Positions 1 to 64,000 of a DNA stretch of 64,000 nucleotides are shown here, one piece after another. Within the stretch, counting starts at the first letter, position 1, and each line of letters opens with the position of its first letter. The notes under the pieces were generated by a model, which worked only from the letters and a program-made list of their open reading frames with translations, made no database searches and was not told the origin of the DNA. The DNA is from Acidaminococcales bacterium (lineage in GTDB: Bacteria; Bacillota; Negativicutes; Acidaminococcales; JAISLQ01): contig JAVBNN010000009.1 in the NCBI GenBank assembly GCA_031551525.1, positions 67,835 through 131,834 on the forward strand. The letters are read 5' to 3'. The position numbers were made by a program, and so were the translations under genes.

Positions 1-79
1 GTTTAGCGGCATTGACCGGCCTTCCGGTCAAACGCATCTGGCAGGAAGCTACGCAAAAAGCTCTGGAAAAAGAACATTT

Positions 80-433
80 TTAACACATAAAAGGCTGGCG
101 GGTATTGTCGTCAGAGAAGACAAAAGCTGGGCTTGGATAGTAAAACTGACAGTATTTGGGTTTGGTGGTATCCGTGGCAAAGCGCTCCAGCAAAGCAAGG
201 GAAACGGTTTCTTCAAAGTTGAGAAGGCTTTCGGACGTAATATCCGCATCATCTACTATTACGAGCAGATATGGCGGTACTTCAGGTGCGTCGGGAGGAA
301 CTTCGCTCCGTTCGAGGGGCAGTCCCGGTACGATACGTAAAAGGCCTATGGTATTTTTTTCGCTGTCACATATGGTGCAACGGTAGGTATTGTGATAAAG
401 TGTTTTTGACACGGCAACAGATAGTTTATTCAT
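80..433 (-). CDS. hypothetical protein (117 aa), no family recognised
   Basis: Minus-strand ORF 80..457. Start moved to the ATG at 433 (MNKLSVAV...), which has AAGGAG 12 nt upstream. Composition is protein-like. The opposite-strand open frame looks like a shadow. Confidence 0.45.
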   Translation of the reverse strand: MNKLSVAVSKTLYHNTYRCTICDSEKNTIGLLRIVPGLPLERSEVPPDAPEVPPYLLVIVDDADITSESLLNFEETVSLALLERFATDTTKPKYCQFYYPSPAFVFSDDNTRQPFMC

Positions 434-585
434 ATTAGTAAAATACTCCTTTGGCAAAACAAAAATTTTATCAATTATAGCATGTATTTGTCGTACTGTC
501 TAAAATTTTGCCCAGATCTGTTTCTCAAAACAGGCTGGCCATATTATGTTGCAGCATTCATTAATTCTAAGGCGGAGGATACTTT

Positions 586-1569
586 ATGAAAAAAAATTCC
601 CCAATATTAGTTTTTTGCTTGGTGGCAGGCATGTTACTTACTGGTTGCGGAAGCGGAACTAAAACAGAAACTAAGAAAAACGAGCCTGTTTCCAATAAGC
701 AGCAATATATAAACATAGCCACCGGCAGTACTTCCGGCACTTATTATCCTCTGGGTAGTGCGATCGCTGAAATACTGAACAAAAACATCGCCGGTGTAAA
801 TGCCAGCATTCAGACGACCGGCGCATCAGTAGCCAATATCAACCTTCTCGCCACCGGGCGTGTAGATGTTGCTTTTGTGCAAAACGACATAGCGTTTTAT
901 GCCGTTAATGGAACAGAGCTGTATAAAGACAAGAAAGTTGTCAATATAAAAGGGTTGGCATCATTGTATCCGGAAACCATACAGATCATCACCCTTGAAA
1001 AGACAGGAATAAAGACACTGGCCGACATAAAAGGCAAGCGCGTGGCAGTCGGCGCCGCGGGAAGTGGTACCGAGGCGAATGCCAGGCAGATACTGGAAGC
1101 ATACGGCATAGGCTATGGAGATATAAAAGTCCAATACCTGTCTTTTGGCGAAGCGAGCAGCGCACTTAAAGATGGTAATGTTGACCTTGCTTTTGTAACA
1201 GCCGGTCATCCTACCGCCGCTATCCAGGAGATAGCAAACTTGGAGAAAATGGTGCTTTTGCCTATAACGCAAGATAAAGCCGATATTATAATCAAAAAAT
1301 ATCCTTTTTATACCAAAATAGTTATCGGCGGCAATACATATAAAAACCAGACAGGCGAAGTGCCAACTGTTGCGGTCATGGCCATGCTGGCTGTTACTGA
1401 CAAAATGAACGCTGATACAGGTTATAAAGTAGCGCGGGCTATTTTTACCAATACCGACAAGATAAAAGCCGTGCATACAATCGGACAGAAAATAACCAAA
1501 AATACTGCTACCAGTGGCATGTCTATTCCGCTCAATGAAGGCGCCGATAAATTTTATAAGGAAAAATGA
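586..1569 (+). CDS. TAXI-family TRAP transporter solute-binding lipoprotein
   Basis: Lipoprotein signal (LLTGCGSG) and the motif IATGSTSGTYYPLGSAIAEIL typical of TAXI (Imp-type) binding proteins. GGAGG RBS 8 nt upstream. Confidence 0.85.
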   Translation: MKKNSPILVFCLVAGMLLTGCGSGTKTETKKNEPVSNKQQYINIATGSTSGTYYPLGSAIAEILNKNIAGVNASIQTTGASVANINLLATGRVDVAFVQNDIAFYAVNGTELYKDKKVVNIKGLASLYPETIQIITLEKTGIKTLADIKGKRVAVGAAGSGTEANARQILEAYGIGYGDIKVQYLSFGEASSALKDGNVDLAFVTAGHPTAAIQEIANLEKMVLLPITQDKADIIIKKYPFYTKIVIGGNTYKNQTGEVPTVAVMAMLAVTDKMNADTGYKVARAIFTNTDKIKAVHTIGQKITKNTATSGMSIPLNEGADKFYKEK

Positions 1570-1581
1570 AATGGTAATCCT

Positions 1582-2097
1582 ATGTATTTTAAAAAGTACA
1601 CCGTAGTTTTTTTACTGGTTTTGGCAGGAGTGCTTTATTGGTGTAACCAACTGGCCGTTGTTGTAAGCTCACAAGAATATGCGGACAAGAAGATAGTATT
1701 TCCGGTGACAAAGGGGGCTGTATTGCGTTTTTCCTGGCGGCATTCGGTAAATAAGACATTAGTTGAAGAATATTTTCATGTAAAAGACGAGAACGAACTG
1801 GAACTTTATCTCGTCAGATACGACAGTTACGGGGCGGGCATGCCATTTTTGCCTGAAGAAGGCAAATTTGAGCAAAAGAACGGCATGTTTGAACTCGCTA
1901 TGTCACGTAAATTTGCCAGCATAAAAATGGGTATAGGAGAAGAAGCGCAACTGGAACTATACTATAACGGCAATAACATTAGCCTTTACCGCGCTTACGC
2001 TCCGGGGAGCCTGATACAGCTGGAAGTAAAAAAACGTTGTCAGGCATATATACAATACGCTGCCGCGTATTTACAAAAAGCCATAAAACAACTATGA
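1582..2097 (+). CDS. DUF1850 domain protein (usual partner of TAXI-TRAP systems)
   Basis: 171 aa with an N-terminal TM helix and the segment FSWRHSVNKTLVEEYF...YDSYGAGMPF, which resembles the DUF1850 core. Lies directly downstream of the TAXI gene. Confidence 0.65.
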   Translation: MYFKKYTVVFLLVLAGVLYWCNQLAVVVSSQEYADKKIVFPVTKGAVLRFSWRHSVNKTLVEEYFHVKDENELELYLVRYDSYGAGMPFLPEEGKFEQKNGMFELAMSRKFASIKMGIGEEAQLELYYNGNNISLYRAYAPGSLIQLEVKKRCQAYIQYAAAYLQKAIKQL

Positions 2098-2114
2098 TAT
2101 TTATATAATTTTCA

Positions 2115-2275
2115 TAAACTGTTGCGGATCTTTGCCTCCGGCAAAGAATAAACAGCAAAGCCGGTGTGATTCCGGCGCAGTCCCGCTGCTGTGATGGCCA
2201 TTCGGCCAGAGCCAGACACTGTCGCGACAGACCGCTGAACCTACGAGTGATAGGATGGTGGGCAGGCATTTTTTG
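2115..2275 (+). promoter_or_regulatory. cobalamin (B12) riboswitch aptamer
   Basis: Conserved core GCCGGTGTGATTCCGGCGCAGTCCCGCTGCTGTGA, then a B12-box-like AGAGCCAGACACTGTC. Lies directly upstream of the cob operon. Confidence 0.75.
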
Positions 2276-2283
2276 CTATTCCC

Positions 2284-2307
2284 ACCCTTTTATAAGGGTT
2301 TTTTTTA
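2284..2307 (+). terminator. riboswitch expression-platform terminator
   Basis: Short hairpin ACCCTT-ttat-AAGGGT followed by a T8 run. It overlaps an alternative GGTGGG...CCCACC pairing, which could act as an antiterminator/terminator switch. Confidence 0.55.
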
Positions 2308-2342
2308 TTAAATAGGATTAATTTGATAAATGGGGAAAAAAG

Positions 2343-2924
2343 ATGAATAAGAAACTTATTTTGATTACCGGCGGCGCGCGCAGTGGTAAAAGCGAGTTTG
2401 CCGAACGATTGGTTCATAAAATGGGCACAAAGTGTGCTTATGTAGCTACTGCGGAAATACGCGACGAAGAGATGCGATTGAGGGTAGAGCAGCACCGCCG
2501 ACGCCGGGACAGTGACTTTTGGCTTAGCGTGGAGGCGCCGTTTGCCGCGCACAATATAATCTCTGATATCGTAGGCGTAGATAGCATTTTATTTGACTGT
2601 GTGACCATTTACCTCAGCAACCTCTTATATGGCAGTAGCGCCCAGACAGAAGAGCCGGGCAACTATGAGAAATCCCTTCTGGCCATTGACAACCTTTTGG
2701 CTGCTGCCCGGGCCTCCGGCAAACATGTGGTTTTTGTCACTAACGAACTGGGGAGTGGTATTGTTCCTGACAACGCCATGTCCCGCGAATTTCGCGATCT
2801 GGCCGGTTTAGTCAATCAAAAAATAGCGCAAACGGCAGACGAAGTATACATGGTGGTTTGCGGCATAGCGGTGGATTTAAAGAAAGTGGCTATCCAACTG
2901 GATGATAACAGTGTGAAATCATGA
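2343..2924 (+). CDS. cobU: adenosylcobinamide kinase / adenosylcobinamide-phosphate guanylyltransferase
   Basis: P-loop start LILITGGARSGKSEFAE, ~190 aa, in cob operon context. Confidence 0.9.
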   Translation: MNKKLILITGGARSGKSEFAERLVHKMGTKCAYVATAEIRDEEMRLRVEQHRRRRDSDFWLSVEAPFAAHNIISDIVGVDSILFDCVTIYLSNLLYGSSAQTEEPGNYEKSLLAIDNLLAAARASGKHVVFVTNELGSGIVPDNAMSREFRDLAGLVNQKIAQTADEVYMVVCGIAVDLKKVAIQLDDNSVKS

Positions 2925-4435
2925 TAAAAAGTATAATGTTTCAGGGAACAGGCTCTGATGTTGGCAAAAGTATCGTCACGGCGGCTGTTTGCCGCATTTT
3001 AAAACAGGATGGCCATCATCCGGTGCCATTTAAAGCACAAAATATGGCGCTCAATTCTTTTGTCACCAAAGAAGGCGGCGAGATGGGCCGCGCACAGGTA
3101 GTACAAGCCGAGGCGGCAGGAGTCGAGCCGCTGGTAGCCATGAATCCTATTCTCTTAAAACCCACCGGCAACAGCAGCAGCCAGGTAATAGTGATGGGGA
3201 AAGCCGTGGCTACTATGAAAGCCAGCGAGTACCATGAAGGATTTGCCGCCCAAGCTTTTCCCGTGGTGGAAAAAGCGATAGAGAAACTCTCATCCATGGC
3301 GGAGGTACTGGTAGTGGAGGGCGCAGGCAGTCCTGCTGAAGTGAATCTAAAAGCCAATGATATTGTAAACATGCGGGTGGCAAGATACCTACAGTCGCCG
3401 GTTATTTTGGTTACGGATATCGATCGGGGCGGGGCACTGGCCTCTATCGTCGGCACGATGGAACTCTTGGATGAAGAAGAAAAGGCGCTGGTCAAAGGAT
3501 TCATTATCAATAAATTCCGTGGGGATATCACTCTCTTGCGTCCGGCGTTGGATTTCTTACGGGAAAAGACCGGCGTGCCTGTTTTGGGAGTTTTACCCTA
3601 TATGGATAAAATGGATATAGACGACGAAGATTCGGTGGCGCTACGGGGAAAGTCAAGCAAGGGGGAGTCCGATATCAATATAGCGGTCATCCGGTTGCCG
3701 CATATTTCCAATTTTACTGATTTTGAGGCTCTTGTCGCCGAAGACGGTGTTAGCGTTTATTATGTAAAATATAAAGAACAACTGGCTTCACCAGACCTCA
3801 TAATATTGCCGGGCAGCAAAAATACCAGTGAAGATCTCTTTTTCCTTAAAGAAACAGGACTGGGCAAAGAGATAATCAAAAAAAACAAACAGGAAACACC
3901 TGTAATAGGCATTTGCGGTGGTTATCAGATGCTCGGTCAGGAAGTACGCGATCCGCAGCATACCGAGTCCGAGTGCGACCGTTTGCCTGCTTTGGGGCTG
4001 TTGCCGGTAGTCACCACTTTTTTGCCTGATAAAGTGACCCGCCAGGTCACGGCGCGTGCATGTGCGAACTCTTTTCTCGACATGGATTTTAGCGGGGAGG
4101 GACTGCGCGGCTATGAGATACATATGGGCAATACGGAATATACTGATAAAATAGCATGCGCTTTTACAACAGATCGTGGAGAAGGTATGGTGCTAGAGGA
4201 TGGTGCGGTGCGCTCCGACGGTCTGGTCATGGGTACTTACATACACGGTATTTTTGACAATGATGATTTTCGCCATAAGTTGGTGGATGTGTTGCGTAGA
4301 AAAAAAGGCGTTATAGCAAACAGCAGCACTATAAATATAGCTGAGCGCAAGGAAGCTGCCTATGAGAATTTGGCCGCGACAGTGCGGAAAAATCTTGATA
4401 TGGAAAAACTCTACCAAATAATAGGGTTGGGATAA
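2921..4435 (+). CDS. cobQ: cobyric acid synthase
   Basis: 504 aa. N-terminal MFQGTGSDVGKS dethiobiotin-synthetase-like domain and C-terminal GATase (GICGGYQMLG). Overlaps cobU by 4 nt (ATGA). Confidence 0.95.
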   Translation: MIKSIMFQGTGSDVGKSIVTAAVCRILKQDGHHPVPFKAQNMALNSFVTKEGGEMGRAQVVQAEAAGVEPLVAMNPILLKPTGNSSSQVIVMGKAVATMKASEYHEGFAAQAFPVVEKAIEKLSSMAEVLVVEGAGSPAEVNLKANDIVNMRVARYLQSPVILVTDIDRGGALASIVGTMELLDEEEKALVKGFIINKFRGDITLLRPALDFLREKTGVPVLGVLPYMDKMDIDDEDSVALRGKSSKGESDINIAVIRLPHISNFTDFEALVAEDGVSVYYVKYKEQLASPDLIILPGSKNTSEDLFFLKETGLGKEIIKKNKQETPVIGICGGYQMLGQEVRDPQHTESECDRLPALGLLPVVTTFLPDKVTRQVTARACANSFLDMDFSGEGLRGYEIHMGNTEYTDKIACAFTTDRGEGMVLEDGAVRSDGLVMGTYIHGIFDNDDFRHKLVDVLRRKKGVIANSSTINIAERKEAAYENLAATVRKNLDMEKLYQIIGLG

Positions 4436-4440
4436 TAGAC

Positions 4441-5376
4441 ATGAATTTTTTGTGTGCTGGGGCGCTCCTTTTCGATACCCTTATTGGCGATCCGCGCGGC
4501 GGCTGGCATCCGGTAGTTTTGATCGGCCGGCTGATCAGTTGGCTGGAAGGATGTTTGCTGGATGCGTCAGCGTCTGGCTGTCGTAAACAACTGGCTGGTG
4601 CTCTACTGGTGTTTTGTACACTTGGCACGGTATTTTCTGTGACTTACCTGCTGGTAGGATTATTTTCTTATACCAATAACTGGCTGGCGTTGGCAGTGAA
4701 TATGCTTATCGTGTCTTTTACTATATCGCCGCGCGCCTTAAAGGAATCGGGCACAGAAATATACCTGTTACTTAAAAAACCTGATATTGCGGCGGCCAGG
4801 CAAAAAGTCGGCTGGATAGTTGGACGGGATACGGAAAAACTGGATGAAGGAGAAATAACGCGTGCCACGGTAGAAACAATCGCTGAAAATATAACCGACG
4901 GTATAATTTCACCCCTGTTTTATGCACTGCTTGGCGGAGCGCCGCTGGCGTTTGTTTACCGAGCGGTAAATACACTTGACTCCATGGTCGGCTATAAAAA
5001 CGATAAATATATGAATTTTGGCATGTCTGCGGCCCGTCTCGATGATGTGGCCAACTTCATCCCAGCCAGGATAACTGCCTTGTTGGTATTGGTTGCTGCG
5101 ATGATTTTGCCTGGCTGCAGCAGTAAAAGGGCTTTGAAGATACTCCTGCGGGATGCCGGCAAGCATCCCAGCCCAAACAGCGGCTATGCCGAAGCTCCGG
5201 TAGCCGGAGCGCTAGGCGTCCGGCTGGGTGGTTGCAACTATTACTTCGGGCAGTCCTCTTTCCGAGCCTTTATGGGCGATCCCGTTGTATCGCTGGAAGC
5301 CAGTCATATCAAGAAAACTATTTATCTGATGTACGCTGTCACTGTTTTATTCGTGGCGGTATCTTTGTTTATTTGA
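4441..5376 (+). CDS. cbiB: adenosylcobinamide-phosphate synthase (membrane protein)
   Basis: 311 aa polytopic protein with DxxxGDPxxxxHPV near the N-terminus and YKN..Y..FG/HPSPNSG motifs of the CbiB/CobD family. Confidence 0.9.
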   Translation: MNFLCAGALLFDTLIGDPRGGWHPVVLIGRLISWLEGCLLDASASGCRKQLAGALLVFCTLGTVFSVTYLLVGLFSYTNNWLALAVNMLIVSFTISPRALKESGTEIYLLLKKPDIAAARQKVGWIVGRDTEKLDEGEITRATVETIAENITDGIISPLFYALLGGAPLAFVYRAVNTLDSMVGYKNDKYMNFGMSAARLDDVANFIPARITALLVLVAAMILPGCSSKRALKILLRDAGKHPSPNSGYAEAPVAGALGVRLGGCNYYFGQSSFRAFMGDPVVSLEASHIKKTIYLMYAVTVLFVAVSLFI

Positions 5377-5386
5377 CGGAGGGGGC

Positions 5387-6412
5387 ATGAAAGATTTTTT
5401 AGAAGATATAAGCATACCGGCACTGGATAAAACGGCCAGAGAAAACGTTTGCGTACAATGGCGCACTATGGATACAATGAAAAACAGCTTGGGGCGGCTG
5501 GAAGACATGGTTGCCGATTATGCGGCCATGACCGGTGGCAACCCTACTGTCGCGCATAAAGCCATGATACTGGCTGCAGCTGACCACGGAGTCGCCAGGC
5601 AGGGGGTAAGCAACTTCCCGCAGGAAGTGACGGTCCAAATGGTGAACGGTTATTTGCGCGGAGGGGCGGGAGCCAATATAATGGCTGCGCACGCCGGTAT
5701 AAAATACGAGGATATATTTATTTTAGATGTAGGCGTACAGGAAGATATGCCGGCGCACCCTTCGTTGGTAAATAAAAAAATCGCCTATGGCACACAAGAT
5801 TTTACTTGGGGACCCGCTATGACACGGGAAGAGGCTATCCGTTCTGTGCGGGAGGGATTTGAATTGTCCAATAAATGTATAGACGCCGGGTACGGCTTAT
5901 TGCTGCCCTCAGAGATGGGTATAGGTAACACTACTTCGAGCGCTGCCATCGCGGCAGTTTTTACGGGATTGCCGGCGGAAAAGACCGTGGGTCGGGGAAC
6001 CGGGATAGGAGACGAACGTCTCTTGCGCAAACAGGCAATAGTTGCCAAAGCACTGGAAATAAACCGGCCTGACAAGCGTGATGCTCTTGATGTTTTAGCC
6101 AAAGTGGGCGGCTTTGAGCTGGGCGCATTAGCCGGGGTGTTTATCGCCGGGGCATCGCGTCGGGTGCCTGTTTTTGTCGACGGCATAAACGCTACCGCTG
6201 CGGCTCTTATCGCCTGGGGATTGTTTCCATCTTCGCGTGAGTATATGTTTGCCTCACACTTGTCTGCGGAAATCGCGCATCCGGCCATGCTGGAGTTACT
6301 TTCCCTCCAGCCTGTACTTACCGCAAATATGCGTCTTGGAGAAGGAACAGGGGCATCATTGGTCATCGCGTTACTTGACGCGGCGATAAAAGTTTTTAAT
6401 AAAGAAGACTGA
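5387..6412 (+). CDS. cobT: nicotinate-nucleotide--dimethylbenzimidazole phosphoribosyltransferase
   Basis: GRLEDM, AADHGV, SEMGIGNTT and the catalytic-Glu motif MRLGEGTGAS are all present. Confidence 0.9.
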   Translation: MKDFLEDISIPALDKTARENVCVQWRTMDTMKNSLGRLEDMVADYAAMTGGNPTVAHKAMILAAADHGVARQGVSNFPQEVTVQMVNGYLRGGAGANIMAAHAGIKYEDIFILDVGVQEDMPAHPSLVNKKIAYGTQDFTWGPAMTREEAIRSVREGFELSNKCIDAGYGLLLPSEMGIGNTTSSAAIAAVFTGLPAEKTVGRGTGIGDERLLRKQAIVAKALEINRPDKRDALDVLAKVGGFELGALAGVFIAGASRRVPVFVDGINATAAALIAWGLFPSSREYMFASHLSAEIAHPAMLELLSLQPVLTANMRLGEGTGASLVIALLDAAIKVFNKED

Positions 6413-6613
6413 TTCAGGTGGTTTTTTTATTCCAGCTGAATCTTAGTAGCACTTATTTTGAAGAAAACACGGTTTTAAGTGATCTTTAGAGAAAAGTAAA
6501 AATGATGTTGTACTTATGCTGTAAAGTGTGAACTTAGCATCGCTTAATATTTTCCGCCTGAAGAGGCAGATGTATTAGTGGCGTTTAGCTAGATAAAACC
6601 GTGCGAGGAGATT

Positions 6614-7360
6614 ATGAACGACTTTATTACAGGACTAGGTTTTCTGACGCGCATCAAATTGAAAAGTCAGGAAATATGGGAAGACGATGCATTTTCCCGC
6701 AGTTTGCCGTGGTTTCCTTTGGTGGGGGCCGTGATAGGACTTTTCCTGGCCGGAATAAACTGGCTTAGTATGCCCTTTTTTACTGACTATATTCGTGTGG
6801 CACTGTTATTGGGTGGGGAGTTATATATAACGGGTGGTCTGTTGTGCGATGGTTTGATGGATACAGCCGACGGCGTATTTTCCGGCCGCAGCCGTGAGCG
6901 CATGCTGGAAATCATGAAAGACAGCGCAGTAGGAGCTAATGGCATGATCTTTTTTGTTGTGCTGATGATTTTTAAAACAGCCTTGTACCTTTCCTTGCCA
7001 GCCAAAACACTCACCTGTATCCTGTTTGTGATGCCAGTAGTCACTCGTCTCATTATCGTGGGGGCAGTGACGCTGTTTCCTTACGCCAGGGCGGAAGGTA
7101 CCGGCCAATTGTTCGTACGCTATGCCCGAAAAGCTTATTTGTATAAGGCGTTGCTGCTAACTGCGCTATTGACCGCATTACCACTGGCTCCAGAGACAAG
7201 TTTCGCCGCTTTGGCCACACTTGCCAGTTCTTGGTATGGCGCCCGCTATCTGGTGAAAATATTGGGCGGATTGACTGGAGATACATATGGTTTTCTGGCG
7301 GAAACCGGTAATGTAACCTATTTGTTTTGCGCATACTTTTATCTGGTTTTTATCCGCTAA
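6614..7360 (+). CDS. cobS: adenosylcobinamide-GDP ribazoletransferase (cobalamin synthase)
   Basis: 248 aa polytopic membrane protein with the LTRI...DGLMDTADG motif. GAGGAG RBS. Confidence 0.9.
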   Translation: MNDFITGLGFLTRIKLKSQEIWEDDAFSRSLPWFPLVGAVIGLFLAGINWLSMPFFTDYIRVALLLGGELYITGGLLCDGLMDTADGVFSGRSRERMLEIMKDSAVGANGMIFFVVLMIFKTALYLSLPAKTLTCILFVMPVVTRLIIVGAVTLFPYARAEGTGQLFVRYARKAYLYKALLLTALLTALPLAPETSFAALATLASSWYGARYLVKILGGLTGDTYGFLAETGNVTYLFCAYFYLVFIR

Positions 7361-7376
7361 GGTTTGGAGGTTACTA

Positions 7377-8384
7377 ATGAAGCTTGATATACCATCACCT
7401 GCTGTTTTGGACGGTAAAATAAGAAAAAAAGTTCAAAACAATTTTGATAACCTGATCAAACCGGTAGGTTCGCTAGCCCGCCTGGAGGATATAACATGCC
7501 TGTATGCGGCGGCCAGTAGACAGGAAAAACCGTCATCACCACAGAAAAAACTGCTTGTGTTCGCCTCTGACCATGGGGTAGCGCAAGCGCTGGATTTTTT
7601 ATATACTACTGATGACAGTTTTTTTTATTTTAACCGGTTGCTAGAAAAAAAAAGCGGGCTGGCGGTTTTGGCGAAAGCCTTGGGCGCCGATGTGGCTGTG
7701 GTAGAACTGGGCCTGAAAAAAGGCAACAGTGAAAACCATATAGCCGCCGGTACTTATAATATATTGCATGGTCCCGCAATGACGGAGACACAATTTGAAC
7801 AGGCTTTTGCTATTGGCCGTGCTGCGGTTGAACAGGCGGCGGACGCTGGAGCGCAGGTGCTGGCGCTGGGCAGCTTGGGCGCTGGCGCAGAGTTTAGCGA
7901 AACAGCTTTGCTTTATGCTCTTTGCGGGGAAGCGGTCGAAAGATTTGTCTCGTCATCGCGGCATATTACATGGATAAGGGCATCCGTCGAAAAATACGCG
8001 TTGGACGACCATATGGAACAGGCAAGGTGTCTGGGTGGGTTTGAACTGGCGGCCCTCATGGGGGCTATCGCCCAGGCAGCGCATCTTTCTCTGCCGGTTT
8101 TCGGCGACAGTACGGCGGTGCTTTTAGGGGCTTTTATATTAGCTGAACAGCAGCCTTTGATTAAAGAATTTATTATTCCGGTATGTACATCCTGTCAGCC
8201 GGAACAGGATAAATTAATGAAAATGCTGGGCTTTTCTACCATGCTCGACCTGTTATTATATGGTACTGGCGGCGAAGGCGGGCTATTGGGTTTTAGCCTC
8301 TTGGACGCGGGCGTCAAGGCTTTGGCGGAAATGGACTCTTTCGGCGCAAAAACCGTGCACGGCCCCTTGGAAAACTCTCAGTAA
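7377..8384 (+). CDS. CobT-family paralogue with degenerate active-site motifs (possible ArsB-like partner subunit)
   Basis: Colinear with CobT (GSLARLEDI, ASDHGV, GGFELAAL), but GNTT is replaced by GAGAEFSE and LGEGTGA by YGTGGEGG. Confidence 0.7.
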   Translation: MKLDIPSPAVLDGKIRKKVQNNFDNLIKPVGSLARLEDITCLYAAASRQEKPSSPQKKLLVFASDHGVAQALDFLYTTDDSFFYFNRLLEKKSGLAVLAKALGADVAVVELGLKKGNSENHIAAGTYNILHGPAMTETQFEQAFAIGRAAVEQAADAGAQVLALGSLGAGAEFSETALLYALCGEAVERFVSSSRHITWIRASVEKYALDDHMEQARCLGGFELAALMGAIAQAAHLSLPVFGDSTAVLLGAFILAEQQPLIKEFIIPVCTSCQPEQDKLMKMLGFSTMLDLLLYGTGGEGGLLGFSLLDAGVKALAEMDSFGAKTVHGPLENSQ

Positions 8385-8396
8385 AGGAATGATTTT

Positions 8397-9257
8397 ATGG
8401 TAAAAGTGCCCGGATCTTGCGGCGAATTGGCCCAGGGGAGGATAAATGGGAAGAACATCCTTATAACGTGTCCGGTCAACTGGTATAGCAGCGTGGACAC
8501 GCTAGCCGCAGAACCCGAGTCCGCCGCGAGGATTGAACACTGTAAATCTTACCGTGCGGTGGAACTTTTATTTGAAAAATACGGATATACCCACCCGCTA
8601 ACGCTGAAGATAGAGTCCAGCCTGCCGAGGGGTAAAGGCATGGCCTCCAGCAGTGCCGATATAGCGGCCTCCTGCGCGGCAGCCGCTAAACTGATGGGGA
8701 AAACTCTTGACGTTACGGATATCAAAGACATCGCTTTAGCTATCGAGCCCACTGACGGAATATTTTTCCCCGGAGTGGTGGCCTTTGAATATCTAACAGG
8801 GAATAGCTGCCTGTATTTGGGAAAGCCTCCTCCTATGCGGCTGGCAGTCTTTGATTTCGGAGGAGAAGTGGATACCCTTTCATTCAACAGCCGGATCGAT
8901 TTAGCTGATTTTACGCACGAAAAGCAGCTGGATTTTCAGGAGGCGTACGAGTTGATAAAAGAGGGCGTGGCCGCCGCAAACCCCGTATTGATAGGCAAAG
9001 GCGCTACGATCAGCGCCCTGGCCAATCAAAAGATACTGCACAAACCCCATCTGGAAAAATTCATCATTGAAGGCAACAAATATGGCGCCCTTGGCGTAAA
9101 TGTAGCCCATAGCGGCACGGTAGCTGGCGTTATGTTTGACATGGATATTCTTGAAGGATATGAAGATTGCGTAAAGAGTATACTGAGACTATGTCCGGGC
9201 ATAACTTACCTGGGCAGCGCCGAACTGATCTCCGGCGGAATATTTGACAAGGAGTGA
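8397..9257 (+). CDS. pduX: GHMP-family L-threonine kinase (PduX-like)
   Basis: N-terminal PGSCGELAQG and GHMP motif PRGKGMASSSADIAA. Sits directly upstream of the threonine-phosphate decarboxylase gene. Confidence 0.75.
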   Translation: MVKVPGSCGELAQGRINGKNILITCPVNWYSSVDTLAAEPESAARIEHCKSYRAVELLFEKYGYTHPLTLKIESSLPRGKGMASSSADIAASCAAAAKLMGKTLDVTDIKDIALAIEPTDGIFFPGVVAFEYLTGNSCLYLGKPPPMRLAVFDFGGEVDTLSFNSRIDLADFTHEKQLDFQEAYELIKEGVAAANPVLIGKGATISALANQKILHKPHLEKFIIEGNKYGALGVNVAHSGTVAGVMFDMDILEGYEDCVKSILRLCPGITYLGSAELISGGIFDKE

Positions 9258-9260
9258 ACT

Positions 9261-10343
9261 ATGGCGGCAAACAGGTTTGAGCATGGTGGTAATATTTACG
9301 GGGGTAACAAGGCTTGTGCCGGGTCGCTCATGGATTTTAGCGCCAATATAAACCCCTTTGGCTTGTCGGCTGTGGTTGAACAGGCGATAAAAGAAAACAT
9401 AAAATCGGTGCAGCACTATCCCGACCCGCAGGCTACAGAACTTCGACAGGAGATATGCCGGTTTTATCGCGTAGCGGACGAGCGTCTGGTCTTGGGGAAT
9501 GGCGCCGCAGAACTTTTTTATTTGCTTTGCCACGTATTGCGCCCCGCGACAGTACTTATCCCTGCGCCTTCCTTTAGCGAGTATGAAAGGGCGGCGTTGA
9601 GCTCTGGCGCAAAGATACAGTTTTTTCTTTTAGACCCGTATGACGGTTTTTCTCTTTCGTTTGCGAGGCTAGCCGAAACGTTGCAGGAAGACACACTTAT
9701 CTTTTTCGGCCACCCGAACAACCCGACCGGCAAATTGCTAGACGTAGAGGCTTTTGCAAACTTTGCCAGATTTGCCGCTGAGAAAAATTGTCGCATAATA
9801 GTAGATGAATCTTTTATCGATTTTCTGCCGGACGCGGATAATCACACCTGTCGCTGGCTGGCTGAAAAACAGGAAAACATTTGTATAATACATTCATTGA
9901 CTAAATTTTTTGCTATTCCAGGTTTACGGTTGGGTTTTGGCCTCTTTTCGCCGGAAATGGCCCGAAAAATGCGTGCCGCTGTTGACTGCTGGAATGTGAA
10001 CAGTCTGGCGCAAGTGGCCGGAGTAGCCGCTTTAAAAGATGAAAAACATATTACAAATACGAAAGATAATATTGGCAGGCTGCGCGATCAGCTTTATCAA
10101 GAGCTTTCCCTGTTGCCCGGTCTGAAAATATTTCCATCTGTGGCCAATTTCTTGTTATTGCATCTAAATGCTGAACTTTCATCTAGGCAAATTTGCAGCC
10201 GTATGGACGCAAAAGGAATTTTACTGCGTGACTGCGCCAATTATATAGGTCTTGATGACCGGTATATCCGCATTGCAGTGAGAAGTGAAGCAGAAAACAG
10301 GAAGTTTATCGATACTTTTATTAAGGAGATAAAAAATGGGTAA
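9261..10343 (+). CDS. cobD: L-threonine-O-3-phosphate decarboxylase (class I/II aminotransferase fold)
   Basis: HGGNIYG start, ANINP, GNGAAELF..., HSLTKFFAIPGLRLG (PLP lysine region). Cob operon context. Confidence 0.85.
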   Translation: MAANRFEHGGNIYGGNKACAGSLMDFSANINPFGLSAVVEQAIKENIKSVQHYPDPQATELRQEICRFYRVADERLVLGNGAAELFYLLCHVLRPATVLIPAPSFSEYERAALSSGAKIQFFLLDPYDGFSLSFARLAETLQEDTLIFFGHPNNPTGKLLDVEAFANFARFAAEKNCRIIVDESFIDFLPDADNHTCRWLAEKQENICIIHSLTKFFAIPGLRLGFGLFSPEMARKMRAAVDCWNVNSLAQVAGVAALKDEKHITNTKDNIGRLRDQLYQELSLLPGLKIFPSVANFLLLHLNAELSSRQICSRMDAKGILLRDCANYIGLDDRYIRIAVRSEAENRKFIDTFIKEIKNG

Positions 10344-10953
10344 AATTTTTCTGGTGCGTCATGGACAAACCCTCTGGAACCTGAATATGCGCTTTCAGGG
10401 TTCTTCCGATATAGAACTTTCAGAAGAAGGCGAAGCCCAGGCTGCATTTCTGGCAGAACGCTTGAAAACGGAGAAACTTGCTGCCGTTTATGCCAGTGAT
10501 TTGCGTCGGGCGGTGCATACGGCACAAATTGTGGCAAAGCCGCACGATCTGTCGGTGACGTCTTATGGCGAACTTAGAGAAATCAATTGCGGAGAGTGGG
10601 AAGGACTCAATAGAGTAGAAATAGAGGATAAATACCCCGGGCAACTGGAAAAGTTTTTTTCTGCACCGGCAAATTTTTCTCCGCCCGGTGGAGAAAGTTT
10701 TCACGCAGTAGGCGTACGTTCTTTATCGATTTTTGATACTATAGCGCAAAACCATAAAAATGAAAACATAGTTGTGGTAGCGCATGGCGGCGTTATCCGC
10801 GCCATACTCGGCGGTATCCTTATGATGGATCAGGACGCCTTGTGGCGCATACGTCAGGACAATACGGCATTAAACATAATAAGTATGTTCGAAAAATCGT
10901 ATATTGTAGAATTGATGAATGATATCAGCCATTTATTTATGAAAAATTGTTAA
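10336..10953 (+). CDS. cobC: alpha-ribazole phosphatase (histidine phosphatase family)
   Basis: RHGQTLWN catalytic motif and VVAHGGVIRA. Overlaps cobD by 8 nt. Last gene of the cob operon. Confidence 0.8.
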   Translation: MGKIFLVRHGQTLWNLNMRFQGSSDIELSEEGEAQAAFLAERLKTEKLAAVYASDLRRAVHTAQIVAKPHDLSVTSYGELREINCGEWEGLNRVEIEDKYPGQLEKFFSAPANFSPPGGESFHAVGVRSLSIFDTIAQNHKNENIVVVAHGGVIRAILGGILMMDQDALWRIRQDNTALNIISMFEKSYIVELMNDISHLFMKNC

Positions 10954-10971
10954 AAATTTACGTGTAATATA

Positions 10972-11000
10972 TTGACTTTGCATGGGAATGCCAATATAAT
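10972..11000 (+). promoter_or_regulatory. sigma-A type promoter
   Basis: TTGACT, a 17-nt spacer, then TATAAT. A ~140-nt leader follows before the zinc-ribbon gene. Confidence 0.6.
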
Positions 11001-11141
11001 TTAAACAGTCCTAATATCCATTGGAACTACAGGCTTGGTTTACTACCTTCTTACTCCGGTCCTAACGACTACGAGCAAGATTCTGGGAAGATACCGCTTG
11101 AGCCGTTTTGGGTATGGCAGATAAGAAGGAGTGTGTACTAG

Positions 11142-11432
11142 ATGAAAGAAGACAAAAAACTAGCGTGTCGCGACTGTGGAGCAGAATTCGTATTTTCGGG
11201 TTCGGAACAAGAATTTTATGAAGCAAAAGGGTTTGCTAACGAACCTGGTCGTTGCCCTGAGTGCCGCGCAGCTCGCAAGCAGCGCACAGGAAACGGTGGC
11301 GAACGCGCCCCCAGGCAAATGTATCCGGCCGTTTGTGCAGAATGCGGAGTGGAAACTGAAGTTCCTTTCCGTCCGTCGATGGATCGCCCGGTATATTGCC
11401 GCGCTTGCTTTGCTAATAATAGCGGCCGTTAA
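11142..11432 (+). CDS. double zinc-ribbon protein (zf-trcl-like plus CxxC-x17-CxxC domain)
   Basis: CRDCG...EQEFYEAKGF.N.P.RCPECR followed by CAEC-x17-CRAC. AAGGAG RBS. Confidence 0.8.
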   Translation: MKEDKKLACRDCGAEFVFSGSEQEFYEAKGFANEPGRCPECRAARKQRTGNGGERAPRQMYPAVCAECGVETEVPFRPSMDRPVYCRACFANNSGR

Positions 11433-11444
11433 TTTTGCCATAAA

Positions 11445-11481
11445 TACCGTTTGCGTAAGCAAACGGTATTTTTATTTTTTA
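11445..11481 (+). terminator. intrinsic terminator
   Basis: 11-bp stem ATACCGTTTGC/GCAAACGGTAT, GTAA loop, T-rich tail. Confidence 0.8.
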
Positions 11482-11509
11482 AAAGTAAAGTTGCGAATAG
11501 GCCGCAACA

Positions 11510-11538
11510 TTGACATTTTTATGTGTTTTTGCTAAAAT
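11510..11538 (+). promoter_or_regulatory. sigma-A type promoter with extended -10
   Basis: TTGACA, a 17-nt spacer ending in TGC, then TAAAAT. Upstream of the DUF2156 gene. Confidence 0.55.
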
Positions 11539-11607
11539 TTTTACATAAGTTCAATATTATCGGCAAATATTACCCAAGCCGTAGGATGACCTGCGGCTTG
11601 GCTATAT

Positions 11608-12540
11608 TTGCAATTATATTGGATAAACCTCAAAGGAGTGAGTGTAATAAAATTTTGCGACATCACATTAAATGACAAACCTGTATTTGATAATTTTTTT
11701 GAAAAAGCGCAATATGCAGGTTCTGAGTGTACTTTTACCAACCTGTTTATCTGGCGTCGCTGCTACAATATACACTGGACGCAGGAAGACGGTTTTTTGT
11801 TGATAGAAGTTTTGCGGGACAATGAATGGTTTATCCTGCCTCCTTTTGGCGGGAAAGATGAAAATTTGCCGGGTATATTGGCAAAAATATATAAACAGTT
11901 CGGTACTTTTGAAATGCGCGGCATATATAAAGAAAGCATGGAACGGTTGGAGAGGGTACTCCCGCAGCGTTTTCAGTTTATTCCTGATCGTGATAATTCC
12001 GACTATATATATGCCAGCGATGATTTGGCAAATTTGTCTGGACGCAAATACCACCAGAAGAAGAATCACGCCAATTCTTTCCGCAAGGCTTATCCAGATT
12101 ACCAGTATGTGAGCATGACCGGCGCAATGGCCAAAGACTGTATCGACTTTGCCAGAAACTGGAAAGAGTCACGGGTGAATGAAGAAGACCCCGAATCCCT
12201 CGAGTGTGAGATGTTTGCCATCGAAGAAGCGCTCAATAATTTTGATTTTTTGGGAATAAAGGGCGGAGTGATACTGATTAATGGCAAGATAGAGGCAATT
12301 ACTTTTGGCGAAATTATAAACAAGGAAACAGCTATTATACATGTAGAAAAGGCGAATCCTGAGATACGCGGCCTGTACGCAGTGATAAACCAGGAGTTTT
12401 GCCGCCACGAATGGTCTGGCCTAAAATACATAAACCGGGAAGAAGATATGGGTCTGGAGGGCCTGAGAAAGGCAAAAGAGTCATATCATCCTGCTTTTAT
12501 GCTTGACAAATATACGGCCTGTGTGGATATGGGGGAGTAA
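11608..12540 (+). CDS. DUF2156 / MprF C-terminal-like (aminoacyl-PG synthase-like) domain protein
   Basis: ITLNDKPVFDNFF...SECTFTNLFIWR and RKYHQKKNHANSF resemble free-standing LPG_synthase_C proteins. The start is uncertain: TTG 11608 has no RBS, and AAAGGAG at 11632-11638 suggests a start near 11638-11647. Confidence 0.65.
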   Translation: MQLYWINLKGVSVIKFCDITLNDKPVFDNFFEKAQYAGSECTFTNLFIWRRCYNIHWTQEDGFLLIEVLRDNEWFILPPFGGKDENLPGILAKIYKQFGTFEMRGIYKESMERLERVLPQRFQFIPDRDNSDYIYASDDLANLSGRKYHQKKNHANSFRKAYPDYQYVSMTGAMAKDCIDFARNWKESRVNEEDPESLECEMFAIEEALNNFDFLGIKGGVILINGKIEAITFGEIINKETAIIHVEKANPEIRGLYAVINQEFCRHEWSGLKYINREEDMGLEGLRKAKESYHPAFMLDKYTACVDMGE

Positions 12541-12542
12541 AA

Positions 12543-13712
12543 ATGCAAGCCAGGATTTTATGGGCGGAGGAATTTGAACAGGCAAAAGATCTGTGGGACT
12601 ACTGCTTTGAAAAACGCACAGATCCTTTTTTTGCCTGGTATTTTGATGATTACTGCCGTCCGGATAATCTTTTGGGTGTTTTTTCCGGCAGTCAGTTTGC
12701 CGGAATGTTGCATTTGAATCCATATACTATCAATTTAAACAACCGTGCCATAGATACATCATATATCGTAGGTGTAGCCACTGCACCACAGTTTCGTAGG
12801 CAGGGAGTATTGCGCGTTGCTCTGTCCGCCGGTTTTGCGGAAATGGAAAAGCGTGGTCAGGCGATAGCTGTTTTGATGCCGGCTGCGGCAGGCCTATATA
12901 TGCCGTACGGTTTTGCTTTTTGCTATAACCAGTTGCGTTATGATATACCGCTCGACAAACTGTCCGGTTTATTTAAGAAAACCGAGTTCACCTGTAATTT
13001 TTTAAAAGAAGGCGATATTGCGCCATTGTCCCAAGTATATGACGCCTGCATGAGTGATATGAACGGTTTCGTTCGCCGTGGCAAAAAAGAGTGGCAGAAC
13101 ATACTGGCCGAACATAAAACAGAAGGCGGGTATGCCGTATATATTGGCAGTTCCACCAAGTATTTCGGTTATATGCTTTATCTGACCGGCGGCGGTATTT
13201 TTCGCATAGTGGAACTGATGGCGGCCGACGATAGCGCCAGAGAAACTATGCTGGCTTATGCAGCCCAACACCTTTCCCAATGTTCAAAATTTTTATGGCA
13301 GTCGCCAATAAACGATCTCACTTATTTGAAATTCCCTACTTCTGAATATTATCCAGCCATAAAGCCTTTTATGATGGGCCGGATAATTGATGCAGCAAAA
13401 GCCCTGGGACAGTTGAAGCTAAGTTTTGAAGAAAAAAAACCAGTGATTATCCGTTTGATAGATACATTTATTGAAAACAACAATAGCGTATTTTGTCTGA
13501 CCGCGCAAAACGGACAGGCCATACTGGAAAAGACAGACCAGGCGCCTCAGGTTGTTATGGATATAGGAACTTTTGCCCAGCTGTGTTTTTCTGCATACAC
13601 AGTGAAAGAACTGGTGGGAGCTGGCCGCATCGTAATAAATGACCTGGCGGCGTTGCCTGTTTTAGAAAGAGCGTTCCCCCATAAAATAAATTATATAAAT
13701 GAGTATTTTTAG
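12543..13712 (+). CDS. Eis-like GNAT N-acetyltransferase with C-terminal SCP2-like domain
   Basis: 389 aa. Acetyl-CoA motif VATAPQFRRQGV and Eis-type three-domain length. GGGGGAG RBS, 2 nt after the previous stop. Confidence 0.7.
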   Translation: MQARILWAEEFEQAKDLWDYCFEKRTDPFFAWYFDDYCRPDNLLGVFSGSQFAGMLHLNPYTINLNNRAIDTSYIVGVATAPQFRRQGVLRVALSAGFAEMEKRGQAIAVLMPAAAGLYMPYGFAFCYNQLRYDIPLDKLSGLFKKTEFTCNFLKEGDIAPLSQVYDACMSDMNGFVRRGKKEWQNILAEHKTEGGYAVYIGSSTKYFGYMLYLTGGGIFRIVELMAADDSARETMLAYAAQHLSQCSKFLWQSPINDLTYLKFPTSEYYPAIKPFMMGRIIDAAKALGQLKLSFEEKKPVIIRLIDTFIENNNSVFCLTAQNGQAILEKTDQAPQVVMDIGTFAQLCFSAYTVKELVGAGRIVINDLAALPVLERAFPHKINYINEYF

Positions 13713-13724
13713 ACAAGGGAAAGG

Positions 13725-16700
13725 ATGCCGTGGTTTATTATGAAACAAGAAGTAAAAAGGGTGTTGGTTGAAAAAAAAGCCGGTTTTGCTATTGAGGCAA
13801 AGGCGCTTTTAGCCGATCTTAAAACAAACCTGGCCATACATAAACTAAAAGACGTCCGGGTGTTAAACCGTTACGATGTTTCCGGCATTACTGAAGAAGA
13901 ATTTTTATTGGCCTGTACGCTTATCATGTCTGAACCACCGGTGGACACCGTGTACAAGAACCAACTGCCAGAGGAGAAAGACAGCCACATATTTGCTGTA
14001 GAATACCTTCCCGGACAGTATGACCAACGGGCCGACTCCACTGCCCAGTGCATACAACTGATAGCCGAAAAAGAAAACATTCTGGTGCAAACTGCCAAAG
14101 TATATATTCTATATGGTGACATCGGGCTGGAAGATATAGAAAAAATAAAACAATATCTCATCAATCCTATCGAAAGTCGCGAAACCGGCTTAGCAATACC
14201 AGCCAGTCTTGTCATGCAAACCAGCGAGCCGGAAGCGGTAAAACGTCTGTCCGGGTTTATTACTATGAACAAAACGCAATTAACCGCTTTGGTCGCTGAC
14301 ATGGGCCTGGCTATGAAACATGAGGACGTAAAGTTTTGCCAGGAGTATTTTATTAAAGAACGGCGCGATCCCAGCATAACAGAACTAAAGATGCTTGATA
14401 CCTATTGGTCCGATCATTGCCGCCATACAACTTTCAACACGATCATTGACGATATAGAAATAGTCCCACACCGGTTTACCCAACCGATGCAGGTCGCCTG
14501 GGAACTTTACCAGCAGGACAGACAAACCATATACGGCGGGCGTGACGACAAGCCGGTTACTTTGATGGATATAGCTGTTATGGGCATGAAAAAACTCAAG
14601 GCGGAAGGCAAGCTGGATGACCTCGATGAATCAGAGGAAGTAAACGCCTGTAGCATAGCAGTGCCGGTAAAAATCGGTGATACAGTTGAAGAATGGCTGG
14701 TAATGTTTAAAAATGAAACACATAACCATCCTACCGAAATAGAGCCTTTTGGCGGGGCGGCGACCTGTCTGGGCGGCGCCATACGCGATCCCTTGTCAGG
14801 ACGCGCCTATGTCTATCAGGCCATGCGCGTGACAGGAGGAGCAGATCCGCGAGCAGCCATTGAGGAAACCATGGAAGGCAAACTACCGCAAAGAAAGATT
14901 GCTCTTGGCGCAGCCGCCGGCTATAGTTCCTACGGCAACCAGATCGGTCTTTCTACCGGTCGTGTACAGGAATTTTATCATGAACGCTTTTTGGCTAAAC
15001 GCATGGAACTCGGAGCGCTTATCGGCGCAGTGCCAAGCGCCCATGTAGTGCGCGCGATACCGGAACCGGGCGACCATGTTATACTTCTGGGCGGGCGGAC
15101 CGGGCGTGACGGTTGTGGCGGCGCCACCGGATCATCCAAAGAGCACACTGTAGACTCCTTGCAAAATTGCGGAGCGGAAGTTCAGAAAGGCAATCCGCCG
15201 ACTGAACGGAAAATACTCCGTCTGTTCCGTGATCCGGTTGTTACAAAAATGATAAAACGTTGCAATGATTTTGGTGCCGGTGGTGTTTCTGTCGCTATCG
15301 GTGAACTGGCTGACGGAGTGAAAATAAACCTCGATAATGTACCTAAAAAATATGACGGTCTTGACGGTACTGAGTTGGCTATTTCCGAATCCCAGGAACG
15401 TATGGCTGTGGTGGTGGCGGAAAAAGACAGCGCGGAATTCATCAACATGGCTATTCGCGAAAACCTTGAAGCAACAGTAGTCGCCGAAGTAACTGCAGAA
15501 AAAAGAGTAGTGATGCAGTGGCGCGGAGACACTATTGTGAATATAGCGCGTGATTTTCTTAATACCGGCGGGGTAAGACAGCACGCCAATGTAACCGTAA
15601 AACCACCGGCCAACAAATCTTATTTTGAAAGTTTGCCGTATGAACTTTCGGGTAGTATGGAGGACCTAAAAGAGTGTTGGCTGAACAACCTTAAAAGGCT
15701 GGAAGTTTGCAGTCAAAAAGGTGTGGCGGAGCGTTTTGACAGTACTATAGGTCGTGGCACGGTGGTCATGCCACTTGGCGGCAGCAGCCAATTAACACCA
15801 TCCGAGGGCATGGCGGCCAATATTCCGTCCCAGTCGGACGATGTGAAAACCGCTACCGTGATGACCTATGGCTACAACCCGGAACTGGCTTGCTGGAGCC
15901 CTTTCCACGGCGCTCTATACGCCGTGCTGGAATCTGTTTGCCGGGCTACCGCCCTGGGGGCTGATCCTGAAAAAGTAAGGCTTTCTTTACAGGAATACTT
16001 TGAAAAAATGATAAACAGCGATAGTTGGGGCAAGCCTTTCGCGGCGCTTATGGGCGCCTATCTGGCGCAGGTGGGGCTCGATATTCCGGCTATAGGCGGC
16101 AAGGACAGCATGTCGGGTACTTTTATGAATATAAATGTGCCGCCGACCCTGGTTTCTTTTGCCGTGGGCATCGCCGATACCGCCGACATCGTATCTAATG
16201 AATTTAAAAAATCAGGCAGCCGGGTACTGTTTATTACCGCCGAACGCGATGAAACGGAACTACCTGATTTTGCCGCCCTGAAACTGCAACTTCAGGCAAT
16301 ACATGCCGCAATAAAAGGGAAAAATATACTTTCCGCCGCCACCATAAAAGAAGGCGGCATAGCGTCCTGCATTTCGACTATGTGTCTGGGCAATGGCCTA
16401 GGCTTTGAGTTTACAAATTATATTAACGATATGGCCGACCTGTTTATTCCACAACCGGCAGGCTTTATTTTGGAACTTGCCGAAACAGCCGTAGCAGACG
16501 AACTTTTTCCTGACATGGAATGGGTGATTCTAGGTGCAACCACTCAAAAACCGGCTATACTTCTTAACGACGTAAATATACCCCTGCAAAAAGTGCGGGA
16601 AGTTTGGGAACAACCCCTGAGTAATATTTACCCGGTCTGCCAGCAGCCTGGCGGTGGAAAACTTGCCGAGAACCTTTATACAAAAGGAAAACCCGGCAAA

Positions 16701-17519
16701 TATACAGTAAAGATAGTCAAACCGCGTGTTTTTATACCGGTTTTCCCCGGTACAAACTGCGAATACGACGTACAAAGAGCATTCGCTTCTGCCGGCGCTG
16801 ATACCGACCTTTTGGTGGTAAGAAATCTTGATAGTAAGGCTATAAAAGAATCAGTGGAAGAAATGGCTAAACGGATAGGGACGGCAGAGATAGTAGCCCT
16901 GGCCGGTGGATTTAGCGCCGGTGACGAACCTGACGGTTCTGGCAAATTTATCGCTACCATGTTTCGCAATGCACACCTTAAAGAGGCTATCACCAAACTG
17001 CTGGAAGAACGCGGCGGTTTGATGCTCGGCATATGTAACGGTTTTCAGGCTTTGATAAAACTCGGCCTCTTGCCGTACGGCAGGATAACCGATATGACAG
17101 AAAAGTCTCCGACACTATCTTTCAACTATATTGGTCGGCATGTTTCCACTATGTGTCGCACCAAGGTGGTCTCAAACCTGTCGCCGTGGCTATCTCTTTC
17201 TAAAACGGGCGACCTCCACACGGTGGCGGTATCGAGCGGCGAAGGGCGGTTCTATGCCGAACAGGCGGATATGGAAAAACTTTTCGCCGCCGGGCAAGTA
17301 ATGACCCAGTATGTAGATGCTGATGATGACGCTACCATGGAAGCGCCCTATAACCCCAACGGGTCGCTGATGGCGGTAGAAAGCCTGTGCAGCCCGGATG
17401 GGCGTATCTTCGGCAAAATGTGCCATAGTGAGCGCTATACAGACGGACTATTTATAAATATACCTGGCAACAAAGACCAAAATATATTTAAAGCCGGTGT
17501 TGATTATTTCAACTGGTGA
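13725..17519 (+). CDS. purL: phosphoribosylformylglycinamidine synthase, single-chain form
   Basis: 1264 aa with the NETHNHPTEIEPFGGAATCLGG motif, AIR-synthase-like repeats and a C-terminal GATase (GICNGFQAL). The start could alternatively be the ATG at 13741. Confidence 0.95.
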   Translation: MPWFIMKQEVKRVLVEKKAGFAIEAKALLADLKTNLAIHKLKDVRVLNRYDVSGITEEEFLLACTLIMSEPPVDTVYKNQLPEEKDSHIFAVEYLPGQYDQRADSTAQCIQLIAEKENILVQTAKVYILYGDIGLEDIEKIKQYLINPIESRETGLAIPASLVMQTSEPEAVKRLSGFITMNKTQLTALVADMGLAMKHEDVKFCQEYFIKERRDPSITELKMLDTYWSDHCRHTTFNTIIDDIEIVPHRFTQPMQVAWELYQQDRQTIYGGRDDKPVTLMDIAVMGMKKLKAEGKLDDLDESEEVNACSIAVPVKIGDTVEEWLVMFKNETHNHPTEIEPFGGAATCLGGAIRDPLSGRAYVYQAMRVTGGADPRAAIEETMEGKLPQRKIALGAAAGYSSYGNQIGLSTGRVQEFYHERFLAKRMELGALIGAVPSAHVVRAIPEPGDHVILLGGRTGRDGCGGATGSSKEHTVDSLQNCGAEVQKGNPPTERKILRLFRDPVVTKMIKRCNDFGAGGVSVAIGELADGVKINLDNVPKKYDGLDGTELAISESQERMAVVVAEKDSAEFINMAIRENLEATVVAEVTAEKRVVMQWRGDTIVNIARDFLNTGGVRQHANVTVKPPANKSYFESLPYELSGSMEDLKECWLNNLKRLEVCSQKGVAERFDSTIGRGTVVMPLGGSSQLTPSEGMAANIPSQSDDVKTATVMTYGYNPELACWSPFHGALYAVLESVCRATALGADPEKVRLSLQEYFEKMINSDSWGKPFAALMGAYLAQVGLDIPAIGGKDSMSGTFMNINVPPTLVSFAVGIADTADIVSNEFKKSGSRVLFITAERDETELPDFAALKLQLQAIHAAIKGKNILSAATIKEGGIASCISTMCLGNGLGFEFTNYINDMADLFIPQPAGFILELAETAVADELFPDMEWVILGATTQKPAILLNDVNIPLQKVREVWEQPLSNIYPVCQQPGGGKLAENLYTKGKPGKYTVKIVKPRVFIPVFPGTNCEYDVQRAFASAGADTDLLVVRNLDSKAIKESVEEMAKRIGTAEIVALAGGFSAGDEPDGSGKFIATMFRNAHLKEAITKLLEERGGLMLGICNGFQALIKLGLLPYGRITDMTEKSPTLSFNYIGRHVSTMCRTKVVSNLSPWLSLSKTGDLHTVAVSSGEGRFYAEQADMEKLFAAGQVMTQYVDADDDATMEAPYNPNGSLMAVESLCSPDGRIFGKMCHSERYTDGLFINIPGNKDQNIFKAGVDYFNW

Positions 17520-17539
17520 CTTTTATGGAGGTAATCCTA

Positions 17540-18943
17540 ATGCCTAAATATAAAATGGTAGACAGTACCGTTTTGGCAGAACTTATAAAAATCGTCGGTG
17601 AGGCCAACGTAACTACCGACCCGGAAAAACTGGAAAACTATAAGACTGACGAAGAAACAAATCCCAAATACCACCATCTTCCGGAAGCAGTCATTTTTCC
17701 CAGCAGTACAGAAGAGGTTGCGGCTATCGTCAAACTGGCCAATAAATATCTTTTCCCGGTAACTCCGCGCTGTGGCGGAACCAGCCTGTGCGGCGGAACC
17801 ATTCCTTCACACGGTGGGGTAGTCATAGTGCTGGAGAGGATGGACAAGATAAAAGAGGTGGACGCCGAAGCTCTTTACATGGTAGTGGAGTGCGGTGCGC
17901 GTACAGAAGACGTACAAAAAGCAGCAAACGCCAAGGGGCTTTTATATGCCGGTGATCCCTGCAGCGCCGACAGTTGCCTTATTGGCGGAAATCTGGCCAC
18001 TAACGCTGGCGGCAACAAGGCAGTGCGCTATGGCACGACCCGTCACCAGGTATATTCTATTGAAGTGGTGACGCCGAAAGGGGAGATCGTTACCCTGGGC
18101 GCCCGGCTGAATAAAATGACTACCGGCTATTGCCTGGAACAGCTTATCATGGGCGCGGAAGGAACTTTGGGCATTATCACCGGCGGTGTATTGAAACTGG
18201 TGCCGTTGCCACCTTACCGCATGGATTTATTGGCAGTATTTACCGATATTGACAAAGCTATCGACCTGGTGCCCCAAATAATTAAAGCAGGCATAAATCC
18301 GACCAGTATAGAATTCATGGCCAATAACGCAGTCCGCTCAGCCAGCAATTATTGCGACCTGCGTCTGGCACATTATGAAGACGGCAGCTACGTAATAATA
18401 ACTGTAGAAACATTCACTGAAGACGAACTGGAAAACAAAATGACCATCCTTGACGACCTATGCACGCAAAACGGTGCAGTCGCAGTATTGGAGGCTGACG
18501 ACCGGGTCTGGCGCATAAGAAAGGCGTATAGCGAGGCGGCACGTTCGGAAAGCCAAGTAAATTCCCACGAGGATATAGTCGTCCCAGTGAACGCTATAGC
18601 CACTATGCTGAAAAAAATGAATGAAATAGAAAAAAAATACAACCTAGAGGTTCGTACCGTGGCTCACGCCGGAGACGGGAATATACACTTCATACCCCTT
18701 AAACTCGATATGTCGGATGAAGAGTGGGAAAGCACTATGGATAAATTCCACGAAGAAGTTTATACATTTGTTTATAGTCTGGGTGGGCGCTTGTCTGGTG
18801 AACATGGTATTGGCTGTAAAAAAATAGATACTATGGAAAAATTTACCTCATCAGTGGAAATGCAGATGATGAAAGACATCAAAAAAGCTCTTGATCCTAA
18901 TGGAATACTTAACCCGGGCAAAATATTTGAACTAGACTATTGA
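17540..18943 (+). CDS. FAD-binding oxidoreductase (GlcD / D-lactate dehydrogenase family)
   Basis: FAD_binding_4-type N-terminus (PRCGGTSLCGG) and C-terminal GEHGIG...LDPNGILNPGK. Start placed at the ATG 8 nt after GGAGG. Confidence 0.85.
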   Translation: MPKYKMVDSTVLAELIKIVGEANVTTDPEKLENYKTDEETNPKYHHLPEAVIFPSSTEEVAAIVKLANKYLFPVTPRCGGTSLCGGTIPSHGGVVIVLERMDKIKEVDAEALYMVVECGARTEDVQKAANAKGLLYAGDPCSADSCLIGGNLATNAGGNKAVRYGTTRHQVYSIEVVTPKGEIVTLGARLNKMTTGYCLEQLIMGAEGTLGIITGGVLKLVPLPPYRMDLLAVFTDIDKAIDLVPQIIKAGINPTSIEFMANNAVRSASNYCDLRLAHYEDGSYVIITVETFTEDELENKMTILDDLCTQNGAVAVLEADDRVWRIRKAYSEAARSESQVNSHEDIVVPVNAIATMLKKMNEIEKKYNLEVRTVAHAGDGNIHFIPLKLDMSDEEWESTMDKFHEEVYTFVYSLGGRLSGEHGIGCKKIDTMEKFTSSVEMQMMKDIKKALDPNGILNPGKIFELDY

Positions 18944-18956
18944 TTTATTAGTGACA

Positions 18957-18985
18957 AAAGGGCGAAAAACGCCCTTTGTTATTTT
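18957..18985 (+). terminator. intrinsic terminator
   Basis: AAAGGGCG-aaaaa-CGCCCTTT followed by GTTATTTT. Confidence 0.7.
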
Positions 18986-19009
18986 CATGGCATAAGGGGG
19001 GAAGGGTGC

Positions 19010-20311
19010 TTGCTCTCCAAATATTTTAAATTCACAGAACGAGGTACTACGTTTTCTACAGAAATCATCGCCGGCCTCACTACCTTTGTGACAATGGTTT
19101 ATATCGTCATCGTAAGCCCTGCGCTCATGAATAAGACCGGCATGGATTTTGACGGTGTGTTTATCGCGACTATTGCCGTTACCATGCTGTCAACGCTATT
19201 TATGGGTATAGGGGCAAACTATCCTATTGCCATTGCTCCCGGCATGGCATTGATATCATATTTTGTATTTAGTGTGGTCCTCGTGGACAAAATACCATGG
19301 CAACAGGCATTGGGCTGTGTTTTTATCTCTTCGCTGGCCTTTATGATTTTTTCCTTGACAAAATTTCGCAATGACCTGATAAATGCCATCCCGCAAGACT
19401 TGAAACACGCTATTACCGCAGGTATTGGGCTGTTTATTGCTTTTATTGGTTTGCAAAACTCCAAGCTGATCGTTGCTTCACCGGCAACATTAGTGCATAT
19501 GGGAAATTTGCGAGATCCAGTCACCGCGCTTACTGTATTGGGCATAGTGGCCACGCTTTCTCTGCTGGTGTACAATGTCCGGGGCGCTATATTTTTGGGG
19601 ATGTTACTGATTTTCACCTGTTCTTATGCTCTTGGTATGGTAGAGCTGCCGACGCAGCTATATTCCGTGCCGCATGGACTTGAAAAAACTGCTTTACAAC
19701 TGGATATCGCCGGTGTGTTTGCTAACGGACTGTATGCGGTCACTTTTACTTTTTTTCTGATTACTTTGTTTGATACTACCGGTACGATGCTCGGTGTAGC
19801 CAACAAGGCAGGACTTATAAAAGATGGCAAATTTGTCAATAGCAAGATGGCCTTGTTTGCCGATGCGCTTGGCAGTATGGTCAGTGGTCTGTTGGGTTCC
19901 AGTCCGACTTCGGCTTATGTAGAGTCAGGAGCAGGGGTTGCCGCCGGCGGGCGCACAGGCTTTACTTCGGTGGTGGTAGCTGTACTTTTTGGCTTGACGC
20001 TATTTTTTGCACCGGTGGCGAAAATGGTAGCTGCACTTCCGGCTGTTACCGCACCCGCCTTGATAATAACCGGCTTTTTGATGATGGAAGGGTTGGGTGA
20101 GATAAACTGGTCAAGTATTGACGATGCCTTTGCCGCTTTCATGATAGTTATTTTGATGCCACTCACTTATAGCATCGCCATCGCGATCGGCGTAGGATTT
20201 ATTCTTTACCCGATTTTTAAAATACTAGCAGGAAAGAAAAAGGAAGTGCATCCGATAATGTACATCCTGCAAATAGTCTTTTTCTTTCAGCTGGTGTTTT
20301 TAGGCCTGTAA
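19010..20311 (+). CDS. NCS2/AzgA-family purine (adenine/guanine/hypoxanthine) permease
   Basis: 433 aa polytopic protein starting F.ERGTTFSTEIIAGLTTF, with ...SPTSAYVESGAGVAAGGRTG characteristic of the PbuG/AzgA group. TTG start after a G-rich RBS. Confidence 0.85.
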   Translation: MLSKYFKFTERGTTFSTEIIAGLTTFVTMVYIVIVSPALMNKTGMDFDGVFIATIAVTMLSTLFMGIGANYPIAIAPGMALISYFVFSVVLVDKIPWQQALGCVFISSLAFMIFSLTKFRNDLINAIPQDLKHAITAGIGLFIAFIGLQNSKLIVASPATLVHMGNLRDPVTALTVLGIVATLSLLVYNVRGAIFLGMLLIFTCSYALGMVELPTQLYSVPHGLEKTALQLDIAGVFANGLYAVTFTFFLITLFDTTGTMLGVANKAGLIKDGKFVNSKMALFADALGSMVSGLLGSSPTSAYVESGAGVAAGGRTGFTSVVVAVLFGLTLFFAPVAKMVAALPAVTAPALIITGFLMMEGLGEINWSSIDDAFAAFMIVILMPLTYSIAIAIGVGFILYPIFKILAGKKKEVHPIMYILQIVFFFQLVFLGL

Positions 20312-20314
20312 AAC

Positions 20315-20357
20315 AAAAAAATACTCCCCTGTACAATGTACAGGGGAGTATTTTTTT
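20315..20357. terminator. bidirectional intrinsic terminator between convergent genes
   Basis: 14-bp perfect stem ATACTCCCCTGTAC/GTACAGGGGAGTAT flanked by an A-run and a T-run. Confidence 0.85.
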
Positions 20358-20362
20358 ATGTC

Positions 20363-22036
20363 TTATAATTGATCTTTCAGCACGGCTCCTGTATTGGCCG
20401 AAGAAACCAGTATGGCATATCTGGCCAGATAGCCGCTAGTGACTTTGGGCACCGGTTTCTGCCAGGCACTACGGCGTTTGGTAATTTCTTCTTCTGATAG
20501 CTTGACGGAAAGCTTTCTTGTAGGTATATCTATTTCGATAATGTCACCTTCTTCAATAAAGGCGATAGGGCCGCCTTCCATGGCTTCAGGGGATATATGG
20601 CCGATACATGCTCCCCGTGTAGCGCCGGAGAAGCGTCCGTCGGTCAGGAGAGCCACGTCTTTGTCAAGCCCCATCCCGGCCAGAACAGAGGTCGGGTTGA
20701 GCATTTCCCTCATGCCGGGGCCGCCTTTTGGGCCTTCATAACGAATGACGATGACATCACCTTTGTTTATTTTTTTGCCGACGATAGCGGCAATAGCCTC
20801 GTCTTCCGAGTTGTATACACGAGCCGGACCGGAATGCACCAGCATTTCTTCCGCTACGGCGCTTTCCTTGACGACTGCGCCGTCCGGGGCTAGGTTGCCG
20901 GACAGTACGGCTATGCCGCCGGTGGGGCGGTAGGGGGTTTCGATCGGACGGATGACTTCTTCATTTCGGTTTTGTGCTTTGGCGAGATTTTCACCGACAT
21001 TGTGGCCAGTCACGGTAAGACAGGCTGTTTTAATCAGGTTTTTCTTGCTTAATTCTTTCATTACGGCAGGTATGCCGCCGGCCTCATTAAGCTCCTGGAT
21101 AAAATGCGCGCCGCCGGGGCTCAAAGAAGCAATATAAGGAGTAGTTTGGGCGATTTCATTGAATAGATCAAGCGGCAGTTTGATGCCGGCGTCATGGGCG
21201 ATTGCCGGTAAATGCAGTGTGGTATTGCTGGATCCGCCGATAGCCATATCGACTGTTATAGCATTTTTAAAAGCGTCGATAGTCATTATATCACGGGCGT
21301 TTATACCCTTTTCCAGCATTTGCATTACTTGTTTGCCCGCCGTGCGTGAAAGCGCGGTGCGGGCCCCCTGGTAAGCGGCTGGTATAGTGCCATTGCCGGG
21401 AAGGGCGAGTCCAAGGACTTCTGCCAGACAATTCATCGTATTAGCCGTGTACATGCCGGAACAGGAACCGCAGCCGGGGCAGGCGGAGTTTTCTATCTCT
21501 TCCAGTTCCCCAACAGTTATTTTACCCGCCTCAAAGCGTCCGGCCGCCTCAAAGACATTACTGACGCCGATGTTTTGGCCTTCATACCGTCCGGCCAGCA
21601 TTGGACCGCCGCTGGCCACCACCGCAGGTATGTTCAGGCGAGCAGCCGCCATCAACATGCCCGGAACGATTTTGTCGCAATTGGGTATAAGTACCAGCGC
21701 GTCAAAACAATGCCCCAGTGCTACAGCCTCTATGCTGTCGGCTATAAGTTCGCGGCTGGGCAGGGGATATTTCATGCCATTGTGTCCCATGGCAATGCCA
21801 TCGCAAATACCGATGGCAGGTACCTCCACAGGCACGCCGCCATGCGCCCATACACCTTCTTTTACCGCTTTGGCTATAATATCAAGGTGTAAATGACCTG
21901 GTATGATTTCATTTTGGGCATTGACTATGCCGATCAACGGTTTATCCATATCTTCTCTGGTAAAACCGAGAGCGCTGAAAAGCGACCTGTGTGCGGCCCT
22001 GGTGGAGCCTTTTTTTACATCATCAGAACGTCTCAC
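20363..22036 (-). CDS. ilvD: dihydroxy-acid dehydratase
   Basis: [15 protein letters not shown] start, CDKIVPGM and [15 protein letters not shown] Fe-S motifs. Start trimmed to the GTG at 22036, with AGAGAGG 9 nt upstream. Confidence 0.95.
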
Positions 22037-22105
22037 TAAAAAAACCTCTCTTTCACTGCTGAAAATCCATGCATACCTATTATAAAAATTAAAAATACTT
22101 ATATT

Positions 22106-22133
22106 ATTATAACGCAAGAGAAGGAGTTAGCAA
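22106..22133 (-). promoter_or_regulatory. candidate ilvD promoter
   Basis: On the minus strand: TTGCTA, a 16-nt spacer, then TATAAT, about 70 nt upstream of the ilvD start. Confidence 0.4.
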
Positions 22134-22322
22134 AGTTATCTAGAAATAAATGTATAAAGTACAATATTTGTTAAATATGATTTTTGAGGGAGAATCATTT
22201 TTGGGAGGTGAACATACCAAAAAACTCAATTCTCGACAAGCTTTTCTGTAATTTGTCAGTAGTAATGGAACGATTTTAACGGCATTTTGTCTAAAAAAAT
22301 ATAAGTAAAGGATGGTTTATTT

Positions 22323-23693
22323 ATGAAAGCCTTGCATCATTTGCAGAATCCTTATGCTCAATTTAACACAGATATTCCCGATACTTTTCCAGAAGACTAT
22401 ATGGTACCGCGTGCAGCACAGGCACTTGTGAAATCAGAAGCGTGGACAGACGCCAACCCCATGCTTAATTTGTCGTCTTTTGTAACTACATTTGCTGAAC
22501 CGGAACTCATTGATATTTATCAAAGCGCTATGTTTAAAAACTTTGCCGATCCTGACATGTACCCGCATACTAAAAACATGGAATTTACCTGTGTAAAATG
22601 GTTGCACAATCTCTGGCACGGTCCCAAAGACGCAGAACCGTATGGCGCGGCTACTATAGGTTCTTCCGAGGCCTGCATGTTGGCTGGTCTTGCCCATAAA
22701 TGGAACTGGAAAGAAGCGCGCGAAAAAGCGGGCAAGGATGCTACACGCCCCAACATGGTGACTGGCGGCAACGTACAGATAGTATGGAAAAAATTTCTGC
22801 GTTATTTTGATGTGGAGCCGCGTATCATTCCGCTCAAACCCGGCAACTACCGCTTGACCGCGGAACATCTCGACAAATATGTCGACGAAAACACCATTTG
22901 CGTTGTTGCGATCGCCGGACAGACCTTTACCGGCGAAGATGACGACTTTCAGGAAATACACGATTGGCTGGACGCCTATGAAAAGAAAACTGGTGTCTCC
23001 ATACCTATGCACATAGACGGCGCGTCCGGCGGCTTTGTCAATCCTTTCCTCTATCCCGACTACAAATGGGATTTCCGGTTACCTAGAGTACAGTCGATAA
23101 ACGCGTCCGGCCACAAATATGGCTTGGTGCCGCCTGGGTTGGGCTGGGTCGTTTTCCGTGACCGCAAGATATTTAATGAAAAACTGGTATTTTACGTCAA
23201 CTATCTTGGCGGTGAAGCTCCCACCGCGACCCTTAACTTCAGCAAAGGGTCGTCTACCGTGGTGGCTCAGTACTATCTGATGCTGCGCCTTGGTCGTGCC
23301 GGGTATACCACTATCATGAGAAACACGTTGGATAACGCGAACTATCTGCGCGACCGTCTGGTCAAAACAGGCAAATTTACTATTATGAACAAGACGCAAC
23401 GTATTCCGGTGGTGGCTTTGACTTTGCACAAAGACATCAAAAAATACAATGAATTTGACATTTCCAATAAAGTACGCGAACGTGGCTGGATCCTTTCAGC
23501 ATATTCCATGCCGCCTGACGCGGAAACAGTAAACTCGTTGCGCATAGTCGTGCGTCCGCATGTAAACCACAATCTGATGGAAATACTGGGCGACGACATC
23601 GAAAGAGCATGTGAATTCCTGGAGGAACACGGTGGAAATGCTACCCCGCCCAAACTTCACCCGGCGGAAACACACTCTGTCGCCAAGTGTTAA
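22323..23693 (+). CDS. gadB: glutamate decarboxylase (PLP-dependent, group II)
   Basis: NLSSFVTTFAEPE, YPHT...LWHGP and the PLP-lysine motif SINASGHKYG match the Gad family. Confidence 0.9.
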   Translation: MKALHHLQNPYAQFNTDIPDTFPEDYMVPRAAQALVKSEAWTDANPMLNLSSFVTTFAEPELIDIYQSAMFKNFADPDMYPHTKNMEFTCVKWLHNLWHGPKDAEPYGAATIGSSEACMLAGLAHKWNWKEAREKAGKDATRPNMVTGGNVQIVWKKFLRYFDVEPRIIPLKPGNYRLTAEHLDKYVDENTICVVAIAGQTFTGEDDDFQEIHDWLDAYEKKTGVSIPMHIDGASGGFVNPFLYPDYKWDFRLPRVQSINASGHKYGLVPPGLGWVVFRDRKIFNEKLVFYVNYLGGEAPTATLNFSKGSSTVVAQYYLMLRLGRAGYTTIMRNTLDNANYLRDRLVKTGKFTIMNKTQRIPVVALTLHKDIKKYNEFDISNKVRERGWILSAYSMPPDAETVNSLRIVVRPHVNHNLMEILGDDIERACEFLEEHGGNATPPKLHPAETHSVAKC

Positions 23694-23707
23694 ATTTTTT
23701 CGAACAA

Positions 23708-23732
23708 CCATACGCGGGTAAACCGCGTATGG
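23708..23732 (+). other. intercistronic stem-loop between gad and the transporter gene
   Basis: 10-bp stem CCATACGCGG/CCGCGTATGG with a GTAAA loop, followed by a T-rich but interrupted tail. It could be a partial terminator or an mRNA stabiliser. Confidence 0.4.
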
Positions 23733-23765
23733 CTTGTTGTAGTTTTAAAATAGGAGGGTAGCAGC

Positions 23766-25475
23766 ATGCATGAATTAGCTCAATTTTTAGCGGCAAACCC
23801 ATATATCCTGCTATTTGTGGTGCTTGCCTTGTCTATTTTTGTCGGCAAGCTGAGTATAAAAGGTTATGGGCTTGGCATGGTTGCGGCAGCGATCATCGTC
23901 GGTTGCGGCGTAGCCATCTGGGGAGCCACGCAAGGCGTAAAATTTAAACTGGATGAATTTACCAAATCGCTATTTTATTACCTTTTTATGTATGGAGTAG
24001 GTCTCCGTGTAGGGCCTTCTTTTATCAACAGTCTTAAAGGAGACGGCCTTAAATTTGTAATATTGGCTCTTGTATGCAGCCTCCTCGGCATGGGTATAGT
24101 AGTGGTGGGCGATGTTATTTTAGATTTACCGCTCGGCGCCGCTGGCGGCATGCTGGCAGGGTCGCAGACTATGTCAGCTGCCATAGGCAGTGCAGAGGAA
24201 GCTGTCCGCCAGGGTGCAGTAAAGTTGCCGCCCGGCACGACTTCTGAACAAGTCAGCGCCATGATAGCGCTTTGTTATGGTATCACATATATATGGGGTA
24301 CGGTCGGCATTATCCTCATTTGCAAATATTTACCGCGTTGGTGGGGGATTGATGCAGTAGCCGCCGCCAAAGAATATGAGGTGCAGCACGGCGTTCCCAA
24401 TGTCGATAATGTCGACTTGACCGGTTACCAGCCGACGGGCCTTAGAGCCTACAAGCTGGCCGACGAGCAGGTGTTTGGAAAAACTATCGAAGAATTCCGT
24501 AAAATTTACCCGGTCTACCATATCATTAATATAGAACGCAGCGGACAGAATATAATGGTAGATGAAAAAGCAGTCATGCAAAAAGACGACATCGTCGTTC
24601 TTGGTGGCAAACTGGAAGACCTGACTGCTAATATGGGCGTGCTCGGGCCAGAGGTGGCGGATGCCAAAGCCCTCAACATACCGCTCGACCAGGCGGAGAT
24701 ACTTGTTACGAGCGGACAGGTGGCTGGACATGCCTTGAAAGAATTTGCCAATTCCGAGGTAGCCGGTCAGGTGCAGGTCACCAGGATAGAAAGAGGCGGC
24801 GTGCCTATACCTGTCGGCACGGAAACCGTACTGCAAAAACGTGACGTTATTTTCCTGGTCGGCTTGAAGACCGCCGTTAACCGCATAGGAGAACGGATAG
24901 GCAGAGTGGCCCGCCATGATACTTCTACAGACCTGTTTACTCTTTCGATCGGTATGATATTGGGCTTTTTGATCGGACTCATACAGGTGCCGGCCTTTGG
25001 TGCCAATATCGGGTTGGGTAATGCCGGCGGACTTTTGGTTTCCGGTATAGTGGTATCGTCCGTTTCATCTAGGCTTCGTTACTTTGGCAATACGCCAAAT
25101 GCGGCCAGAAATATACTTGAAGACATGGGTCTGTTGGTATTTGTCGCTATTGTCGGTGTCAATGCCGGAGCAGACATGCTTAGCCAACTGACTGGTATGC
25201 TGGCGCTGAAGATTTTTGTGGTAGGTTTTTTTGCCTGCAGCATTCCTCCTTTTATCGTTTGGATACTCGGCCTTTATGTGTTCAAGATCAACCCTGCAGT
25301 ACTTATGGGCGGTACGGCAGGAGCGCGTTCGCATTCCGGTCCGGCTCGTGAAGCGGCCAAAGAGATAAACAGTTCTGTGCCATGGATAGGGTTTCCCGTA
25401 CCGTATGCCGTGTCCGGCATACTGCTCACGGTGTTCGGTTTCGTTAGTATGGTACTGGCAAATATGTTTAAATAA
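23766..25475 (+). CDS. AAE-family (AspT/YidE/YbjL) transporter with two central TrkA-C domains
   Basis: 569 aa: an N-terminal TM bundle, two RCK_C-like repeats (..DDIVVLGG.., ..RDVIFLVGL..) and a C-terminal TM bundle. GGAGGG RBS. Confidence 0.85.
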   Translation: MHELAQFLAANPYILLFVVLALSIFVGKLSIKGYGLGMVAAAIIVGCGVAIWGATQGVKFKLDEFTKSLFYYLFMYGVGLRVGPSFINSLKGDGLKFVILALVCSLLGMGIVVVGDVILDLPLGAAGGMLAGSQTMSAAIGSAEEAVRQGAVKLPPGTTSEQVSAMIALCYGITYIWGTVGIILICKYLPRWWGIDAVAAAKEYEVQHGVPNVDNVDLTGYQPTGLRAYKLADEQVFGKTIEEFRKIYPVYHIINIERSGQNIMVDEKAVMQKDDIVVLGGKLEDLTANMGVLGPEVADAKALNIPLDQAEILVTSGQVAGHALKEFANSEVAGQVQVTRIERGGVPIPVGTETVLQKRDVIFLVGLKTAVNRIGERIGRVARHDTSTDLFTLSIGMILGFLIGLIQVPAFGANIGLGNAGGLLVSGIVVSSVSSRLRYFGNTPNAARNILEDMGLLVFVAIVGVNAGADMLSQLTGMLALKIFVVGFFACSIPPFIVWILGLYVFKINPAVLMGGTAGARSHSGPAREAAKEINSSVPWIGFPVPYAVSGILLTVFGFVSMVLANMFK

Positions 25476-25484
25476 TTTATATAG

Positions 25485-25519
25485 AAAAAGCCTTGGCATA
25501 AACGGCCAAGGCTTTTTCT
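25485..25519 (+). terminator. intrinsic terminator
   Basis: AAAAAGCCTTGGC ... GCCAAGGCTTTTT hairpin with a T-run. Confidence 0.8.
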
Positions 25520-25644
25520 GTATGTACAGGTAAATTTCCAGTAGTCAGTTTTTGCTATTTTTGCTATAATAAAATCTACATGTAGTGTTTGAATGCATAT
25601 AAAATACCATATAATCGGTACTGGAATTTCTAGGGGGTTGTGAC

Positions 25645-28600
25645 TTGAGCTTTGATTATTGCCTCGTACCTGAAAAAAATGTTGGAAATGTTCTGTGTAT
25701 GGATTCGGTGCAGTTGACCGATGCAGAAAAGGCCGTTTTTGCAGAACTTAAAATATTAAAAATTGATATCTCCAGTACTTCTAATGACTGGTGCATCACA
25801 CTGGACAGCCGCTATTCGGCAGATGGCAGTTTACTGAATAAAATAGCGGCTTCTTTTTGTCAGTCATATAATCTCTCTAGTGTATGCTTTCAAACATCCG
25901 ATACAGAAGAAAACTGGCTTCTCCAAGCAAAAAATTATATGACAAAATATATAGAATCTGATTGTCCCGATATAGCGCATGTTTTACGCATGGGAGAGTG
26001 GACGGAACACGCGGAGACACTTTACATACCAGTAGAAAGTACCTTTGCCCTTGCCAGAATAAAACAAAAAAAGGTTGATAAAATATTTAACGATCTTTTA
26101 AAAATTAAATTTCCTAAAAAAGTAGCACTAGAATTCATTGTTTCGCCTATATCACGTGAACCTGTTGCAGACAATATGGTTACTGAAGAATACCTGGCTG
26201 CACTGGCTGTGGTAGAAGAAGAAAACAGCGGTGGCAAAACTATAAAAAACGGTGTGCTTTTTGGACGTTCCTTTAAAGGGCAGGTGCGCCCAATCAATTC
26301 AATACAAGAAGAAGAACCCAAAGTTATCGTTGAGGGTACTATACACCGCTTTGACCTGCGCGAAATGCGGACAGGCAGTTGCGCCCTTAAATTCGATATA
26401 TTTGACACAACGGATGGTTTACAGGCTAAAATAATTTTTGACAGTAAAGAAAAATACGTACAGGAAGCTAAATGGCTCAAAGCAGGCCAATATGTCCGAA
26501 TAATGGGAAGGGTCCAGCAGGACCGCTTTGAACGCAATGAACTAGTTCTCACACCCAAAAACATTATGTTGGTTGAAAAAATTCCCCGTTTTGATAATGC
26601 TTCTGAAAAACGCGTAGAATTGCACGCTCATACTAAAATGAGCGCTCTGGATGCTGTAATGTCTACTAAAGAATATATCCAATGTGCCACCGACTGGGGG
26701 CATCAGGCCGTAGCTATCACTGACCACGGCGTGGTGCAGGCTTTCCCGGAAGCATATGAGACGGCAAAACAGCTCAAAAGAGAAAAAGGAGTAGATATAA
26801 AAATAATTTATGGTATGGAAGGCTATCTAGTCGAGCATGAGGAAGACAAGGAAGCGTGGCATATCATAATCCTGGCGGCCAGCCAAAAAGGCCTGCAAAA
26901 CCTCTACCGGTTGGTATCTTTTTCCCATCTTAAATATTTTTACAAGCGTCCGCGCATACCGCGCAAACTGCTTGAAGAATATCGGGAAGGGCTTATTTTA
27001 GGATCGGCCTGCGAGGCGGGCGAACTGTACCAAGCAGTATTGAACAGTGAACATCCAGAGAAAATACGTGACATAGCTTCTTTTTACGATTATCTGGAAG
27101 TACAGCCTAACGGCAATAACGCCTTTTTATTGCGGACCGGCAGGGTAGCGGACGAAGAAACACTTTGTGCTATCAATAAAAAAATTATTGCTCTGGGCCA
27201 GGAACTGGGAAAACGAGTGGTTGCTACCTGTGACGTGCATTTTTTAAAACCGGAAGACGACGTGTATCGGCGCATATTGCAAGGCGGGCAGGGGTATTCG
27301 GATGCTGACCAGCAGCCGCCGATCTATTTTCGAACTACTGCCGAAATGTTTGAAGAGTTCAAATATCTGGACCAGGAAACTGCCCATGAAATAATCGTCA
27401 AAAACCCTGTTGAGATTGCCGCATCCATAGCGTCGCTGCAACCGATACCGGACGAGCTTTATTCGCCGCAGATACCGGGCGCGGCCGACGAAGTATCCAA
27501 TATGTCCTATTGCACGGCAAAAAAACTCTATGGGGATATCCTGCCGCAAATAGTCAGTGAGCGACTCGATATGGAACTCAAATGCATCACCGGCAACGGT
27601 TTTTCCGAACTATATCTTATAGCGCACAAATTGGTAAAAAAATCTCTGGATGACGGATATATAGTCGGCTCCCGAGGTTCGGTCGGCTCATCTTTGGTCG
27701 CTACGATGATGAATATTACTGAAGTCAATCCGCTGCCGCCGCATTATCGCTGCATACAATGCAATTATAGCGAATTTATTGAAGACGGCAGTGTTGGTTC
27801 GGGGTTTGATCTGCCGGAAAAAGCATGCCCACACTGTCAAAGCAAAATGACGCGCGACGGGCAAAATATACCTTTTGCGGTTTTTCTTGGTTTTAAAGGT
27901 GATAAAGTGCCGGACATCGATCTTAACTTTTCCGGCGAATACCAAGCCAAGGCGCACAAGTATACCGAAGAACTTTTTGGCCGGGCCAACGTTTTTCGTG
28001 CCGGAACCATTTCTACTATTGCGGAAAAAACGGCCGGCGGTTTCGCCCGTAAATATTACGAAGAAAAAGGCATGAGCGTCCGCTCGGCTCATGTAAACGG
28101 GGTAGCTGTCGGCTGCGAAGGAGTAAAACGCACTACCGGGCAACATCCGGGCGGCATCATGGTGGTGCCGCGCGATATGGACGTGCATTTCTTTACACCC
28201 TTGCAGCGCCCTGCCGATGACCGCGACTCTAATACCGTGACCACACACTTTGATTATCATTCTATAAATGACCGGCTAGTAAAACTAGATATCCTGGGAC
28301 ATGATGACCCGACTGTTATAAAATTGCTCGAAGAGCTGACCGGGGTAAAGATAAAAGACATCCCTTTCAATGACCCAGCAACCATGTCGCTCTTTCGCTC
28401 TACAGAGGCTCTTGGCGTATTGCCTGCTGCTTTGGGTTCCAATGTTGGTACTTTCGGCATTCCGGAATTTGGCACCCGTTTTGTAAGACAGATGCTGGAA
28501 GATACAAACCCCGCTTGTTTTAGCGATCTTGTACGTATAAGCGGGTATTCACACGGGGAAAATGTTTGGCTGGATAATGCCCAAGACCTGATAAAAAATA

Positions 28601-29361
28601 ACATTGCCAAAGTAGAAGAAACCATTTCATCGCGCGATGACATAATGATCTACCTGATGAAACAGGGTGTGGAGGCACTTACTGCTTTTAACACCATGGA
28701 AGATGTAAGAAAAAATAAATTTAATATAAACGAAGAAAAACGCAAAAAAGAAGGAAAGAAAACCTTTGAGGAAACAATGCGGGAAAATAATGTACCTGAA
28801 TGGTATATAGAGTCCTGCAAAAAAATAAAATATATGTTCCCTAAAGCCCACGCAACCGCCTATGTTATGATGGCTTATCGCATAGCCTGGTGCAAAGTGC
28901 ATTACCCCAAGGAATTTTATGCGGCTTACTTTAGTATACGGGCAGATGATTTTGACGCAGACCTGATATTGGAAGGGGCCGAATCGATTAAAAATCACTT
29001 AAAATCTATAGAGCAAAAGGGAAGAGAAGCCAGTGCAAAAGAAAAAAGCCTGGCCACTGTTCTTGAATTAGCTTATGAAATGAATCTGCGCGGACTGGAA
29101 TTTCACAGAGTAGATATTTATCAGTCCCACCCTAAACGCTTCCTGATAAAAGAAGGAGCCTTGTTGCCGCCGTTGACCGCGTTGGCCGGCTTGGGTCAAA
29201 ATGCCGCTTTGAATATAGCCACAGCCAGAAAAGAAGGTGAATTTATTTCGCGGGATGATTTACGCGTACGAGCGGGAATATCAAAGACCATCATCGAACT
29301 TCTGGGTAAGCATGGTTGCCTTGACGGCCTGCCGGAAAGCAATCAGGTGTGTTTATTTTGA
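25645..29361 (+). CDS. polC: DNA polymerase III PolC-type alpha subunit, lacking the inserted exonuclease domain
   Basis: OB fold, PHP (VELHAHT, ITDHG), GSRGSVGSS, zinc module PHYRCIQC..CPHC, DIDLNF, KRTTGQHPGG, KIKYMFPKAHA and a C-terminal HhH region are all colinear with Bacillus PolC. Length is only 1238 aa. TTG start after AGGGGG. Confidence 0.9.
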   Translation: MSFDYCLVPEKNVGNVLCMDSVQLTDAEKAVFAELKILKIDISSTSNDWCITLDSRYSADGSLLNKIAASFCQSYNLSSVCFQTSDTEENWLLQAKNYMTKYIESDCPDIAHVLRMGEWTEHAETLYIPVESTFALARIKQKKVDKIFNDLLKIKFPKKVALEFIVSPISREPVADNMVTEEYLAALAVVEEENSGGKTIKNGVLFGRSFKGQVRPINSIQEEEPKVIVEGTIHRFDLREMRTGSCALKFDIFDTTDGLQAKIIFDSKEKYVQEAKWLKAGQYVRIMGRVQQDRFERNELVLTPKNIMLVEKIPRFDNASEKRVELHAHTKMSALDAVMSTKEYIQCATDWGHQAVAITDHGVVQAFPEAYETAKQLKREKGVDIKIIYGMEGYLVEHEEDKEAWHIIILAASQKGLQNLYRLVSFSHLKYFYKRPRIPRKLLEEYREGLILGSACEAGELYQAVLNSEHPEKIRDIASFYDYLEVQPNGNNAFLLRTGRVADEETLCAINKKIIALGQELGKRVVATCDVHFLKPEDDVYRRILQGGQGYSDADQQPPIYFRTTAEMFEEFKYLDQETAHEIIVKNPVEIAASIASLQPIPDELYSPQIPGAADEVSNMSYCTAKKLYGDILPQIVSERLDMELKCITGNGFSELYLIAHKLVKKSLDDGYIVGSRGSVGSSLVATMMNITEVNPLPPHYRCIQCNYSEFIEDGSVGSGFDLPEKACPHCQSKMTRDGQNIPFAVFLGFKGDKVPDIDLNFSGEYQAKAHKYTEELFGRANVFRAGTISTIAEKTAGGFARKYYEEKGMSVRSAHVNGVAVGCEGVKRTTGQHPGGIMVVPRDMDVHFFTPLQRPADDRDSNTVTTHFDYHSINDRLVKLDILGHDDPTVIKLLEELTGVKIKDIPFNDPATMSLFRSTEALGVLPAALGSNVGTFGIPEFGTRFVRQMLEDTNPACFSDLVRISGYSHGENVWLDNAQDLIKNNIAKVEETISSRDDIMIYLMKQGVEALTAFNTMEDVRKNKFNINEEKRKKEGKKTFEETMRENNVPEWYIESCKKIKYMFPKAHATAYVMMAYRIAWCKVHYPKEFYAAYFSIRADDFDADLILEGAESIKNHLKSIEQKGREASAKEKSLATVLELAYEMNLRGLEFHRVDIYQSHPKRFLIKEGALLPPLTALAGLGQNAALNIATARKEGEFISRDDLRVRAGISKTIIELLGKHGCLDGLPESNQVCLF

Positions 29362-29370
29362 AGAAGAGTC

Positions 29371-29399
29371 TTGTAATAACTTGTCTTTAGTGGTATACT
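29371..29399 (+). promoter_or_regulatory. candidate promoter of the rimP-nusA-infB operon
   Basis: TTGTAA, a 17-nt spacer ending in TGG (extended -10), then TATACT. Confidence 0.5.
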
Positions 29400-29507
29400 A
29401 CGTATAGAAAATTCAAGTTGACGTTGCCAAGAGTGGGTTTTGAGCCCACTCTTTCAGCTTATTTATATGAACGGATGGTTTTAACGCGGGTTTGGGGAGG
29501 TTTTTGC
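29400..29507 (+). promoter_or_regulatory. rimP leader with attenuator-like hairpin
   Basis: Hairpin AAGAGTGGG ... CCCACTCTT (29429-29453) sits in the ~100-nt leader. Firmicute rimP-nusA operons are known to carry a NusA-responsive leader terminator. Confidence 0.4.
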
Positions 29508-29957
29508 TTGCGCAAAGAAAGTGTGGAACAACTGGTAGAAGAAATGGTGTTGCCATTGTTGGCAGAAACAACTTTGGAACTGGTAGATGTCGAATATGTC
29601 AGGGAGCGGGATTGGTATTTGCGAGTTTTTCTCACTAAAACCGGAGGCCTTGAGATAGATGACTGCCAGGCGATAAGTGAACGACTGGCCGTTTTACTGG
29701 ACGAAAAAGATTTTATCAAAGAAAGATATTATCTTGAAGTATCTTCACCCGGCCTTGACCGTGTATTGAGAAAAGACCGTGATCTTATCCGTCATAAGGG
29801 CGATAAGGTGGAAGTAAAGACCAAAGAAGAAAAAAAAGCTGCGGTAGGTGTATTGGGTGATTTTACTGAAGAAACCTTGCAACTTACCGTTAGCGGAGAA
29901 CATAAATCAATAGAAAGAAAAAACATAATTTCAGTTAGATTGTATCTGGAATTTTGA
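29508..29957 (+). CDS. rimP: ribosome maturation factor RimP
   Basis: VEEMVLPLL...LELVDVEY..E....LRVF...GG..IDDC...S, then LEVSSPGLDR. TTG start 7 nt after GGGGAGG. Confidence 0.85.
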   Translation: MRKESVEQLVEEMVLPLLAETTLELVDVEYVRERDWYLRVFLTKTGGLEIDDCQAISERLAVLLDEKDFIKERYYLEVSSPGLDRVLRKDRDLIRHKGDKVEVKTKEEKKAAVGVLGDFTEETLQLTVSGEHKSIERKNIISVRLYLEF

Positions 29958-29995
29958 TTTATCATACTTATGATAAAAACAGGGGGAAATAAATA

Positions 29996-31054
29996 GTGAA
30001 TTCAGAATTATTGAGCGCGTTCAGGGAACTGGGCAAAGAAAAAGGTATTGTGCCGGAGATACTGTTTGACGCAGTAGAAGCAGCGCTTATTGCCGCCTAC
30101 CGAAAAAACTTCGGTTCGTCACAAAATGTACGTGTAGAGCTTGACCGAAATAAAGGCGATATACATGTGTACGCCCGCAAAATCGTGGTAGATAAAATCG
30201 AAGACGGGTACCTCGAGATATCCCTCGAAGAGGCACAAAAAATTGACCCGCGCTATCAACTCGACGATATTATCGAAATAGAAGTTACGCCAAAAAACTT
30301 TGGCCGCATTGCAGCGCAAACAGCCAAACAAGTAGTGGTGCAACGCATAAGGGAAATTGAACGGGGCCTGGTATACGAGAAATTTTCCAATAGAGAGAGC
30401 GACATCGTTACCGGTATGGTACAACGTACTGAACAGAAAAATGTTTATATAGACCTTGGCAAAGCCGAGGCTGTTCTTGCATCAAATGAACAGATACCGG
30501 GGGAACATTACGCCCATCTCGATAGAATAAAAACTTACATAATCGAAGTCAAAAAAACCAATAAAGGGCCGCAGATCATGGTTTCCCGGACGCATCCGGG
30601 ACTGTTGAAACGACTTTTTGAGTTGGAAGTGCCGGAAATACACGATGGATTAGTGGAGATAAAGTCGGTAGCCAGAGAGCCCGGAATGCGTTCCAAGATA
30701 GCGGTATATTCTAAAGATGAAAACGTCGATCCGGTTGGTTCGTGCGTAGGTCACAAGGGTATGCGCGTTCAAACCATAGTAAATGAACTGCGCGGTGAAA
30801 AAATTGATATAGTGAAATACAGCGGTGACCCTGAACAGTATGTTGCCAATGCCCTTAGCCCCGCGAAAGTGGTGTCGGTGGAAGCGAACCCTGCCGAAAA
30901 AATATGCCGCGTAGTTGTTCCGGACTACCAATTGTCGCTGGCTATTGGCAAAGAGGGGCAAAATGCCAGGTTGGCCGCTAAACTTACCGGTTGGAAGATA
31001 GATATAAAAAGCGAATCCCAGGCTACTGCGGAGGAGGCACGTGAATTGGCGTGA
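29996..31054 (+). CDS. nusA: transcription termination/antitermination factor NusA
   Basis: 352 aa with S1 and two KH domains ([33 protein letters not shown]). Confidence 0.95.
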
Positions 31055-31317
31055 AAACAAAAAAAACACCACAAAGAATGTGTGTTGGCTGCCAGCAAAT
31101 GAAAGACAAACGTGAGCTCTTGCGCATAGTGCGTACGCCGGAGGGCGAAATATTGGCCGATAAAACTGGTAAAAAAGCAGGCCGCGGAGCATATGTTTGC
31201 CCGCATGAAGTTTGTATCAAAAAAGCATGGAAAGAAAAGCGTTTGGAAAAAGCATTGGAAAAAAGCATAAACTCTGATGTTTACGAGACGCTTTTGGCAG
31301 GTTTATCTTCGCAATGA
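31051..31317 (+). CDS. ylxR: YlxR/RnpM family RNA-binding protein (DUF448)
   Basis: [11 protein letters not shown]....K.EL.R.V and GRGAY.C motifs. Overlaps nusA by 4 nt. Confidence 0.85.
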
Positions 31318-31631
31318 CTGAGCAGCGTCTGCTGTCGGCTCTGGGACTGGCACAAAAAGCTGGCAAGCTTGCGTCCGGAGATACGGCAGTACAAATGGCA
31401 GTAAAATCGGGAAAAGCTAAATTCCTTCTAATAGCAGCGGATGCGGCAGAAAACTCACGGAAAAATATGAAAAATATGGCAGAATCATATGGCATACCTG
31501 TTGATGAATGCGCAAGCCGGGAACTTTTGGGCAGCGCAATAGGCAGGGCGCAACGGTCAGCGGTTGCAGTGCTGGATAAGGGTTTTGCTACTATGATAAA
31601 GAAGACCTTGGAAAACGCCGACAAGAGATAA
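31314..31631 (+). CDS. ylxQ: L7Ae-family RNA-binding protein YlxQ
   Basis: 105 aa starting [13 protein letters not shown]. Conserved position between ylxR and infB. Confidence 0.8.
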
Positions 31632-31647
31632 CATTGGGGGTGGCTGG

Positions 31648-34329
31648 ATGCCAAAGTATAGAGTATTTGAACTTGCCAAAGAATTTGGCGCAACGAGCAA
31701 AGTTATCCTGGATATTTTAGCCAGGAACGAAATGCCCGTAAAAAATCATATGAGTAGTGTAGACGACAACGGACGTGAACTTATTGTCAGGACTTTTGCA
31801 CGCAAAAGTGATGCCACAGCACCGGAAAAAGCACCGATTCCGCCTAAGCCGGAACCGGTAAAAACTATCGTGGAACCGGCGCCAATTGCTACTGCAGCTA
31901 AACCGCCTGTTAAAAAACCGGAAATTCCGGTCCCTAGCCCGACTGTGCCTCCCTTTAAACGGGAGCAGCCTAAAACTCGTATAGAACAACATCAAAAAAT
32001 CGAGCGCCCTGTTGAAATCAGGCCGCAGCAAGCAAAACAGGTCGTGCCGCAACACACCGGAGAAAAGCGTCCTTTCCAGCCTGTAGCGCGTCCCGCATCC
32101 GGCCCGCAGCAAACCGCGAGGCCGCCTCAACGGATAAATCCGGTACAACAAGGGCAACCACCGGCTCATGGACAACGGCCGGATTTTCGTCCACAGCAGC
32201 AGCGCCCGCAAACAGACCGGCCTGGTTTCTCACGCCCACAAACAGACAGGCCCGCTTTCTCTCATCCACAAACAGACAGATCAAATATTACGCGGCCAGC
32301 CGGCGGTTTCTCGCGCCCACAGTCTGGCAGCGATCAACCCAGACCTTTTAACAATGCACCTAGGGGAGAGCAACAACCTTTCAATAAAAAACCGGCCAAT
32401 AAATTCCCTGAACCTGCAACCAGCACTACCGGCAATAAACCCAATAATAAATTTAACAATTACCCAAAAAAGAAAAACAAAATGCCGGAGAAAAAGCAGG
32501 AACGGACGGATTTTACTGATCGTGGCAAAATGTCCAAACATGCCAAGGCGGGAATGTTCGTACAACCGCAGGTAAATGTGCAAAAACCGACTAATGTGGA
32601 AATAGCGGAATTTATTTCAGTAAAAGATTTTGCTACCATTATGAAACGCGAAGTTGCGGAAGTAATAAAGTGTCTGCTACACTTGGGCGTTATGGCCACT
32701 ATAAACCAGGAGATCGATTTTGATACGGCATCTTTGGTTGGAAACGAGCTTGGGGTAGAGGTTAAAGCATTGCCGCCAGAACAAGATCCAACCGAAATAC
32801 CGGAAACAGACGACGATCCGCAAAAACGCGTTTTGAGGGCGCCGGTAGTTACCATTATGGGGCATGTTGACCATGGCAAGACGTCCCTGCTAGACACCAT
32901 CAGAAAGGCCAATGTCACGGCGCGCGAAGCTGGCGGAATCACCCAGCATATTGGCGCATACCAAGTCAATCATCAAGGTAAAAAAATAGTCTTTCTTGAT
33001 ACGCCCGGGCATGAGGCGTTCACTTCCATGCGCGCCCGCGGCGCAAAAGTAACCGATGTGGCTATATTGGTGGTAGCGGCGGACGATGGTGTTATGCCGC
33101 AGACAGTAGAAGCTATAAACCATGCTAAATCGGCTGAAGTCCCTATCATCGTTGCTATAAATAAAATGGACAGACCTAATGCTGCCCCCGACCGTGTAAA
33201 ACAGCAACTTACCGAATACGGCCTGCAAGCGGAAGATTGGGGCGGACAAACCATAATGGTACCGGTATCTGCCCACAAGCAAACAGGGATAGCCGAGTTG
33301 CTGGAAATGATCCTCTTAGTAGCGGAAATGCAGGAATTGACCGCAAATCCCAATCTGCCGGCACAAGGAACCATCATAGAAGCGCAACTGGATAAAGGAC
33401 GCGGTCCGGTAGCCACCGTATTAGTGCAAAAAGGCACCCTCAGGGTTGGCGATACGATCATTGCCGGAACCGCATACGGAAAAGTGCGCGCCATGGTCAA
33501 TGAGCGGGGCGAAAACTTAAAAAAAGCCGGTCCGTCGACTCCAGTTGAAGTATTGGGGCTCTCAGACGTTCCGTTGGCGGGCGATATCCTTAATGCAACT
33601 GATGAAAAAATTGCCCGTGCGATTGCCGAAAAACGCCAGGCCAAGCGGCGTATAGAAGAAATGCAGCAAAGTCAAAAAGTATCGCTCGATGATATTTTCC
33701 GGCAGATACAGGATGGTAAACTCAAGGAACTCAATATCGTGGTCAAAGCTGACGTACAGGGTACCATAGAAGCTTTGCGTCAGGCCCTTGAAGGGATACG
33801 CAACGAAGAAGTAAAAGTGGTGGTCGTACATTCAGGCGTAGGCGCTATAAATGAGTCCGACGTCATGCTCGCGTCGGCAGCCAATGCGCTTATTATCGGC
33901 TTTAATGTTCGTCCGGACGCCAACGCGCGCAAAACAGCGGAGACCGAGAAGGTGGATATTGAGACTTACCGGGTTATTTACGATGCGATAAATGATGTGG
34001 AGGCCGCTATTAAAGGTATGCTGGCCCCGAAGTTTAAAGAGGTCGTCCAGGGCAGAGTGGAAGTGCGGCAAGTCATCTCCATATCCAAAATGCTTATTGC
34101 CGGCTGCTATGTACAGGAAGGCAAGATTACCCGTTCTTCCAAAGTACGTCTTTTACGCAACGGTATTGTTGTACACGAGGGTGAACTTGAGTCTTTGCGC
34201 CGTTTTAAGGATGACGTAAAAGAAGTCGCGGCAGGCTATGAATGCGGACTTACTATAGATAAATTCCGTGATGTCAAAGAAGGAGATGTCATCGAAGCTT
34301 ATATCATGGAAGAAATAAAACAGGAATAA
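31648..34329 (+). CDS. infB: translation initiation factor IF-2
   Basis: 893 aa. N-terminal [12 protein letters not shown]-type segment, P/Q-rich linker, GTPase ([21 protein letters not shown]), C-terminal domains. Confidence 0.95.
32203..32292 (+). repeat. three tandem 30-bp coding repeats inside infB (RPQTDRPxFS units)
   Basis: CGCCCGCAAACAGACCGG..., CGCCCACAAACAGACAGG... and CATCCACAAACAGACAGA... occur at an exact 30-nt period. Confidence 0.8.
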
Positions 34330-34355
34330 ACGGCCGTATTTTGTGAGGTGATGAA

Positions 34356-34697
34356 ATGGCTCGTGTACGTGTAGAAAAAGTACAGGAGATGATCCGGCAG
34401 GAAGTAAGCAGCATACTTTTAAACGATATAAAAGACCCTCGGGTGAAATTTGTCACGGTAACGTCAGTTGAAGCCACCGCTGACCTTCGTAGCGCAAAGA
34501 TATATGTTAGCCTGTATGGTGACGATGAAGAAAAAAAACAATCCTGGCAGGGCATCCAGCATGCTCTGGGGTTCATACGAACTGAAATAGGCAAGCGGAT
34601 ACGTCTTCGGTTTACTCCGGAACTCTCTTTTCACCTCGACAAATCATTGGATTACAGCGACCATATACAAAGAATATTGCAACAAATAGATAAATGA
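34356..34697 (+). CDS. rbfA: ribosome-binding factor A
   Basis: RVEKVQEMIRQEVS..L...KDPR..FVTVT.V.. .DL..AKIYVS are typical RbfA segments. Confidence 0.9.
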   Translation: MARVRVEKVQEMIRQEVSSILLNDIKDPRVKFVTVTSVEATADLRSAKIYVSLYGDDEEKKQSWQGIQHALGFIRTEIGKRIRLRFTPELSFHLDKSLDYSDHIQRILQQIDK

Positions 34698-34708
34698 AGG
34701 TGGGCGGC

Positions 34709-35668
34709 ATGAAAACAGCATCCCTTTCAGCTATCGGTGAAATCTTGAAAAAAGCAAATAACATTGCTTTGGCGGCTCATGTCAATCCTGATGGGGATGC
34801 TTTGGGTTCCGTTCTAGGATTGGGTATGCTGCTTGAAAAGTTGGGGAAAACAGCGTATATGTTCATTGACGATGACATACCCCAACAATTCATGTTTATG
34901 CCCAATGTGAGAAACATAAAAAAACCTTCACTAGATACCATTTTGCAAACCGATTTGCTGGTGATACTAGATGCAAGCGATTGTGAACGGGTCGGCAGGG
35001 TTTGTCAACATATAAAAACGCCGCTCATCGTTAACCTGGATCATCACATATCAAATAACGGCTTTGCCGATATTTTATTTCTTGATGTTCAGGCGGCCGC
35101 GACCAGTGAGATAATATTCAACCTGGTCAAAGAAATGGGTATAGATATTGACCGTGATATGGCTGTTGTTCTTTACACAGGCATAGTGACTGATTGCGGT
35201 TTTTTTCGTTATGCCAATACAACACCGCTGACGTTACGGATCGCGGCGGAACTTTTGGAAACAGGCATACAGCCCAATGAAATATCGGATTTTATTGAAA
35301 CCCAAACAATAGAAACATTGCGTATCCTACCTAAAGTACTCAATACTCTGGAATTTTACCTTGACGGACGTCTGGCGTCGATATCCATATCTACCGATTT
35401 ATATAAAGACGATATGGATGGTGATGTTTTTGTAAAATACCCACGCTATATAGAGGGCGTGGAAGTAGCCCTTTTATTCAAAGGAGTTTCCGAGAGAGAA
35501 ACTCGTGTGAGCATGAGGTCGCGCGACCTTGATGTGAGCCGGGTGGCCATGGAGTTCGGGGGCGGCGGACATGTCAAGGCGGCCGGATGCACGGTAAGCG
35601 GGGCTATCCCGGTCGCCAAGGATAAAATTATCGCCTCTTTGACCAAGCACTTGGGAGTGGCAGATTAA
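34709..35668 (+). CDS. nrnA: DHH/DHHA1 phosphoesterase (NrnA-like nanoRNase / pAp phosphatase)
   Basis: HVNPDGDALGS, LDHH, DTG.F.Y.NTT and GGGGH motifs. Start set at the ATG 5 nt after AGGTGG; the alternative is 34694. Confidence 0.8.
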   Translation: MKTASLSAIGEILKKANNIALAAHVNPDGDALGSVLGLGMLLEKLGKTAYMFIDDDIPQQFMFMPNVRNIKKPSLDTILQTDLLVILDASDCERVGRVCQHIKTPLIVNLDHHISNNGFADILFLDVQAAATSEIIFNLVKEMGIDIDRDMAVVLYTGIVTDCGFFRYANTTPLTLRIAAELLETGIQPNEISDFIETQTIETLRILPKVLNTLEFYLDGRLASISISTDLYKDDMDGDVFVKYPRYIEGVEVALLFKGVSERETRVSMRSRDLDVSRVAMEFGGGGHVKAAGCTVSGAIPVAKDKIIASLTKHLGVAD

Positions 35669-36556
35669 ATGCTTTCGGGTATTTTAAATATATTAAAACC
35701 ATCGGGCATGACTTCACATGATGTCGTCTATTTTGTCAGAAAGGCCACCGGCGTCAAAAAAGTGGGCCACGCAGGCACCTTGGACCCGGATGCGGCAGGA
35801 GTGTTACCGGTCTTTGTTGGCAATGCCACGCGATTGATCGAATATACAGCAGATAGTGATAAATGCTACCGGGCGGAGTTGCTGCTCGGGGTAAAAACAG
35901 ATACTGGCGACTCCAGCGGAAATATTATCGACAGAAAACCGCTTCCAGAGCTATCAAACGACGCAATACTTGCGGCGCTGGAAAAATTGACCGGCGATAC
36001 TTTACAAATACCTCCTATGTATTCGGCTGTAAAATATAAGGGCCAAAAGCTTTATCAACTGGCCCGGGCGGGACAAACCGTGGAACGAGCAGCCCGTCCA
36101 ATAAAAATATATAGCTTGAAACTGCTCGCGAGGGAGAAAGACAGGCTTCTGCTGGAAATAGATTGCTCAAAGGGTACGTATATACGAACTTTACTGGAAG
36201 ACATCGCCGAAGGCCTTGAAACTGTCGGCACGATGGATTTTCTCCTGCGCACAAAAGCAGGTTCTTTTTTAATAGAAAAAACATGCTTGCTGGAAGATAT
36301 AAAAAGCGATCCGGCCAAACACTTACTGTCGGCCGATCTGGCTGTTGCCCATCTGCCGCTGGTAACACTAGACCAGGAAAACGCCAGGCGTTTTTCGCAG
36401 GGTGTGAAAACAGAACATAATGGCGCACCGCACGCGACTGTGCGCGTATGCTCGCCGGACGGTTCTTTACTTGGTATAGGTACCGCGAAAGAGGGGCTGT
36501 TGCGGGCGAAAAAAGTATTGACTGCCAACAAGGATTGTGGATGGTGTAAAGTATAA
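35669..36556 (+). CDS. truB: tRNA pseudouridine-55 synthase
   Basis: GILNILKPSGMTSHD and KVGHAGTLDPDAAGVL with the catalytic Asp, plus IPPMYSAVKY. Confidence 0.95.
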   Translation: MLSGILNILKPSGMTSHDVVYFVRKATGVKKVGHAGTLDPDAAGVLPVFVGNATRLIEYTADSDKCYRAELLLGVKTDTGDSSGNIIDRKPLPELSNDAILAALEKLTGDTLQIPPMYSAVKYKGQKLYQLARAGQTVERAARPIKIYSLKLLAREKDRLLLEIDCSKGTYIRTLLEDIAEGLETVGTMDFLLRTKAGSFLIEKTCLLEDIKSDPAKHLLSADLAVAHLPLVTLDQENARRFSQGVKTEHNGAPHATVRVCSPDGSLLGIGTAKEGLLRAKKVLTANKDCGWCKV

Positions 36557-37500
36557 TGCAGATATTTAACAAGTTTGAGGATTTGCCGGAAGTATATGAA
36601 GGATGTGCGATAGCCCTTGGTACTTTTGATGGCATTCACCTTGGCCATGTGGATATAATTAAAACAGCAAAAAAGCATGCAAAAAATGCAGGAACAAAAT
36701 GTATAGTCTTTTCTTTTGTCAATCATCCCATGGAAAAAATAGCGCCGGCAAAAGCCCCGTTGCGTCTTTGTTCCGAAGATAAAAAAAAGGAACTGTTGTC
36801 CGCGCTAGGCGTGGACATACTTTTCAACATATATTTTGATAAAAAATTTGCTTCAGTAAGTTCTAGCCAGTTTGTGTCTGCTTTGCAAAAGTTTTTTTCT
36901 CCCGGCTGCATAGTCGTTGGCGACAATTACTCATACGGCCATCTTGGTGCCGGTACAGCTCAGACACTAAAAGCAGACGGCAAAAAATATGGTTTTGCCG
37001 TTATCGTGAGAAAACTTGTAACGGTCAACGAAATTGTTGTCAGCAGTAGCAATATACGCCGTTATATTTTGAACGGCGATATGGATACAGCCAACAACCT
37101 CTTGGGGCGGTACTACACTTTTTCCGGAAAGGTAGTCAAAGGAAATGGACGAGGAAAAGGCTTGGGCTATCCCACTGCCAATCTGGAAATACAAAGTTCC
37201 CGTCAAGCTATTCCAGCAGACGGGGTATATGCTGTCTGGGCCAAAATTGGCACAGGTGTGTATCCGGCTGTAACCAATATCGGCAACAACCCCACTTTTA
37301 TAACAACCTCAAGGCGCCTTGAAACAACTATATTGAATTTTTCCGCCGATATTTACGGGGAAAATATAGAGATAATTTTTGTTAAAAAACTGCGCAGTGA
37401 AGAAAAATTTCCTGATAAAGACGCGCTCATAACGCAAATCGAAAAAGATATAGCCAAGGCAGGTGAATATTTGAAAGACAAAGAAAACATTTGTTTTTAA
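36556..37500 (+). CDS. ribF: bifunctional riboflavin kinase / FAD synthetase
   Basis: ALGTFDGIHLGH, SSS.IR and a C-terminal GYPTANL...G.NPTF riboflavin kinase domain. The start shares 1 nt with the truB stop. Confidence 0.9.
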   Translation: MQIFNKFEDLPEVYEGCAIALGTFDGIHLGHVDIIKTAKKHAKNAGTKCIVFSFVNHPMEKIAPAKAPLRLCSEDKKKELLSALGVDILFNIYFDKKFASVSSSQFVSALQKFFSPGCIVVGDNYSYGHLGAGTAQTLKADGKKYGFAVIVRKLVTVNEIVVSSSNIRRYILNGDMDTANNLLGRYYTFSGKVVKGNGRGKGLGYPTANLEIQSSRQAIPADGVYAVWAKIGTGVYPAVTNIGNNPTFITTSRRLETTILNFSADIYGENIEIIFVKKLRSEEKFPDKDALITQIEKDIAKAGEYLKDKENICF

Positions 37501-37504
37501 AGCA

Positions 37505-37533
37505 TTTACAGCGAAGTTTTAATGTGATAGAAT
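37505..37533 (+). promoter_or_regulatory. candidate rpsO promoter (extended -10)
   Basis: TTTACA, a 17-nt spacer ending in TGA, then TAGAAT. A ~90-nt leader follows and could be an S15 autoregulatory element (not demonstrated). Confidence 0.5.
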
Positions 37534-37628
37534 AACACACGGGTTAAATGCCCTATAACCACTGCTTGGATATCCGACTCTCCGACGGTTTCTTGGCTCT
37601 GGCGTTTTGATTGCGAGGAGGAAAAACA

Positions 37629-37895
37629 ATGCTTACCAACGAAAAAAAACAGGAACTCATTTCGACTTACCGTACTCACGAGGCGGATACCGGTTCATCC
37701 GAGGTTCAGATCGCTATCCTGACTGAAAGGATACGCTATCTGACAGAGCATCTCAAAGAGCACAAAAAAGACCATCATTCCCGGCGCGGACTTTTGAAGC
37801 TGGTCGGACAAAGGCGCGGACTTTTGAGTTATTTGCAAAACAAAGATATTGAAAAATACCGCACCATAATACAAAAACTAGGTCTTCGCAAATAA
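37629..37895 (+). CDS. rpsO: 30S ribosomal protein S15
   Basis: [11 protein letters not shown]...[39 protein letters not shown]. Confidence 0.95.
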
Positions 37896-37918
37896 AAGTG
37901 GGTTATCCCACTTTTTTT
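37895..37918 (+). terminator. intrinsic terminator
   Basis: AAAGTGGG-ttat-CCCACTTT followed by a T-run. Confidence 0.8.
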
Positions 37919-38023
37919 GTTTTGAAGGCATTTTTGCAAATTCTATTATGCATTTACAAAAGAACATGATAATATATATGTTGATGAATTTAAAGAGAGA
38001 GAATAAGAGGAGGATACTAGAAA

Positions 38024-40114
38024 ATGCACAGTTATAGTATGCAACTTGGCGGCAGGACGCTGACTATCGAAAGCGGTAAAATGGCAAAACAGGCTAGCGG
38101 AGCGGTCCTCGTTCGCTACGGCGACACAGCGGTATTGGTTGCGGCTACCGGTTCTGCGTCACCGAGAGAAGGTATAGATTTTTTCCCGCTTACTGTAGAT
38201 TTTGAAGAAAAACTTTATTCAGTAGGCAAAATACCGGGCGGTTTTATTAAAAGGGAAGGGCGCCCCAGCGAAACGGCTGTCCTGACCAGCCGTCTCATAG
38301 ACAGGCCGATCCGGCCACTCTTTGCCGACGGCTACAGAAACGATGTACAGATAGTTGCCACGGCATTGTCGGTAGACCAAAATAACGCACCCGACATTCC
38401 GGCCATGATAGGCGCATCCTGTGCGCTTTGTATTTCCAATATTCCCTTTCAAGGGCCGATCGGTGGCGTGCGAGTCGGCCTTATTGGCGAGCAGTTTATT
38501 ATCAATCCGACTGTCGATCAGCAGGCTGAAAGCCGCCTTAATCTTGTCGTGGCCGGTACGAAAGACGCCATTTTGATGGTAGAGGCGGGCGCTGAAGAAA
38601 TCAGCGAAGAAGTTATGCTCAATGCGATCATGTTTGGACATGACGTAATAAAAGAAATAGTTGCTTTCATTGAAAACATACAGGCCGAGGTCGGCGTCGC
38701 CAAACGTGAAGTAGCGCTCTATGAACCGCCCGCTGAATTGGCGGCTGCCATAAAAGATTTTTGCTATAAAAAAATAGAAGAAGCTTTGCGTGTTCACGAA
38801 AAATTGGCGCGGGAAGAGGCTATGGACAAAGTGGGAGCCGAAGTGAAGGAGAAATTCCTGGCCGAATATCCAGACAATAAAAAAGATATCGGCAATATTT
38901 TCCATGGTCTTTTAAAAACTGCCGTAAGGAAAATGATCACTATAGATAAAATACGCCCAGATGGACGCCAGCTTGATGAAGTGCGTCCCGTTTCCTGTGA
39001 AGTCGGTCTCTTACCGCGCACGCATGGTTCGGGCCTATTTACTCGTGGTCAGACCCAGATACTCAATATCATCACACTTGCGCCATTGCGTGAGGAACAG
39101 ATACTGGACGGGCTTGGCGTCGAAGACTCTAAACGCTACATGCATCACTATAACTTCCCGCCCTATAGTGTGGGCGAGACCCGCCCCATGCGTTCGCCAG
39201 GGCGGCGTGAAATAGGGCATGGAGCGCTGGCGGAACGCGCTTTGGTGCCAGTCATTCCCTCTAAAGATGAATTCCCTTACGCTTTACGCCTGGTATCTGA
39301 AGTTTTGGAGTCCAACGGTTCTTCTTCCATGGGTAGTGTTTGCGGCAGCACACTTTCTTTGATGGACGCCGGCGTGCCTATTAAGGCGCCTGTTTCCGGT
39401 ATTGCCATGGGCTTGGTAAAAGACGGGGAATATTTCACTATACTGACCGATATTCAGGGGCTTGAGGACGCGCTTGGCGATATGGACTTTAAGGTGGCCG
39501 GTACCAATAAAGGCATCACCGCTATCCAGATGGATATCAAGATAGACGGCATTAACCGAGACATATTTGCTGCGGCATTGGAACAGGCGAAACAGGGCCG
39601 CGCCTTTATTCTTGGCAAAATGTTGGAAGCCATCGATGCTCCGAGAAAAGAGATGTCACCGTATGCTCCAAGGATAATCACGCTACAGATAAATCCTGAC
39701 AAAATACGCGACGTCATCGGACCTGGCGGTAAGATTATCAAAAAAATCGTTGAAGATACTGGCGTCAAGATGGATGTCGAAGATGACGGCAAGATATATA
39801 TTGCCGCCGTTGATCCCCAAGCTGCCGAAAAAGCAGTGAAAATCGTGGAGTCTTTGGTGGCGGAAGTGGAAGTTGGCAAAACCTATGTAGGTAAAGTCAC
39901 CCGCTTAATGAATTTCGGTGCCTTTGTTGAAATACTGCCCGGAAAAGAGGGCCTTGTCCACATTTCACAACTGGCACTTGAAAGAGTGAATAAAGTGGAA
40001 GACGTAGTCAATGTAGGTGACGAGGTAATGGTAAAAGTTACGGAAATCGACCGGCAGGGACGTGTAAACCTTTCGCGCAAAGACGTTTTGAAGCAAAATC
40101 AAAATCAAGAATAA
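38024..40114 (+). CDS. pnp: polyribonucleotide nucleotidyltransferase (PNPase)
   Basis: 696 aa with two RNase PH domains, KH (GPGGK.IK.I) and S1 (G.V....FGAFVE..PG.EGL.HIS). Confidence 0.95.
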
Positions 40115-40118
40115 AATT

Positions 40119-40157
40119 ATTTTAAGAGCAGAGAGCCTAGCTCTCTGCTCTTAAAAT
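40119..40157 (+). terminator. long perfect hairpin downstream of pnp
   Basis: TAAGAGCAGAGAGC-cta-GCTCTCTGCTCTTA, extended by flanking TTTT/AAAA. There is no clear 3' U-tract, so it may act as a terminator or as a 3' stabiliser. Confidence 0.6.
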
Positions 40158-40173
40158 ACACAGAGGATTTTAA

Positions 40174-41409
40174 ATGCAAATAAAGCAAACGGTTTTACCA
40201 AACGGCATAAAAATCATCACGGACAGCATGAAAGAAGTCCGTTCGGCAACCCTGGGCATTTGGTTTACGTGCGGTTCACGCCAAGAAAACCCCGAACACG
40301 GAGGGGTAGCGCACCTTATAGAGCATATGATGTTTAAAGGGACAAACCGCCGCTCCGCCCGCCAGTTAGCGCAGGAAATGGACTATCTGGGTGGCCACAT
40401 GAATGCCTATACTTCCGCTGAATATACTTTTTACTACATGAAATCTTTAGACATTTATCTGGAAAAAGTATTTGACCTGTTGTCAGACATGTTATTAAAC
40501 CCTTTATTGGCGGAAAAAGATATAAAGAAAGAGAAGCGGATCATTTTGCAGGAATATGATATGTATGCGGATAACCCGGAAGATTTGGCGCAGGGGAAGT
40601 ATTTTTCCTGGGTGTGGCCCAAACATCCGCTGGGCATGAGTATTATCGGCAGTAAAAAGACTATCCGCGGACTGAATCGTACTGCCATAGAAAAATATCG
40701 TTCGGATTTTTACCGGCCGGACAATCTTATTGTTGCTGTAGCCGGCAATATAGAACACGAACAGGTAGTAGGATTGACTCAAAAATATCTCAAGGGTTTT
40801 ACCGGTACCTCGGTAAAGAAGAAAAACACCGCGGCTGTTTTTCACAGCGGAAAAAAGTATGTTGCTAAAGATACCGAGCAGACTCAGGTCATCTGGGGCG
40901 TACCGGGTATATCATACGCCGATGAGGATCGTTACCAGGCGGCCATTTTGAATAATATCATCGGGGCTTCGGGGTCGTCGCGGCTGTTCCAGTCTATACG
41001 GGAAGACGCAGGGCTTGCCTATTCCATATATTCCGGTTTTGACAGTTACAGTGACAGTGGTGTTTTCAGTATCAGCGCCGGCATAAAACCAGAAAACACT
41101 ACAAAATTGCTTTCATCCTTGAAAAAAGAAATAAATGATATTTTGGATAAAGGCATCACAGAAGCCGAACTCTCAAGAGCCAAAGAGCAGATAATCAGCA
41201 TGCTCTTGGTAGGGCTGGAAACATCCGACGGTCGGATGCAGCGCCTGGGAAAACTGCTGGTCATGGACAGGCCCGTACAGTCAGTCGAGGAGATAATAGA
41301 GCGAGTGTCGGCTATTACCGTGGAAGAAGTAAACGCTATGGCCCGTAGATTGTTCAAAGGCGTGCAGCCTGCTATTTTGCAGCTAGGACCAAAACTGGCA
41401 AAAAAATGA
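40174..41409 (+). CDS. M16-family zinc peptidase (pitrilysin/insulinase-like, MlpA/YmxG-like)
   Basis: Inverted zinc motif HLIEHMMFKGT. 411 aa. Conserved position after pnp, as in Bacillus. Confidence 0.85.
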   Translation: MQIKQTVLPNGIKIITDSMKEVRSATLGIWFTCGSRQENPEHGGVAHLIEHMMFKGTNRRSARQLAQEMDYLGGHMNAYTSAEYTFYYMKSLDIYLEKVFDLLSDMLLNPLLAEKDIKKEKRIILQEYDMYADNPEDLAQGKYFSWVWPKHPLGMSIIGSKKTIRGLNRTAIEKYRSDFYRPDNLIVAVAGNIEHEQVVGLTQKYLKGFTGTSVKKKNTAAVFHSGKKYVAKDTEQTQVIWGVPGISYADEDRYQAAILNNIIGASGSSRLFQSIREDAGLAYSIYSGFDSYSDSGVFSISAGIKPENTTKLLSSLKKEINDILDKGITEAELSRAKEQIISMLLVGLETSDGRMQRLGKLLVMDRPVQSVEEIIERVSAITVEEVNAMARRLFKGVQPAILQLGPKLAKK

Positions 41410-41418
41410 GGTAACAGT

Positions 41419-41874
41419 ATGAAAGAACGCGGTTTTGAAGTGGTTACGGTTTATCTTGAAAAAGAGATAGCTCTTCCGGAACGCAAAACGGCTTTAAGCG
41501 CGGGCTATGATCTGGCCTCCGCAGAAGACTGCCTTGTAAAGGCCGGGGCAGTGACTATAGTAACAACCGGTTTGAAAGCCTACATGCAAAAAGATGAATA
41601 TCTTGGCATACATATACGTTCGGGATTGTCGATAAAAAACTCTTTGAGTCTCATCAACGGCCAAGGGATAATCGATGCTGATTACTACAACAATAAGGAC
41701 AACGAAGGCCATATCATGATTGCTTTTTACAATCATGCGGATCAGGATTTTCAGATCAAAAAAGGCGACCGCATCGCCCAGGGTATATTTTATAAGTACC
41801 TTACCACAGATAGCGACGCGGCCTCGAAAAAAACTGAACGTACCGGCGGATTTGGCAGTACCAAGGGTTTTTAA
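41419..41874 (+). CDS. dut: dUTP diphosphatase
   Basis: SAGYDL, IRSGLS, GIIDADY and the C-terminal RTGGFGST motif V. Confidence 0.9.
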   Translation: MKERGFEVVTVYLEKEIALPERKTALSAGYDLASAEDCLVKAGAVTIVTTGLKAYMQKDEYLGIHIRSGLSIKNSLSLINGQGIIDADYYNNKDNEGHIMIAFYNHADQDFQIKKGDRIAQGIFYKYLTTDSDAASKKTERTGGFGSTKGF

Positions 41875-41903
41875 TTGACAAAGGTATGTTTTAGTAGTAA
41901 AAT
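41875..41903 (+). promoter_or_regulatory. sigma-A type promoter of the lysine-riboswitch operon
   Basis: TTGACA, a 17-nt spacer, then TAAAAT. Lies directly after the dut stop. Confidence 0.55.
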
Positions 41904-41924
41904 ATTTATAATATAATAAATATG

Positions 41925-42085
41925 TATGGTAGAGGAGCGGGAAGCATCAGTAGACCGGGGAGACGGAATCCATGAACCGGTGCGAAAGGGCGGCCGCCGA
42001 AGTATAAAGACCTCCAAAGTCTTTATGCTGGTTATACAGCGAATAACTGTATGATTGTCACCTATGGGTGGAGCGCTATCTCAAA
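41925..42085 (+). promoter_or_regulatory. lysine riboswitch (L-box)
   Basis: Conserved elements in the canonical order: GTAGAGGAGCG, CAGTAG, GGGGA, GTGCGAAAGGG, GCCGAAG, CTGG, TGTCAC, GGTGGAGCGCTATC. Confidence 0.8.
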
Positions 42086-42114
42086 TGAAACATCGTGTAT
42101 TATAGGGATGTTGC

Positions 42115-42152
42115 AGCCGTTGAGAGAAAGCTCAATGGCTTGTTTGTTTTTT
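42115..42152 (+). terminator. L-box terminator (expression platform)
   Basis: AGCCGTTGAG-agaaag-CTCAATGGCT followed by TGTTTGTTTTTT. Confidence 0.75.
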
Positions 42153-42179
42153 AAAAGCAAAAGAAAGGGGCGGTCGGAT

Positions 42180-42974
42180 ATGACGAAAGTAGTAGTAAAT
42201 GGCGCACTGGGCAGGATGGGCCGTGAGGTGTTAAAAGCAGTGCTGTCCGATAAAGATACGCAATTGGTGGGAGCAGTGGATGTCGCCGCTAAAGGAGAAC
42301 GCGTTGGCACCCTTTTAGCAGTAGATTGCGATATAACAGTTATGGGTGACCTTACCAAAGTGTTGGATGATTGTCGGCCGGACGTAGTGGTAGATTTTAC
42401 ACAACCAGCCGTGGTAATGAGCAATCTCCGTCTTATCTTAGGTAAAGGAGTGCGCGCGGTTGTCGGCACTACCGGTTTTGCTAAAGAACAACTGGCAGAA
42501 CTCGACAAGCTTTCCCGTGAACATGATACGGCTGTTTTGATCGCACCAAACTTTTCCATCGGTGCCATACTTATGATGCGTTTAGCTGTGCAGGCTGTCA
42601 AATATCTGCCTAAAGCCGAAATAATAGAACTGCATCACGACAATAAACTGGATGCGCCATCGGGTACCGCCGCCTGGACAGCCGATTTGATGGTGGAAGC
42701 GCGGGGCGGGTTTGTGCAGCAGGGTCATCCGGATGAAGAGGAAAAATACCCTGGTGCCCGAGGAGCAAATGTAGACGGGCTGCGTATCCACAGCGTAAGA
42801 TTGCCCGGTTATGTTGCACATCAGGAAGTCATATTCGGTGGAGTGGGGGAAACCCTTACTATCAGGCATGACTCCATATCAAGAGAGTGTTTCATGCCGG
42901 GCGTGTTGCTCGGTTGCCGCAGGATCGGCAAATGCACCGGACTGGTCTACGGTCTGGATAAAATAATGGACTAA
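42180..42974 (+). CDS. dapB: 4-hydroxy-tetrahydrodipicolinate reductase
   Basis: The real start is MTKVVVNGALGRMG (NAD-binding GxxGxxG); also ELHHDNKLDAPSGTA. The upstream part of the listed ORF is the riboswitch. Confidence 0.9.
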   Translation: MTKVVVNGALGRMGREVLKAVLSDKDTQLVGAVDVAAKGERVGTLLAVDCDITVMGDLTKVLDDCRPDVVVDFTQPAVVMSNLRLILGKGVRAVVGTTGFAKEQLAELDKLSREHDTAVLIAPNFSIGAILMMRLAVQAVKYLPKAEIIELHHDNKLDAPSGTAAWTADLMVEARGGFVQQGHPDEEEKYPGARGANVDGLRIHSVRLPGYVAHQEVIFGGVGETLTIRHDSISRECFMPGVLLGCRRIGKCTGLVYGLDKIMD

Positions 42975-42989
42975 CGGGGAGTGATAAAA

Positions 42990-44021
42990 ATGAAAAAATA
43001 CAATGTGGCTATTCTCGGTGCGACTGGAGCAGTAGGGCAGGAGTTTCTCGATCTCATTGCAGAAAGAAATTTCCCATTCAACGAACTGCGTTTGTTGGCT
43101 TCCGCTCGGTCCGATGGCAAACAAATAGATTTTATGGGCAAGAAATACACGGTTCAGGAAGCCACTGCCAAATCATTTGAAGGTATCGACATAGCATTGT
43201 TCGCCGGTGGCGGCGTAGGCAAAGAATTGGCTCCACACGCGGTAAAAGCTGGCGCTGTGGTAATAGACAATTCCAGTACTTTTCGCATGGATCCAGATGT
43301 TCCCCTTGTGGTGCCTGAAGTTAACCCAGAAGCCCTGCGTAAACACAAAGGCATCATCGCCAACCCCAATTGTTCTACCATTATCATGGTCGTGGCGCTT
43401 AAACCTATCTATGACCTGGCAAAAATAAAACGTATAGTAGTTTCCACCTATCAGGCCGTATCCGGCGCAGGCAAGGAGGCCATCGACGAACTCAACGAAC
43501 AGGTCAAGGCTCATAGCGAAGGCAAAGAAATGGTGGCTAATATACTGCCCAGCGCCAGCCTGCCTAAACATTATCCTATTGCTTTCAACCTGATACCGCA
43601 AATAGATGTTTTTCTTGATAATGACTATACTAAAGAAGAGATGAAAATGGTCAACGAAACAAGGAAAATCATGGAAGACGACAATATAGCCATCACTGCC
43701 ACCACTATCCGGGTGCCTGTATACCGCAGCCACTCGGAATCGGTAAACATCGAACTGGAAAAACCGCTAGCGGTGAACGCGATAAAAGCGGCTTTGGCAA
43801 AATTCCCCGGTGTCGTATTACAGGATGAGCCAGCGAGTATGGTTTATCCCATGCCGCTTTACACATCCAAACTCGATGATGTATATGTCGGCAGGGTAAG
43901 AAAAGATGAATCACTGGACAATGCATACAATATGTGGGTAGTGGGTGACCAGATCAGGAAAGGCGCCGCCCTTAACACGCTGCAAATAGCCGAAAAAATG
44001 ATCGAAATGAAGCTTATCTAA
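42990..44021 (+). CDS. asd: aspartate-semialdehyde dehydrogenase
   Basis: VAILGATGAVGQ, IANPNCSTI (catalytic Cys), QAVSGAG. Confidence 0.95.
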   Translation: MKKYNVAILGATGAVGQEFLDLIAERNFPFNELRLLASARSDGKQIDFMGKKYTVQEATAKSFEGIDIALFAGGGVGKELAPHAVKAGAVVIDNSSTFRMDPDVPLVVPEVNPEALRKHKGIIANPNCSTIIMVVALKPIYDLAKIKRIVVSTYQAVSGAGKEAIDELNEQVKAHSEGKEMVANILPSASLPKHYPIAFNLIPQIDVFLDNDYTKEEMKMVNETRKIMEDDNIAITATTIRVPVYRSHSESVNIELEKPLAVNAIKAALAKFPGVVLQDEPASMVYPMPLYTSKLDDVYVGRVRKDESLDNAYNMWVVGDQIRKGAALNTLQIAEKMIEMKLI

Positions 44022-44036
44022 AGGAGCGTTTGAAAA

Positions 44037-45257
44037 GTGAGGATAATCGTACAGAAATTTGGCGGCACATCGGTTGCCACGGCTGAATCGCGCCAGGCAG
44101 TCAGGCAAAAGGTGCTTAACGCCATTGACGAAGGGTTTTCACCCATATTGGTAGTATCCGCCATGGGGCGCAAGGGCGATCCATATGCCACCGATAGTCT
44201 TATTGAACTACTGAAAAAAGAAAACGCCTCGGTAGCTAAACATGAGATGGATTTTCTCATGAGCTGCGGTGAAAATATCGGTGCTGCGGTAGTTGCGGCA
44301 AACCTTCAGGCAGTAGGGCTAAAAGCACAGGCTCTCACCGGCGGGCAAGCCGGCATGATCACGGATGCTAATTTTGGCGCCGCGCGTATCCTTAAAGTTA
44401 ACGTAAAACATCTAATGATGTTATTGGGTAAAGGCATTGTTCCGGTGGTCTGCGGCTTTCAAGGTACCACGGAAGACGGATATAATATCACGACTATTGG
44501 CCGGGGCGGCAGCGATACGACTGCCGCTGCGCTGGGCGCCGCTCTGAAAGCGGAAGTCGTCGAGATATATACCGATGTAGACGGTATCATGACTGCCGAC
44601 CCGCGTATAGTCAAAGAGGCTAAAATACTTGAGTGCATTTCTTATGGCGAAATATGCCAGCTAGCTTATCAGGGCGCGAAGGTCATTCATCCCCGGGCGG
44701 TAGAAATAGCTATGCAGAAGAACATCCCGATCCTGATAAAATCTACTTTCAGTAATGCGCCCGGCACACTTATAACCAATGATTTTGGCGAAGACACATC
44801 CGATCTTCCGACTAATGCTAACATAGCCAGTGGAGTTACCTATATACAAAATATCAGCCAGATAAAAGTTGTTCTAAATAAAAACGACAGTACGGATATT
44901 TTCGATCTTTTAGCCAAAAACGGGGTAAATGTGGATTGCCTCAATGTCCTGCCGGGTGAAGTGTTGTTTACTGTTGATGAAGCCGATCTCAACAAAGCTT
45001 TAGAGCTCTTACAGGATAAAGATGCCGGTACAGTCAGTGTGGTAAAAAACTGTGCCAAAGTATCTGTAGTAGGCGCCGGCATGCGAGGGGTGCCAGGTGT
45101 TATGGCCACTTTCGTCCGAGCGTTTTCCGATCTGGGCATTCCCATATTGCAAACGGTGGACTCCAACATCACGATTTCCGCGGTTATTGACCGTGAACAG
45201 CTCAGCACAGCATTATGCGGTTTACATCATTCCTTTGAACTGACAAAAAACCATTAG
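44037..45257 (+). CDS. lysC: aspartate kinase (with C-terminal ACT domains)
   Basis: IVQKFGGTSV, VVSAMG..TD, LGRGGSDTTA, TDVDGI.TADPR. GTG start after AAAGGAG. Confidence 0.9.
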   Translation: MRIIVQKFGGTSVATAESRQAVRQKVLNAIDEGFSPILVVSAMGRKGDPYATDSLIELLKKENASVAKHEMDFLMSCGENIGAAVVAANLQAVGLKAQALTGGQAGMITDANFGAARILKVNVKHLMMLLGKGIVPVVCGFQGTTEDGYNITTIGRGGSDTTAAALGAALKAEVVEIYTDVDGIMTADPRIVKEAKILECISYGEICQLAYQGAKVIHPRAVEIAMQKNIPILIKSTFSNAPGTLITNDFGEDTSDLPTNANIASGVTYIQNISQIKVVLNKNDSTDIFDLLAKNGVNVDCLNVLPGEVLFTVDEADLNKALELLQDKDAGTVSVVKNCAKVSVVGAGMRGVPGVMATFVRAFSDLGIPILQTVDSNITISAVIDREQLSTALCGLHHSFELTKNH

Positions 45258-45270
45258 GAAGGTGAGAAAA

Positions 45271-46158
45271 ATGAAAATCCCTTATTTTGGACAGTTGTTG
45301 ACAGCTATGGTTACGCCCATGAATGCCGATTACAGTATAAATTATGAAAAAGCTGCCGACTTGGCGGAATATCTTATCAACAATGGCAACGACGGCCTTG
45401 TCGTGGCTGGATCCACAGGTGAGGCCGCCACTATGAACCATGCTGAAAAGCTGGAACTGTTTCGTGTGGTGGCTAAACGGGTAAACAAAAGAGCTATGCT
45501 GGTAGGCGGCACAGGTTCCAATGACACAAGAGATTCAATCGAACTTACCAAAGCCGCGGAAAGCACGGGGATAGACGGCGTCATGCTGGTCGGGCCTTAT
45601 TACAATAAACCCACCCAGGAAGGCTTTTATCAGCACTTTAAAACTATTGCCAGGTCGACAAAACTACCTGTCATAGTCTATAATGTGCCTGGGCGTACGA
45701 GTTCCAATATCATGCCGACTACCATAGCACGTCTGGCCGCTGATGTTAAAAATATCGTAGCGATCAAAGAAGCGGCAGGTAGCGTAGATCAGGCCGCCGA
45801 ATTGAGAAAAATACTGCCGGAAGACTTTACTATTTATAGTGGCGACGATAGCTTGACACTTCCTTTTTTCTCTGTAGGCGCCAATGGCGTTATCAGCGTA
45901 GCCGGACATGTAGTGGGTAAGCAGATGAAAGAAATGATGACGGCTTTTGAAGCGGGTGATACGCAAAAAGCCCGGCGCATACACTTGGAACTACTTGATT
46001 TCTTTAAAGTTATTTTTATTACTACAAACCCCATCCCCATCAAAACAGCAGCCAGTAAAGCATCGCAAATCGACTGCGGCCCCCTGCGTCTCCCGTTGAC
46101 GGCTCTTAACGAGGCCGAAAGCGAAAAAATTGACAAAGTGATGCAGGGATTAAAATAA
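45271..46158 (+). CDS. dapA: 4-hydroxy-tetrahydrodipicolinate synthase
   Basis: TAMVTPM, GLVVAGSTGE, YNVPGRT, IVAIKEA (Schiff-base Lys). Confidence 0.95.
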   Translation: MKIPYFGQLLTAMVTPMNADYSINYEKAADLAEYLINNGNDGLVVAGSTGEAATMNHAEKLELFRVVAKRVNKRAMLVGGTGSNDTRDSIELTKAAESTGIDGVMLVGPYYNKPTQEGFYQHFKTIARSTKLPVIVYNVPGRTSSNIMPTTIARLAADVKNIVAIKEAAGSVDQAAELRKILPEDFTIYSGDDSLTLPFFSVGANGVISVAGHVVGKQMKEMMTAFEAGDTQKARRIHLELLDFFKVIFITTNPIPIKTAASKASQIDCGPLRLPLTALNEAESEKIDKVMQGLK

Positions 46159-46167
46159 AGTGTTTTT

Positions 46168-46204
46168 AAATCCCACATCTTGAGCGGATGTGGGATTTAT
46201 TTTT
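46168..46204 (+). terminator. intrinsic terminator
   Basis: 12-bp stem AAATCCCACATC/GATGTGGGATTT followed by ATTTTT. Confidence 0.8.
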
Positions 46205-46205
46205 C

Positions 46206-46234
46206 TTGCAAATTCGGAGTGTTTCACTTATAAT
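46206..46234 (+). promoter_or_regulatory. sigma-A type promoter upstream of a long rnj leader
   Basis: TTGCAA, a 17-nt spacer, then TATAAT, about 245 nt upstream of the RNase J start. Confidence 0.5.
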
Positions 46235-46479
46235 AATAATCAAAGTTGATGCGCGGCTGAAAATTTTATTACTGGTGAAATGAACGGTACGACAAAGATA
46301 CGGAAAGTATCCTGGCGGAAAGCACACCGGCCAGGTCTTTTGTGTTGTTTGCATATAATAACCTTTGACCGTATATCGTGGCTAGGCGGATAGCTGCGGT
46401 ATTTTATACATCCAATTAATAAGAAAATAATGCAGTTTGCCAATACTTAAATGAATTTTGCAAATGGAGGTGCAATTTT

Positions 46480-48141
46480 TTGTCAACTCGTGAAAAACTA
46501 CAAATAATACCTTTAGGTGGACTTGGTGAAATAGGAAAGAATATGACAGTCATCCGTTATGGCGACGATATGGTGGTCATAGACGCAGGGCTAATGTTCC
46601 CGGAAGACGACATGCTGGGAGTAGACCTTGTCATTCCCGATATCAGCTATCTTACGGACAACAAGGCTAAACTGAAAGCCATACTTTTGACCCATGGTCA
46701 TGAAGACCACATCGGAGCGTTGCCCTACGTTATGAAAGAGGTGGACGTTCCCGTTTATGGTACGCCGCTTACTTTAGGAATATTGCAAGGGCGGCTCAAA
46801 GAAAATGGAGTGGCATCGACCAACCTGAAAGCCATAAATGCTGGACAGACCATAAAAATAGGCTGTTTTACCGCTGAGTTTTTACGTGTAAATCATAGTA
46901 TAGCGGATTCAGTAGCTATCGCCTTACACACTCCGATTGGCACGATCGTGCATACAGGTGATTTTAAACTTGACCAAACACCGGTCGATGGACAAAGAAC
47001 GGATTTTGCTCGTTTTGCCGAACTGGGCGATAAAGGCGTTCTCGTAATGCTCGCCGACAGCACAAATGCTGAACGCCCCGGTTACACGCAAAGCGAGAAA
47101 ACTGTTGGAGCTACTTTTGACGAAGTATTCCGTACAGCACCAAGCCGGATAATCATCGCCAGCTTTTCGTCCAATGTCCACCGCATACAGCAAGCGATAG
47201 ACAGTGCCTGTAAATACAAACGCAAATTGGCCGTAATCGGTCGCAGTATGGTCAATGTAGTAAGCATTGCCGTGGAGTTGGGCTATTTGAATATACCCGA
47301 AGGGGTACTGATCGATATAGACGAAGCGAATAGATATCCCGGATCGCAACTAGTAGTCATGACCACCGGAAGCCAGGGCGAACCCATGTCGGCACTTACT
47401 CGCATGGCTATGGCCGATCACAAGAAAATGTCTATTGTGCCAAGTGACACGGTGATAATTTCCGCTACACCGATACCTGGCAATGAAAAACTAGTCGCTC
47501 GCACGGTAGACCTTCTTTTCAGACTGGGCGCCGACGTTATTTATGACCGTTCTTTCGGTGTACACGTTTCCGGCCACGCTAGCCAAGAAGAATTGAAGAT
47601 GATGCACACATTGGTACGTCCCAAGTTTTTTATCCCCGTACACGGAGAATATCGCCATCTTATAAAACACGCGCGCTTGGCAAATGAACTGGGCATGCCA
47701 AAAGAAAATATTTTTGTTACGGAAAACGGCTCGGTTATCGAAATAACGCCAGACAAAGGAACTATAACAAATAAAGTAACTGCCGGGAAGGTACTGGTAG
47801 ACGGTCTGGGAGTTGGCGATGTCGGCAATATAGTTTTGCGTGACCGTCGGCAGTTGTCGCAAGACGGCATCCTGATAGTAGTCGTGACACTCGATAAGCA
47901 GCATTGCGCGGTGGTAGCCGGTCCGGACATAGTATCACGCGGCTTTGTATATATCCGCGAAGCGGATCAGCTTATGGACGAGGCGAGAGATAAAGTGCAA
48001 CTGGCACTGGATAAATGTCAAGTGAACGAAGTATCGGAGTGGTCGGCTATAAAATCCGCAGTTAGAGATTCTCTGGGCCGGTTTTTATATGAAAAAACCC
48101 GCCGCCGACCTATGATACTTCCTATCATTATGGAAATATGA
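46480..48141 (+). CDS. rnj: ribonuclease J
   Basis: IPLGGLGEIGKNM and the HGHEDHIG metallo-beta-lactamase motif, with beta-CASP and C-terminal domains. TTG start 9 nt after GGAGGT. Confidence 0.95.
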   Translation: MSTREKLQIIPLGGLGEIGKNMTVIRYGDDMVVIDAGLMFPEDDMLGVDLVIPDISYLTDNKAKLKAILLTHGHEDHIGALPYVMKEVDVPVYGTPLTLGILQGRLKENGVASTNLKAINAGQTIKIGCFTAEFLRVNHSIADSVAIALHTPIGTIVHTGDFKLDQTPVDGQRTDFARFAELGDKGVLVMLADSTNAERPGYTQSEKTVGATFDEVFRTAPSRIIIASFSSNVHRIQQAIDSACKYKRKLAVIGRSMVNVVSIAVELGYLNIPEGVLIDIDEANRYPGSQLVVMTTGSQGEPMSALTRMAMADHKKMSIVPSDTVIISATPIPGNEKLVARTVDLLFRLGADVIYDRSFGVHVSGHASQEELKMMHTLVRPKFFIPVHGEYRHLIKHARLANELGMPKENIFVTENGSVIEITPDKGTITNKVTAGKVLVDGLGVGDVGNIVLRDRRQLSQDGILIVVVTLDKQHCAVVAGPDIVSRGFVYIREADQLMDEARDKVQLALDKCQVNEVSEWSAIKSAVRDSLGRFLYEKTRRRPMILPIIMEI

Positions 48142-48145
48142 TTTT

Positions 48146-48172
48146 AGTGCGCTCGAAAAAGCGCACTTTTTC
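48146..48172 (+). terminator. intrinsic terminator
   Basis: AGTGCGC-tcgaaaaa-GCGCACT followed by TTTTT. Confidence 0.75.
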
Positions 48173-48254
48173 CTTGAAACCGCTTGTTTTAGCCACACAA
48201 AATAAAGGAAATTTATTATAAACATAGAATATAATACATTTAGAGGTGGTTCTT

Positions 48255-50579
48255 TTGTCTAAAAGACCGGTAAAGGCCCCCAATATTGTTAAGGGCGAAA
48301 TCACCGGCGTAGTATTTATCGCAGCCGCACTTTTTCTGCTGGCCAGTTTGTGGGGCTTGCGTTTAGGCGCTTTTGGCGAAACGCTGGATAAGGTATTGCA
48401 TTACGCATTTGGCTGGGGGGCTATTTTGCCCACGCTGCTCTTTTTATGGGTAGGAGTACGCTATATTTGGCGTACTTCGGAAAATGTATTTACAGTAAAA
48501 GTGTTTGCCATAGTCCTTTTGAGTATAAATATTTTGGCTTTGTTCCACCACATAGTAGTTCCGATAAACGCTGAACTTTTGCCGGCACACCTGTTGGATG
48601 GAGGCGGACTGCTGGGCGGCGCAATAGTTTTTGCTGCCCGGAAAATTTTCGGTATAGACGGAACCCTTATTTTTCTTTTGACAACCTGTTTGTGTCTAGC
48701 GATTTTTGCTTTTACCTGGTCACTGAAAAAAACCGTACAGAATGCCGGTAAAACCATTGGGCAAGGCAGTAGCGAAGCATCAGCTATGATCGCCGGAGCA
48801 GGAGAGAAACTTAAAAAAAGCACCATTTTCAACTATGAAAAAATTTTACCTTCCGATAATAGCCAGATACAGGATGACGTTATAGAAGAACCGGCCTCTA
48901 ACCGGTTGGTTATTTCTCCTGCGCCAGTCATAAAAGATGTTGTTGTACCGTTTGAGCCGGTTGTACAGCAAACTCCTGTAGTGGAAGTAAAAAAAGAAAC
49001 CTGCAACGTCAGGCAAACGGAACAAACAGATACAATCCCCGTACTAACGAAAAAAGCATTAATACCGCCAGAACCGCCCGTAATACTGCCTAAAAAGCCG
49101 GCCACTTTGCCGCCAGTAAAAGAAACAGCGCCAGATGGGTATCGGTATCCCTATCCTGCGTTATTGACCATATTGCCCGATAATGTTAAAAATACCGGAG
49201 CCGATGAGGCCATGATCCAAGCCGGTATTTTGGAACAGACTTTGGCCGATTTTAAAGTTAGTGCCAAAATAGTCGATATTGTGCATGGCCCGGCAGTTAC
49301 ACGTTTTGAAATAGAACCGGCTCCTGGGGTGAAGGTAAACCGCATAGCCAGTTTGGTAGATGATCTGACTTTAAAACTGGCCGCGCCAGGCATACGCATA
49401 GAAAACTCCATTCCCGGCAAATCGGCTATGGGAGTCGAAGTACCCAAGAAAAAAGTTTCACCGGTGGTTTTCTATGATGTTGTTACGGCTAAAGCATTTG
49501 AAGAACAGGAATCACCAATAACGGTCGCCTTAGGAAAAGATATTGCCGGGGAGACCATAGTAGCTGACATAGGTAAAATGCCGCATCTTTTAGTCGCCGG
49601 TTCCACCGGCTCCGGCAAAAGCGTTTGCATAAATACTATTATAAATAGTATTTTATTTAAAGCTTCTCCTGAACAAGTGAAGTTTATCATGGTGGATCCT
49701 AAAGTCGTAGAGTTAAGTACCTATAACGGCATCCCACACCTTCTTACTCCCGTTGTCACCAACCCGAAAAAAGCTGCCGCAGCTTTGTTTTGGGCGGTAG
49801 AGGAAATGGAAAAACGCTATCGTTTGTTTGCTGATAGCGGCGTACGGGAGATCAGTCGTTATAATAAAACAGCTCTGGAAAAAATACCGTATATCATCAT
49901 AATAATCGATGAATTAGCAGATCTGATGATGGTTGCCCCTGGCGATGTAGAAGACGCTATATGCCGTCTCGCCCAGAAGGCCAGGGCGGCGGGCCTGCAT
50001 CTGATATTGGCCACCCAGCGCCCGTCTGTTGATGTAATTACAGGCATCATAAAGGCCAATATACCATCACGTATTGCTTTTGCTGTATCTTCACAGATAG
50101 ATTCACGTACTATTCTTGATATGGGTGGCGCCGAAAAACTTTTAGGCAAGGGCGATATGCTTTATTATCCTTCGGGTATGAGCAAGCCGCTTCGAGTACA
50201 GGGTGCTTTTATTTCAGACGAAGATATAGAAACTGTTACTGATTATATAAAACAGCAGGCACTGCCGGTTGAATACAGCGACGCAGTTACGGCACATGAA
50301 CTGCCGGGCGATAAAACAGGTAAAAGTAATAATGAAGAACCATTGCTCGTTGAACAAGATGAGCTTTTACTTTCGGCTATGGATGTAATAATGCAGACCG
50401 GGCAAGCTTCGGCATCTATGTTGCAGAGGCGCATGCGTATCGGTTACACAAGGGCGGCCAGACTGATTGACAGCCTTGAGGATAGTGGTGTGATCGGCGC
50501 AGCTACTGGTACCAGCAAACCTCGTGACATACTGCTTTCTTATGACGAGGCGCGCAAACGGGTGGAAGCGGAAAATTGA
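48255..50579 (+). CDS. ftsK: DNA translocase FtsK/SpoIIIE
   Basis: N-terminal TM helices, a P/V-rich linker, motor domain (GSTGSGKSV, IIIDELADL, ATQRPSVDVITG) and a C-terminal gamma wHTH domain. Start placed at the TTG 5 nt after AGGTGG. Confidence 0.9.
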   Translation: MSKRPVKAPNIVKGEITGVVFIAAALFLLASLWGLRLGAFGETLDKVLHYAFGWGAILPTLLFLWVGVRYIWRTSENVFTVKVFAIVLLSINILALFHHIVVPINAELLPAHLLDGGGLLGGAIVFAARKIFGIDGTLIFLLTTCLCLAIFAFTWSLKKTVQNAGKTIGQGSSEASAMIAGAGEKLKKSTIFNYEKILPSDNSQIQDDVIEEPASNRLVISPAPVIKDVVVPFEPVVQQTPVVEVKKETCNVRQTEQTDTIPVLTKKALIPPEPPVILPKKPATLPPVKETAPDGYRYPYPALLTILPDNVKNTGADEAMIQAGILEQTLADFKVSAKIVDIVHGPAVTRFEIEPAPGVKVNRIASLVDDLTLKLAAPGIRIENSIPGKSAMGVEVPKKKVSPVVFYDVVTAKAFEEQESPITVALGKDIAGETIVADIGKMPHLLVAGSTGSGKSVCINTIINSILFKASPEQVKFIMVDPKVVELSTYNGIPHLLTPVVTNPKKAAAALFWAVEEMEKRYRLFADSGVREISRYNKTALEKIPYIIIIIDELADLMMVAPGDVEDAICRLAQKARAAGLHLILATQRPSVDVITGIIKANIPSRIAFAVSSQIDSRTILDMGGAEKLLGKGDMLYYPSGMSKPLRVQGAFISDEDIETVTDYIKQQALPVEYSDAVTAHELPGDKTGKSNNEEPLLVEQDELLLSAMDVIMQTGQASASMLQRRMRIGYTRAARLIDSLEDSGVIGAATGTSKPRDILLSYDEARKRVEAEN

Positions 50580-50601
50580 TATCGGGCAAAGGAGGATAAA
50601 C

Positions 50602-51411
50602 GTGTCTACAGTCGGTGAAAAGCTTCGAAACGAACGCGAACAGCAACAACTCAGCTTGCGTGACATAGAACAATCGACCAGTATAAGACTGCGTTATCTG
50701 CAAGCTATTGAGGATGGCGACTATTCAATACTGCCTGGTGAAGTATACGCAAAAGGTTTCATACGTAATTATGCAAATGTACTTGGATTTGACGGAACAG
50801 ATTTTGTGGAAATGTTCAAGCGGGAAATAACGCCGACAACAACGCCTAGCGCCGATACCGTAAAGCTGGCAGAAGAACGCCCATTAAAACAGGAACATAC
50901 TTCCGACATATTGCCTAAAAATATCACCATTAAGACAACCAAGAAACTTCGGATTATTCCTGCGTTTTTCTTGACGTTGCTTGTTTTGTGTGCAATTGGC
51001 GGCATTATATATTTTATTATGGGCTTTATGGACAAACCTCCAACCGATCCTCCTGCGCGACCGGCAAGCCCGGTAACCGTGACCAAACCTAAAGTGGCCG
51101 AACCGTCATTCCAACTGGATAAAACAAACGATCGGATTACTATCATTCCCAATCGTGGCACAATTATAGACACTATTTCCATAGATGTTACCGCAGAAGA
51201 TAAATGTTGGAAGCAGTTTTTGGCTGATGAGAAAGAAATATACAGTGGTATGCTGGGAAAAGACCAAAAAATAACTTGGAAAGCCAAAAATATAATATGG
51301 CTAAAATTTGGTGATGCTGGCGCGGTAAATCTTACGGTAAACGGACAACCTTCAGGAAAACCGGGAATAATAGGACAGGTAGTGGAAACTACCGTTACCA
51401 TACGTAGATAG
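50602..51411 (+). CDS. rodZ: RodZ-like cytoskeleton protein (XRE HTH + TM + DUF4115)
   Basis: VGEKLRNEREQQQLSLRDIEQSTSIRLRYLQAIEDGDY, a central TM helix, and a C-terminal beta-rich domain ending in GDAGAV.L.VNG. GTG start 7 nt after AGGAGG. Confidence 0.75.
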   Translation: MSTVGEKLRNEREQQQLSLRDIEQSTSIRLRYLQAIEDGDYSILPGEVYAKGFIRNYANVLGFDGTDFVEMFKREITPTTTPSADTVKLAEERPLKQEHTSDILPKNITIKTTKKLRIIPAFFLTLLVLCAIGGIIYFIMGFMDKPPTDPPARPASPVTVTKPKVAEPSFQLDKTNDRITIIPNRGTIIDTISIDVTAEDKCWKQFLADEKEIYSGMLGKDQKITWKAKNIIWLKFGDAGAVNLTVNGQPSGKPGIIGQVVETTVTIRR

Positions 51412-51427
51412 AAGGTAAACGAAAGTT

Positions 51428-53281
51428 ATGTCAAATGGTTTTTTGACCATTAGTAAAAATGATATGAAAGAACGTGGCTGGGAGAGACTGGATTTTCTCT
51501 TTGTCAGCGGCGACGCATATGTGGATCACCCGTCTTTTTGTGCGCCATTGATTTGCCGCGTTTTAGAAGCCAGAGGATACAAAGTCGGACTCATCTGCCA
51601 GCCGGATTGGCGCTCTACCCAAGATTTCAAGGCATTGGGAAAACCTCGTTTAGGCATACTTGTTTCAGCAGGTAATCTTGACTCGATGCTCAGTAAATAC
51701 ACAGCAGCGAAAAAACAACGGAGCCAAGACGCGTATTCGCCTGGCGGGCAGACAAACAGACGCCCAGACCGGGCGACAATTGTTTATTGCAACAGACTGC
51801 GTGAAATATGGAAAGACGTACCTTTGATAGTGGGGGGCATAGAAGCAAGCCTGCGCCGTTTTACCCATTATGACTACTGGTCCGACTCTTTGCGCCGCTC
51901 TATACTGGTCGATACTAAGGCCGACCTTCTTATTTACGGAATGGGTGAAAAGCAGATAGTGGAAATTGCCGATTGTCTGGCTGGCGGTATGCCGATAGGA
52001 GAAATGCGCCATATAAACGGAACCGCCTTTTTGCAGGACGATTTGGCTGATGTATCAGAAGAATATGTTTTATTGCCCAGTCACGAAGATATTCTCACAA
52101 ATAAAAAGCTTTTTGCCAAAGCATTTTACTCGCAATATTTGGAGCAGGATCCGATTCGAGGAAAAACAGTAGTACAAAAAAGCCGGGAAAGCTTCATTGT
52201 TCAAAGAAAACCGGCTTTTCCGCTTAACGAAAAAGAAATCGACGGAGTTTATGACCTTCCTTTCAAACGTACGTGGCATCCCTCGTACGATACAGAAGGA
52301 GGCGTGCCGGCCATCGAAGAAGTCCAGTTTAGCATCATAAGCCATCGCGGTTGTTTTGGAAGCTGCGCATTTTGCGCTATACACACTCATCAGGGACGTA
52401 TCATACAGGCTCGCAGTCATGCTTCTATTTTGAAGGAAGCGCAGGATATAATAAAATCCCCGACTTTTAAAGGGTATATCCACGACGTGGGAGGGCCTAC
52501 CGCCAATTTTCGCCAGCCGTCCTGTGCCAAACAATTACAAACAGGAACCTGCAAGGATCGGCAGTGCCTTTCTCCCACTCCTTGTCCTCAACTGTTGGCA
52601 GATCATAGCGACTATCTGGACTTACTTAAAAAAATACGCGTTCTGCCCGGCGTAAAGAAAGTCTTTATCCGTTCAGGAATACGTTACGACTATGTATTGG
52701 CTGATAGAAAAACCCATTTTTTGCGTGAACTTTGCCAACATCACGTCAGCGGACAGTTAAAAATAGCCCCAGAGCATGTCAGCCCGGGCGTTTTGAAAAT
52801 AATGGGTAAACCTGGTAAAAATAAATACCTGACCTTTATTAAAGAATATGAGAAAATGAATGCCTTACTGGGAAAAAAGCAATATCTTGTTCCGTACTAT
52901 ATTTCCAGCCATCCGGGCTGCGACTTGGCAAACGCGGTGGAACTGGCGGAATTCATCAGGGATTCAGGCCACTACCCGGAACAGGTGCAGGACTTTATCC
53001 CTACGCCCGGTAGTGCCGCTACCGCTATGTATTATAGTGGTATAGATCCTTTTACCGGAAAAAACCTTTTTGTTGCGAAAAATGTCTACGATAAAGCCAT
53101 GCAACGAGCGCTCATGCAATACAAAAATCCTAAAAACCGTGAATTAATAACGGCTGCTTTGGAAAAATGCGAACGAAGCGACTTGATTGGACCTGGAGAA
53201 AAATGTTTGATTAAACCGCTGACGCAAAAAACACGCGGAAAAGTTTTTTCAAAAAATAAAAAGCAACATTTACACAAGTAA
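51428..53281 (+). CDS. ygiQ: YgiQ-family radical SAM protein (UPF0313)
   Basis: 617 aa. FLFVSGDAYVDHPSF N-terminus, radical-SAM cluster HRGCFGSCAFC and a lysine-rich C-terminus. Confidence 0.85.
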   Translation: MSNGFLTISKNDMKERGWERLDFLFVSGDAYVDHPSFCAPLICRVLEARGYKVGLICQPDWRSTQDFKALGKPRLGILVSAGNLDSMLSKYTAAKKQRSQDAYSPGGQTNRRPDRATIVYCNRLREIWKDVPLIVGGIEASLRRFTHYDYWSDSLRRSILVDTKADLLIYGMGEKQIVEIADCLAGGMPIGEMRHINGTAFLQDDLADVSEEYVLLPSHEDILTNKKLFAKAFYSQYLEQDPIRGKTVVQKSRESFIVQRKPAFPLNEKEIDGVYDLPFKRTWHPSYDTEGGVPAIEEVQFSIISHRGCFGSCAFCAIHTHQGRIIQARSHASILKEAQDIIKSPTFKGYIHDVGGPTANFRQPSCAKQLQTGTCKDRQCLSPTPCPQLLADHSDYLDLLKKIRVLPGVKKVFIRSGIRYDYVLADRKTHFLRELCQHHVSGQLKIAPEHVSPGVLKIMGKPGKNKYLTFIKEYEKMNALLGKKQYLVPYYISSHPGCDLANAVELAEFIRDSGHYPEQVQDFIPTPGSAATAMYYSGIDPFTGKNLFVAKNVYDKAMQRALMQYKNPKNRELITAALEKCERSDLIGPGEKCLIKPLTQKTRGKVFSKNKKQHLHK

Positions 53282-53322
53282 AGCCAACGTAATATAATAT
53301 CATGAGGAGCCAAAAATAAATA

Positions 53323-54681
53323 ATGAGCATAAAAATTGGACTGGTAAGTCTGGGCTGTCCAAAAAATCTGGTGGATTCAGAAAACATGTTGGGCTTACTG
53401 AAAGAAAAAGAGTTTATCCTAACGCCTGAGCCAGCTTTAGCAGATGTTATCATCGTCAATACATGCGGTTTTATTGAGTCTGCTAAAGAAGAATCAATAC
53501 AGGCTGTGTTGGAAATGGCTGAATACAAGAAAAGCGGACAATGCAAAATATTGATTTTAGCCGGTTGTTTAGGTGAACGGTATGCTGAAGAATTGATTGA
53601 AGAAATGCCGGAAGTGGATGTTATAGCCGGTTCCCACGCCTGGCACGATATAGTGGGAACCATAAGGCGCGCACTGGCTGGAGAACGTTTTGTAGTAAGG
53701 CCGGCCGAAGCCGTTTTGAATATAGTTAAAGAGCGTGTCCTTACTACGCCAAAACATACCGCCTACCTAAAAATAGCCGAAGGATGCGATAATGCCTGTT
53801 CTTACTGTGTAATACCGCAATTGCGCGGTCCATATAAAAGCAAGCTTTTTTCCGATGTAATCGCCGAAGCGCAAAAAATGGCTGGAGAGGGAGTAAAAGA
53901 ACTCATCCTGGTAGCGCAGGATGTCACCAGATATGGAGAAGATCTTACGGGAAGTTTGCTGTTGCCGGATTTGCTGGAAGCCTTAACCCAAATCCCGGGG
54001 GTGGAATGGCTAAGGCTCATGTACGCCTACCCGCAGTATATAACCGGTCGTTTACTCGATACTATTGCCGCCCAGCCTAAAGCTTGCAAATATCTCGATA
54101 TCCCGCTACAGCACGCAAGCACTTCGGTGCTTGATCGTATGAACAGGCCGGATAGTAAAGAAAGCATTACCAATCTTTTAACAGCCATCCGCAAAACAAT
54201 TCCCGGTATTTGTTTGCGTACCACTTTCATCGTCGGTTTTCCCGGCGAAACAGAACAAGAATACCAAGAACTGAAAAAATTTTTGCTGGAACAAAAGTTT
54301 GACCGTGTGGGCATCTTCTCCTATTCGCAAGAAGAGGGCACTGTGGCGGCCGAGTTGCCACAGGTAGACGAAGAAACAAAAGAACGGCGCTTTCACGAAC
54401 TCATGTCTTTGCAGGCGCGTATTTCTGAAGAAAAAAATGTTGACCTTGAAGGTAGTGAACTGACTGTTATGGTAGAAACCATAGAAGACGCCGAAGCGTC
54501 AGTGCCGGCCGCCGGCCGCTCTTACCGTGAAGCCCCTGACATAGATGGGGTGGTTTATCTAGAAAAAACAGTTGGTTTGGAGTTAAAACCCGGTGATATA
54601 GTAACGGTCCGTGTACTGCAAGGATTTAGCTATGATCTGGCAGCGGAAGTAATTCATCCAAAGGCAGGGGATACCCGATGA
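53323..54681 (+). CDS. rimO: ribosomal protein S12 methylthiotransferase
   Basis: LVSLGCPKNLVDSE, NTCGFI, EGCDNACSYC and a C-terminal TRAM domain. Confidence 0.9.
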   Translation: MSIKIGLVSLGCPKNLVDSENMLGLLKEKEFILTPEPALADVIIVNTCGFIESAKEESIQAVLEMAEYKKSGQCKILILAGCLGERYAEELIEEMPEVDVIAGSHAWHDIVGTIRRALAGERFVVRPAEAVLNIVKERVLTTPKHTAYLKIAEGCDNACSYCVIPQLRGPYKSKLFSDVIAEAQKMAGEGVKELILVAQDVTRYGEDLTGSLLLPDLLEALTQIPGVEWLRLMYAYPQYITGRLLDTIAAQPKACKYLDIPLQHASTSVLDRMNRPDSKESITNLLTAIRKTIPGICLRTTFIVGFPGETEQEYQELKKFLLEQKFDRVGIFSYSQEEGTVAAELPQVDEETKERRFHELMSLQARISEEKNVDLEGSELTVMVETIEDAEASVPAAGRSYREAPDIDGVVYLEKTVGLELKPGDIVTVRVLQGFSYDLAAEVIHPKAGDTR

Positions 54682-55913
54682 AAGTAGAAATCGTCAGCAC
54701 CGGAACCGAATTGTTACTGGGTGAGATAGTAAACACGAATTTTCAGTATTTGGCGGGAAGGTTAAACGCTTTAGGTTTTGATGTTTTATACGAAACTACT
54801 GTGGGCGATAACTATGGGCGCATGAAAGACGTCCTGGCGCATGCCTTGGAGCGAGCAGATATCGTCATCACAAGCGGAGGGCTCGGGCCGACCCAAGGCG
54901 ATATAACAAAAGAAGTAACAGCCGACCTCTTACAAAAACCACTATTTATGGATAAAGAGATACTGTCTGACCTGGAAAAGTTTTTCGCTTTTCGCGGAAT
55001 CTGTATGCCGCAAAATAATGCCAAACAGGCTATGGTACCGCAAGATGGCATTGTTTTACCAAATAAATGCGGCACGGCTCCCGGCATACTTATCGAACAC
55101 GATAATAAAATCATAGCCAACCTGCCCGGCCCTCCTCGCGAATTAAAAGACATGTTTGAAAAACAGTTGGCGCCCTGGCTTATCAATAAATATGGACAGC
55201 AAGGAGTCATCTATTCATATACCCTTAAATCGGCGGGTTTGGGAGAGTCTACCGTAGCGGAAAAACTGGCCGATTTGATAAGCGAGCAGAGCAACCCGAC
55301 CATCGCTTTATATGCCCGCCAAGGAGATATCCGAATTCGTATCACCGCTAAAGCAGACGATGAAGAAACCGCTAAAAGACTTACTAGCGACTTGGCTGAT
55401 AAAGTGCGCGGGCGGCTTGATTCTATCTATGGCGAGGGTGATGACACCCTCGCGTCTGTTCTGGGCGATACTTTGCGCGAACGCCAACTTACTATTTCTA
55501 TCGCTGAATCCTGTACCGGCGGTCTCGTAAGCAACATGCTGACGGATATTGCTGGAAGCTCAGGTTATTTCAATGGCGCGGCCGTAACTTACAGTAACCA
55601 GGCTAAGCAAGACATCCTGGGAGTAAATATGGCTGACCTCTCAACTTATGGCGCAGTCAGCGCAGAAATCGCTGCTCAAATGGCCGAAGGCGCGGCCCGG
55701 CATTTTAACAGCAACCTTGGTATAGGCATCACCGGCATCGCCGGTCCGGGCGGCGGTAGTGAGGAAAAGCCGGTAGGTACAGTATATATTGCCATTTGTT
55801 TTTCCGGGCATACTACAACAAAAAGACATACTTTTTCCGGTCAGCGCGCCGATATAAAACTGCGTACAGCTAGCATGGCTATGCTGGATGCTATAAAAAC
55901 CATAAAAGGCTAA
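54678..55913 (+). CDS. cinA: competence/damage-inducible protein CinA (MoCF-binding + PncC NMN deamidase domains)
   Basis: VEIVSTGTELLLGEIVNTN, TSGGLGPT.D.T and the C-terminal AESCTGG motif. Confidence 0.9.
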   Translation: MKVEIVSTGTELLLGEIVNTNFQYLAGRLNALGFDVLYETTVGDNYGRMKDVLAHALERADIVITSGGLGPTQGDITKEVTADLLQKPLFMDKEILSDLEKFFAFRGICMPQNNAKQAMVPQDGIVLPNKCGTAPGILIEHDNKIIANLPGPPRELKDMFEKQLAPWLINKYGQQGVIYSYTLKSAGLGESTVAEKLADLISEQSNPTIALYARQGDIRIRITAKADDEETAKRLTSDLADKVRGRLDSIYGEGDDTLASVLGDTLRERQLTISIAESCTGGLVSNMLTDIAGSSGYFNGAAVTYSNQAKQDILGVNMADLSTYGAVSAEIAAQMAEGAARHFNSNLGIGITGIAGPGGGSEEKPVGTVYIAICFSGHTTTKRHTFSGQRADIKLRTASMAMLDAIKTIKG

Positions 55914-55932
55914 TTTAGGAGGAAATATTTGC

Positions 55933-57519
55933 ATGACAATAAATCAAACCAGTACTTTTGGAGACATAGTTTTAGATAAAAAAATAGTGGGTGCGCTTAC
56001 CGATATGGGCTTTGAAGAACCATCGCCCATACAGACACAAACTATACCTTTGGTATTGTCCGGGAAAGACGTTATTGGGCAAGCTCAAACAGGAACGGGC
56101 AAGACCGCGGCTTTTGGCATTCCCATTACACAAAATATAGCAGCCGATTCTCGTAAAATACAGGCGCTTATCATGACGCCGACCCGTGAACTGGCAATAC
56201 AGGTGTCGGAAGAACTAAGCAAGATCGGTCGTTTGCGCCGCATAAAAGCCCTGCCGGTGTACGGCGGACAACCGATCGACCGCCAGATCCGTGCGCTCCA
56301 TATGGGCGTGCAGGTGGTTATCGGTACGCCGGGGCGGTTGCTCGATCATATACGCCGCAATACCATCAAGCTTGATAACATAAAATTTTTAGTTCTCGAT
56401 GAAGCCGATGAAATGCTCGATATGGGTTTTATCGACGATATCGAAACCATTATCAAAAATATACCCGAAGAAAGACAAACTCTGCTTTTTTCTGCGACCA
56501 TGCCCAGGCCCATCTTGCGTCTGGCAGAGCGTTACATGAAATCGCCTGCTGTGGTCAGTGTAAGCAAAGAAGAACTGACCGTTCCTTTGATCGATCAATA
56601 TTACTACGAAACAAATAACAAAGTAGATGGACTTTGTATGGTGCTGGATGTTGAAGATGTAGATAAAAGTATCATTTTTTGCCGTACCAAAAAAGGCGTA
56701 GATGAACTGGTCAGCGCACTTGGCAACCGGGGGTATTTCGCAGAAGGCCTGCATGGCGACCTTAGCCAAAGCCAGCGCGACCGGGTAATGAAAAAATTCC
56801 GCGAAGGCAAGGTAGATATTCTTGTCGCCACTGACGTGGCGGCGCGCGGTCTTGATATAGACAACGTAACCCACTCGATAAATTTCGATATACCGCAAGA
56901 CCCGGAAAGTTATGTGCACCGTATCGGGCGTACCGGCCGTGCCGGCAATAAAGGCACGGCGCTGACCTTTATTACTCCGCGTGAATTTCGCCAGCTAAAA
57001 CTTATCGAAAAAATAACCAAGACACGCATAGTGAGAAAAAGCCTGCCTACAGCCGTAAATGTGCTCGAGAGGCAGCGAGATGTGATCATTTCACGTATGT
57101 TCACTATCCTTGAACAAGATAAATTTCATAGCTATAAACCCATTGTAGAAGAACTGCTTGAAGAATACAGCGCTGAAGATATAGCCGCCGCCGCGCTAAA
57201 GTTCATGCAGGAAGGCTCTAAAGCCATGGAGGCAGAAGAAAAAGGCACCATTTTTGCCAATACCGGCGGCAAAGTTGGTATGGTACGTTTGTTTATGAAT
57301 GTAGGACGCAGTCAAAAAATAGCCCCGGAAGATATTGTACGCAAAATTGCCAGTGAAGCCGATATTCCGGGCAATACAATAGGGCTTATCAACATATACG
57401 ATAAATTTACTTTTGTTGAAATACCTGAAAATGTGGCGGAAAAAGTTGTTAGTGTGATGCACAAGAGCACCATCAAAGGCTTCAAAGTAAATGTCGAACC
57501 CGCCCGAGGACGGGACTGA
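55933..57519 (+). CDS. DEAD-box ATP-dependent RNA helicase with DbpA-type C-terminal RNA-binding domain
   Basis: Q-motif (F..PSPIQ), AQTGTGKT, PTRELA, DEAD, SAT, HRIGRTGRAG. The C-terminal region MVRLFMNVGR...IGLINIYDKFTFVEIP resembles a DbpA domain. Confidence 0.9.
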   Translation: MTINQTSTFGDIVLDKKIVGALTDMGFEEPSPIQTQTIPLVLSGKDVIGQAQTGTGKTAAFGIPITQNIAADSRKIQALIMTPTRELAIQVSEELSKIGRLRRIKALPVYGGQPIDRQIRALHMGVQVVIGTPGRLLDHIRRNTIKLDNIKFLVLDEADEMLDMGFIDDIETIIKNIPEERQTLLFSATMPRPILRLAERYMKSPAVVSVSKEELTVPLIDQYYYETNNKVDGLCMVLDVEDVDKSIIFCRTKKGVDELVSALGNRGYFAEGLHGDLSQSQRDRVMKKFREGKVDILVATDVAARGLDIDNVTHSINFDIPQDPESYVHRIGRTGRAGNKGTALTFITPREFRQLKLIEKITKTRIVRKSLPTAVNVLERQRDVIISRMFTILEQDKFHSYKPIVEELLEEYSAEDIAAAALKFMQEGSKAMEAEEKGTIFANTGGKVGMVRLFMNVGRSQKIAPEDIVRKIASEADIPGNTIGLINIYDKFTFVEIPENVAEKVVSVMHKSTIKGFKVNVEPARGRD

Positions 57520-57525
57520 ATAATA

Positions 57526-57556
57526 AAAACCGGTTCTTAGTGAACCGGTTTTATTT
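57526..57556 (+). terminator. intrinsic terminator
   Basis: AAAACCGGTTC-ttagt-GAACCGGTTTT followed by ATTT. Confidence 0.8.
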
Positions 57557-57592
57557 CCAACGGTCTGTTTTTAAAACACTGGGGGGATCAAT

Positions 57593-59407
57593 ATGCCGGA
57601 GATTACCGGAGATATAAAAGGATTAAAAAAAGCTACAACTGCAGAGCTCAAAGCGCTCTATGAATATAAGAACAGTGAAGGCTTGCTGCTTGGCATGGAA
57701 CTGGTAAACGCGCTGGCCGCACTAACAGAAAAATGCGGCCGTGAGATCGCGGTTTATCTGAACAGGCGGGGGCAGGTGGAAAATGTATCTATCGGCGATA
57801 GCAGTACTGTGGGACTACCGGAATTTTCGGGCAGAAAAGCCTTAAACCGTCTCAGCGGCATGACCTGTGTGCATACCCATCCAGGCGGTGACAGCGGTTT
57901 GAGTGGGGTGGATTTTGCCTCGCTGCAAAAAATGCGCTACGATATGATGATTGCGATTGGGGTAAAAAACGGCGAGGCCACTGAATTAAGTATAGGGATT
58001 ATTTCCGGTTTTGAATCTGGTGATGGCTACACAGTGGAACAACTAGGCCCTTATGATCCGGGTGAATTTTATAAATTAGACTGCCTGAAGATAATCTCCT
58101 ATATTGAGAACCTGCTCGCTGACAGCAAAGAAGCAAAATATCAGGGCAATAAAGAAGAAACAGCCTGTCTGGCCGGTATTGACTATGGAAATGAAAAACT
58201 TCCGGTAGAAGAATCTTTGTCAGAATTGGCCCAGCTTTTAGAGACTGCCGGCGCAGTACCTAAAGATGCCATGTATCAAAAGCGTAGCGCTCCTGACAGC
58301 AGTCTTTACTTAGGCCGCGGCAAAATAGCGGAACTGTCTTTGCTTTGCCAGCAATGCCATGCCAATATGGCTGTATTTGACGACGAACTGACTCCGGCGC
58401 AACAGCGCAACCTTGAGCGCGAACTCGGGATAAAAATAATAGACCGAACAGCACTTATTCTGGATATTTTTGCGCAAAGGGCAAGAACCCACGAAGGCAA
58501 ACTACAGGTAGAACTTGCGCAAATGCATTATAACCTACCGCGTCTTATGGGGCAGGGCATGGTTTTGTCACGGCTCGGCGGCGGTATAGGTACACGTGGC
58601 CCTGGTGAAACCAAATTGGAAACAGACCGGCGCCACATCAGAAACCGCATAGCGGAAATAAAACGTCAACTGGAAAAAGTTAAAAATATCAGGCAACTAC
58701 ATAGAGAAGGGCGTAACGCAAATAATACTCCCTCGGTTTCCCTCATAGGCTACACCAATGCGGGAAAGTCGACCTTGCTCAACGCGCTTACTAAAGCCGA
58801 TGTATATGTGGAAGATCAGGTATTTGCTACCCTTGATCCTACCACCAGAAAGCTTTCGCTACCATCAAGCAAAGAAGTGCTTATGACCGATACGGTAGGT
58901 TTTATCCGAAAACTGCCCCACCAACTCGTGGCTTCCTTCAGGGCAACCCTTGAGGAGGTTGTGCAGGCTGACCTTCTTATACATGTCATAGACGCCAGCC
59001 ACCCTTTTTATGAGCAGCAAAGTGACGCTGTATACAAAGTATTGCAAGAACTGGGTATACATGATAAAAAAATATTGACTGTATTCAACAAAATAGACAA
59101 AGTTTCAGATGAAAATTCGTCTGAACGCATGTTACGACTCGAGAACAGCGTGGCCATCTCGGCCAGAGAGTCCATCGGGCTGGATAAACTATTACTGCTT
59201 CTGGATGAAAATTTATCCAATTTTACTATTGAAGAAACATTCATGATCCCTTATGAACAAAGCGCCATAGTGGCAAAATTGCATGAAATAACCCATGTAA
59301 AAAGCATTGAATACCAGGAAACAGGTGTGCTCGTAGAGGTTTCCGGTGCGCCGGATCTGCTTGGCAAATTTGCCGGCTTTCGAAAGGACACTTCAAATGA
59401 GAATTGA
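57593..59407 (+). CDS. hflX: GTPase HflX with ~185-aa N-terminal JAB/MPN-like extension
   Basis: Canonical HflX from ~residue 190 ([53 protein letters not shown]). The N-terminal extension carries E51...H94-T-H96-x7-S104-x2-D107. GGGGGG RBS. Confidence 0.9.
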
Positions 59408-60623
59408 TAAACTAAGTAAAGAAATTTTGGAGAAAATTTCTGAAAAATTTGAATTGCATCAGGAAGTAAGTTTTTATAACACTAAAAAAGTAGTGGATGC
59501 TTTCCGCGCACACAGAGTCTCTGAATATTATTTTAGCGGTAGCAGCGGTTATGGTTATGCCGACCAAGGACGGGACAGCCTGGGAGATATATATGCCGAG
59601 ATTTTTGGCGTTGAAAAGGCTTTGGTCCGGTCACAGTTTGTTTCCGGAACACATGCGCTTTCCACTGCATTGTTTGGTGTTTTGCGCCCGGGTGATGAGC
59701 TTTTGGCTGTAACTGGCGCTCCTTACGATACCTTGCAGACCGTCATAGGGGCAACCAGAAAACAAGCCGGTTCGCTAACTGAGCACGGCATTCTATACAA
59801 GGAAGTGGCATTAAAGGATGGTGTACCTGACCTCGCGGCAATCAAACAGGCTATGAACAGCAAGACTAAAATAGTCCATATCCAACGTTCGCGCGGTTAT
59901 GCCGATCGAAAAACTCTTTCGGTCGAAGAAATAGGAGCTATTTGCGCAATAGTAAAAAGGTATAGAAAAAATTGTATATGTTTTGTGGATAATTGTTATG
60001 GTGAATTCACAGAGAAAACAGAACCCACGCAAGTGGGAGCTGATCTAATCGCGGGTTCCTTGATAAAGAACCCAGGTGGGGGACTGGCGCCCTCCGGTGC
60101 CTATATAGCCGGTCGTAGCGAGTTGGTAGATATGGCGGCACGGCATTTAACAGCTCCTGGGTTGGGCGATCAGATGGGGGCAACACTCGGAATAATACAC
60201 CGATTGATGTATCAGGGGCTTTTTCTGGCACCACACGTCACCTTGCAGGCGATAAAAAGCGCTATTTATGCCGCTGGTTTATTTGAAAAGTTAGGCTATA
60301 AGGTATCTCCTTGTGTAAATGATTTTCGCAGTGACATAATACAGTGTATCGCTCTTGATACACCTGAAACGCTACAGGCTTTTTGCCAGGCTATCCAAAG
60401 AAATTCTCCTGTAGATGGGCATGTTATGCCGATCCCCGGGCAAATGCCTGGCTACAATGATCCTGTCATTATGGCGGCTGGAACCTTTGTACAGGGTGCT
60501 TCAATCGAGTTGAGTGCAGATGGGCCAATGCGTGAACCATATAATGTATATCTGCAAGGCGGATTGACCTTTGAGCATAGTGTGCTGGCATTGTCGTCTG
60601 CTGCACGTGATATCATTGGTTAA
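59397..60623 (+). CDS. ynbB: YnbB-type PLP-dependent protein (aluminium-resistance / methionine gamma-lyase-like family)
   Basis: Conserved position directly after hflX, as in B. subtilis ynbA-ynbB. GYGY.D.GRD, SGTHA and IQRSRGY motifs. Start at the ATG overlapping the hflX stop. Confidence 0.8.
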
Positions 60624-60709
60624 AATTAAAGGATATTGTAAATAAATGTAGAATAATTAAAATGTATTCCTATAAATAAAAACACTTCCCGTTCAGGCAG
60701 GAAAACAGC

Positions 60710-62644
60710 ATGCATATCGGAATTCCCATCACAGCAATAATGGCTGTAACTTTAATAATATACTGGTTTATCAAAAAAGTTGGCATTCATATTCGTTTTG
60801 CCATTTTGTTATTATGTGGTTTCAGCGGTCTCTTCTTAGGGTTATTTTTGCCTAAATTATTGGTTCCTCAATTAAGTTTTACTGGCACGATACTCTCTGT
60901 TTTGATATTAATGTTTCTCCTATCGTTAGCTTTAACGTGGTTTTTCGGCATAGAAAAAAATAACGATACAGAAAATGAGATTATATTTAGCGGCAAAATC
61001 CCCGCTTTCTTTGAAAACATACTTCATCAAGAAATATCCCCGCCTGCTCAAAAAGAAGAGTTGTCAGTCTTTATTCCTGAAGCCCTTGAAGGCGTCAACA
61101 CACTTTTATCTGCTAAAGTTGAAATTACTACCCCAAACATACCGCAAGAGATGACTTCAGAGCTTTCTTTCCACGAAAATACTGTTATGATAGCTGAATG
61201 TAATGAAGTAGTTTTACCGCAGGAAAATGTTAGTAATAATAATGACAAAATAGATGATGCCCCCGGATTTTCCAATGTGGAAAATTTGCTGGATAAAAGT
61301 TTGGTTGATAGTTTAGAAATTCATTATGAAAATAAAGCAGTAGCGAAAAAAGTTGAACTTATTATTGAAAAAGAAAGGCCTAAGGAAAAGCACTTTGCTA
61401 TACGTCCCTCGGTCTTTACTGATGATTTCTGTGAAGGGGAATGCCGATATCCGTTTGAAGATGTTATATTGGATATAAAAGCACAGGTACTGCCACTTAC
61501 TGTACCGTCCGAAGTAACTCATCCTACTGCCACCACAAATGATCAACCTTTAATCTTGGCGATGGAAGATATACAGCCGGCGGCGATTGCAGATAACACA
61601 CTACCTGGCGAAGAAACCGTTTACCAGAGGGTTTTAGAAAAAACACTTCTTGTAGATGCTAGTGATATAACGGATATTTACAGTGACATACCGGTAACAC
61701 AAATAGAAAGCACGCCAATGCATTCAGAAAACAGAGATGTTTTTGTGCATACTGAAAACATTTCACCCACTGACACTTCGGGTATTTTAGAGCGTATATC
61801 CGAAAGGGTCTCTCGTGCTATTAACTATTCAAATGCAACGTTACGCATGGAAAACAATTGTGATTACGTTGCCGATGCAACTCAAACACATGGTTGCAAA
61901 ACGGAAAACATTCTCACGGCTTCCCCAAACACCGACCTTTCCTGGACGGCAAATGAAGTTTATGCTGCCATGGCCGATATCGATTTTGTGCCAATAGTCA
62001 ATGATAAAATGGTTGGTGTTACCGGTGAAAATAGTGGTTTTTCTGTACCCGCCGAAAACTACTCTATTTATGATGTGGCGCTTTTATCTGCGGGGTTGCC
62101 GGAGTATGGAGTTATTACCAAAGAAACCCCTGCTAATGCATTTGAAAAATATGCGGAACAATATCAGTGTCTACAGGAAGATGACGATTCCAAGGGTGTT
62201 GTGATTGTACAGAATGATGTATTGGCACTTAAAGCACCGGCGGAAGAAGTACAGGTACCTAAATCCGATTCATTGGAGGACTTACTGGATTTTGCTTTTA
62301 TGCAGAAGGAAAAACAACATTATGACCAGGCTCTTTTTGCCTTTTCTATAGCGCGTGATCTTTATCCTGGCAACGACTTTGAATCTTTGTTATCAATTGA
62401 AATAGCCAATCTGTATAAACTAAAAGGGGAGTATGACCTGGCAATAAAATCACTGCAAGAGGGCATGGAAAAAGCTACTATGGATACAGTCAGACAGGAG
62501 TTTATTGCCAATATTGCCTATATGCGCATCATACATAATATTCTTGTGGGAAATCAGCTAACATTATTGCCATATGATGAAATACCTGCTAAAGTAAAGA
62601 AAGACATAGAATTGGAATTTGGCGAATGGAAAAAATTTGCCTGA
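60710..62644 (+). CDS. hypothetical membrane-anchored protein: ~3 N-terminal TM helices, long acidic low-complexity middle, C-terminal TPR-like repeats
   Basis: 644-aa uninterrupted ORF. The locus is visibly more AT-rich than its neighbours. No catalytic motif recognised. Weak RBS. Confidence 0.55.
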   Translation: MHIGIPITAIMAVTLIIYWFIKKVGIHIRFAILLLCGFSGLFLGLFLPKLLVPQLSFTGTILSVLILMFLLSLALTWFFGIEKNNDTENEIIFSGKIPAFFENILHQEISPPAQKEELSVFIPEALEGVNTLLSAKVEITTPNIPQEMTSELSFHENTVMIAECNEVVLPQENVSNNNDKIDDAPGFSNVENLLDKSLVDSLEIHYENKAVAKKVELIIEKERPKEKHFAIRPSVFTDDFCEGECRYPFEDVILDIKAQVLPLTVPSEVTHPTATTNDQPLILAMEDIQPAAIADNTLPGEETVYQRVLEKTLLVDASDITDIYSDIPVTQIESTPMHSENRDVFVHTENISPTDTSGILERISERVSRAINYSNATLRMENNCDYVADATQTHGCKTENILTASPNTDLSWTANEVYAAMADIDFVPIVNDKMVGVTGENSGFSVPAENYSIYDVALLSAGLPEYGVITKETPANAFEKYAEQYQCLQEDDDSKGVVIVQNDVLALKAPAEEVQVPKSDSLEDLLDFAFMQKEKQHYDQALFAFSIARDLYPGNDFESLLSIEIANLYKLKGEYDLAIKSLQEGMEKATMDTVRQEFIANIAYMRIIHNILVGNQLTLLPYDEIPAKVKKDIELEFGEWKKFA

Positions 62645-62706
62645 TATAATGCTTACTAATAATTTTATATAAATACCAAATTATTGATATTCGGGAGGAA
62701 TTTTCA

Positions 62707-63486
62707 ATGAAAAAGAGTACAGAGATAATCGGGTTACCCATAGTCAGCCTTATGGATGGCAATGAGATTGGTACAGTAAAGTCCATAGTATTTGATGCCG
62801 GCTCCGGTAAAATCGCAGCTATCGTGGTTGATGATGGCAAGTGTTACAAAGGTGTCAGCCTCATCTTTTTTGGCGACATTCTTGGTATTGGCGAATCCGC
62901 TTTGACTATTGAACAAAAAAGTTCTATCAAAACATTAAATCAGGCTCCTGAACTGGAAAGACTTTTGGAAGCAAATGTAAATATAATAGACACTAAGGTT
63001 CTGACCAAAAAAGGCCAAATTAAAGGTTCGGTCGTTGAAATCACTTTCGATCCAGAAAATGGTCAAATCATCGAATGCCTTGCCAAAACTGAAAACGGCA
63101 GTGATATAGTGATACCAGCTGACAAAGTATATACCTACGGCCCCAGTATCACTGTAATAGTAGAAGCCAATGAAACTGTAAATAAACCTGCCGTTCAGGC
63201 TGCAGCGCCAGTCGCGGCGGCTCCCATTGTCAAACAAGAAGCCGCTGCTGTTCAGGCTGTAGCGCCAGCGGCTGAAGTAAACGAAGATGCTGGTGAAGCC
63301 AATAATGCCATGCAAAAATTTGAAGAACGGCAAAAGAAGTTTTTGATTGGTAAAAAAGCCACCCGCAGGATCGTTACTGACAACGGTGTTGAAATTATCG
63401 ATCAGGGAGCCGAAGTGACTGAAGAAGTCATCCAGAAAGCAAAAATGGCCGGAAAATTTGTTGAACTCTCTATGAGTCTGCAATAA
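62707..63486 (+). CDS. PRC-barrel domain protein (two PRC-barrel repeats, Ala-rich linker, conserved C-terminal module)
   Basis: IIGLPIVSLMDGNEIGTVKSIVFDAGSGKIAAIVVDDG is a typical PRC-barrel start, and a second repeat lies around VLTKKGQIKGSVVEITFDPENGQI. GGGAGG RBS. Confidence 0.75.
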   Translation: MKKSTEIIGLPIVSLMDGNEIGTVKSIVFDAGSGKIAAIVVDDGKCYKGVSLIFFGDILGIGESALTIEQKSSIKTLNQAPELERLLEANVNIIDTKVLTKKGQIKGSVVEITFDPENGQIIECLAKTENGSDIVIPADKVYTYGPSITVIVEANETVNKPAVQAAAPVAAAPIVKQEAAAVQAVAPAAEVNEDAGEANNAMQKFEERQKKFLIGKKATRRIVTDNGVEIIDQGAEVTEEVIQKAKMAGKFVELSMSLQ

Positions 63487-63509
63487 AATCCTGTTTTCCG
63501 GCACGGGAT

Positions 63510-64000
63510 GTGTAAACTTTGTCTCTTTTTCAAAGAAAAATCAATTTTCGCTTTCTAACACTAATATTTGTGTCATTATTTGTGCTGACCACCGTAGGGG
63601 TTGTAGCCGCAAACAGCAGCTACCTCATCCAAGACTCTATATATGGCGGCGTCAGTGTTGGTGGCATGCCTCTTGAAGGTCGTACGCTCCCGGAAGCTGA
63701 AGCTATTATCGGCACACGGGTCAAAGAAATCCAGGATAACCCGATATTAACCATAAAGTTTAATGAACAATCCTGGCCAGTAATGTATCAGGACGTTGAT
63801 TGGAAGGTTGATATATCCGCCCTGGCCAAAAGCGCTTATAAAGTAGGGCGGGTAGGCAACATCATAGATCAGTTCAAAGAGCGTTTTTTCGTCTATAATA
63901 GCGGAAAAAACATTGAATTGTCCAGTACATACAATGATGAAAAATTAAAAAAAATCATTGCTGAAATCGCAGCTAAGCTATATTGTGTTCCGGAAAATGC
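63510..64000 (+). CDS. VanW/YoaR-like protein, 5' partial (runs off the window)
   Basis: Frame is open from GTG 63510 (or TTG 63519) to the window end. N-terminal TM helix, then IYGGVSVGGMPLEGRTLPEAEAII...W.V....DW.VD, which resembles the PG_binding_4 region of VanW-family proteins. Confidence 0.55.

Follow-up and report, generated by a model that had tools for sequence, protein, structure and literature searches.

Does a PolC-type DNA polymerase III alpha subunit that lacks its exonuclease represent a natural enzyme or a damaged one, and, if it is natural, what would proofread for it? This question is raised by the polC gene of the 64-kb window (the whole stretch of DNA analysed here), which lies at positions 25645..29361 on the forward strand, like all the features described below, and encodes a 1238-aa Exo-less variant of PolC as judged from its open reading frame (ORF) and from NCBIfam and Pfam profiles. 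The gene begins with a TTG codon, a start that we consider correct because it is preceded by an AGGGGG ribosome-binding site and because the resulting N-terminus, MSFDYCLVPE, is kept in relatives with the pattern M-x-(F/I)-(D/E)-Y-C-L. The protein passed both curated PolC equivalog cut-offs, scoring 1501.7 bits against NF001688 (cut-off 873) and 1365.1 bits against TIGR01405 (cut-off 1043.45), with the match to each profile falling into two stretches.

The domain order of the window PolC is that of PolC enzymes, with an N-terminal domain, an OB fold on the N-terminal side of PHP, a polymerase core, helix-hairpin-helix (HhH) motifs, and a C-terminal clamp motif; Pfam placed the OB fold at residues 227-308, PHP at 325-481, Pol at 619-797, the finger domain at 889-1035, and HhH at 1150-1232. 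The PolC-specific N-terminal region (residues 1-214, 25645..26286) was delimited in a full-length alignment with Negativicutes PolCs and is without a Pfam match, whereas relatives match PF14480 or PF11490 there. The OB fold (26323..26568; PF01336, E=5.5e-6) forms a beta-barrel in an AF2 model. The PHP domain (E=1.1e-36) was divided by alignment and the Pfam match into an N-terminal part (26617..26832) bearing ligands H327, H329, D336, H361, and E392, and by alignment into a C-terminal part (26857..27240) bearing H406, C456, D530, and H532. The polymerase core, comprising palm, thumb, and fingers (27499..28749; DNA_pol3_alpha, E=4.4e-55; DNA_pol3_finger, E=7e-25), carries the catalytic motifs PDIDLNF at residue 756 (D757, D759) and KLDILGHDDPT at ~880-890 (D882), whose aspartates we take to be the counterparts of E. 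coli D401, D403, and D555. Within the core, a motif search located the zinc module CIQC...CPHC (C703-C706 and C728-C731, 27751..27837), and residues 701-737 gave a weak match to the Pfam family Zn_ribbon_8. The catalytic motif columns and zinc cysteines are almost invariant in our homologue alignment A1. Tandem HhH motifs (29092..29340; HHH_6, E=5.7e-12) precede a C-terminal QVCLF (29344..29358), which the alignment of C-termini identified as a predicted beta-clamp-binding motif of the form Qxx(L/M)F. QxxLF ends canonical and Exo-less PolCs alike, and its function as the PolC clamp motif is taken from the PolC literature (PMC3919608). Thus, the layout that an earlier note had proposed from the letters of the DNA (N-terminal domain, OB fold, PHP, core with CxxC...CxxC, and HhH) was recovered by Pfam, NCBIfam, and motif searches. 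With its motifs, zinc module, HhH, and clamp motif kept, such an Exo-less PolC would act as a clamp-tethered replicative polymerase.

What sets the protein apart is found in the middle of the PHP domain. Canonical PolC carries there a DEDDh exonuclease (Exo) of ~205 aa; this integral domain, a 'hallmark' of canonical PolC, is absent from the window PolC. In a MAFFT alignment, the PHP ligands E392 and H406 are separated by 13 residues in the window PolC compared to 202-216 residues in canonical PolCs, whose insert between these ligands bears the motifs DxETTG, AHNAxFD, and HHRAxxDA. At the canonical Exo site, the alignment and the AF2 model both show an eight-residue loop, EHEEDKEA (residues 397-404, 26833..26856), which is the only connection between the flanking PHP segments and lies exactly where the earlier note had put it; residues 386-426 of the window PolC read KIIYGMEGYLVEHEEDKEAWHIIILAASQKGLQNLYRLVSFS. 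The AF2 model of residues 215-620 (pLDDT 89) builds the junction as a strand (386-396), the eight-residue loop, and a second strand (405-411). Consistent with this picture, the second NCBIfam stretch paired residues 402-1238 of the query with profile positions 612-1444, so that ~200 profile positions were skipped.

Searches for the exonuclease itself agreed with the alignment. No Pfam match to RNase_T was found in the window PolC even at E<=1, the Exo I (DxE), Exo II (D), and Exo III (Hx4D) motifs of the RNase_T fold were not found in the ORF or the window, and a motif search confirmed that D-x-E-T-T-G occurs nowhere in the polC ORF. A custom HMM trained on the Exo domains of 64 canonical PolCs, which gave 291-313 bits with positive controls, detected no Exo domain in six frames of the whole 64 kb (best E=0.31), so that neither Pfam nor the custom HMM detected the in-ORF exonuclease that would have overturned the earlier reading. 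A frameshifted or relocated Exo domain was rejected because the custom HMM was empty both in the window and within +-10 kb of 14 other Exo-less polC genes. For long Exo-less PolCs (e.g. P0161, 1475 aa), a shift of the domain to the N-terminus was likewise rejected, since the Exo HMM had no match.

The missing domain might reflect artefact or decay, in the form of an assembly deletion or of a degenerate extra polC beside a full-length one. The reading frame of polC is intact, however, and stop codons crowd both alternative frames at the junction. The best 120 homologues of the window PolC, which come from independent assemblies, are all Exo-less, and none contains PF00929. They include proteins from Sporomusa, Pelosinus, Thermosinus, Acetonema, and Propionispora, as well as Veillonellales and Acidaminococcales MAGs, and some of the Exo-less homologues are encoded on contigs of multi-megabase size from cultured Sporomusa and Pelosinus. 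Since this architecture is shared by the best 120 homologues, including those on the multi-megabase contigs of cultured species, a local assembly deletion can be ruled out. The nearest database relative is 74% identical, and the nearest named relative belongs to Acidaminococcales. The survey of PolC lengths that the earlier note had called for gave 1217-1254 aa, with the same Exo-less layout, for 117 of the best 120 homologues; the other three are partial proteins. The linker between the Glu and His ligands is likewise constrained in length: of 133 Exo-less sequences, 121 have 12-14 residues there.

The genomic setting points the same way. Downstream of polC lies an operon (29418..34329, from Pfam and ORFs) of rimP, nusA, a ylxR-like gene (31051-31317), an L7Ae-like gene (31314-31631), and infB, and polC-rimP-nusA-infB are arranged identically in the closest relative (L081). 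Since a position upstream of rimP-nusA-ylxR-L7Ae-infB is the canonical locus, the gene is an orthologous chromosomal polC rather than a stray paralogue. Functional motifs are all intact in this syntenic copy, and Negativicutes are classed as PolC+DnaE1 rather than 2xPolC organisms (PMC3919608), which further argues against a degenerate second copy. The explanation by artefact or decay is thus effectively refuted. The earlier proposal of a natural, in-frame, exo-less PolC rather than a frameshift holds, given that no exonuclease was detected by profiles and that the architecture is common to the best 120 homologues; the window PolC is almost certainly encoded by the regular chromosomal polC of the organism, which has the natural form without Exo that is characteristic of Negativicutes and of some Clostridia.

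We examined how this form arose in a neighbor-joining (NJ) tree with Kimura correction. The clade holding the window PolC was monophyletic in 100/100 NJ bootstraps, while all Exo-less PolCs were jointly monophyletic in 0/100, and their distribution required 5-8 Fitch changes. Moreover, the Exo site is occupied in ~13 PolC clusters by an insert of 142-291 aa whose DEDDh residues are destroyed; when these degenerate inserts were scanned alone, their recognition as RNase_T by Pfam was marginal or nil. Because Exo-less PolCs are polyphyletic and pseudo-exonuclease intermediates exist, the Exo deletion appears to be a secondary loss that is ancient in the window clade. In the ancestral PolC, the loop joining strands 3 and 4 of the PHP barrel would have housed a DnaQ-type (DEDDh) exonuclease as an insert; in the clade ancestor, the whole insert would have been excised at its boundaries with the rest of PolC unchanged, leaving a short hairpin with 12-14 residues between the Glu and His ligands of PHP. 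Such a loss may have been tolerated because clostridial-type PolC+DnaE1 replisomes would start with redundant proofreaders, namely PolC Exo, PolC PHP, and DnaE1 PHP. We also considered whether Exo loss was accompanied by PHP remodelling marked by convergent substitutions, which we rejected since independent lineages shared just two trivial columns; nothing thus indicates that PHP was reshaped to take on a new function.

If the gene is genuine, its proofreading must be sought elsewhere, and the choice is still rightly the one set out in the earlier note, between PHP acting in cis and a DnaQ-like protein acting in trans. For the latter, a separate DnaQ-like (DEDDh) protein would dock on PolC, being either the former Exo domain split off as a product of its own or an epsilon-like subunit of the kind used by E. 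coli Pol III. Candidates for such a role would be plentiful in general, as a 2026 survey (PMC12926913) reports abundant stand-alone DnaQ homologues (mean >3 per proteome) as well as the ability of the B. subtilis PolC Exo domain to proofread for DnaE in trans, and the label 'polC 1' on some PolC entries from Anaerosporomusa hints at a second PolC-like, often exonuclease-only, gene. However, all frames of the 64-kb window were free of DEDDh-like ORFs, as were the +-10 kb around polC at 14 other Exo-less loci, which argues that there is no adjacent split Exo gene, and the same survey assigns Clostridia no stand-alone DnaQ proofreader (PMC12926913). We therefore regard proofreading in trans as unlikely.

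Proofreading in cis would instead use the PHP domain itself, with 3'-5' excision carried out by its trinuclear metal site as in Mycobacterium DnaE1 and Thermus Pol III alpha. Sources that define PHP exonucleases give a nine-ligand criterion, HHDHEH[C/H]DH (PMC12926913, PMC5636811). Judged by alignment, this signature is complete in the window PolC as HHDHEHCDH; the earlier note had asked whether all nine ligands persist, and each of the residues listed above for the two PHP parts does. D336 and D530 correspond to D23 and D226 of the Mtb enzyme. Of 166 Exo-deleted sequences, 162 retain the same signature. When representatives of 50%-identity clusters were compared, PHP was intact in 41 of 46 Exo-deficient compared to 54 of 96 Exo-intact PolCs (odds ratio 6.4, Fisher p=6e-5, with kinship between sequences ignored). 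Since the nine ligands are intact here and are kept more often in Exo-deficient PolCs, PHP is the most likely cis proofreader. The sampled Bacilli-type PolCs carry a D->N change at PHP ligand 8, and a Geobacillus PolC with one PHP ligand mutated is reportedly without PHP exonuclease activity (PMC5636811).

Several points temper this reading. PHP was intact in 43/43 of the clostridial-type Exo+ PolCs sampled, which suggests that ligand conservation is a background trait of the lineage rather than a response to Exo loss. Conservation of PHP may also have structural reasons, as Barros et al. (2013) are said to have noted. Furthermore, the loop adjoining the PHP site between E392 and H406 is about 8-9 residues long in the window PolC; the corresponding loop has 9 residues in the inactive E. 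coli PHP, 18 in Taq, and 29 in Mtb, where it lines the groove for single-stranded DNA (PMC5636811). By this measure, the window PolC lacks the extended groove-lining loop of PHP exonucleases and resembles the catalytically dead E. coli PHP. Our literature searches found no report of PHP exonuclease activity for any PolC. Weighing these points, we consider it modestly probable that PHP acts in cis as the proofreader of the window PolC.

Alternatively, the PolC might not proofread at all, and its fidelity would come from DnaE1, through its own intact PHP and either bulk synthesis or editing, and from mismatch repair, with PolC restricted in its role. Timinskas et al. raise the same possibility and report that Exo-less PolCs are confined to genomes with PolC+DnaE1, that the DnaE1 of Clostridia and Negativicutes shows all the properties of a stand-alone replicase, and that some Clostridia have DnaE1 only (PMC3919608). 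The repeated loss or decay of Exo also suggests that it is dispensable in a PolC+DnaE1 background. No dnaE was found within the 64-kb window, where purL is the only other ORF of >1000 aa. Against a restricted role, PolC of the window clade is very strongly conserved (67% mean column identity, with catalytic, zinc, and clamp motifs invariant), polC stays in a core housekeeping operon, and the PHP ligands are practically never lost after Exo loss, which would be unexpected if the nuclease were unneeded. A PolC without any proofreading is, in our judgement, rather improbable.

Taken together, a natural Exo-less chromosomal polC combined with PHP proofreading in cis is a fairly probable explanation of the locus as a whole and the best of those considered. 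Extended to other organisms, PHP may be the sole cis proofreader of PolC in Negativicutes and several clostridial lineages, the DnaQ-type domain being disposable wherever PHP is intact and having been deleted or turned into a pseudo-exonuclease at least 5-8 times; we offer this generalization tentatively, as it falls a little short of probable. If true, PHP-only PolC would mirror the accepted trend of DnaQ replacing a decaying PHP. To our knowledge, PolC+DnaE1 replisomes have never been reconstituted, and we know of no one who has shown how an Exo-less PolC attains fidelity. The Negativicutes PolC offers a ready natural 'delta-Exo' enzyme for asking if PolC PHP really proofreads. The answer matters for the fidelity with which abundant anaerobes of the gut and mouth replicate, and for the general account of how one of the two proofreaders, PHP or DnaQ, comes to take the place of the other over evolution.

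The architecture itself is already known, having been catalogued for exactly this lineage by Timinskas, Balvociute, Timinskas & Venclovas (NAR 2014), who found that Exo-less PolCs make up 6% of all PolCs and 16% of those in PolC+DnaE1 systems and occur only in Clostridia and Negativicutes, always with DnaE1 (PMC3919608). The window PolC shares with these proteins an identical NTD-OB-PHP-Pol-HhH arrangement without the Exo insertion, a conserved PHP metal site, and the same taxonomic setting, its closest named relatives being Negativicutes. It differs from them in no respect of kind and adds only a new sequence, making our finding a correct re-discovery rather than a new kind of system. That paper left the function of these proteins open and included neither pseudo-Exo intermediates nor the number of independent losses (PMC3919608).

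Compared to canonical PolCs (B. subtilis, S. aureus, G. kaustophilus, and E. faecium 9QPC), the window PolC has a core that is 55-58% identical and the same domain order, zinc module, catalytic motifs, QxxLF, and gene neighbourhood, but it lacks the DEDDh exonuclease that these enzymes hold between PHP strands 3 and 4, and it has the full HHDHEHCDH whereas the sampled Bacilli PolCs have N at ligand 8. Mtb DnaE1 and Thermus Pol III alpha resemble it in having a complete nine-ligand trinuclear site and no integral DEDDh domain. They are DnaE-type enzymes, however, with a C-terminal OB fold and no PolC N-terminal domain, and their PHP groove loop is 29 aa (Mtb) or 18 aa (Thermus type) long compared to about 9 residues in the window PolC; PHP exonuclease activity has been demonstrated in these enzymes, while we infer it for the window PolC. 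The closest parallel in form is provided by engineered delta-Exo PolCs (3F2B/3F2C/3F2D and Sau-PolC-dNdExo), which carry a short linker at the same Exo site, reading ...RRLGSGSGPFH... in 3F2B. This delta-Exo Geobacillus PolC was the best PDB match to the window PolC in both sequence and structure, with one continuous alignment of 1165 bits. Engineered delta-Exo PolCs fold and are rapid polymerases, with a kpol of 330 per second for the S. aureus enzyme (PMC3656037). The delta-N delta-Exo versions are Bacilli-derived laboratory deletions made for crystallography or kinetics and are without the N-terminal domain, and the Gka PolC construct has one mutated PHP ligand (PMC5636811), whereas the window PolC is a natural, full-length enzyme.

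The polC ORF occupies positions 25645-29361 on the forward strand and encodes a 1238-aa protein. Its TTG start is right, because an AGGGGG ribosome-binding site lies upstream and the N-terminus (MSFDYCLVPE) is conserved among relatives (MGFEYCLVPE, MSIDYCLIPD). Pfam placed the OB fold at residues 227-308 and the PHP domain at residues 325-481, and also detected DNA_pol3_alpha, the finger domain and HHH_6, while both NCBIfam PolC equivalogs scored above their cut-offs by a wide margin (1501.7 bits vs 873 and 1365 vs 1043). The protein has both polymerase motifs (PDIDLNF and KLDILGHDDPT), a CIQC…CPHC zinc module and, at its C-terminus, the clamp motif QVCLF; all of these are essentially invariant across the clade. 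Compared with most Negativicutes PolCs, it has two small lineage-specific insertions that together account for the length of 1238 aa vs about 1220: ~7 residues (LKREKGV) that follow a PHP helix ending in ETAKQ (residues ~371-382, window 26755-26790), and a Lys/Glu-rich stretch of ~10 residues (NINEEKRKKEGKK) in the fingers (residues ~1016-1026, about 28690-28720).

The DEDDh exonuclease (Exo) that canonical PolC carries within its PHP domain is missing from this protein. The junction reads KIIYGMEGYLV-EHEEDKEA-WHIIILAASQKGLQNLYRLVS, with the linker EHEEDKEA at nt 26833-26856 on the forward strand, exactly where the earlier note had placed it. RNase_T was not found in the protein by Pfam even at E<=1, and DxETTG is absent throughout the ORF. 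Each NCBIfam equivalog matched in two stretches, the second pairing query residues 402-1238 with profile positions 612-1444, so that about 200 profile positions are skipped. When the protein was aligned using MAFFT with 80 PolCs encoded on genome contigs and 119 homologues from the database, the PHP ligands Glu and His were 13 residues apart, compared to 202-216 in canonical PolCs, whose insert bears DxETTG, AHNAxFD and HHRAxxDA. A custom Exo HMM trained on 64 canonical Exo domains from this alignment scored control loci at 291-313 bits and gave no match to the 64-kb window in any of its six reading frames, the best E being 0.31. Thus, the observation of an Exo-less PolC holds in every detail.

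The proposal that this is a natural gene rather than a frameshift was likewise borne out. Both alternative frames are closed at the junction, and PF00929 was found in 0/120 of the best database homologues (53-74% identity), 117 of which are 1217-1254 aa long, the remaining three being partial proteins. The named homologues are Negativicutes (Sporomusa species, Pelosinus, Thermosinus, Acetonema, Propionispora, Anaeroselena, Dendrosporobacter, and Veillonellales and Acidaminococcales MAGs), and several are encoded on multi-megabase contigs of cultured species. The nearest relative, in GCA_031552765.1 (74% identity), has the gene order polC-rimP-nusA-ylxR-L7Ae-infB-rbfA-nrnA-truB-ribF-rpsO-pnp, with which the window agrees, indicating an orthologous housekeeping polC. 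We rejected an artefact or a decaying paralogue on the basis of these homologues, the synteny and the intact motifs; the Exo-less PolC is real, natural and ancient.

Upstream of polC, this relative's locus has a conserved dxr-rseP-ispG-proS block in place of the window's ilvD (20363-22117, reverse strand), PLP-dependent group II decarboxylase (22323-23693, forward) and, directly upstream, an aspartate:alanine exchanger-family transporter (Asp-Al_Ex/TrkA-C; 23766-25475, forward). Together, the decarboxylase and the antiporter look like an energy module, driven by decarboxylation, that was inserted beside polC. Elsewhere, a cobamide lower-ligand and nucleotide-loop cluster (2343-10953, forward) comprises cobU, cobQ, cobD, DBI_PRT, cobS, a second DBI_PRT, a GHMP kinase, an aminotransferase and a histidine phosphatase; two of its genes (5387-6412 and 7377-8384, forward) encode CobT-like phosphoribosyltransferases and are a putative counterpart of the ArsAB pair, which activates phenolic lower ligands in Sporomusa. 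A 644-aa ORF within a housekeeping gene run (60710-62644, forward) matched no Pfam family at E<=1e-5, its sole match being a sub-threshold TPR_2 near residue 564-587.

Exo-less PolCs were also found at genome loci beyond the Negativicutes-like clade, in Dehalobacterium, Desulfitispora, Thermosyntropha, a 'Clostridiaceae' MAG group and Lachnospiraceae (e.g. Cuneatibacter, Lachnoclostridium). In a neighbour-joining tree (988 core columns, 82 sequences after redundancy reduction at 80% identity), the window's clade was monophyletic in 100/100 bootstraps and the pooled Exo-less PolCs in 0/100, and Fitch parsimony on Exo state required 5-8 changes. Linker length and sequence vary among Exo-less lineages, with the window's clade keeping to 12-14 residues. 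Among the best 150 PolC clusters from a HMMER search of 1.84 billion cluster representatives (query residues 215-1238), 33 have the insert deleted, and ~13 carry a 142-291-aa insert at the same site with canonical flanks (GYL[VI][DE]DG… …K/R-x-x-Y) and destroyed DEDDh residues, e.g. FVAVSLKTTG or FVSIHIGTTG where the canonical sequence is FVVFDLETTG. For most of these inserts, Pfam gave no RNase_T match or only a weak one, and the HHDHEHCDH PHP site is intact in all representatives listed (P0141, P0144, P0146, P0148, P0179, P0182, P0187, P0191, P0216, P0239 and P0176). They look like pseudo-exonuclease intermediates between canonical and Exo-less forms, and the existence of intact, degenerate and deleted states favours repeated secondary losses over an ancestral Exo-less state. 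Because the tree is neighbour-joining only and lacks a DnaE root, this direction is inferred, not proven. For Pol III alpha subunits, a 2026 survey reports that DnaQ is not the proofreader undergoing inactivation (PMC12926913).

Four short or fragmentary PolC-like representatives (P0225, P0202, P0251 and P0258; 854-1178 aa) lack the insert and also have degenerate PHP sites, such as HRSLENTDQ or HHDSERCNR; these could represent additional copies, polymerases of mobile elements or genes in decay. JBLNBO010000054.1, a contig labelled as an Ignavibacteriales MAG, encodes an Exo-less PolC of clostridial type that shares 54% identity with the window protein. PolC is not known from that phylum, and the contig is probably a mis-binned Firmicute.

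How such a PolC might proofread is suggested by its PHP site, where the alignment revealed all nine metal ligands (H327, H329, D336, H361, E392, H406, C456, D530 and H532). The PHP exonuclease of Mtb DnaE1 has these same ligands at its trinuclear site (PMC5636811), and the HHDHEH[C/H]DH signature is the published criterion for an 'active' PHP (PMC12926913). The signature is intact in 162/166 Exo-deleted, 12/13 Exo-degenerate and 97/162 Exo-intact PolCs; among 50%-identity representatives, it is intact in 41/46 Exo-deficient vs 54/96 Exo-intact proteins (odds ratio 6.4, Fisher p=6e-5, uncorrected for phylogeny). The class-level split is clean, since ligand 8 is Asn (HHDHEHCNH) in 21/21 sampled Bacilli PolCs and Asp in 43/43 sampled clostridial-type Exo+ PolCs. 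This is consistent with the report that Geobacillus PolC, with one ligand mutated, has no PHP exonuclease activity (PMC5636811). Exo loss is thus confined to PolCs with a complete PHP, which thereafter is almost never lost. Given that clostridial PolC+DnaE1 systems have been described as having 'three active proofreaders' (PMC12926913), this pattern fits a PHP that would serve as cis proofreader, a role we consider somewhat probable for the window PolC. A separate DnaQ-like protein acting in trans seems unlikely; no DEDDh gene was found in the 64-kb window, nor in the 10 kb on either side of polC at 14 further Exo-less loci.

However, several observations temper the PHP-in-cis reading. The PHP site is intact in 43/43 sampled clostridial-type Exo+ PolCs, so its conservation predates Exo loss, and no convergent substitutions accompany the loss. 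The loop flanking the site is only ~9 residues long, like that of the inactive E. coli PHP, whereas the Taq loop has 18 and the Mtb loop 29 (PMC5636811), and our literature searches found no published nuclease activity for any PolC PHP. Timinskas et al. speculated that DnaE1 may be the main replicase (PMC3919608); that PolC does not proofread, with fidelity borne by DnaE1 and mismatch repair, strikes us as doubtful.

The Exo-less architecture has been described before, as have its taxonomic range and the question of function that it raises: Timinskas et al. found an internal exonuclease in PolC+DnaE1 systems 'except in 16%' (Table 2) and noted strong conservation of PolC PHP ligands (PMC3919608), and the same group's 2026 survey mapped proofreaders over 3070 genomes (PMC12926913). 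The window PolC is thus a further member of a known group, 74% identical to its closest relative. Our additions are modest, namely how many times Exo was independently lost, the finding of pseudo-Exo intermediates among metagenomic PolCs and the reciprocal PHP/Exo retention pattern; the chief value of a natural Exo-less PolC is as a subject for testing PHP exonuclease activity.

When residues 215-620 of the window PolC were modelled with AF2 (pLDDT 89, pTM 0.82), the linker formed an 8-residue loop joining two barrel strands. The model's top PDB match was 3F2B (410 aligned columns), with 9QPC at 610 columns. By sequence, too, the top match was 3F2B, a Geobacillus PolC construct in which a GSGSG linker replaces the Exo domain, in one unbroken 1165-bit alignment, whereas the alignment to 9QPC, a full-length PolC from E. 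faecium, is split in two. Since delta-Exo constructs are fast polymerases, the engineered S. aureus enzyme having a kpol of 330 per second (PMC3656037), removal of Exo is structurally benign.

Follow-up and report, generated by a model that had tools for sequence, protein, structure and literature searches.

The hflX gene analysed here encodes a 604-aa protein in which an additional N-terminal domain precedes a canonical HflX, and this JAB-HflX arrangement is a real, widespread and undescribed domain architecture. The added domain is very probably a divergent JAB/MPN+ (JAMM) fold in which all residues needed for zinc binding and catalysis are present, namely E51, H94, H96, S104 and D107. The identity of the domain and a ribosome-coupled mechanism, taken together, form a proposition that we regard as evenly balanced, and its mechanistic part, in which the domain would be an HflX-tethered Zn2+-dependent amide-bond hydrolase acting at the ribosome, falls slightly short of that mark. 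In the searchable literature, no paper was found that links HflX with a JAB or MPN domain, and searches combining JAMM with the ribosome returned word-stem matches only, such as "jammed".

Organization of the fusion gene

The window, that is, the whole stretch of 64,000 nucleotides that was analysed, contains the following features:

55933..57519, + strand: DEAD-box RNA helicase gene directly upstream of hflX (DEAD and SAT motifs in the translation)
57526..57552: terminator-like hairpin in the interval between the helicase gene and hflX (11-bp stem, 5-nt loop, T-run; consensus scan and sequence)
57581..57587, + strand: Shine-Dalgarno-like GGGGGGA, 6 nt 5' of the hflX ATG (read from the sequence)
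57593..59407, + strand: complete JAB/MPN-HflX fusion ORF (ATG start; 604 aa plus stop)
57593..58072, + strand: predicted JAB/MPN+ domain, residues 1-160 (AF2 model, Foldseek, profile matches)
57743..57745, + strand: codon of E51, the predicted JAMM catalytic glutamate (invariant in 165/165 homologues; paired by hhalign with the RadC glutamate)
57797..57862, + strand: conserved flexible loop, residues 69-90, at the Ins-1 position of JAMM enzymes
57872..57913, + strand: H94-T-H96-P-G-G-D-S-G-L-S104-G-V-D107, predicted metal-binding core of the JAMM motif (H94 codon 57872-57874, D107 codon 57911-57913)
58073..58162, + strand: helix 164-177 and low-confidence linker, residues 161-190, leading from the JAB domain to HflX ND1
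58163..59404, + strand: canonical HflX core (Pfam, TIGR03156, PDB HflX chains)
59346..60623, + strand: ynbB-like PLP enzyme gene (PF06838), operon partner overlapping the hflX 3' end (Pfam E 5.8e-175)

The original prediction described a 604-aa ORF with a canonical HflX from about residue 190, its own ribosome-binding site and a terminator just ahead of it, and these points agree with what we found: the HflX models start at about residues 190-192, the Shine-Dalgarno-like sequence lies 6 nt before the ATG, and the hairpin follows the DEAD-box helicase gene, of which it is probably the terminator. No sigma-70-like promoter was called in the interval from the hairpin to the hflX start.

Judged by sequence, residues ~190-604 are a canonical HflX with all four domains. 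The TIGR03156 (HflX) model matches residues 192-540 with 490.3 bits (cut-off 216.75, E 2.7e-147), and Pfam assigns GTP-bdg_N (ND1) to residues 206-294, GTP-bdg_M (the helical domain) to 296-374, the G domain (MMR_HSR1), with NKID, to 382-500 and HflX_C to 512-579. HflX chains of the PDB match by phmmer at E 1e-101 to 1e-85, residues 10-14 of E. coli HflX align to residues 190-194 of the fusion protein, and the nucleotide-binding motifs G1, G3 and G4 (including NKID) are intact in the translation. From orthology, the fusion protein would be expected to bind the 50S subunit and to split 70S ribosomes in a GTP-dependent manner.

A conserved extension with an invariant JAMM motif

A word-indexed search with the N-terminus alone gave one fragment, and an exhaustive search was required; it returned 611 cluster representatives whose homology spans residues 1-160. 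The domain is present in at least 589 species genomes, with hundreds of Clostridia and Negativicutes species among its carriers, and the homologue search also recovered an identical protein (P0002) together with ~600-aa orthologues across these groups. At 80/80 inspected loci the motif lies inside a ~600-aa HflX ORF, or inside such an ORF cut by a contig end, and no stand-alone catalytic domain occurs among the best 150 of the 611 matches. The extension, which had been thought to be probably translated, shows conservation at the protein level starting at residue ~3; this conservation in at least 589 genomes, always in one ORF with HflX, indicates that it is indeed translated.

The JAMM signature that had been read from the single sequence proved exact, with the same residue numbering. 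All five of its residues, E51, H94, H96, S104 and D107, occur without exception in 165/165 full-length and 148/148 N-domain homologues, as does T95, while the proteins that share this motif have only ~30-50% identity. It is extremely improbable that the motif matches by coincidence or that the extension is an annotation artefact with a start near residue 190. Such a reading draws on the fact that the query alone has no database-family match: residues 1 to ~190 gave no Pfam or NCBIfam match at E <= 10, a phmmer search of the query N-terminus against the PDB gave noise only, and Pfam and NCBIfam leave the domain unrecognised in the query and its 120 closest homologues, which constitutes an annotation gap. 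Against it stand the low frequency of H-x-H-x7-S-x2-D in composition-preserving shuffles of the 604-aa protein (197/200,000, or 0.1%), the homology of the cluster representatives over the entire domain with an invariant motif, a confident AF2 model, and an ORF that is intact in 80/80 loci. An internal start near residue 190 was rejected on two grounds, namely that no ATG lies between residues 150 and 226 (two TTG only, at 209 and 212) and that the protein sequence upstream is conserved.

Fold and family of the N-terminal domain

The similarity to JAB/MPN proteins that the original prediction expected from profile and fold searches was found in both, through the orthologues and the family profile in the first case and through the AF2 model in the second. 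The model of the N-domain, built on a 150-sequence alignment, reached a pLDDT of 86.7 and a pTM of 0.84, and shows the strand and helix order of MPN domains: beta 4-6, helices 13-24 and 35-48, strands 52-56, 62-67 and 91-97, helix 105-114, and strands 118-125, 128-140 and 146-154. The functional residues are placed as in MPN proteins, with the Glu opening the strand after helix 1 (E51 is at a strand start, after helix 35-48), HxH ending the central strand, and S..D opening the next helix. The pLDDT drops to 44 at linker residues 181-190, and a single-sequence AlphaFold prediction of the full-length protein had a pLDDT of 36. The best PDB matches of the N-domain in Foldseek were CSN5, SRU_2040 (2kcq), PfJAMM1 (5lda), Rpn11, BRCC36, Mov34 and Npl4; the BFVD matches, which are phage proteins, carried the names "MPN family", "26S proteasome regulatory subunit" and "RadC-like JAB", with a probability of up to 1.00. 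Among 50,697 phage genomes, tblastn found no match to the domain.

When a profile of the full-length alignment was searched against the PDB, the result was dominated by GTPases, and an N-domain-only alignment was used instead. This family profile matched AMSH-LP, Sst2 and STAMBP only (E 0.015-0.08), and in it the AMSH-LP sequence IHTHP...LSsVD aligns residue for residue with the N-domain motif. Of the Pfam families, Prok-JAB (PF14464) scores best: its model matches 23/35 orthologous domains, one of them above the curated cut-off (25.9 bits, cut-off 25, positions 7-103 of the 114 in the model). The consensus of the family stays below this cut-off with 17.8 bits, and PADLOC JAB models weakly match 16/35 orthologous domains. 

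The domain had been called RadC-like, a description that stands at the level of the superfamily and not at that of the family, since Prok-JAB matches better (23 against 8 of 35 domains; 17.8 against 12.7 bits) and the RadC N-terminal module is missing. The RadC/YicR pattern (PF04002), E-x-f-x-v-x-x-L-D/N ... H-x-H-P-x-G ... S-x-x-D, is in register with the N-domain, and the Pfam RadC model weakly matches 8/35 orthologous domains; the consensus obtains 12.7 bits (E 0.12, cut-off 22.1), the best member E 0.01, and the query no match. The hhalign comparison with a RadC alignment gave a probability of 23% (P 8.9e-4), and those with single YicR (3.9%) and lambda K sequences gave motif-level matches only. 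The UPF0758/helix-hairpin-helix module (PF20582) at the N-terminus of RadC/YicR, listed for many longer (>=185-aa) YicR homologues, is absent from the 604-aa protein. On the sub-cut-off score, the hhalign probability and the lack of PF20582, RadC membership was rejected; for the N-domain, Prok-JAB is the nearer of the two families.

These comparisons also bear on the possibility that HflX delivers a nucleic-acid hydrolase of RadC type, which would cut or trim rRNA, tRNA (e.g. peptidyl-tRNA) or mRNA on stalled ribosomes; we consider this quite unlikely. To our knowledge, nuclease activity has been firmly demonstrated for no JAB domain, and the RadC score below that of Prok-JAB, the low hhalign probability and the missing PF20582 likewise speak against it. 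In its favour are the register of the motif with YicR/RadC, the weak RadC matches, the phage RadC-like proteins among the fold matches, and several conserved arginines grouped near the motif (R50, R58, R81/82, R86, R91 and R115) in a domain that is otherwise acidic, with a median net charge of -4; these arginines could equally mark an RNA or phosphate ligand. JAB further belongs to the deaminase-like fold, for which an ancestral action on nucleotides or nucleic acids has been proposed (PMC3239186).

Several of the arginines belong to the loop of residues 69-90, whose consensus is D-x-x-T-V-x-L-P-x4-R-R-x3-R-L-S-G. It has the lowest pLDDT inside the domain (54-77), and its residues V73, L75, R81, R82, R86 and L87 are 85-98% conserved. 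From its modelled location, after strand 3 and before the HxH strand, the loop may correspond to Ins-1.

Evidence bearing on catalysis

We judge it unlikely that the JAB domain retains its metal site without converting a substrate. In that case it might sterically wedge the 50S intersubunit face or block subunit association there, offer a docking surface for rRNA or a ribosomal protein, or regulate the GTPase by sensing metal or redox state. Many MPN domains are scaffolds, and Mov34/Rpn8, CSN6 and Npl4 are among the fold matches. Scaffold MPN domains, however, typically lose the JAMM residues, whereas here all five are invariant in 165/165 homologues. The general-base Glu and the Ser of JAMM enzymes are not metal ligands, and an invariance that includes them is the pattern typical of active enzymes.

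The same subfamily exists in a clearly non-catalytic form, which can be read in both directions. The closest non-HflX relatives found are LptE-fused tandem repeats (P0127, and P0249/P0391, annotated LptE, Nitrospinota), with 4-5 copies; each of them gives E 1e-13 to 3e-23 against the profile of the HflX N-domain, N-terminal helical part included. In no copy is the full JAMM motif present, HxH being replaced by RxN, YxN, RxG, HxQ or HxN. From the lack of the motif and the lipoprotein-like nature of these proteins with an LptE domain, the copies are presumably non-catalytic and periplasmic. While they show that a non-catalytic use of the subfamily exists, they keep the fold signature without the motif residues, so that folding does not depend on these residues, and the fact that HflX has kept them speaks for a function. 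Two further considerations favour a role without chemistry: an 18-kDa domain at the position of the mycobacterial HflX extension would be expected to clash with the 30S subunit, and that extension, of 39-58 aa, already alters the mode of splitting (PMC12493154).

Genomic context

We clustered all ORFs at 81 related loci, and the only conserved neighbours of the long hflX were ynbB, the DEAD-box helicase gene, cinA, a radical-SAM (RimO-like) gene and lexA. The ynbB gene lies downstream of the long hflX in 65/81 loci, and the DEAD-box helicase gene is found upstream, together with cinA, in 35/81. No conserved ubiquitin-like (ThiS/MoaD-type), E1/E2, CD-NTase or other obvious substrate gene occurs nearby in the 81 loci, nor does any other JAMM-motif protein; in the window, a six-frame translation (ORFs >=80 aa) revealed no second JAMM-motif ORF.

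This context allows for an active hydrolase whose substrate is unrelated to the ribosome, an isopeptidase or amidase taking part, for example, in a step tied to ynbB and EF-P modification, with the fusion serving only co-expression. Prokaryotic JAB enzymes often belong to cofactor or amino-acid pathways, as do Mec+/CysO and QbsD, the hflX-ynbB operon is conserved, and in B. subtilis, where ynbAB is an operon, ynbB acts in EF-P modification at Lys32 (PMC5885033). We nevertheless give this explanation a low probability. The HflX of B. subtilis ynbAB is short, and deletion of ynbA had no effect in the B. subtilis EF-P modification screen (PMC5885033). Moreover, the domain is fused in every locus inspected, and this strict covalent fusion, with nothing stand-alone among the best 150 matches, argues for action in cis with HflX. 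As it matches B. subtilis ynbAB, the operon also counts in favour of a translation-related context.

Proposed mechanism and significance

For the preferred reading, that of a tethered amide-bond hydrolase, we propose the following course. The GTP-bound HflX core would dock on the 50S intersubunit face, as in the solved HflX-50S structures, while the helix and flexible linker (161-190) would tether the JAB domain to the ND1 N-terminus. The domain could thereby be held where the mycobacterial extension sits, a placement extrapolated from a weakly similar segment: in phmmer, the N-terminal extension of M. smegmatis HflX (residues 23-60) falls opposite residues 165-200. There, the JAB domain would most likely hydrolyse a peptide or isopeptide bond in a substrate that the ribosome binds or exposes. 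Candidate substrates are peptides, nascent or aberrant, ribosomal proteins and bound factors; the splitting of subunits, or the prevention of their association, would in this way be linked to covalent processing of the substrate. The core splitting activity does not depend on the domain, as short HflX proteins that lack it split ribosomes well. A more specific version is tentative: long HflX would combine two activities as a rescue factor, its GTPase core splitting off or retaining the 50S subunit and the tethered JAMM hydrolase then cleaving a ribosome-bound target. This target might be a nascent or aberrant peptide or its link to tRNA, a protein of the ribosome, or a hibernation or inhibitory factor bound to it.

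HflX is conserved widely and functions in the stress response and in antibiotic resistance; how it works has been established for short forms (E. coli, Listeria, Staphylococcus) and mycobacterial forms only. A large part of Bacillota has a different HflX, with a conserved and apparently active predicted zinc-hydrolase domain which, by analogy, would sit at the HflX end pointing into the intersubunit space. Long HflX is found in the abundant gut genera Phascolarctobacterium, Fusicatenibacter and Ruminococcus, in Sporomusa and Pelosinus, and among cellulolytic and acetogenic clostridia. Should the domain prove catalytic, these organisms would couple the splitting of ribosomes to a cleavage, which would represent a new rescue or quality-control step and a new role for prokaryotic JAB domains; if the two-activity version is true, rescue would include an undescribed covalent step and the domain would be the first ribosome-directed JAB enzyme in bacteria.

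Comparison with known systems

Among JAMM proteins, the HflX N-domain has its predicted fold and its E...HxHx7Sx2D putative zinc site in common with Prok-JAB proteins (PfJAMM1/HvJAMM1, Mec+ and CBASS Cap3), of which PfJAMM1/HvJAMM1 act in SAMP deconjugation and Mec+ is a CysO-cysteine hydrolase. It differs from them by an N-terminal helical hairpin and the long, conserved, Arg-rich loop 69-90, by its covalent attachment to a ribosome GTPase, and by the absence of adjoining ubiquitin-like, E1, E2 or CD-NTase genes. From RadC/YicR it is further set apart by different genomic and functional contexts. With the eukaryotic JAMM deubiquitinases (AMSH-LP/STAMBP/Sst2, Rpn11, CSN5 and BRCC36) it shares the predicted fold and active site and nothing more; like these enzymes it has a flexible segment at the Ins-1 position, but identity is 12-18%, Ins-2 and the second zinc site are lacking, and the host bacterium has no ubiquitin system.

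Among HflX proteins, the canonical forms (E. coli, 5ADY; L. monocytogenes Lmo1296/HflXr; B. subtilis YnbA) have 418-431 aa, in contrast to the 604 aa found here, and the long protein shares the hflX-ynbB operon with B. subtilis ynbAB, although the HflX of the latter is short. A 2025 review mentions extension-bearing HflX also "in several Clostridium spp.", without identifying the domain. A parallel in layout is mycobacterial HflX, which likewise has added sequence ahead of ND1 and whose N-terminal extension contacts uL16 and H38 and extends to the H69-H71 junction (PMC12493154). The mycobacterial proteins are 470-483 aa long with an unstructured extension of 39-58 aa, whereas the fusion protein carries, before ND1, a predicted folded, enzyme-like domain of 160 aa followed by a linker.

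Organization of the locus and translation of the extension

Features at the hflX locus (window coordinates, strand)
54678-57519, +, cinA (MoCF_biosynth + CinA_KH + CinA) and a 528-aa DEAD-box helicase, directly 5' of hflX
57526-57552, 11-bp hairpin with a T-run, 3' of the preceding DEAD-box helicase gene
57581-57587, G-rich Shine-Dalgarno-like run, 6 nt 5' of the hflX ATG
57593..59407, +, JAB/MPN-HflX fusion ORF, ATG start, 604 aa
59346-60623, +, ynbB-type PLP enzyme gene (PF06838, E 5.8e-175), overlapping hflX at 59346-59407
60710-62644, +, 644-aa protein, hydrophobic segments at the N-terminus, weak TPR signal at the C-terminus

The original prediction considered the N-terminal extension probably translated and placed the ORF just after a terminator and behind its own ribosome-binding site; the hairpin and the Shine-Dalgarno-like run agree with this. 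Promoter calling gave no sigma-70-like promoter between the hairpin and hflX. Since the extension is conserved at the protein level from residue ~3 onward and no ATG lies near residue 190, we conclude that it is indeed translated. At all 80 related loci checked, the motif is inside one ~560-650-aa ORF running into HflX or inside an ORF cut by the contig end; that the fusion is an artefact is scarcely credible. A protein identical to the query is encoded on an NCBI contig and by a Logan assembly.

The C-terminal two thirds of the protein classify as an orthodox HflX. TIGR03156 matches residues 192-540 (490 bits; cut-off 216.75), in keeping with the predicted start of canonical HflX at about residue 190, and Pfam assigns GTP-bdg_N (residues 206-294), GTP-bdg_M (296-374), MMR_HSR1 (382-500) and HflX_C (512-579), with the G1, G3 and G4 motifs intact. 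Matches to solved HflX structures (mycobacteria, E. coli, Listeria) have E 1e-101 to 1e-85 and begin at chain residues 8-23, equivalent to query residues 165-205. Among named relatives, HflX proteins of Acidaminococcales and Sporomusaceae are the closest (57-59% identity).

Assignment of the N-domain to the JAB clan

Residues 1-190 of the query gave no match in Pfam or NCBIfam at E <= 10 and no meaningful match in the PDB, and a JAB annotation is absent from the precomputed Pfam records of the protein's 120 closest homologues. The evidence for a JAB domain comes from the family, not from the single query sequence. When 1.84 billion cluster representatives were searched exhaustively with phmmer, 611 N-domain relatives were recovered at E <= 1e-3 (237 at E <= 1e-10), nearly all of the 611 being ~600-aa proteins or contig-end fragments of such proteins. 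Among 35 diverse orthologous N-domains, 23 matched Pfam Prok-JAB (PF14464), 16 matched PADLOC JAB models and 8 matched RadC (PF04002); one orthologue, aligned to model positions 7-103 of 114, scored 25.9 bits with Prok-JAB and so exceeded its curated cut-off of 25, while the family consensus reached 17.8 bits with Prok-JAB and 12.7 bits with RadC. An HMM of the N-domain alignment matched only AMSH-LP, Sst2 and STAMBP in the PDB (E 0.015-0.08), with their 'IHTHP...LS.VD' aligned residue for residue. With hhalign, E51, HxH and SxxD fell in register with E. coli YicR and with a RadC alignment built here, at probabilities of only 3.9% and 23%, respectively. Taken together, these family-level matches identify the N-domain as a putative divergent JAB-clan member, a distinct family nearer to Prok-JAB than to RadC. 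The predicted JAB assignment is thus borne out at the family level, though the query itself gave no match, and the proposed RadC likeness holds only at the superfamily level. The protein is very probably a JAB/MPN+ domain fused to a housekeeping HflX.

Structure prediction for residues 1-190 gave a confident AlphaFold2 model (mean pLDDT 86.7, pTM 0.84; 150-sequence alignment), although fold-match statistics were moderate.

Predicted N-domain elements (AlphaFold2, query residues)
First half: strand 4-6; helices 13-24 and 35-48; strands 52-56 and 62-67
Second half: lower-confidence loop 69-90; strand 91-97; helix 105-114; strands 118-125, 128-140 and 146-154

In this model, E51 opens the strand that follows the second helix, H94 and H96 close the central strand, and S104 and D107 lie at the start of the next helix, a placement that we take, by comparison with known MPN structures, to be the JAMM arrangement.

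Conservation and distribution of the JAMM motif

The predicted JAMM residues were all found in place when numbered against the translation (E51 and H94-T-H96-P-G-G-D-S-G-L-S104-G-V-D107). The strict pattern H-x-H-x7-S-x2-D arose in 0.1% of shuffles of the query protein and had no second occurrence among window ORFs of at least 80 aa. Conservation among orthologues, on which the prediction depended, proved complete: E51, R58, H94, T95, H96, S104 and D107 do not vary among 165 full-length homologues, and 148/148 N-domains retain the full motif while sharing only ~30-50% identity with the query. Positions G6, R50, G60, G68, R82, L87, R91, C92, P97 and D117 are near-invariant. In the query, K82 (57836-57838) and T91 (57863-57865) replace arginines found in 92% and 95% of the family, the catalytic residues being unchanged.

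Scanning one genome per GTDB species with a degenerate pattern confirmed at least 589 N-domain relatives; the taxonomic survey comprised at least 600 pattern matches, with 80 loci inspected. Among the matches listed, carriers include Sporomusa, Pelosinus, Propionispora, Phascolarctobacterium, Succiniclasticum, Mitsuokella, Selenomonas, Caloramator, Pseudobacteroides, Ruminiclostridium, Fusicatenibacter and Oscillospiraceae.

A natural control comes from proteins outside the window, in Nitrospinota (annotated LptE) and one related metagenomic protein, in which 4-5 tandem copies of the N-domain subfamily follow an N-terminal LptE domain (P0127, 1090 aa; P0249/P0391, 869/895 aa). Each copy matches the subfamily (E 1e-13 to 3e-23), and in every one the E/HxH/S/D motif is incomplete, HxH becoming RxN, YxN, RxG, HxQ or HxN. 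These proteins look lipoprotein-like. The arrangement looks like an undescribed periplasmic architecture, presumably non-catalytic, in which the JAB fold evidently survives without metal ligands. Such survival would allow the HflX-fused domain to be a non-catalytic wedge or regulator, which we consider unlikely: loss of the motif in the LptE-fused copies, set against its absolute retention in the HflX form, favours a metal or catalytic site with a function over one that serves structure alone.

Genomic context

A PF06838 ynbB-type gene lies downstream of hflX in 65/81 loci, and the order cinA - helicase - hflX - ynbB of the window recurs in ~35/81, mostly Negativicutes. Homologues of the 644-aa protein, which has no confident family match, adjoin hflX in 20/81 loci, downstream in 17 of the 20. 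We take B. subtilis ynbA to be hflX. In that species the two genes of ynbAB make up one operon, ynbB functions in EF-P Lys32 (5-aminopentanol) modification, and ynbA deletion was without effect in the EF-P modification screen (PMC5885033). Given this shared layout, we class the long HflX as orthologous to the housekeeping hflX locus and its neighbours as translation-related, and the recurrence of ynbB makes the linkage of HflX with an EF-P modification enzyme old and conserved. The same linkage could suit a JAB enzyme with no bearing on the ribosome, such as one tied to ynbB and EF-P, which seems quite improbable. No conserved ubiquitin-like, E1/E2 or CBASS genes were found near hflX among the 81 loci.

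Proposed mechanism

In solved structures HflX occupies the 50S intersubunit face. The mycobacterial N-terminal extension (39-58 aa) touches uL16 and H38, extends to the H69-H71 junction and is required for rRNA disordering during splitting (PMC12493154). By phmmer, the M. smegmatis extension (8kab_h residues 23-60) falls opposite query residues 165-200 (58085-58192), which form the helix and linker that join the JAB core to ND1. Similarity here is weak, making the argument one of position only, but the two segments might share an origin. A flexible linker would tether the JAB domain over the 50S tRNA-binding cleft and bridge region, where it would act as a Zn2+-dependent amide hydrolase on a bound substrate, the most economical reading given the complete JAMM site. 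We infer such catalysis on a ribosome-associated substrate tentatively, as a serious possibility. A conserved, flexible Arg-rich loop sits at the position of Ins-1, the segment by which other JAMM enzymes shape their substrate-binding site. Conserved arginines would also suit RadC-type action on RNA or peptidyl-tRNA, a rather doubtful alternative for a domain nearer to Prok-JAB.

Comparison with known systems

As in the original prediction, which knew of no described function, a full-text literature search for HflX with a JAB or MPN domain found nothing relevant. A 2025 review mentions that HflX with an extension also exists 'in several Clostridium spp.' but names no domain in it. In the Listeria HflXr paper, columns rich in gaps were trimmed before the phylogeny was built, and an N-terminal JAB domain goes unmentioned. 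Because one orthologue exceeds the Prok-JAB cut-off, a few database entries probably already display the Prok-JAB + HflX architecture, uncommented. In phage lambda (L084, NC_001416), gene K (L084:1277-1873; 199 aa, annotated 'C40 family peptidase') starts no more than 15 residues ahead of its JAB motif VHSHPGG..LSEAD, so the annotated start seems to deprive its MPN domain of the N-terminal half. C92 (57866-57868), two residues before H94 and 95% conserved, should lie on the same strand face as H94 and H96 and could be an extra ligand or redox-sensitive residue; JAMM deubiquitinases have Trp or Tyr there (AMSH-LP 'GWIHTHP'). The combination is one for which we found no description, and its two parts, an HflX GTPase and a JAB/MPN+ hydrolase, are each of an already known kind.
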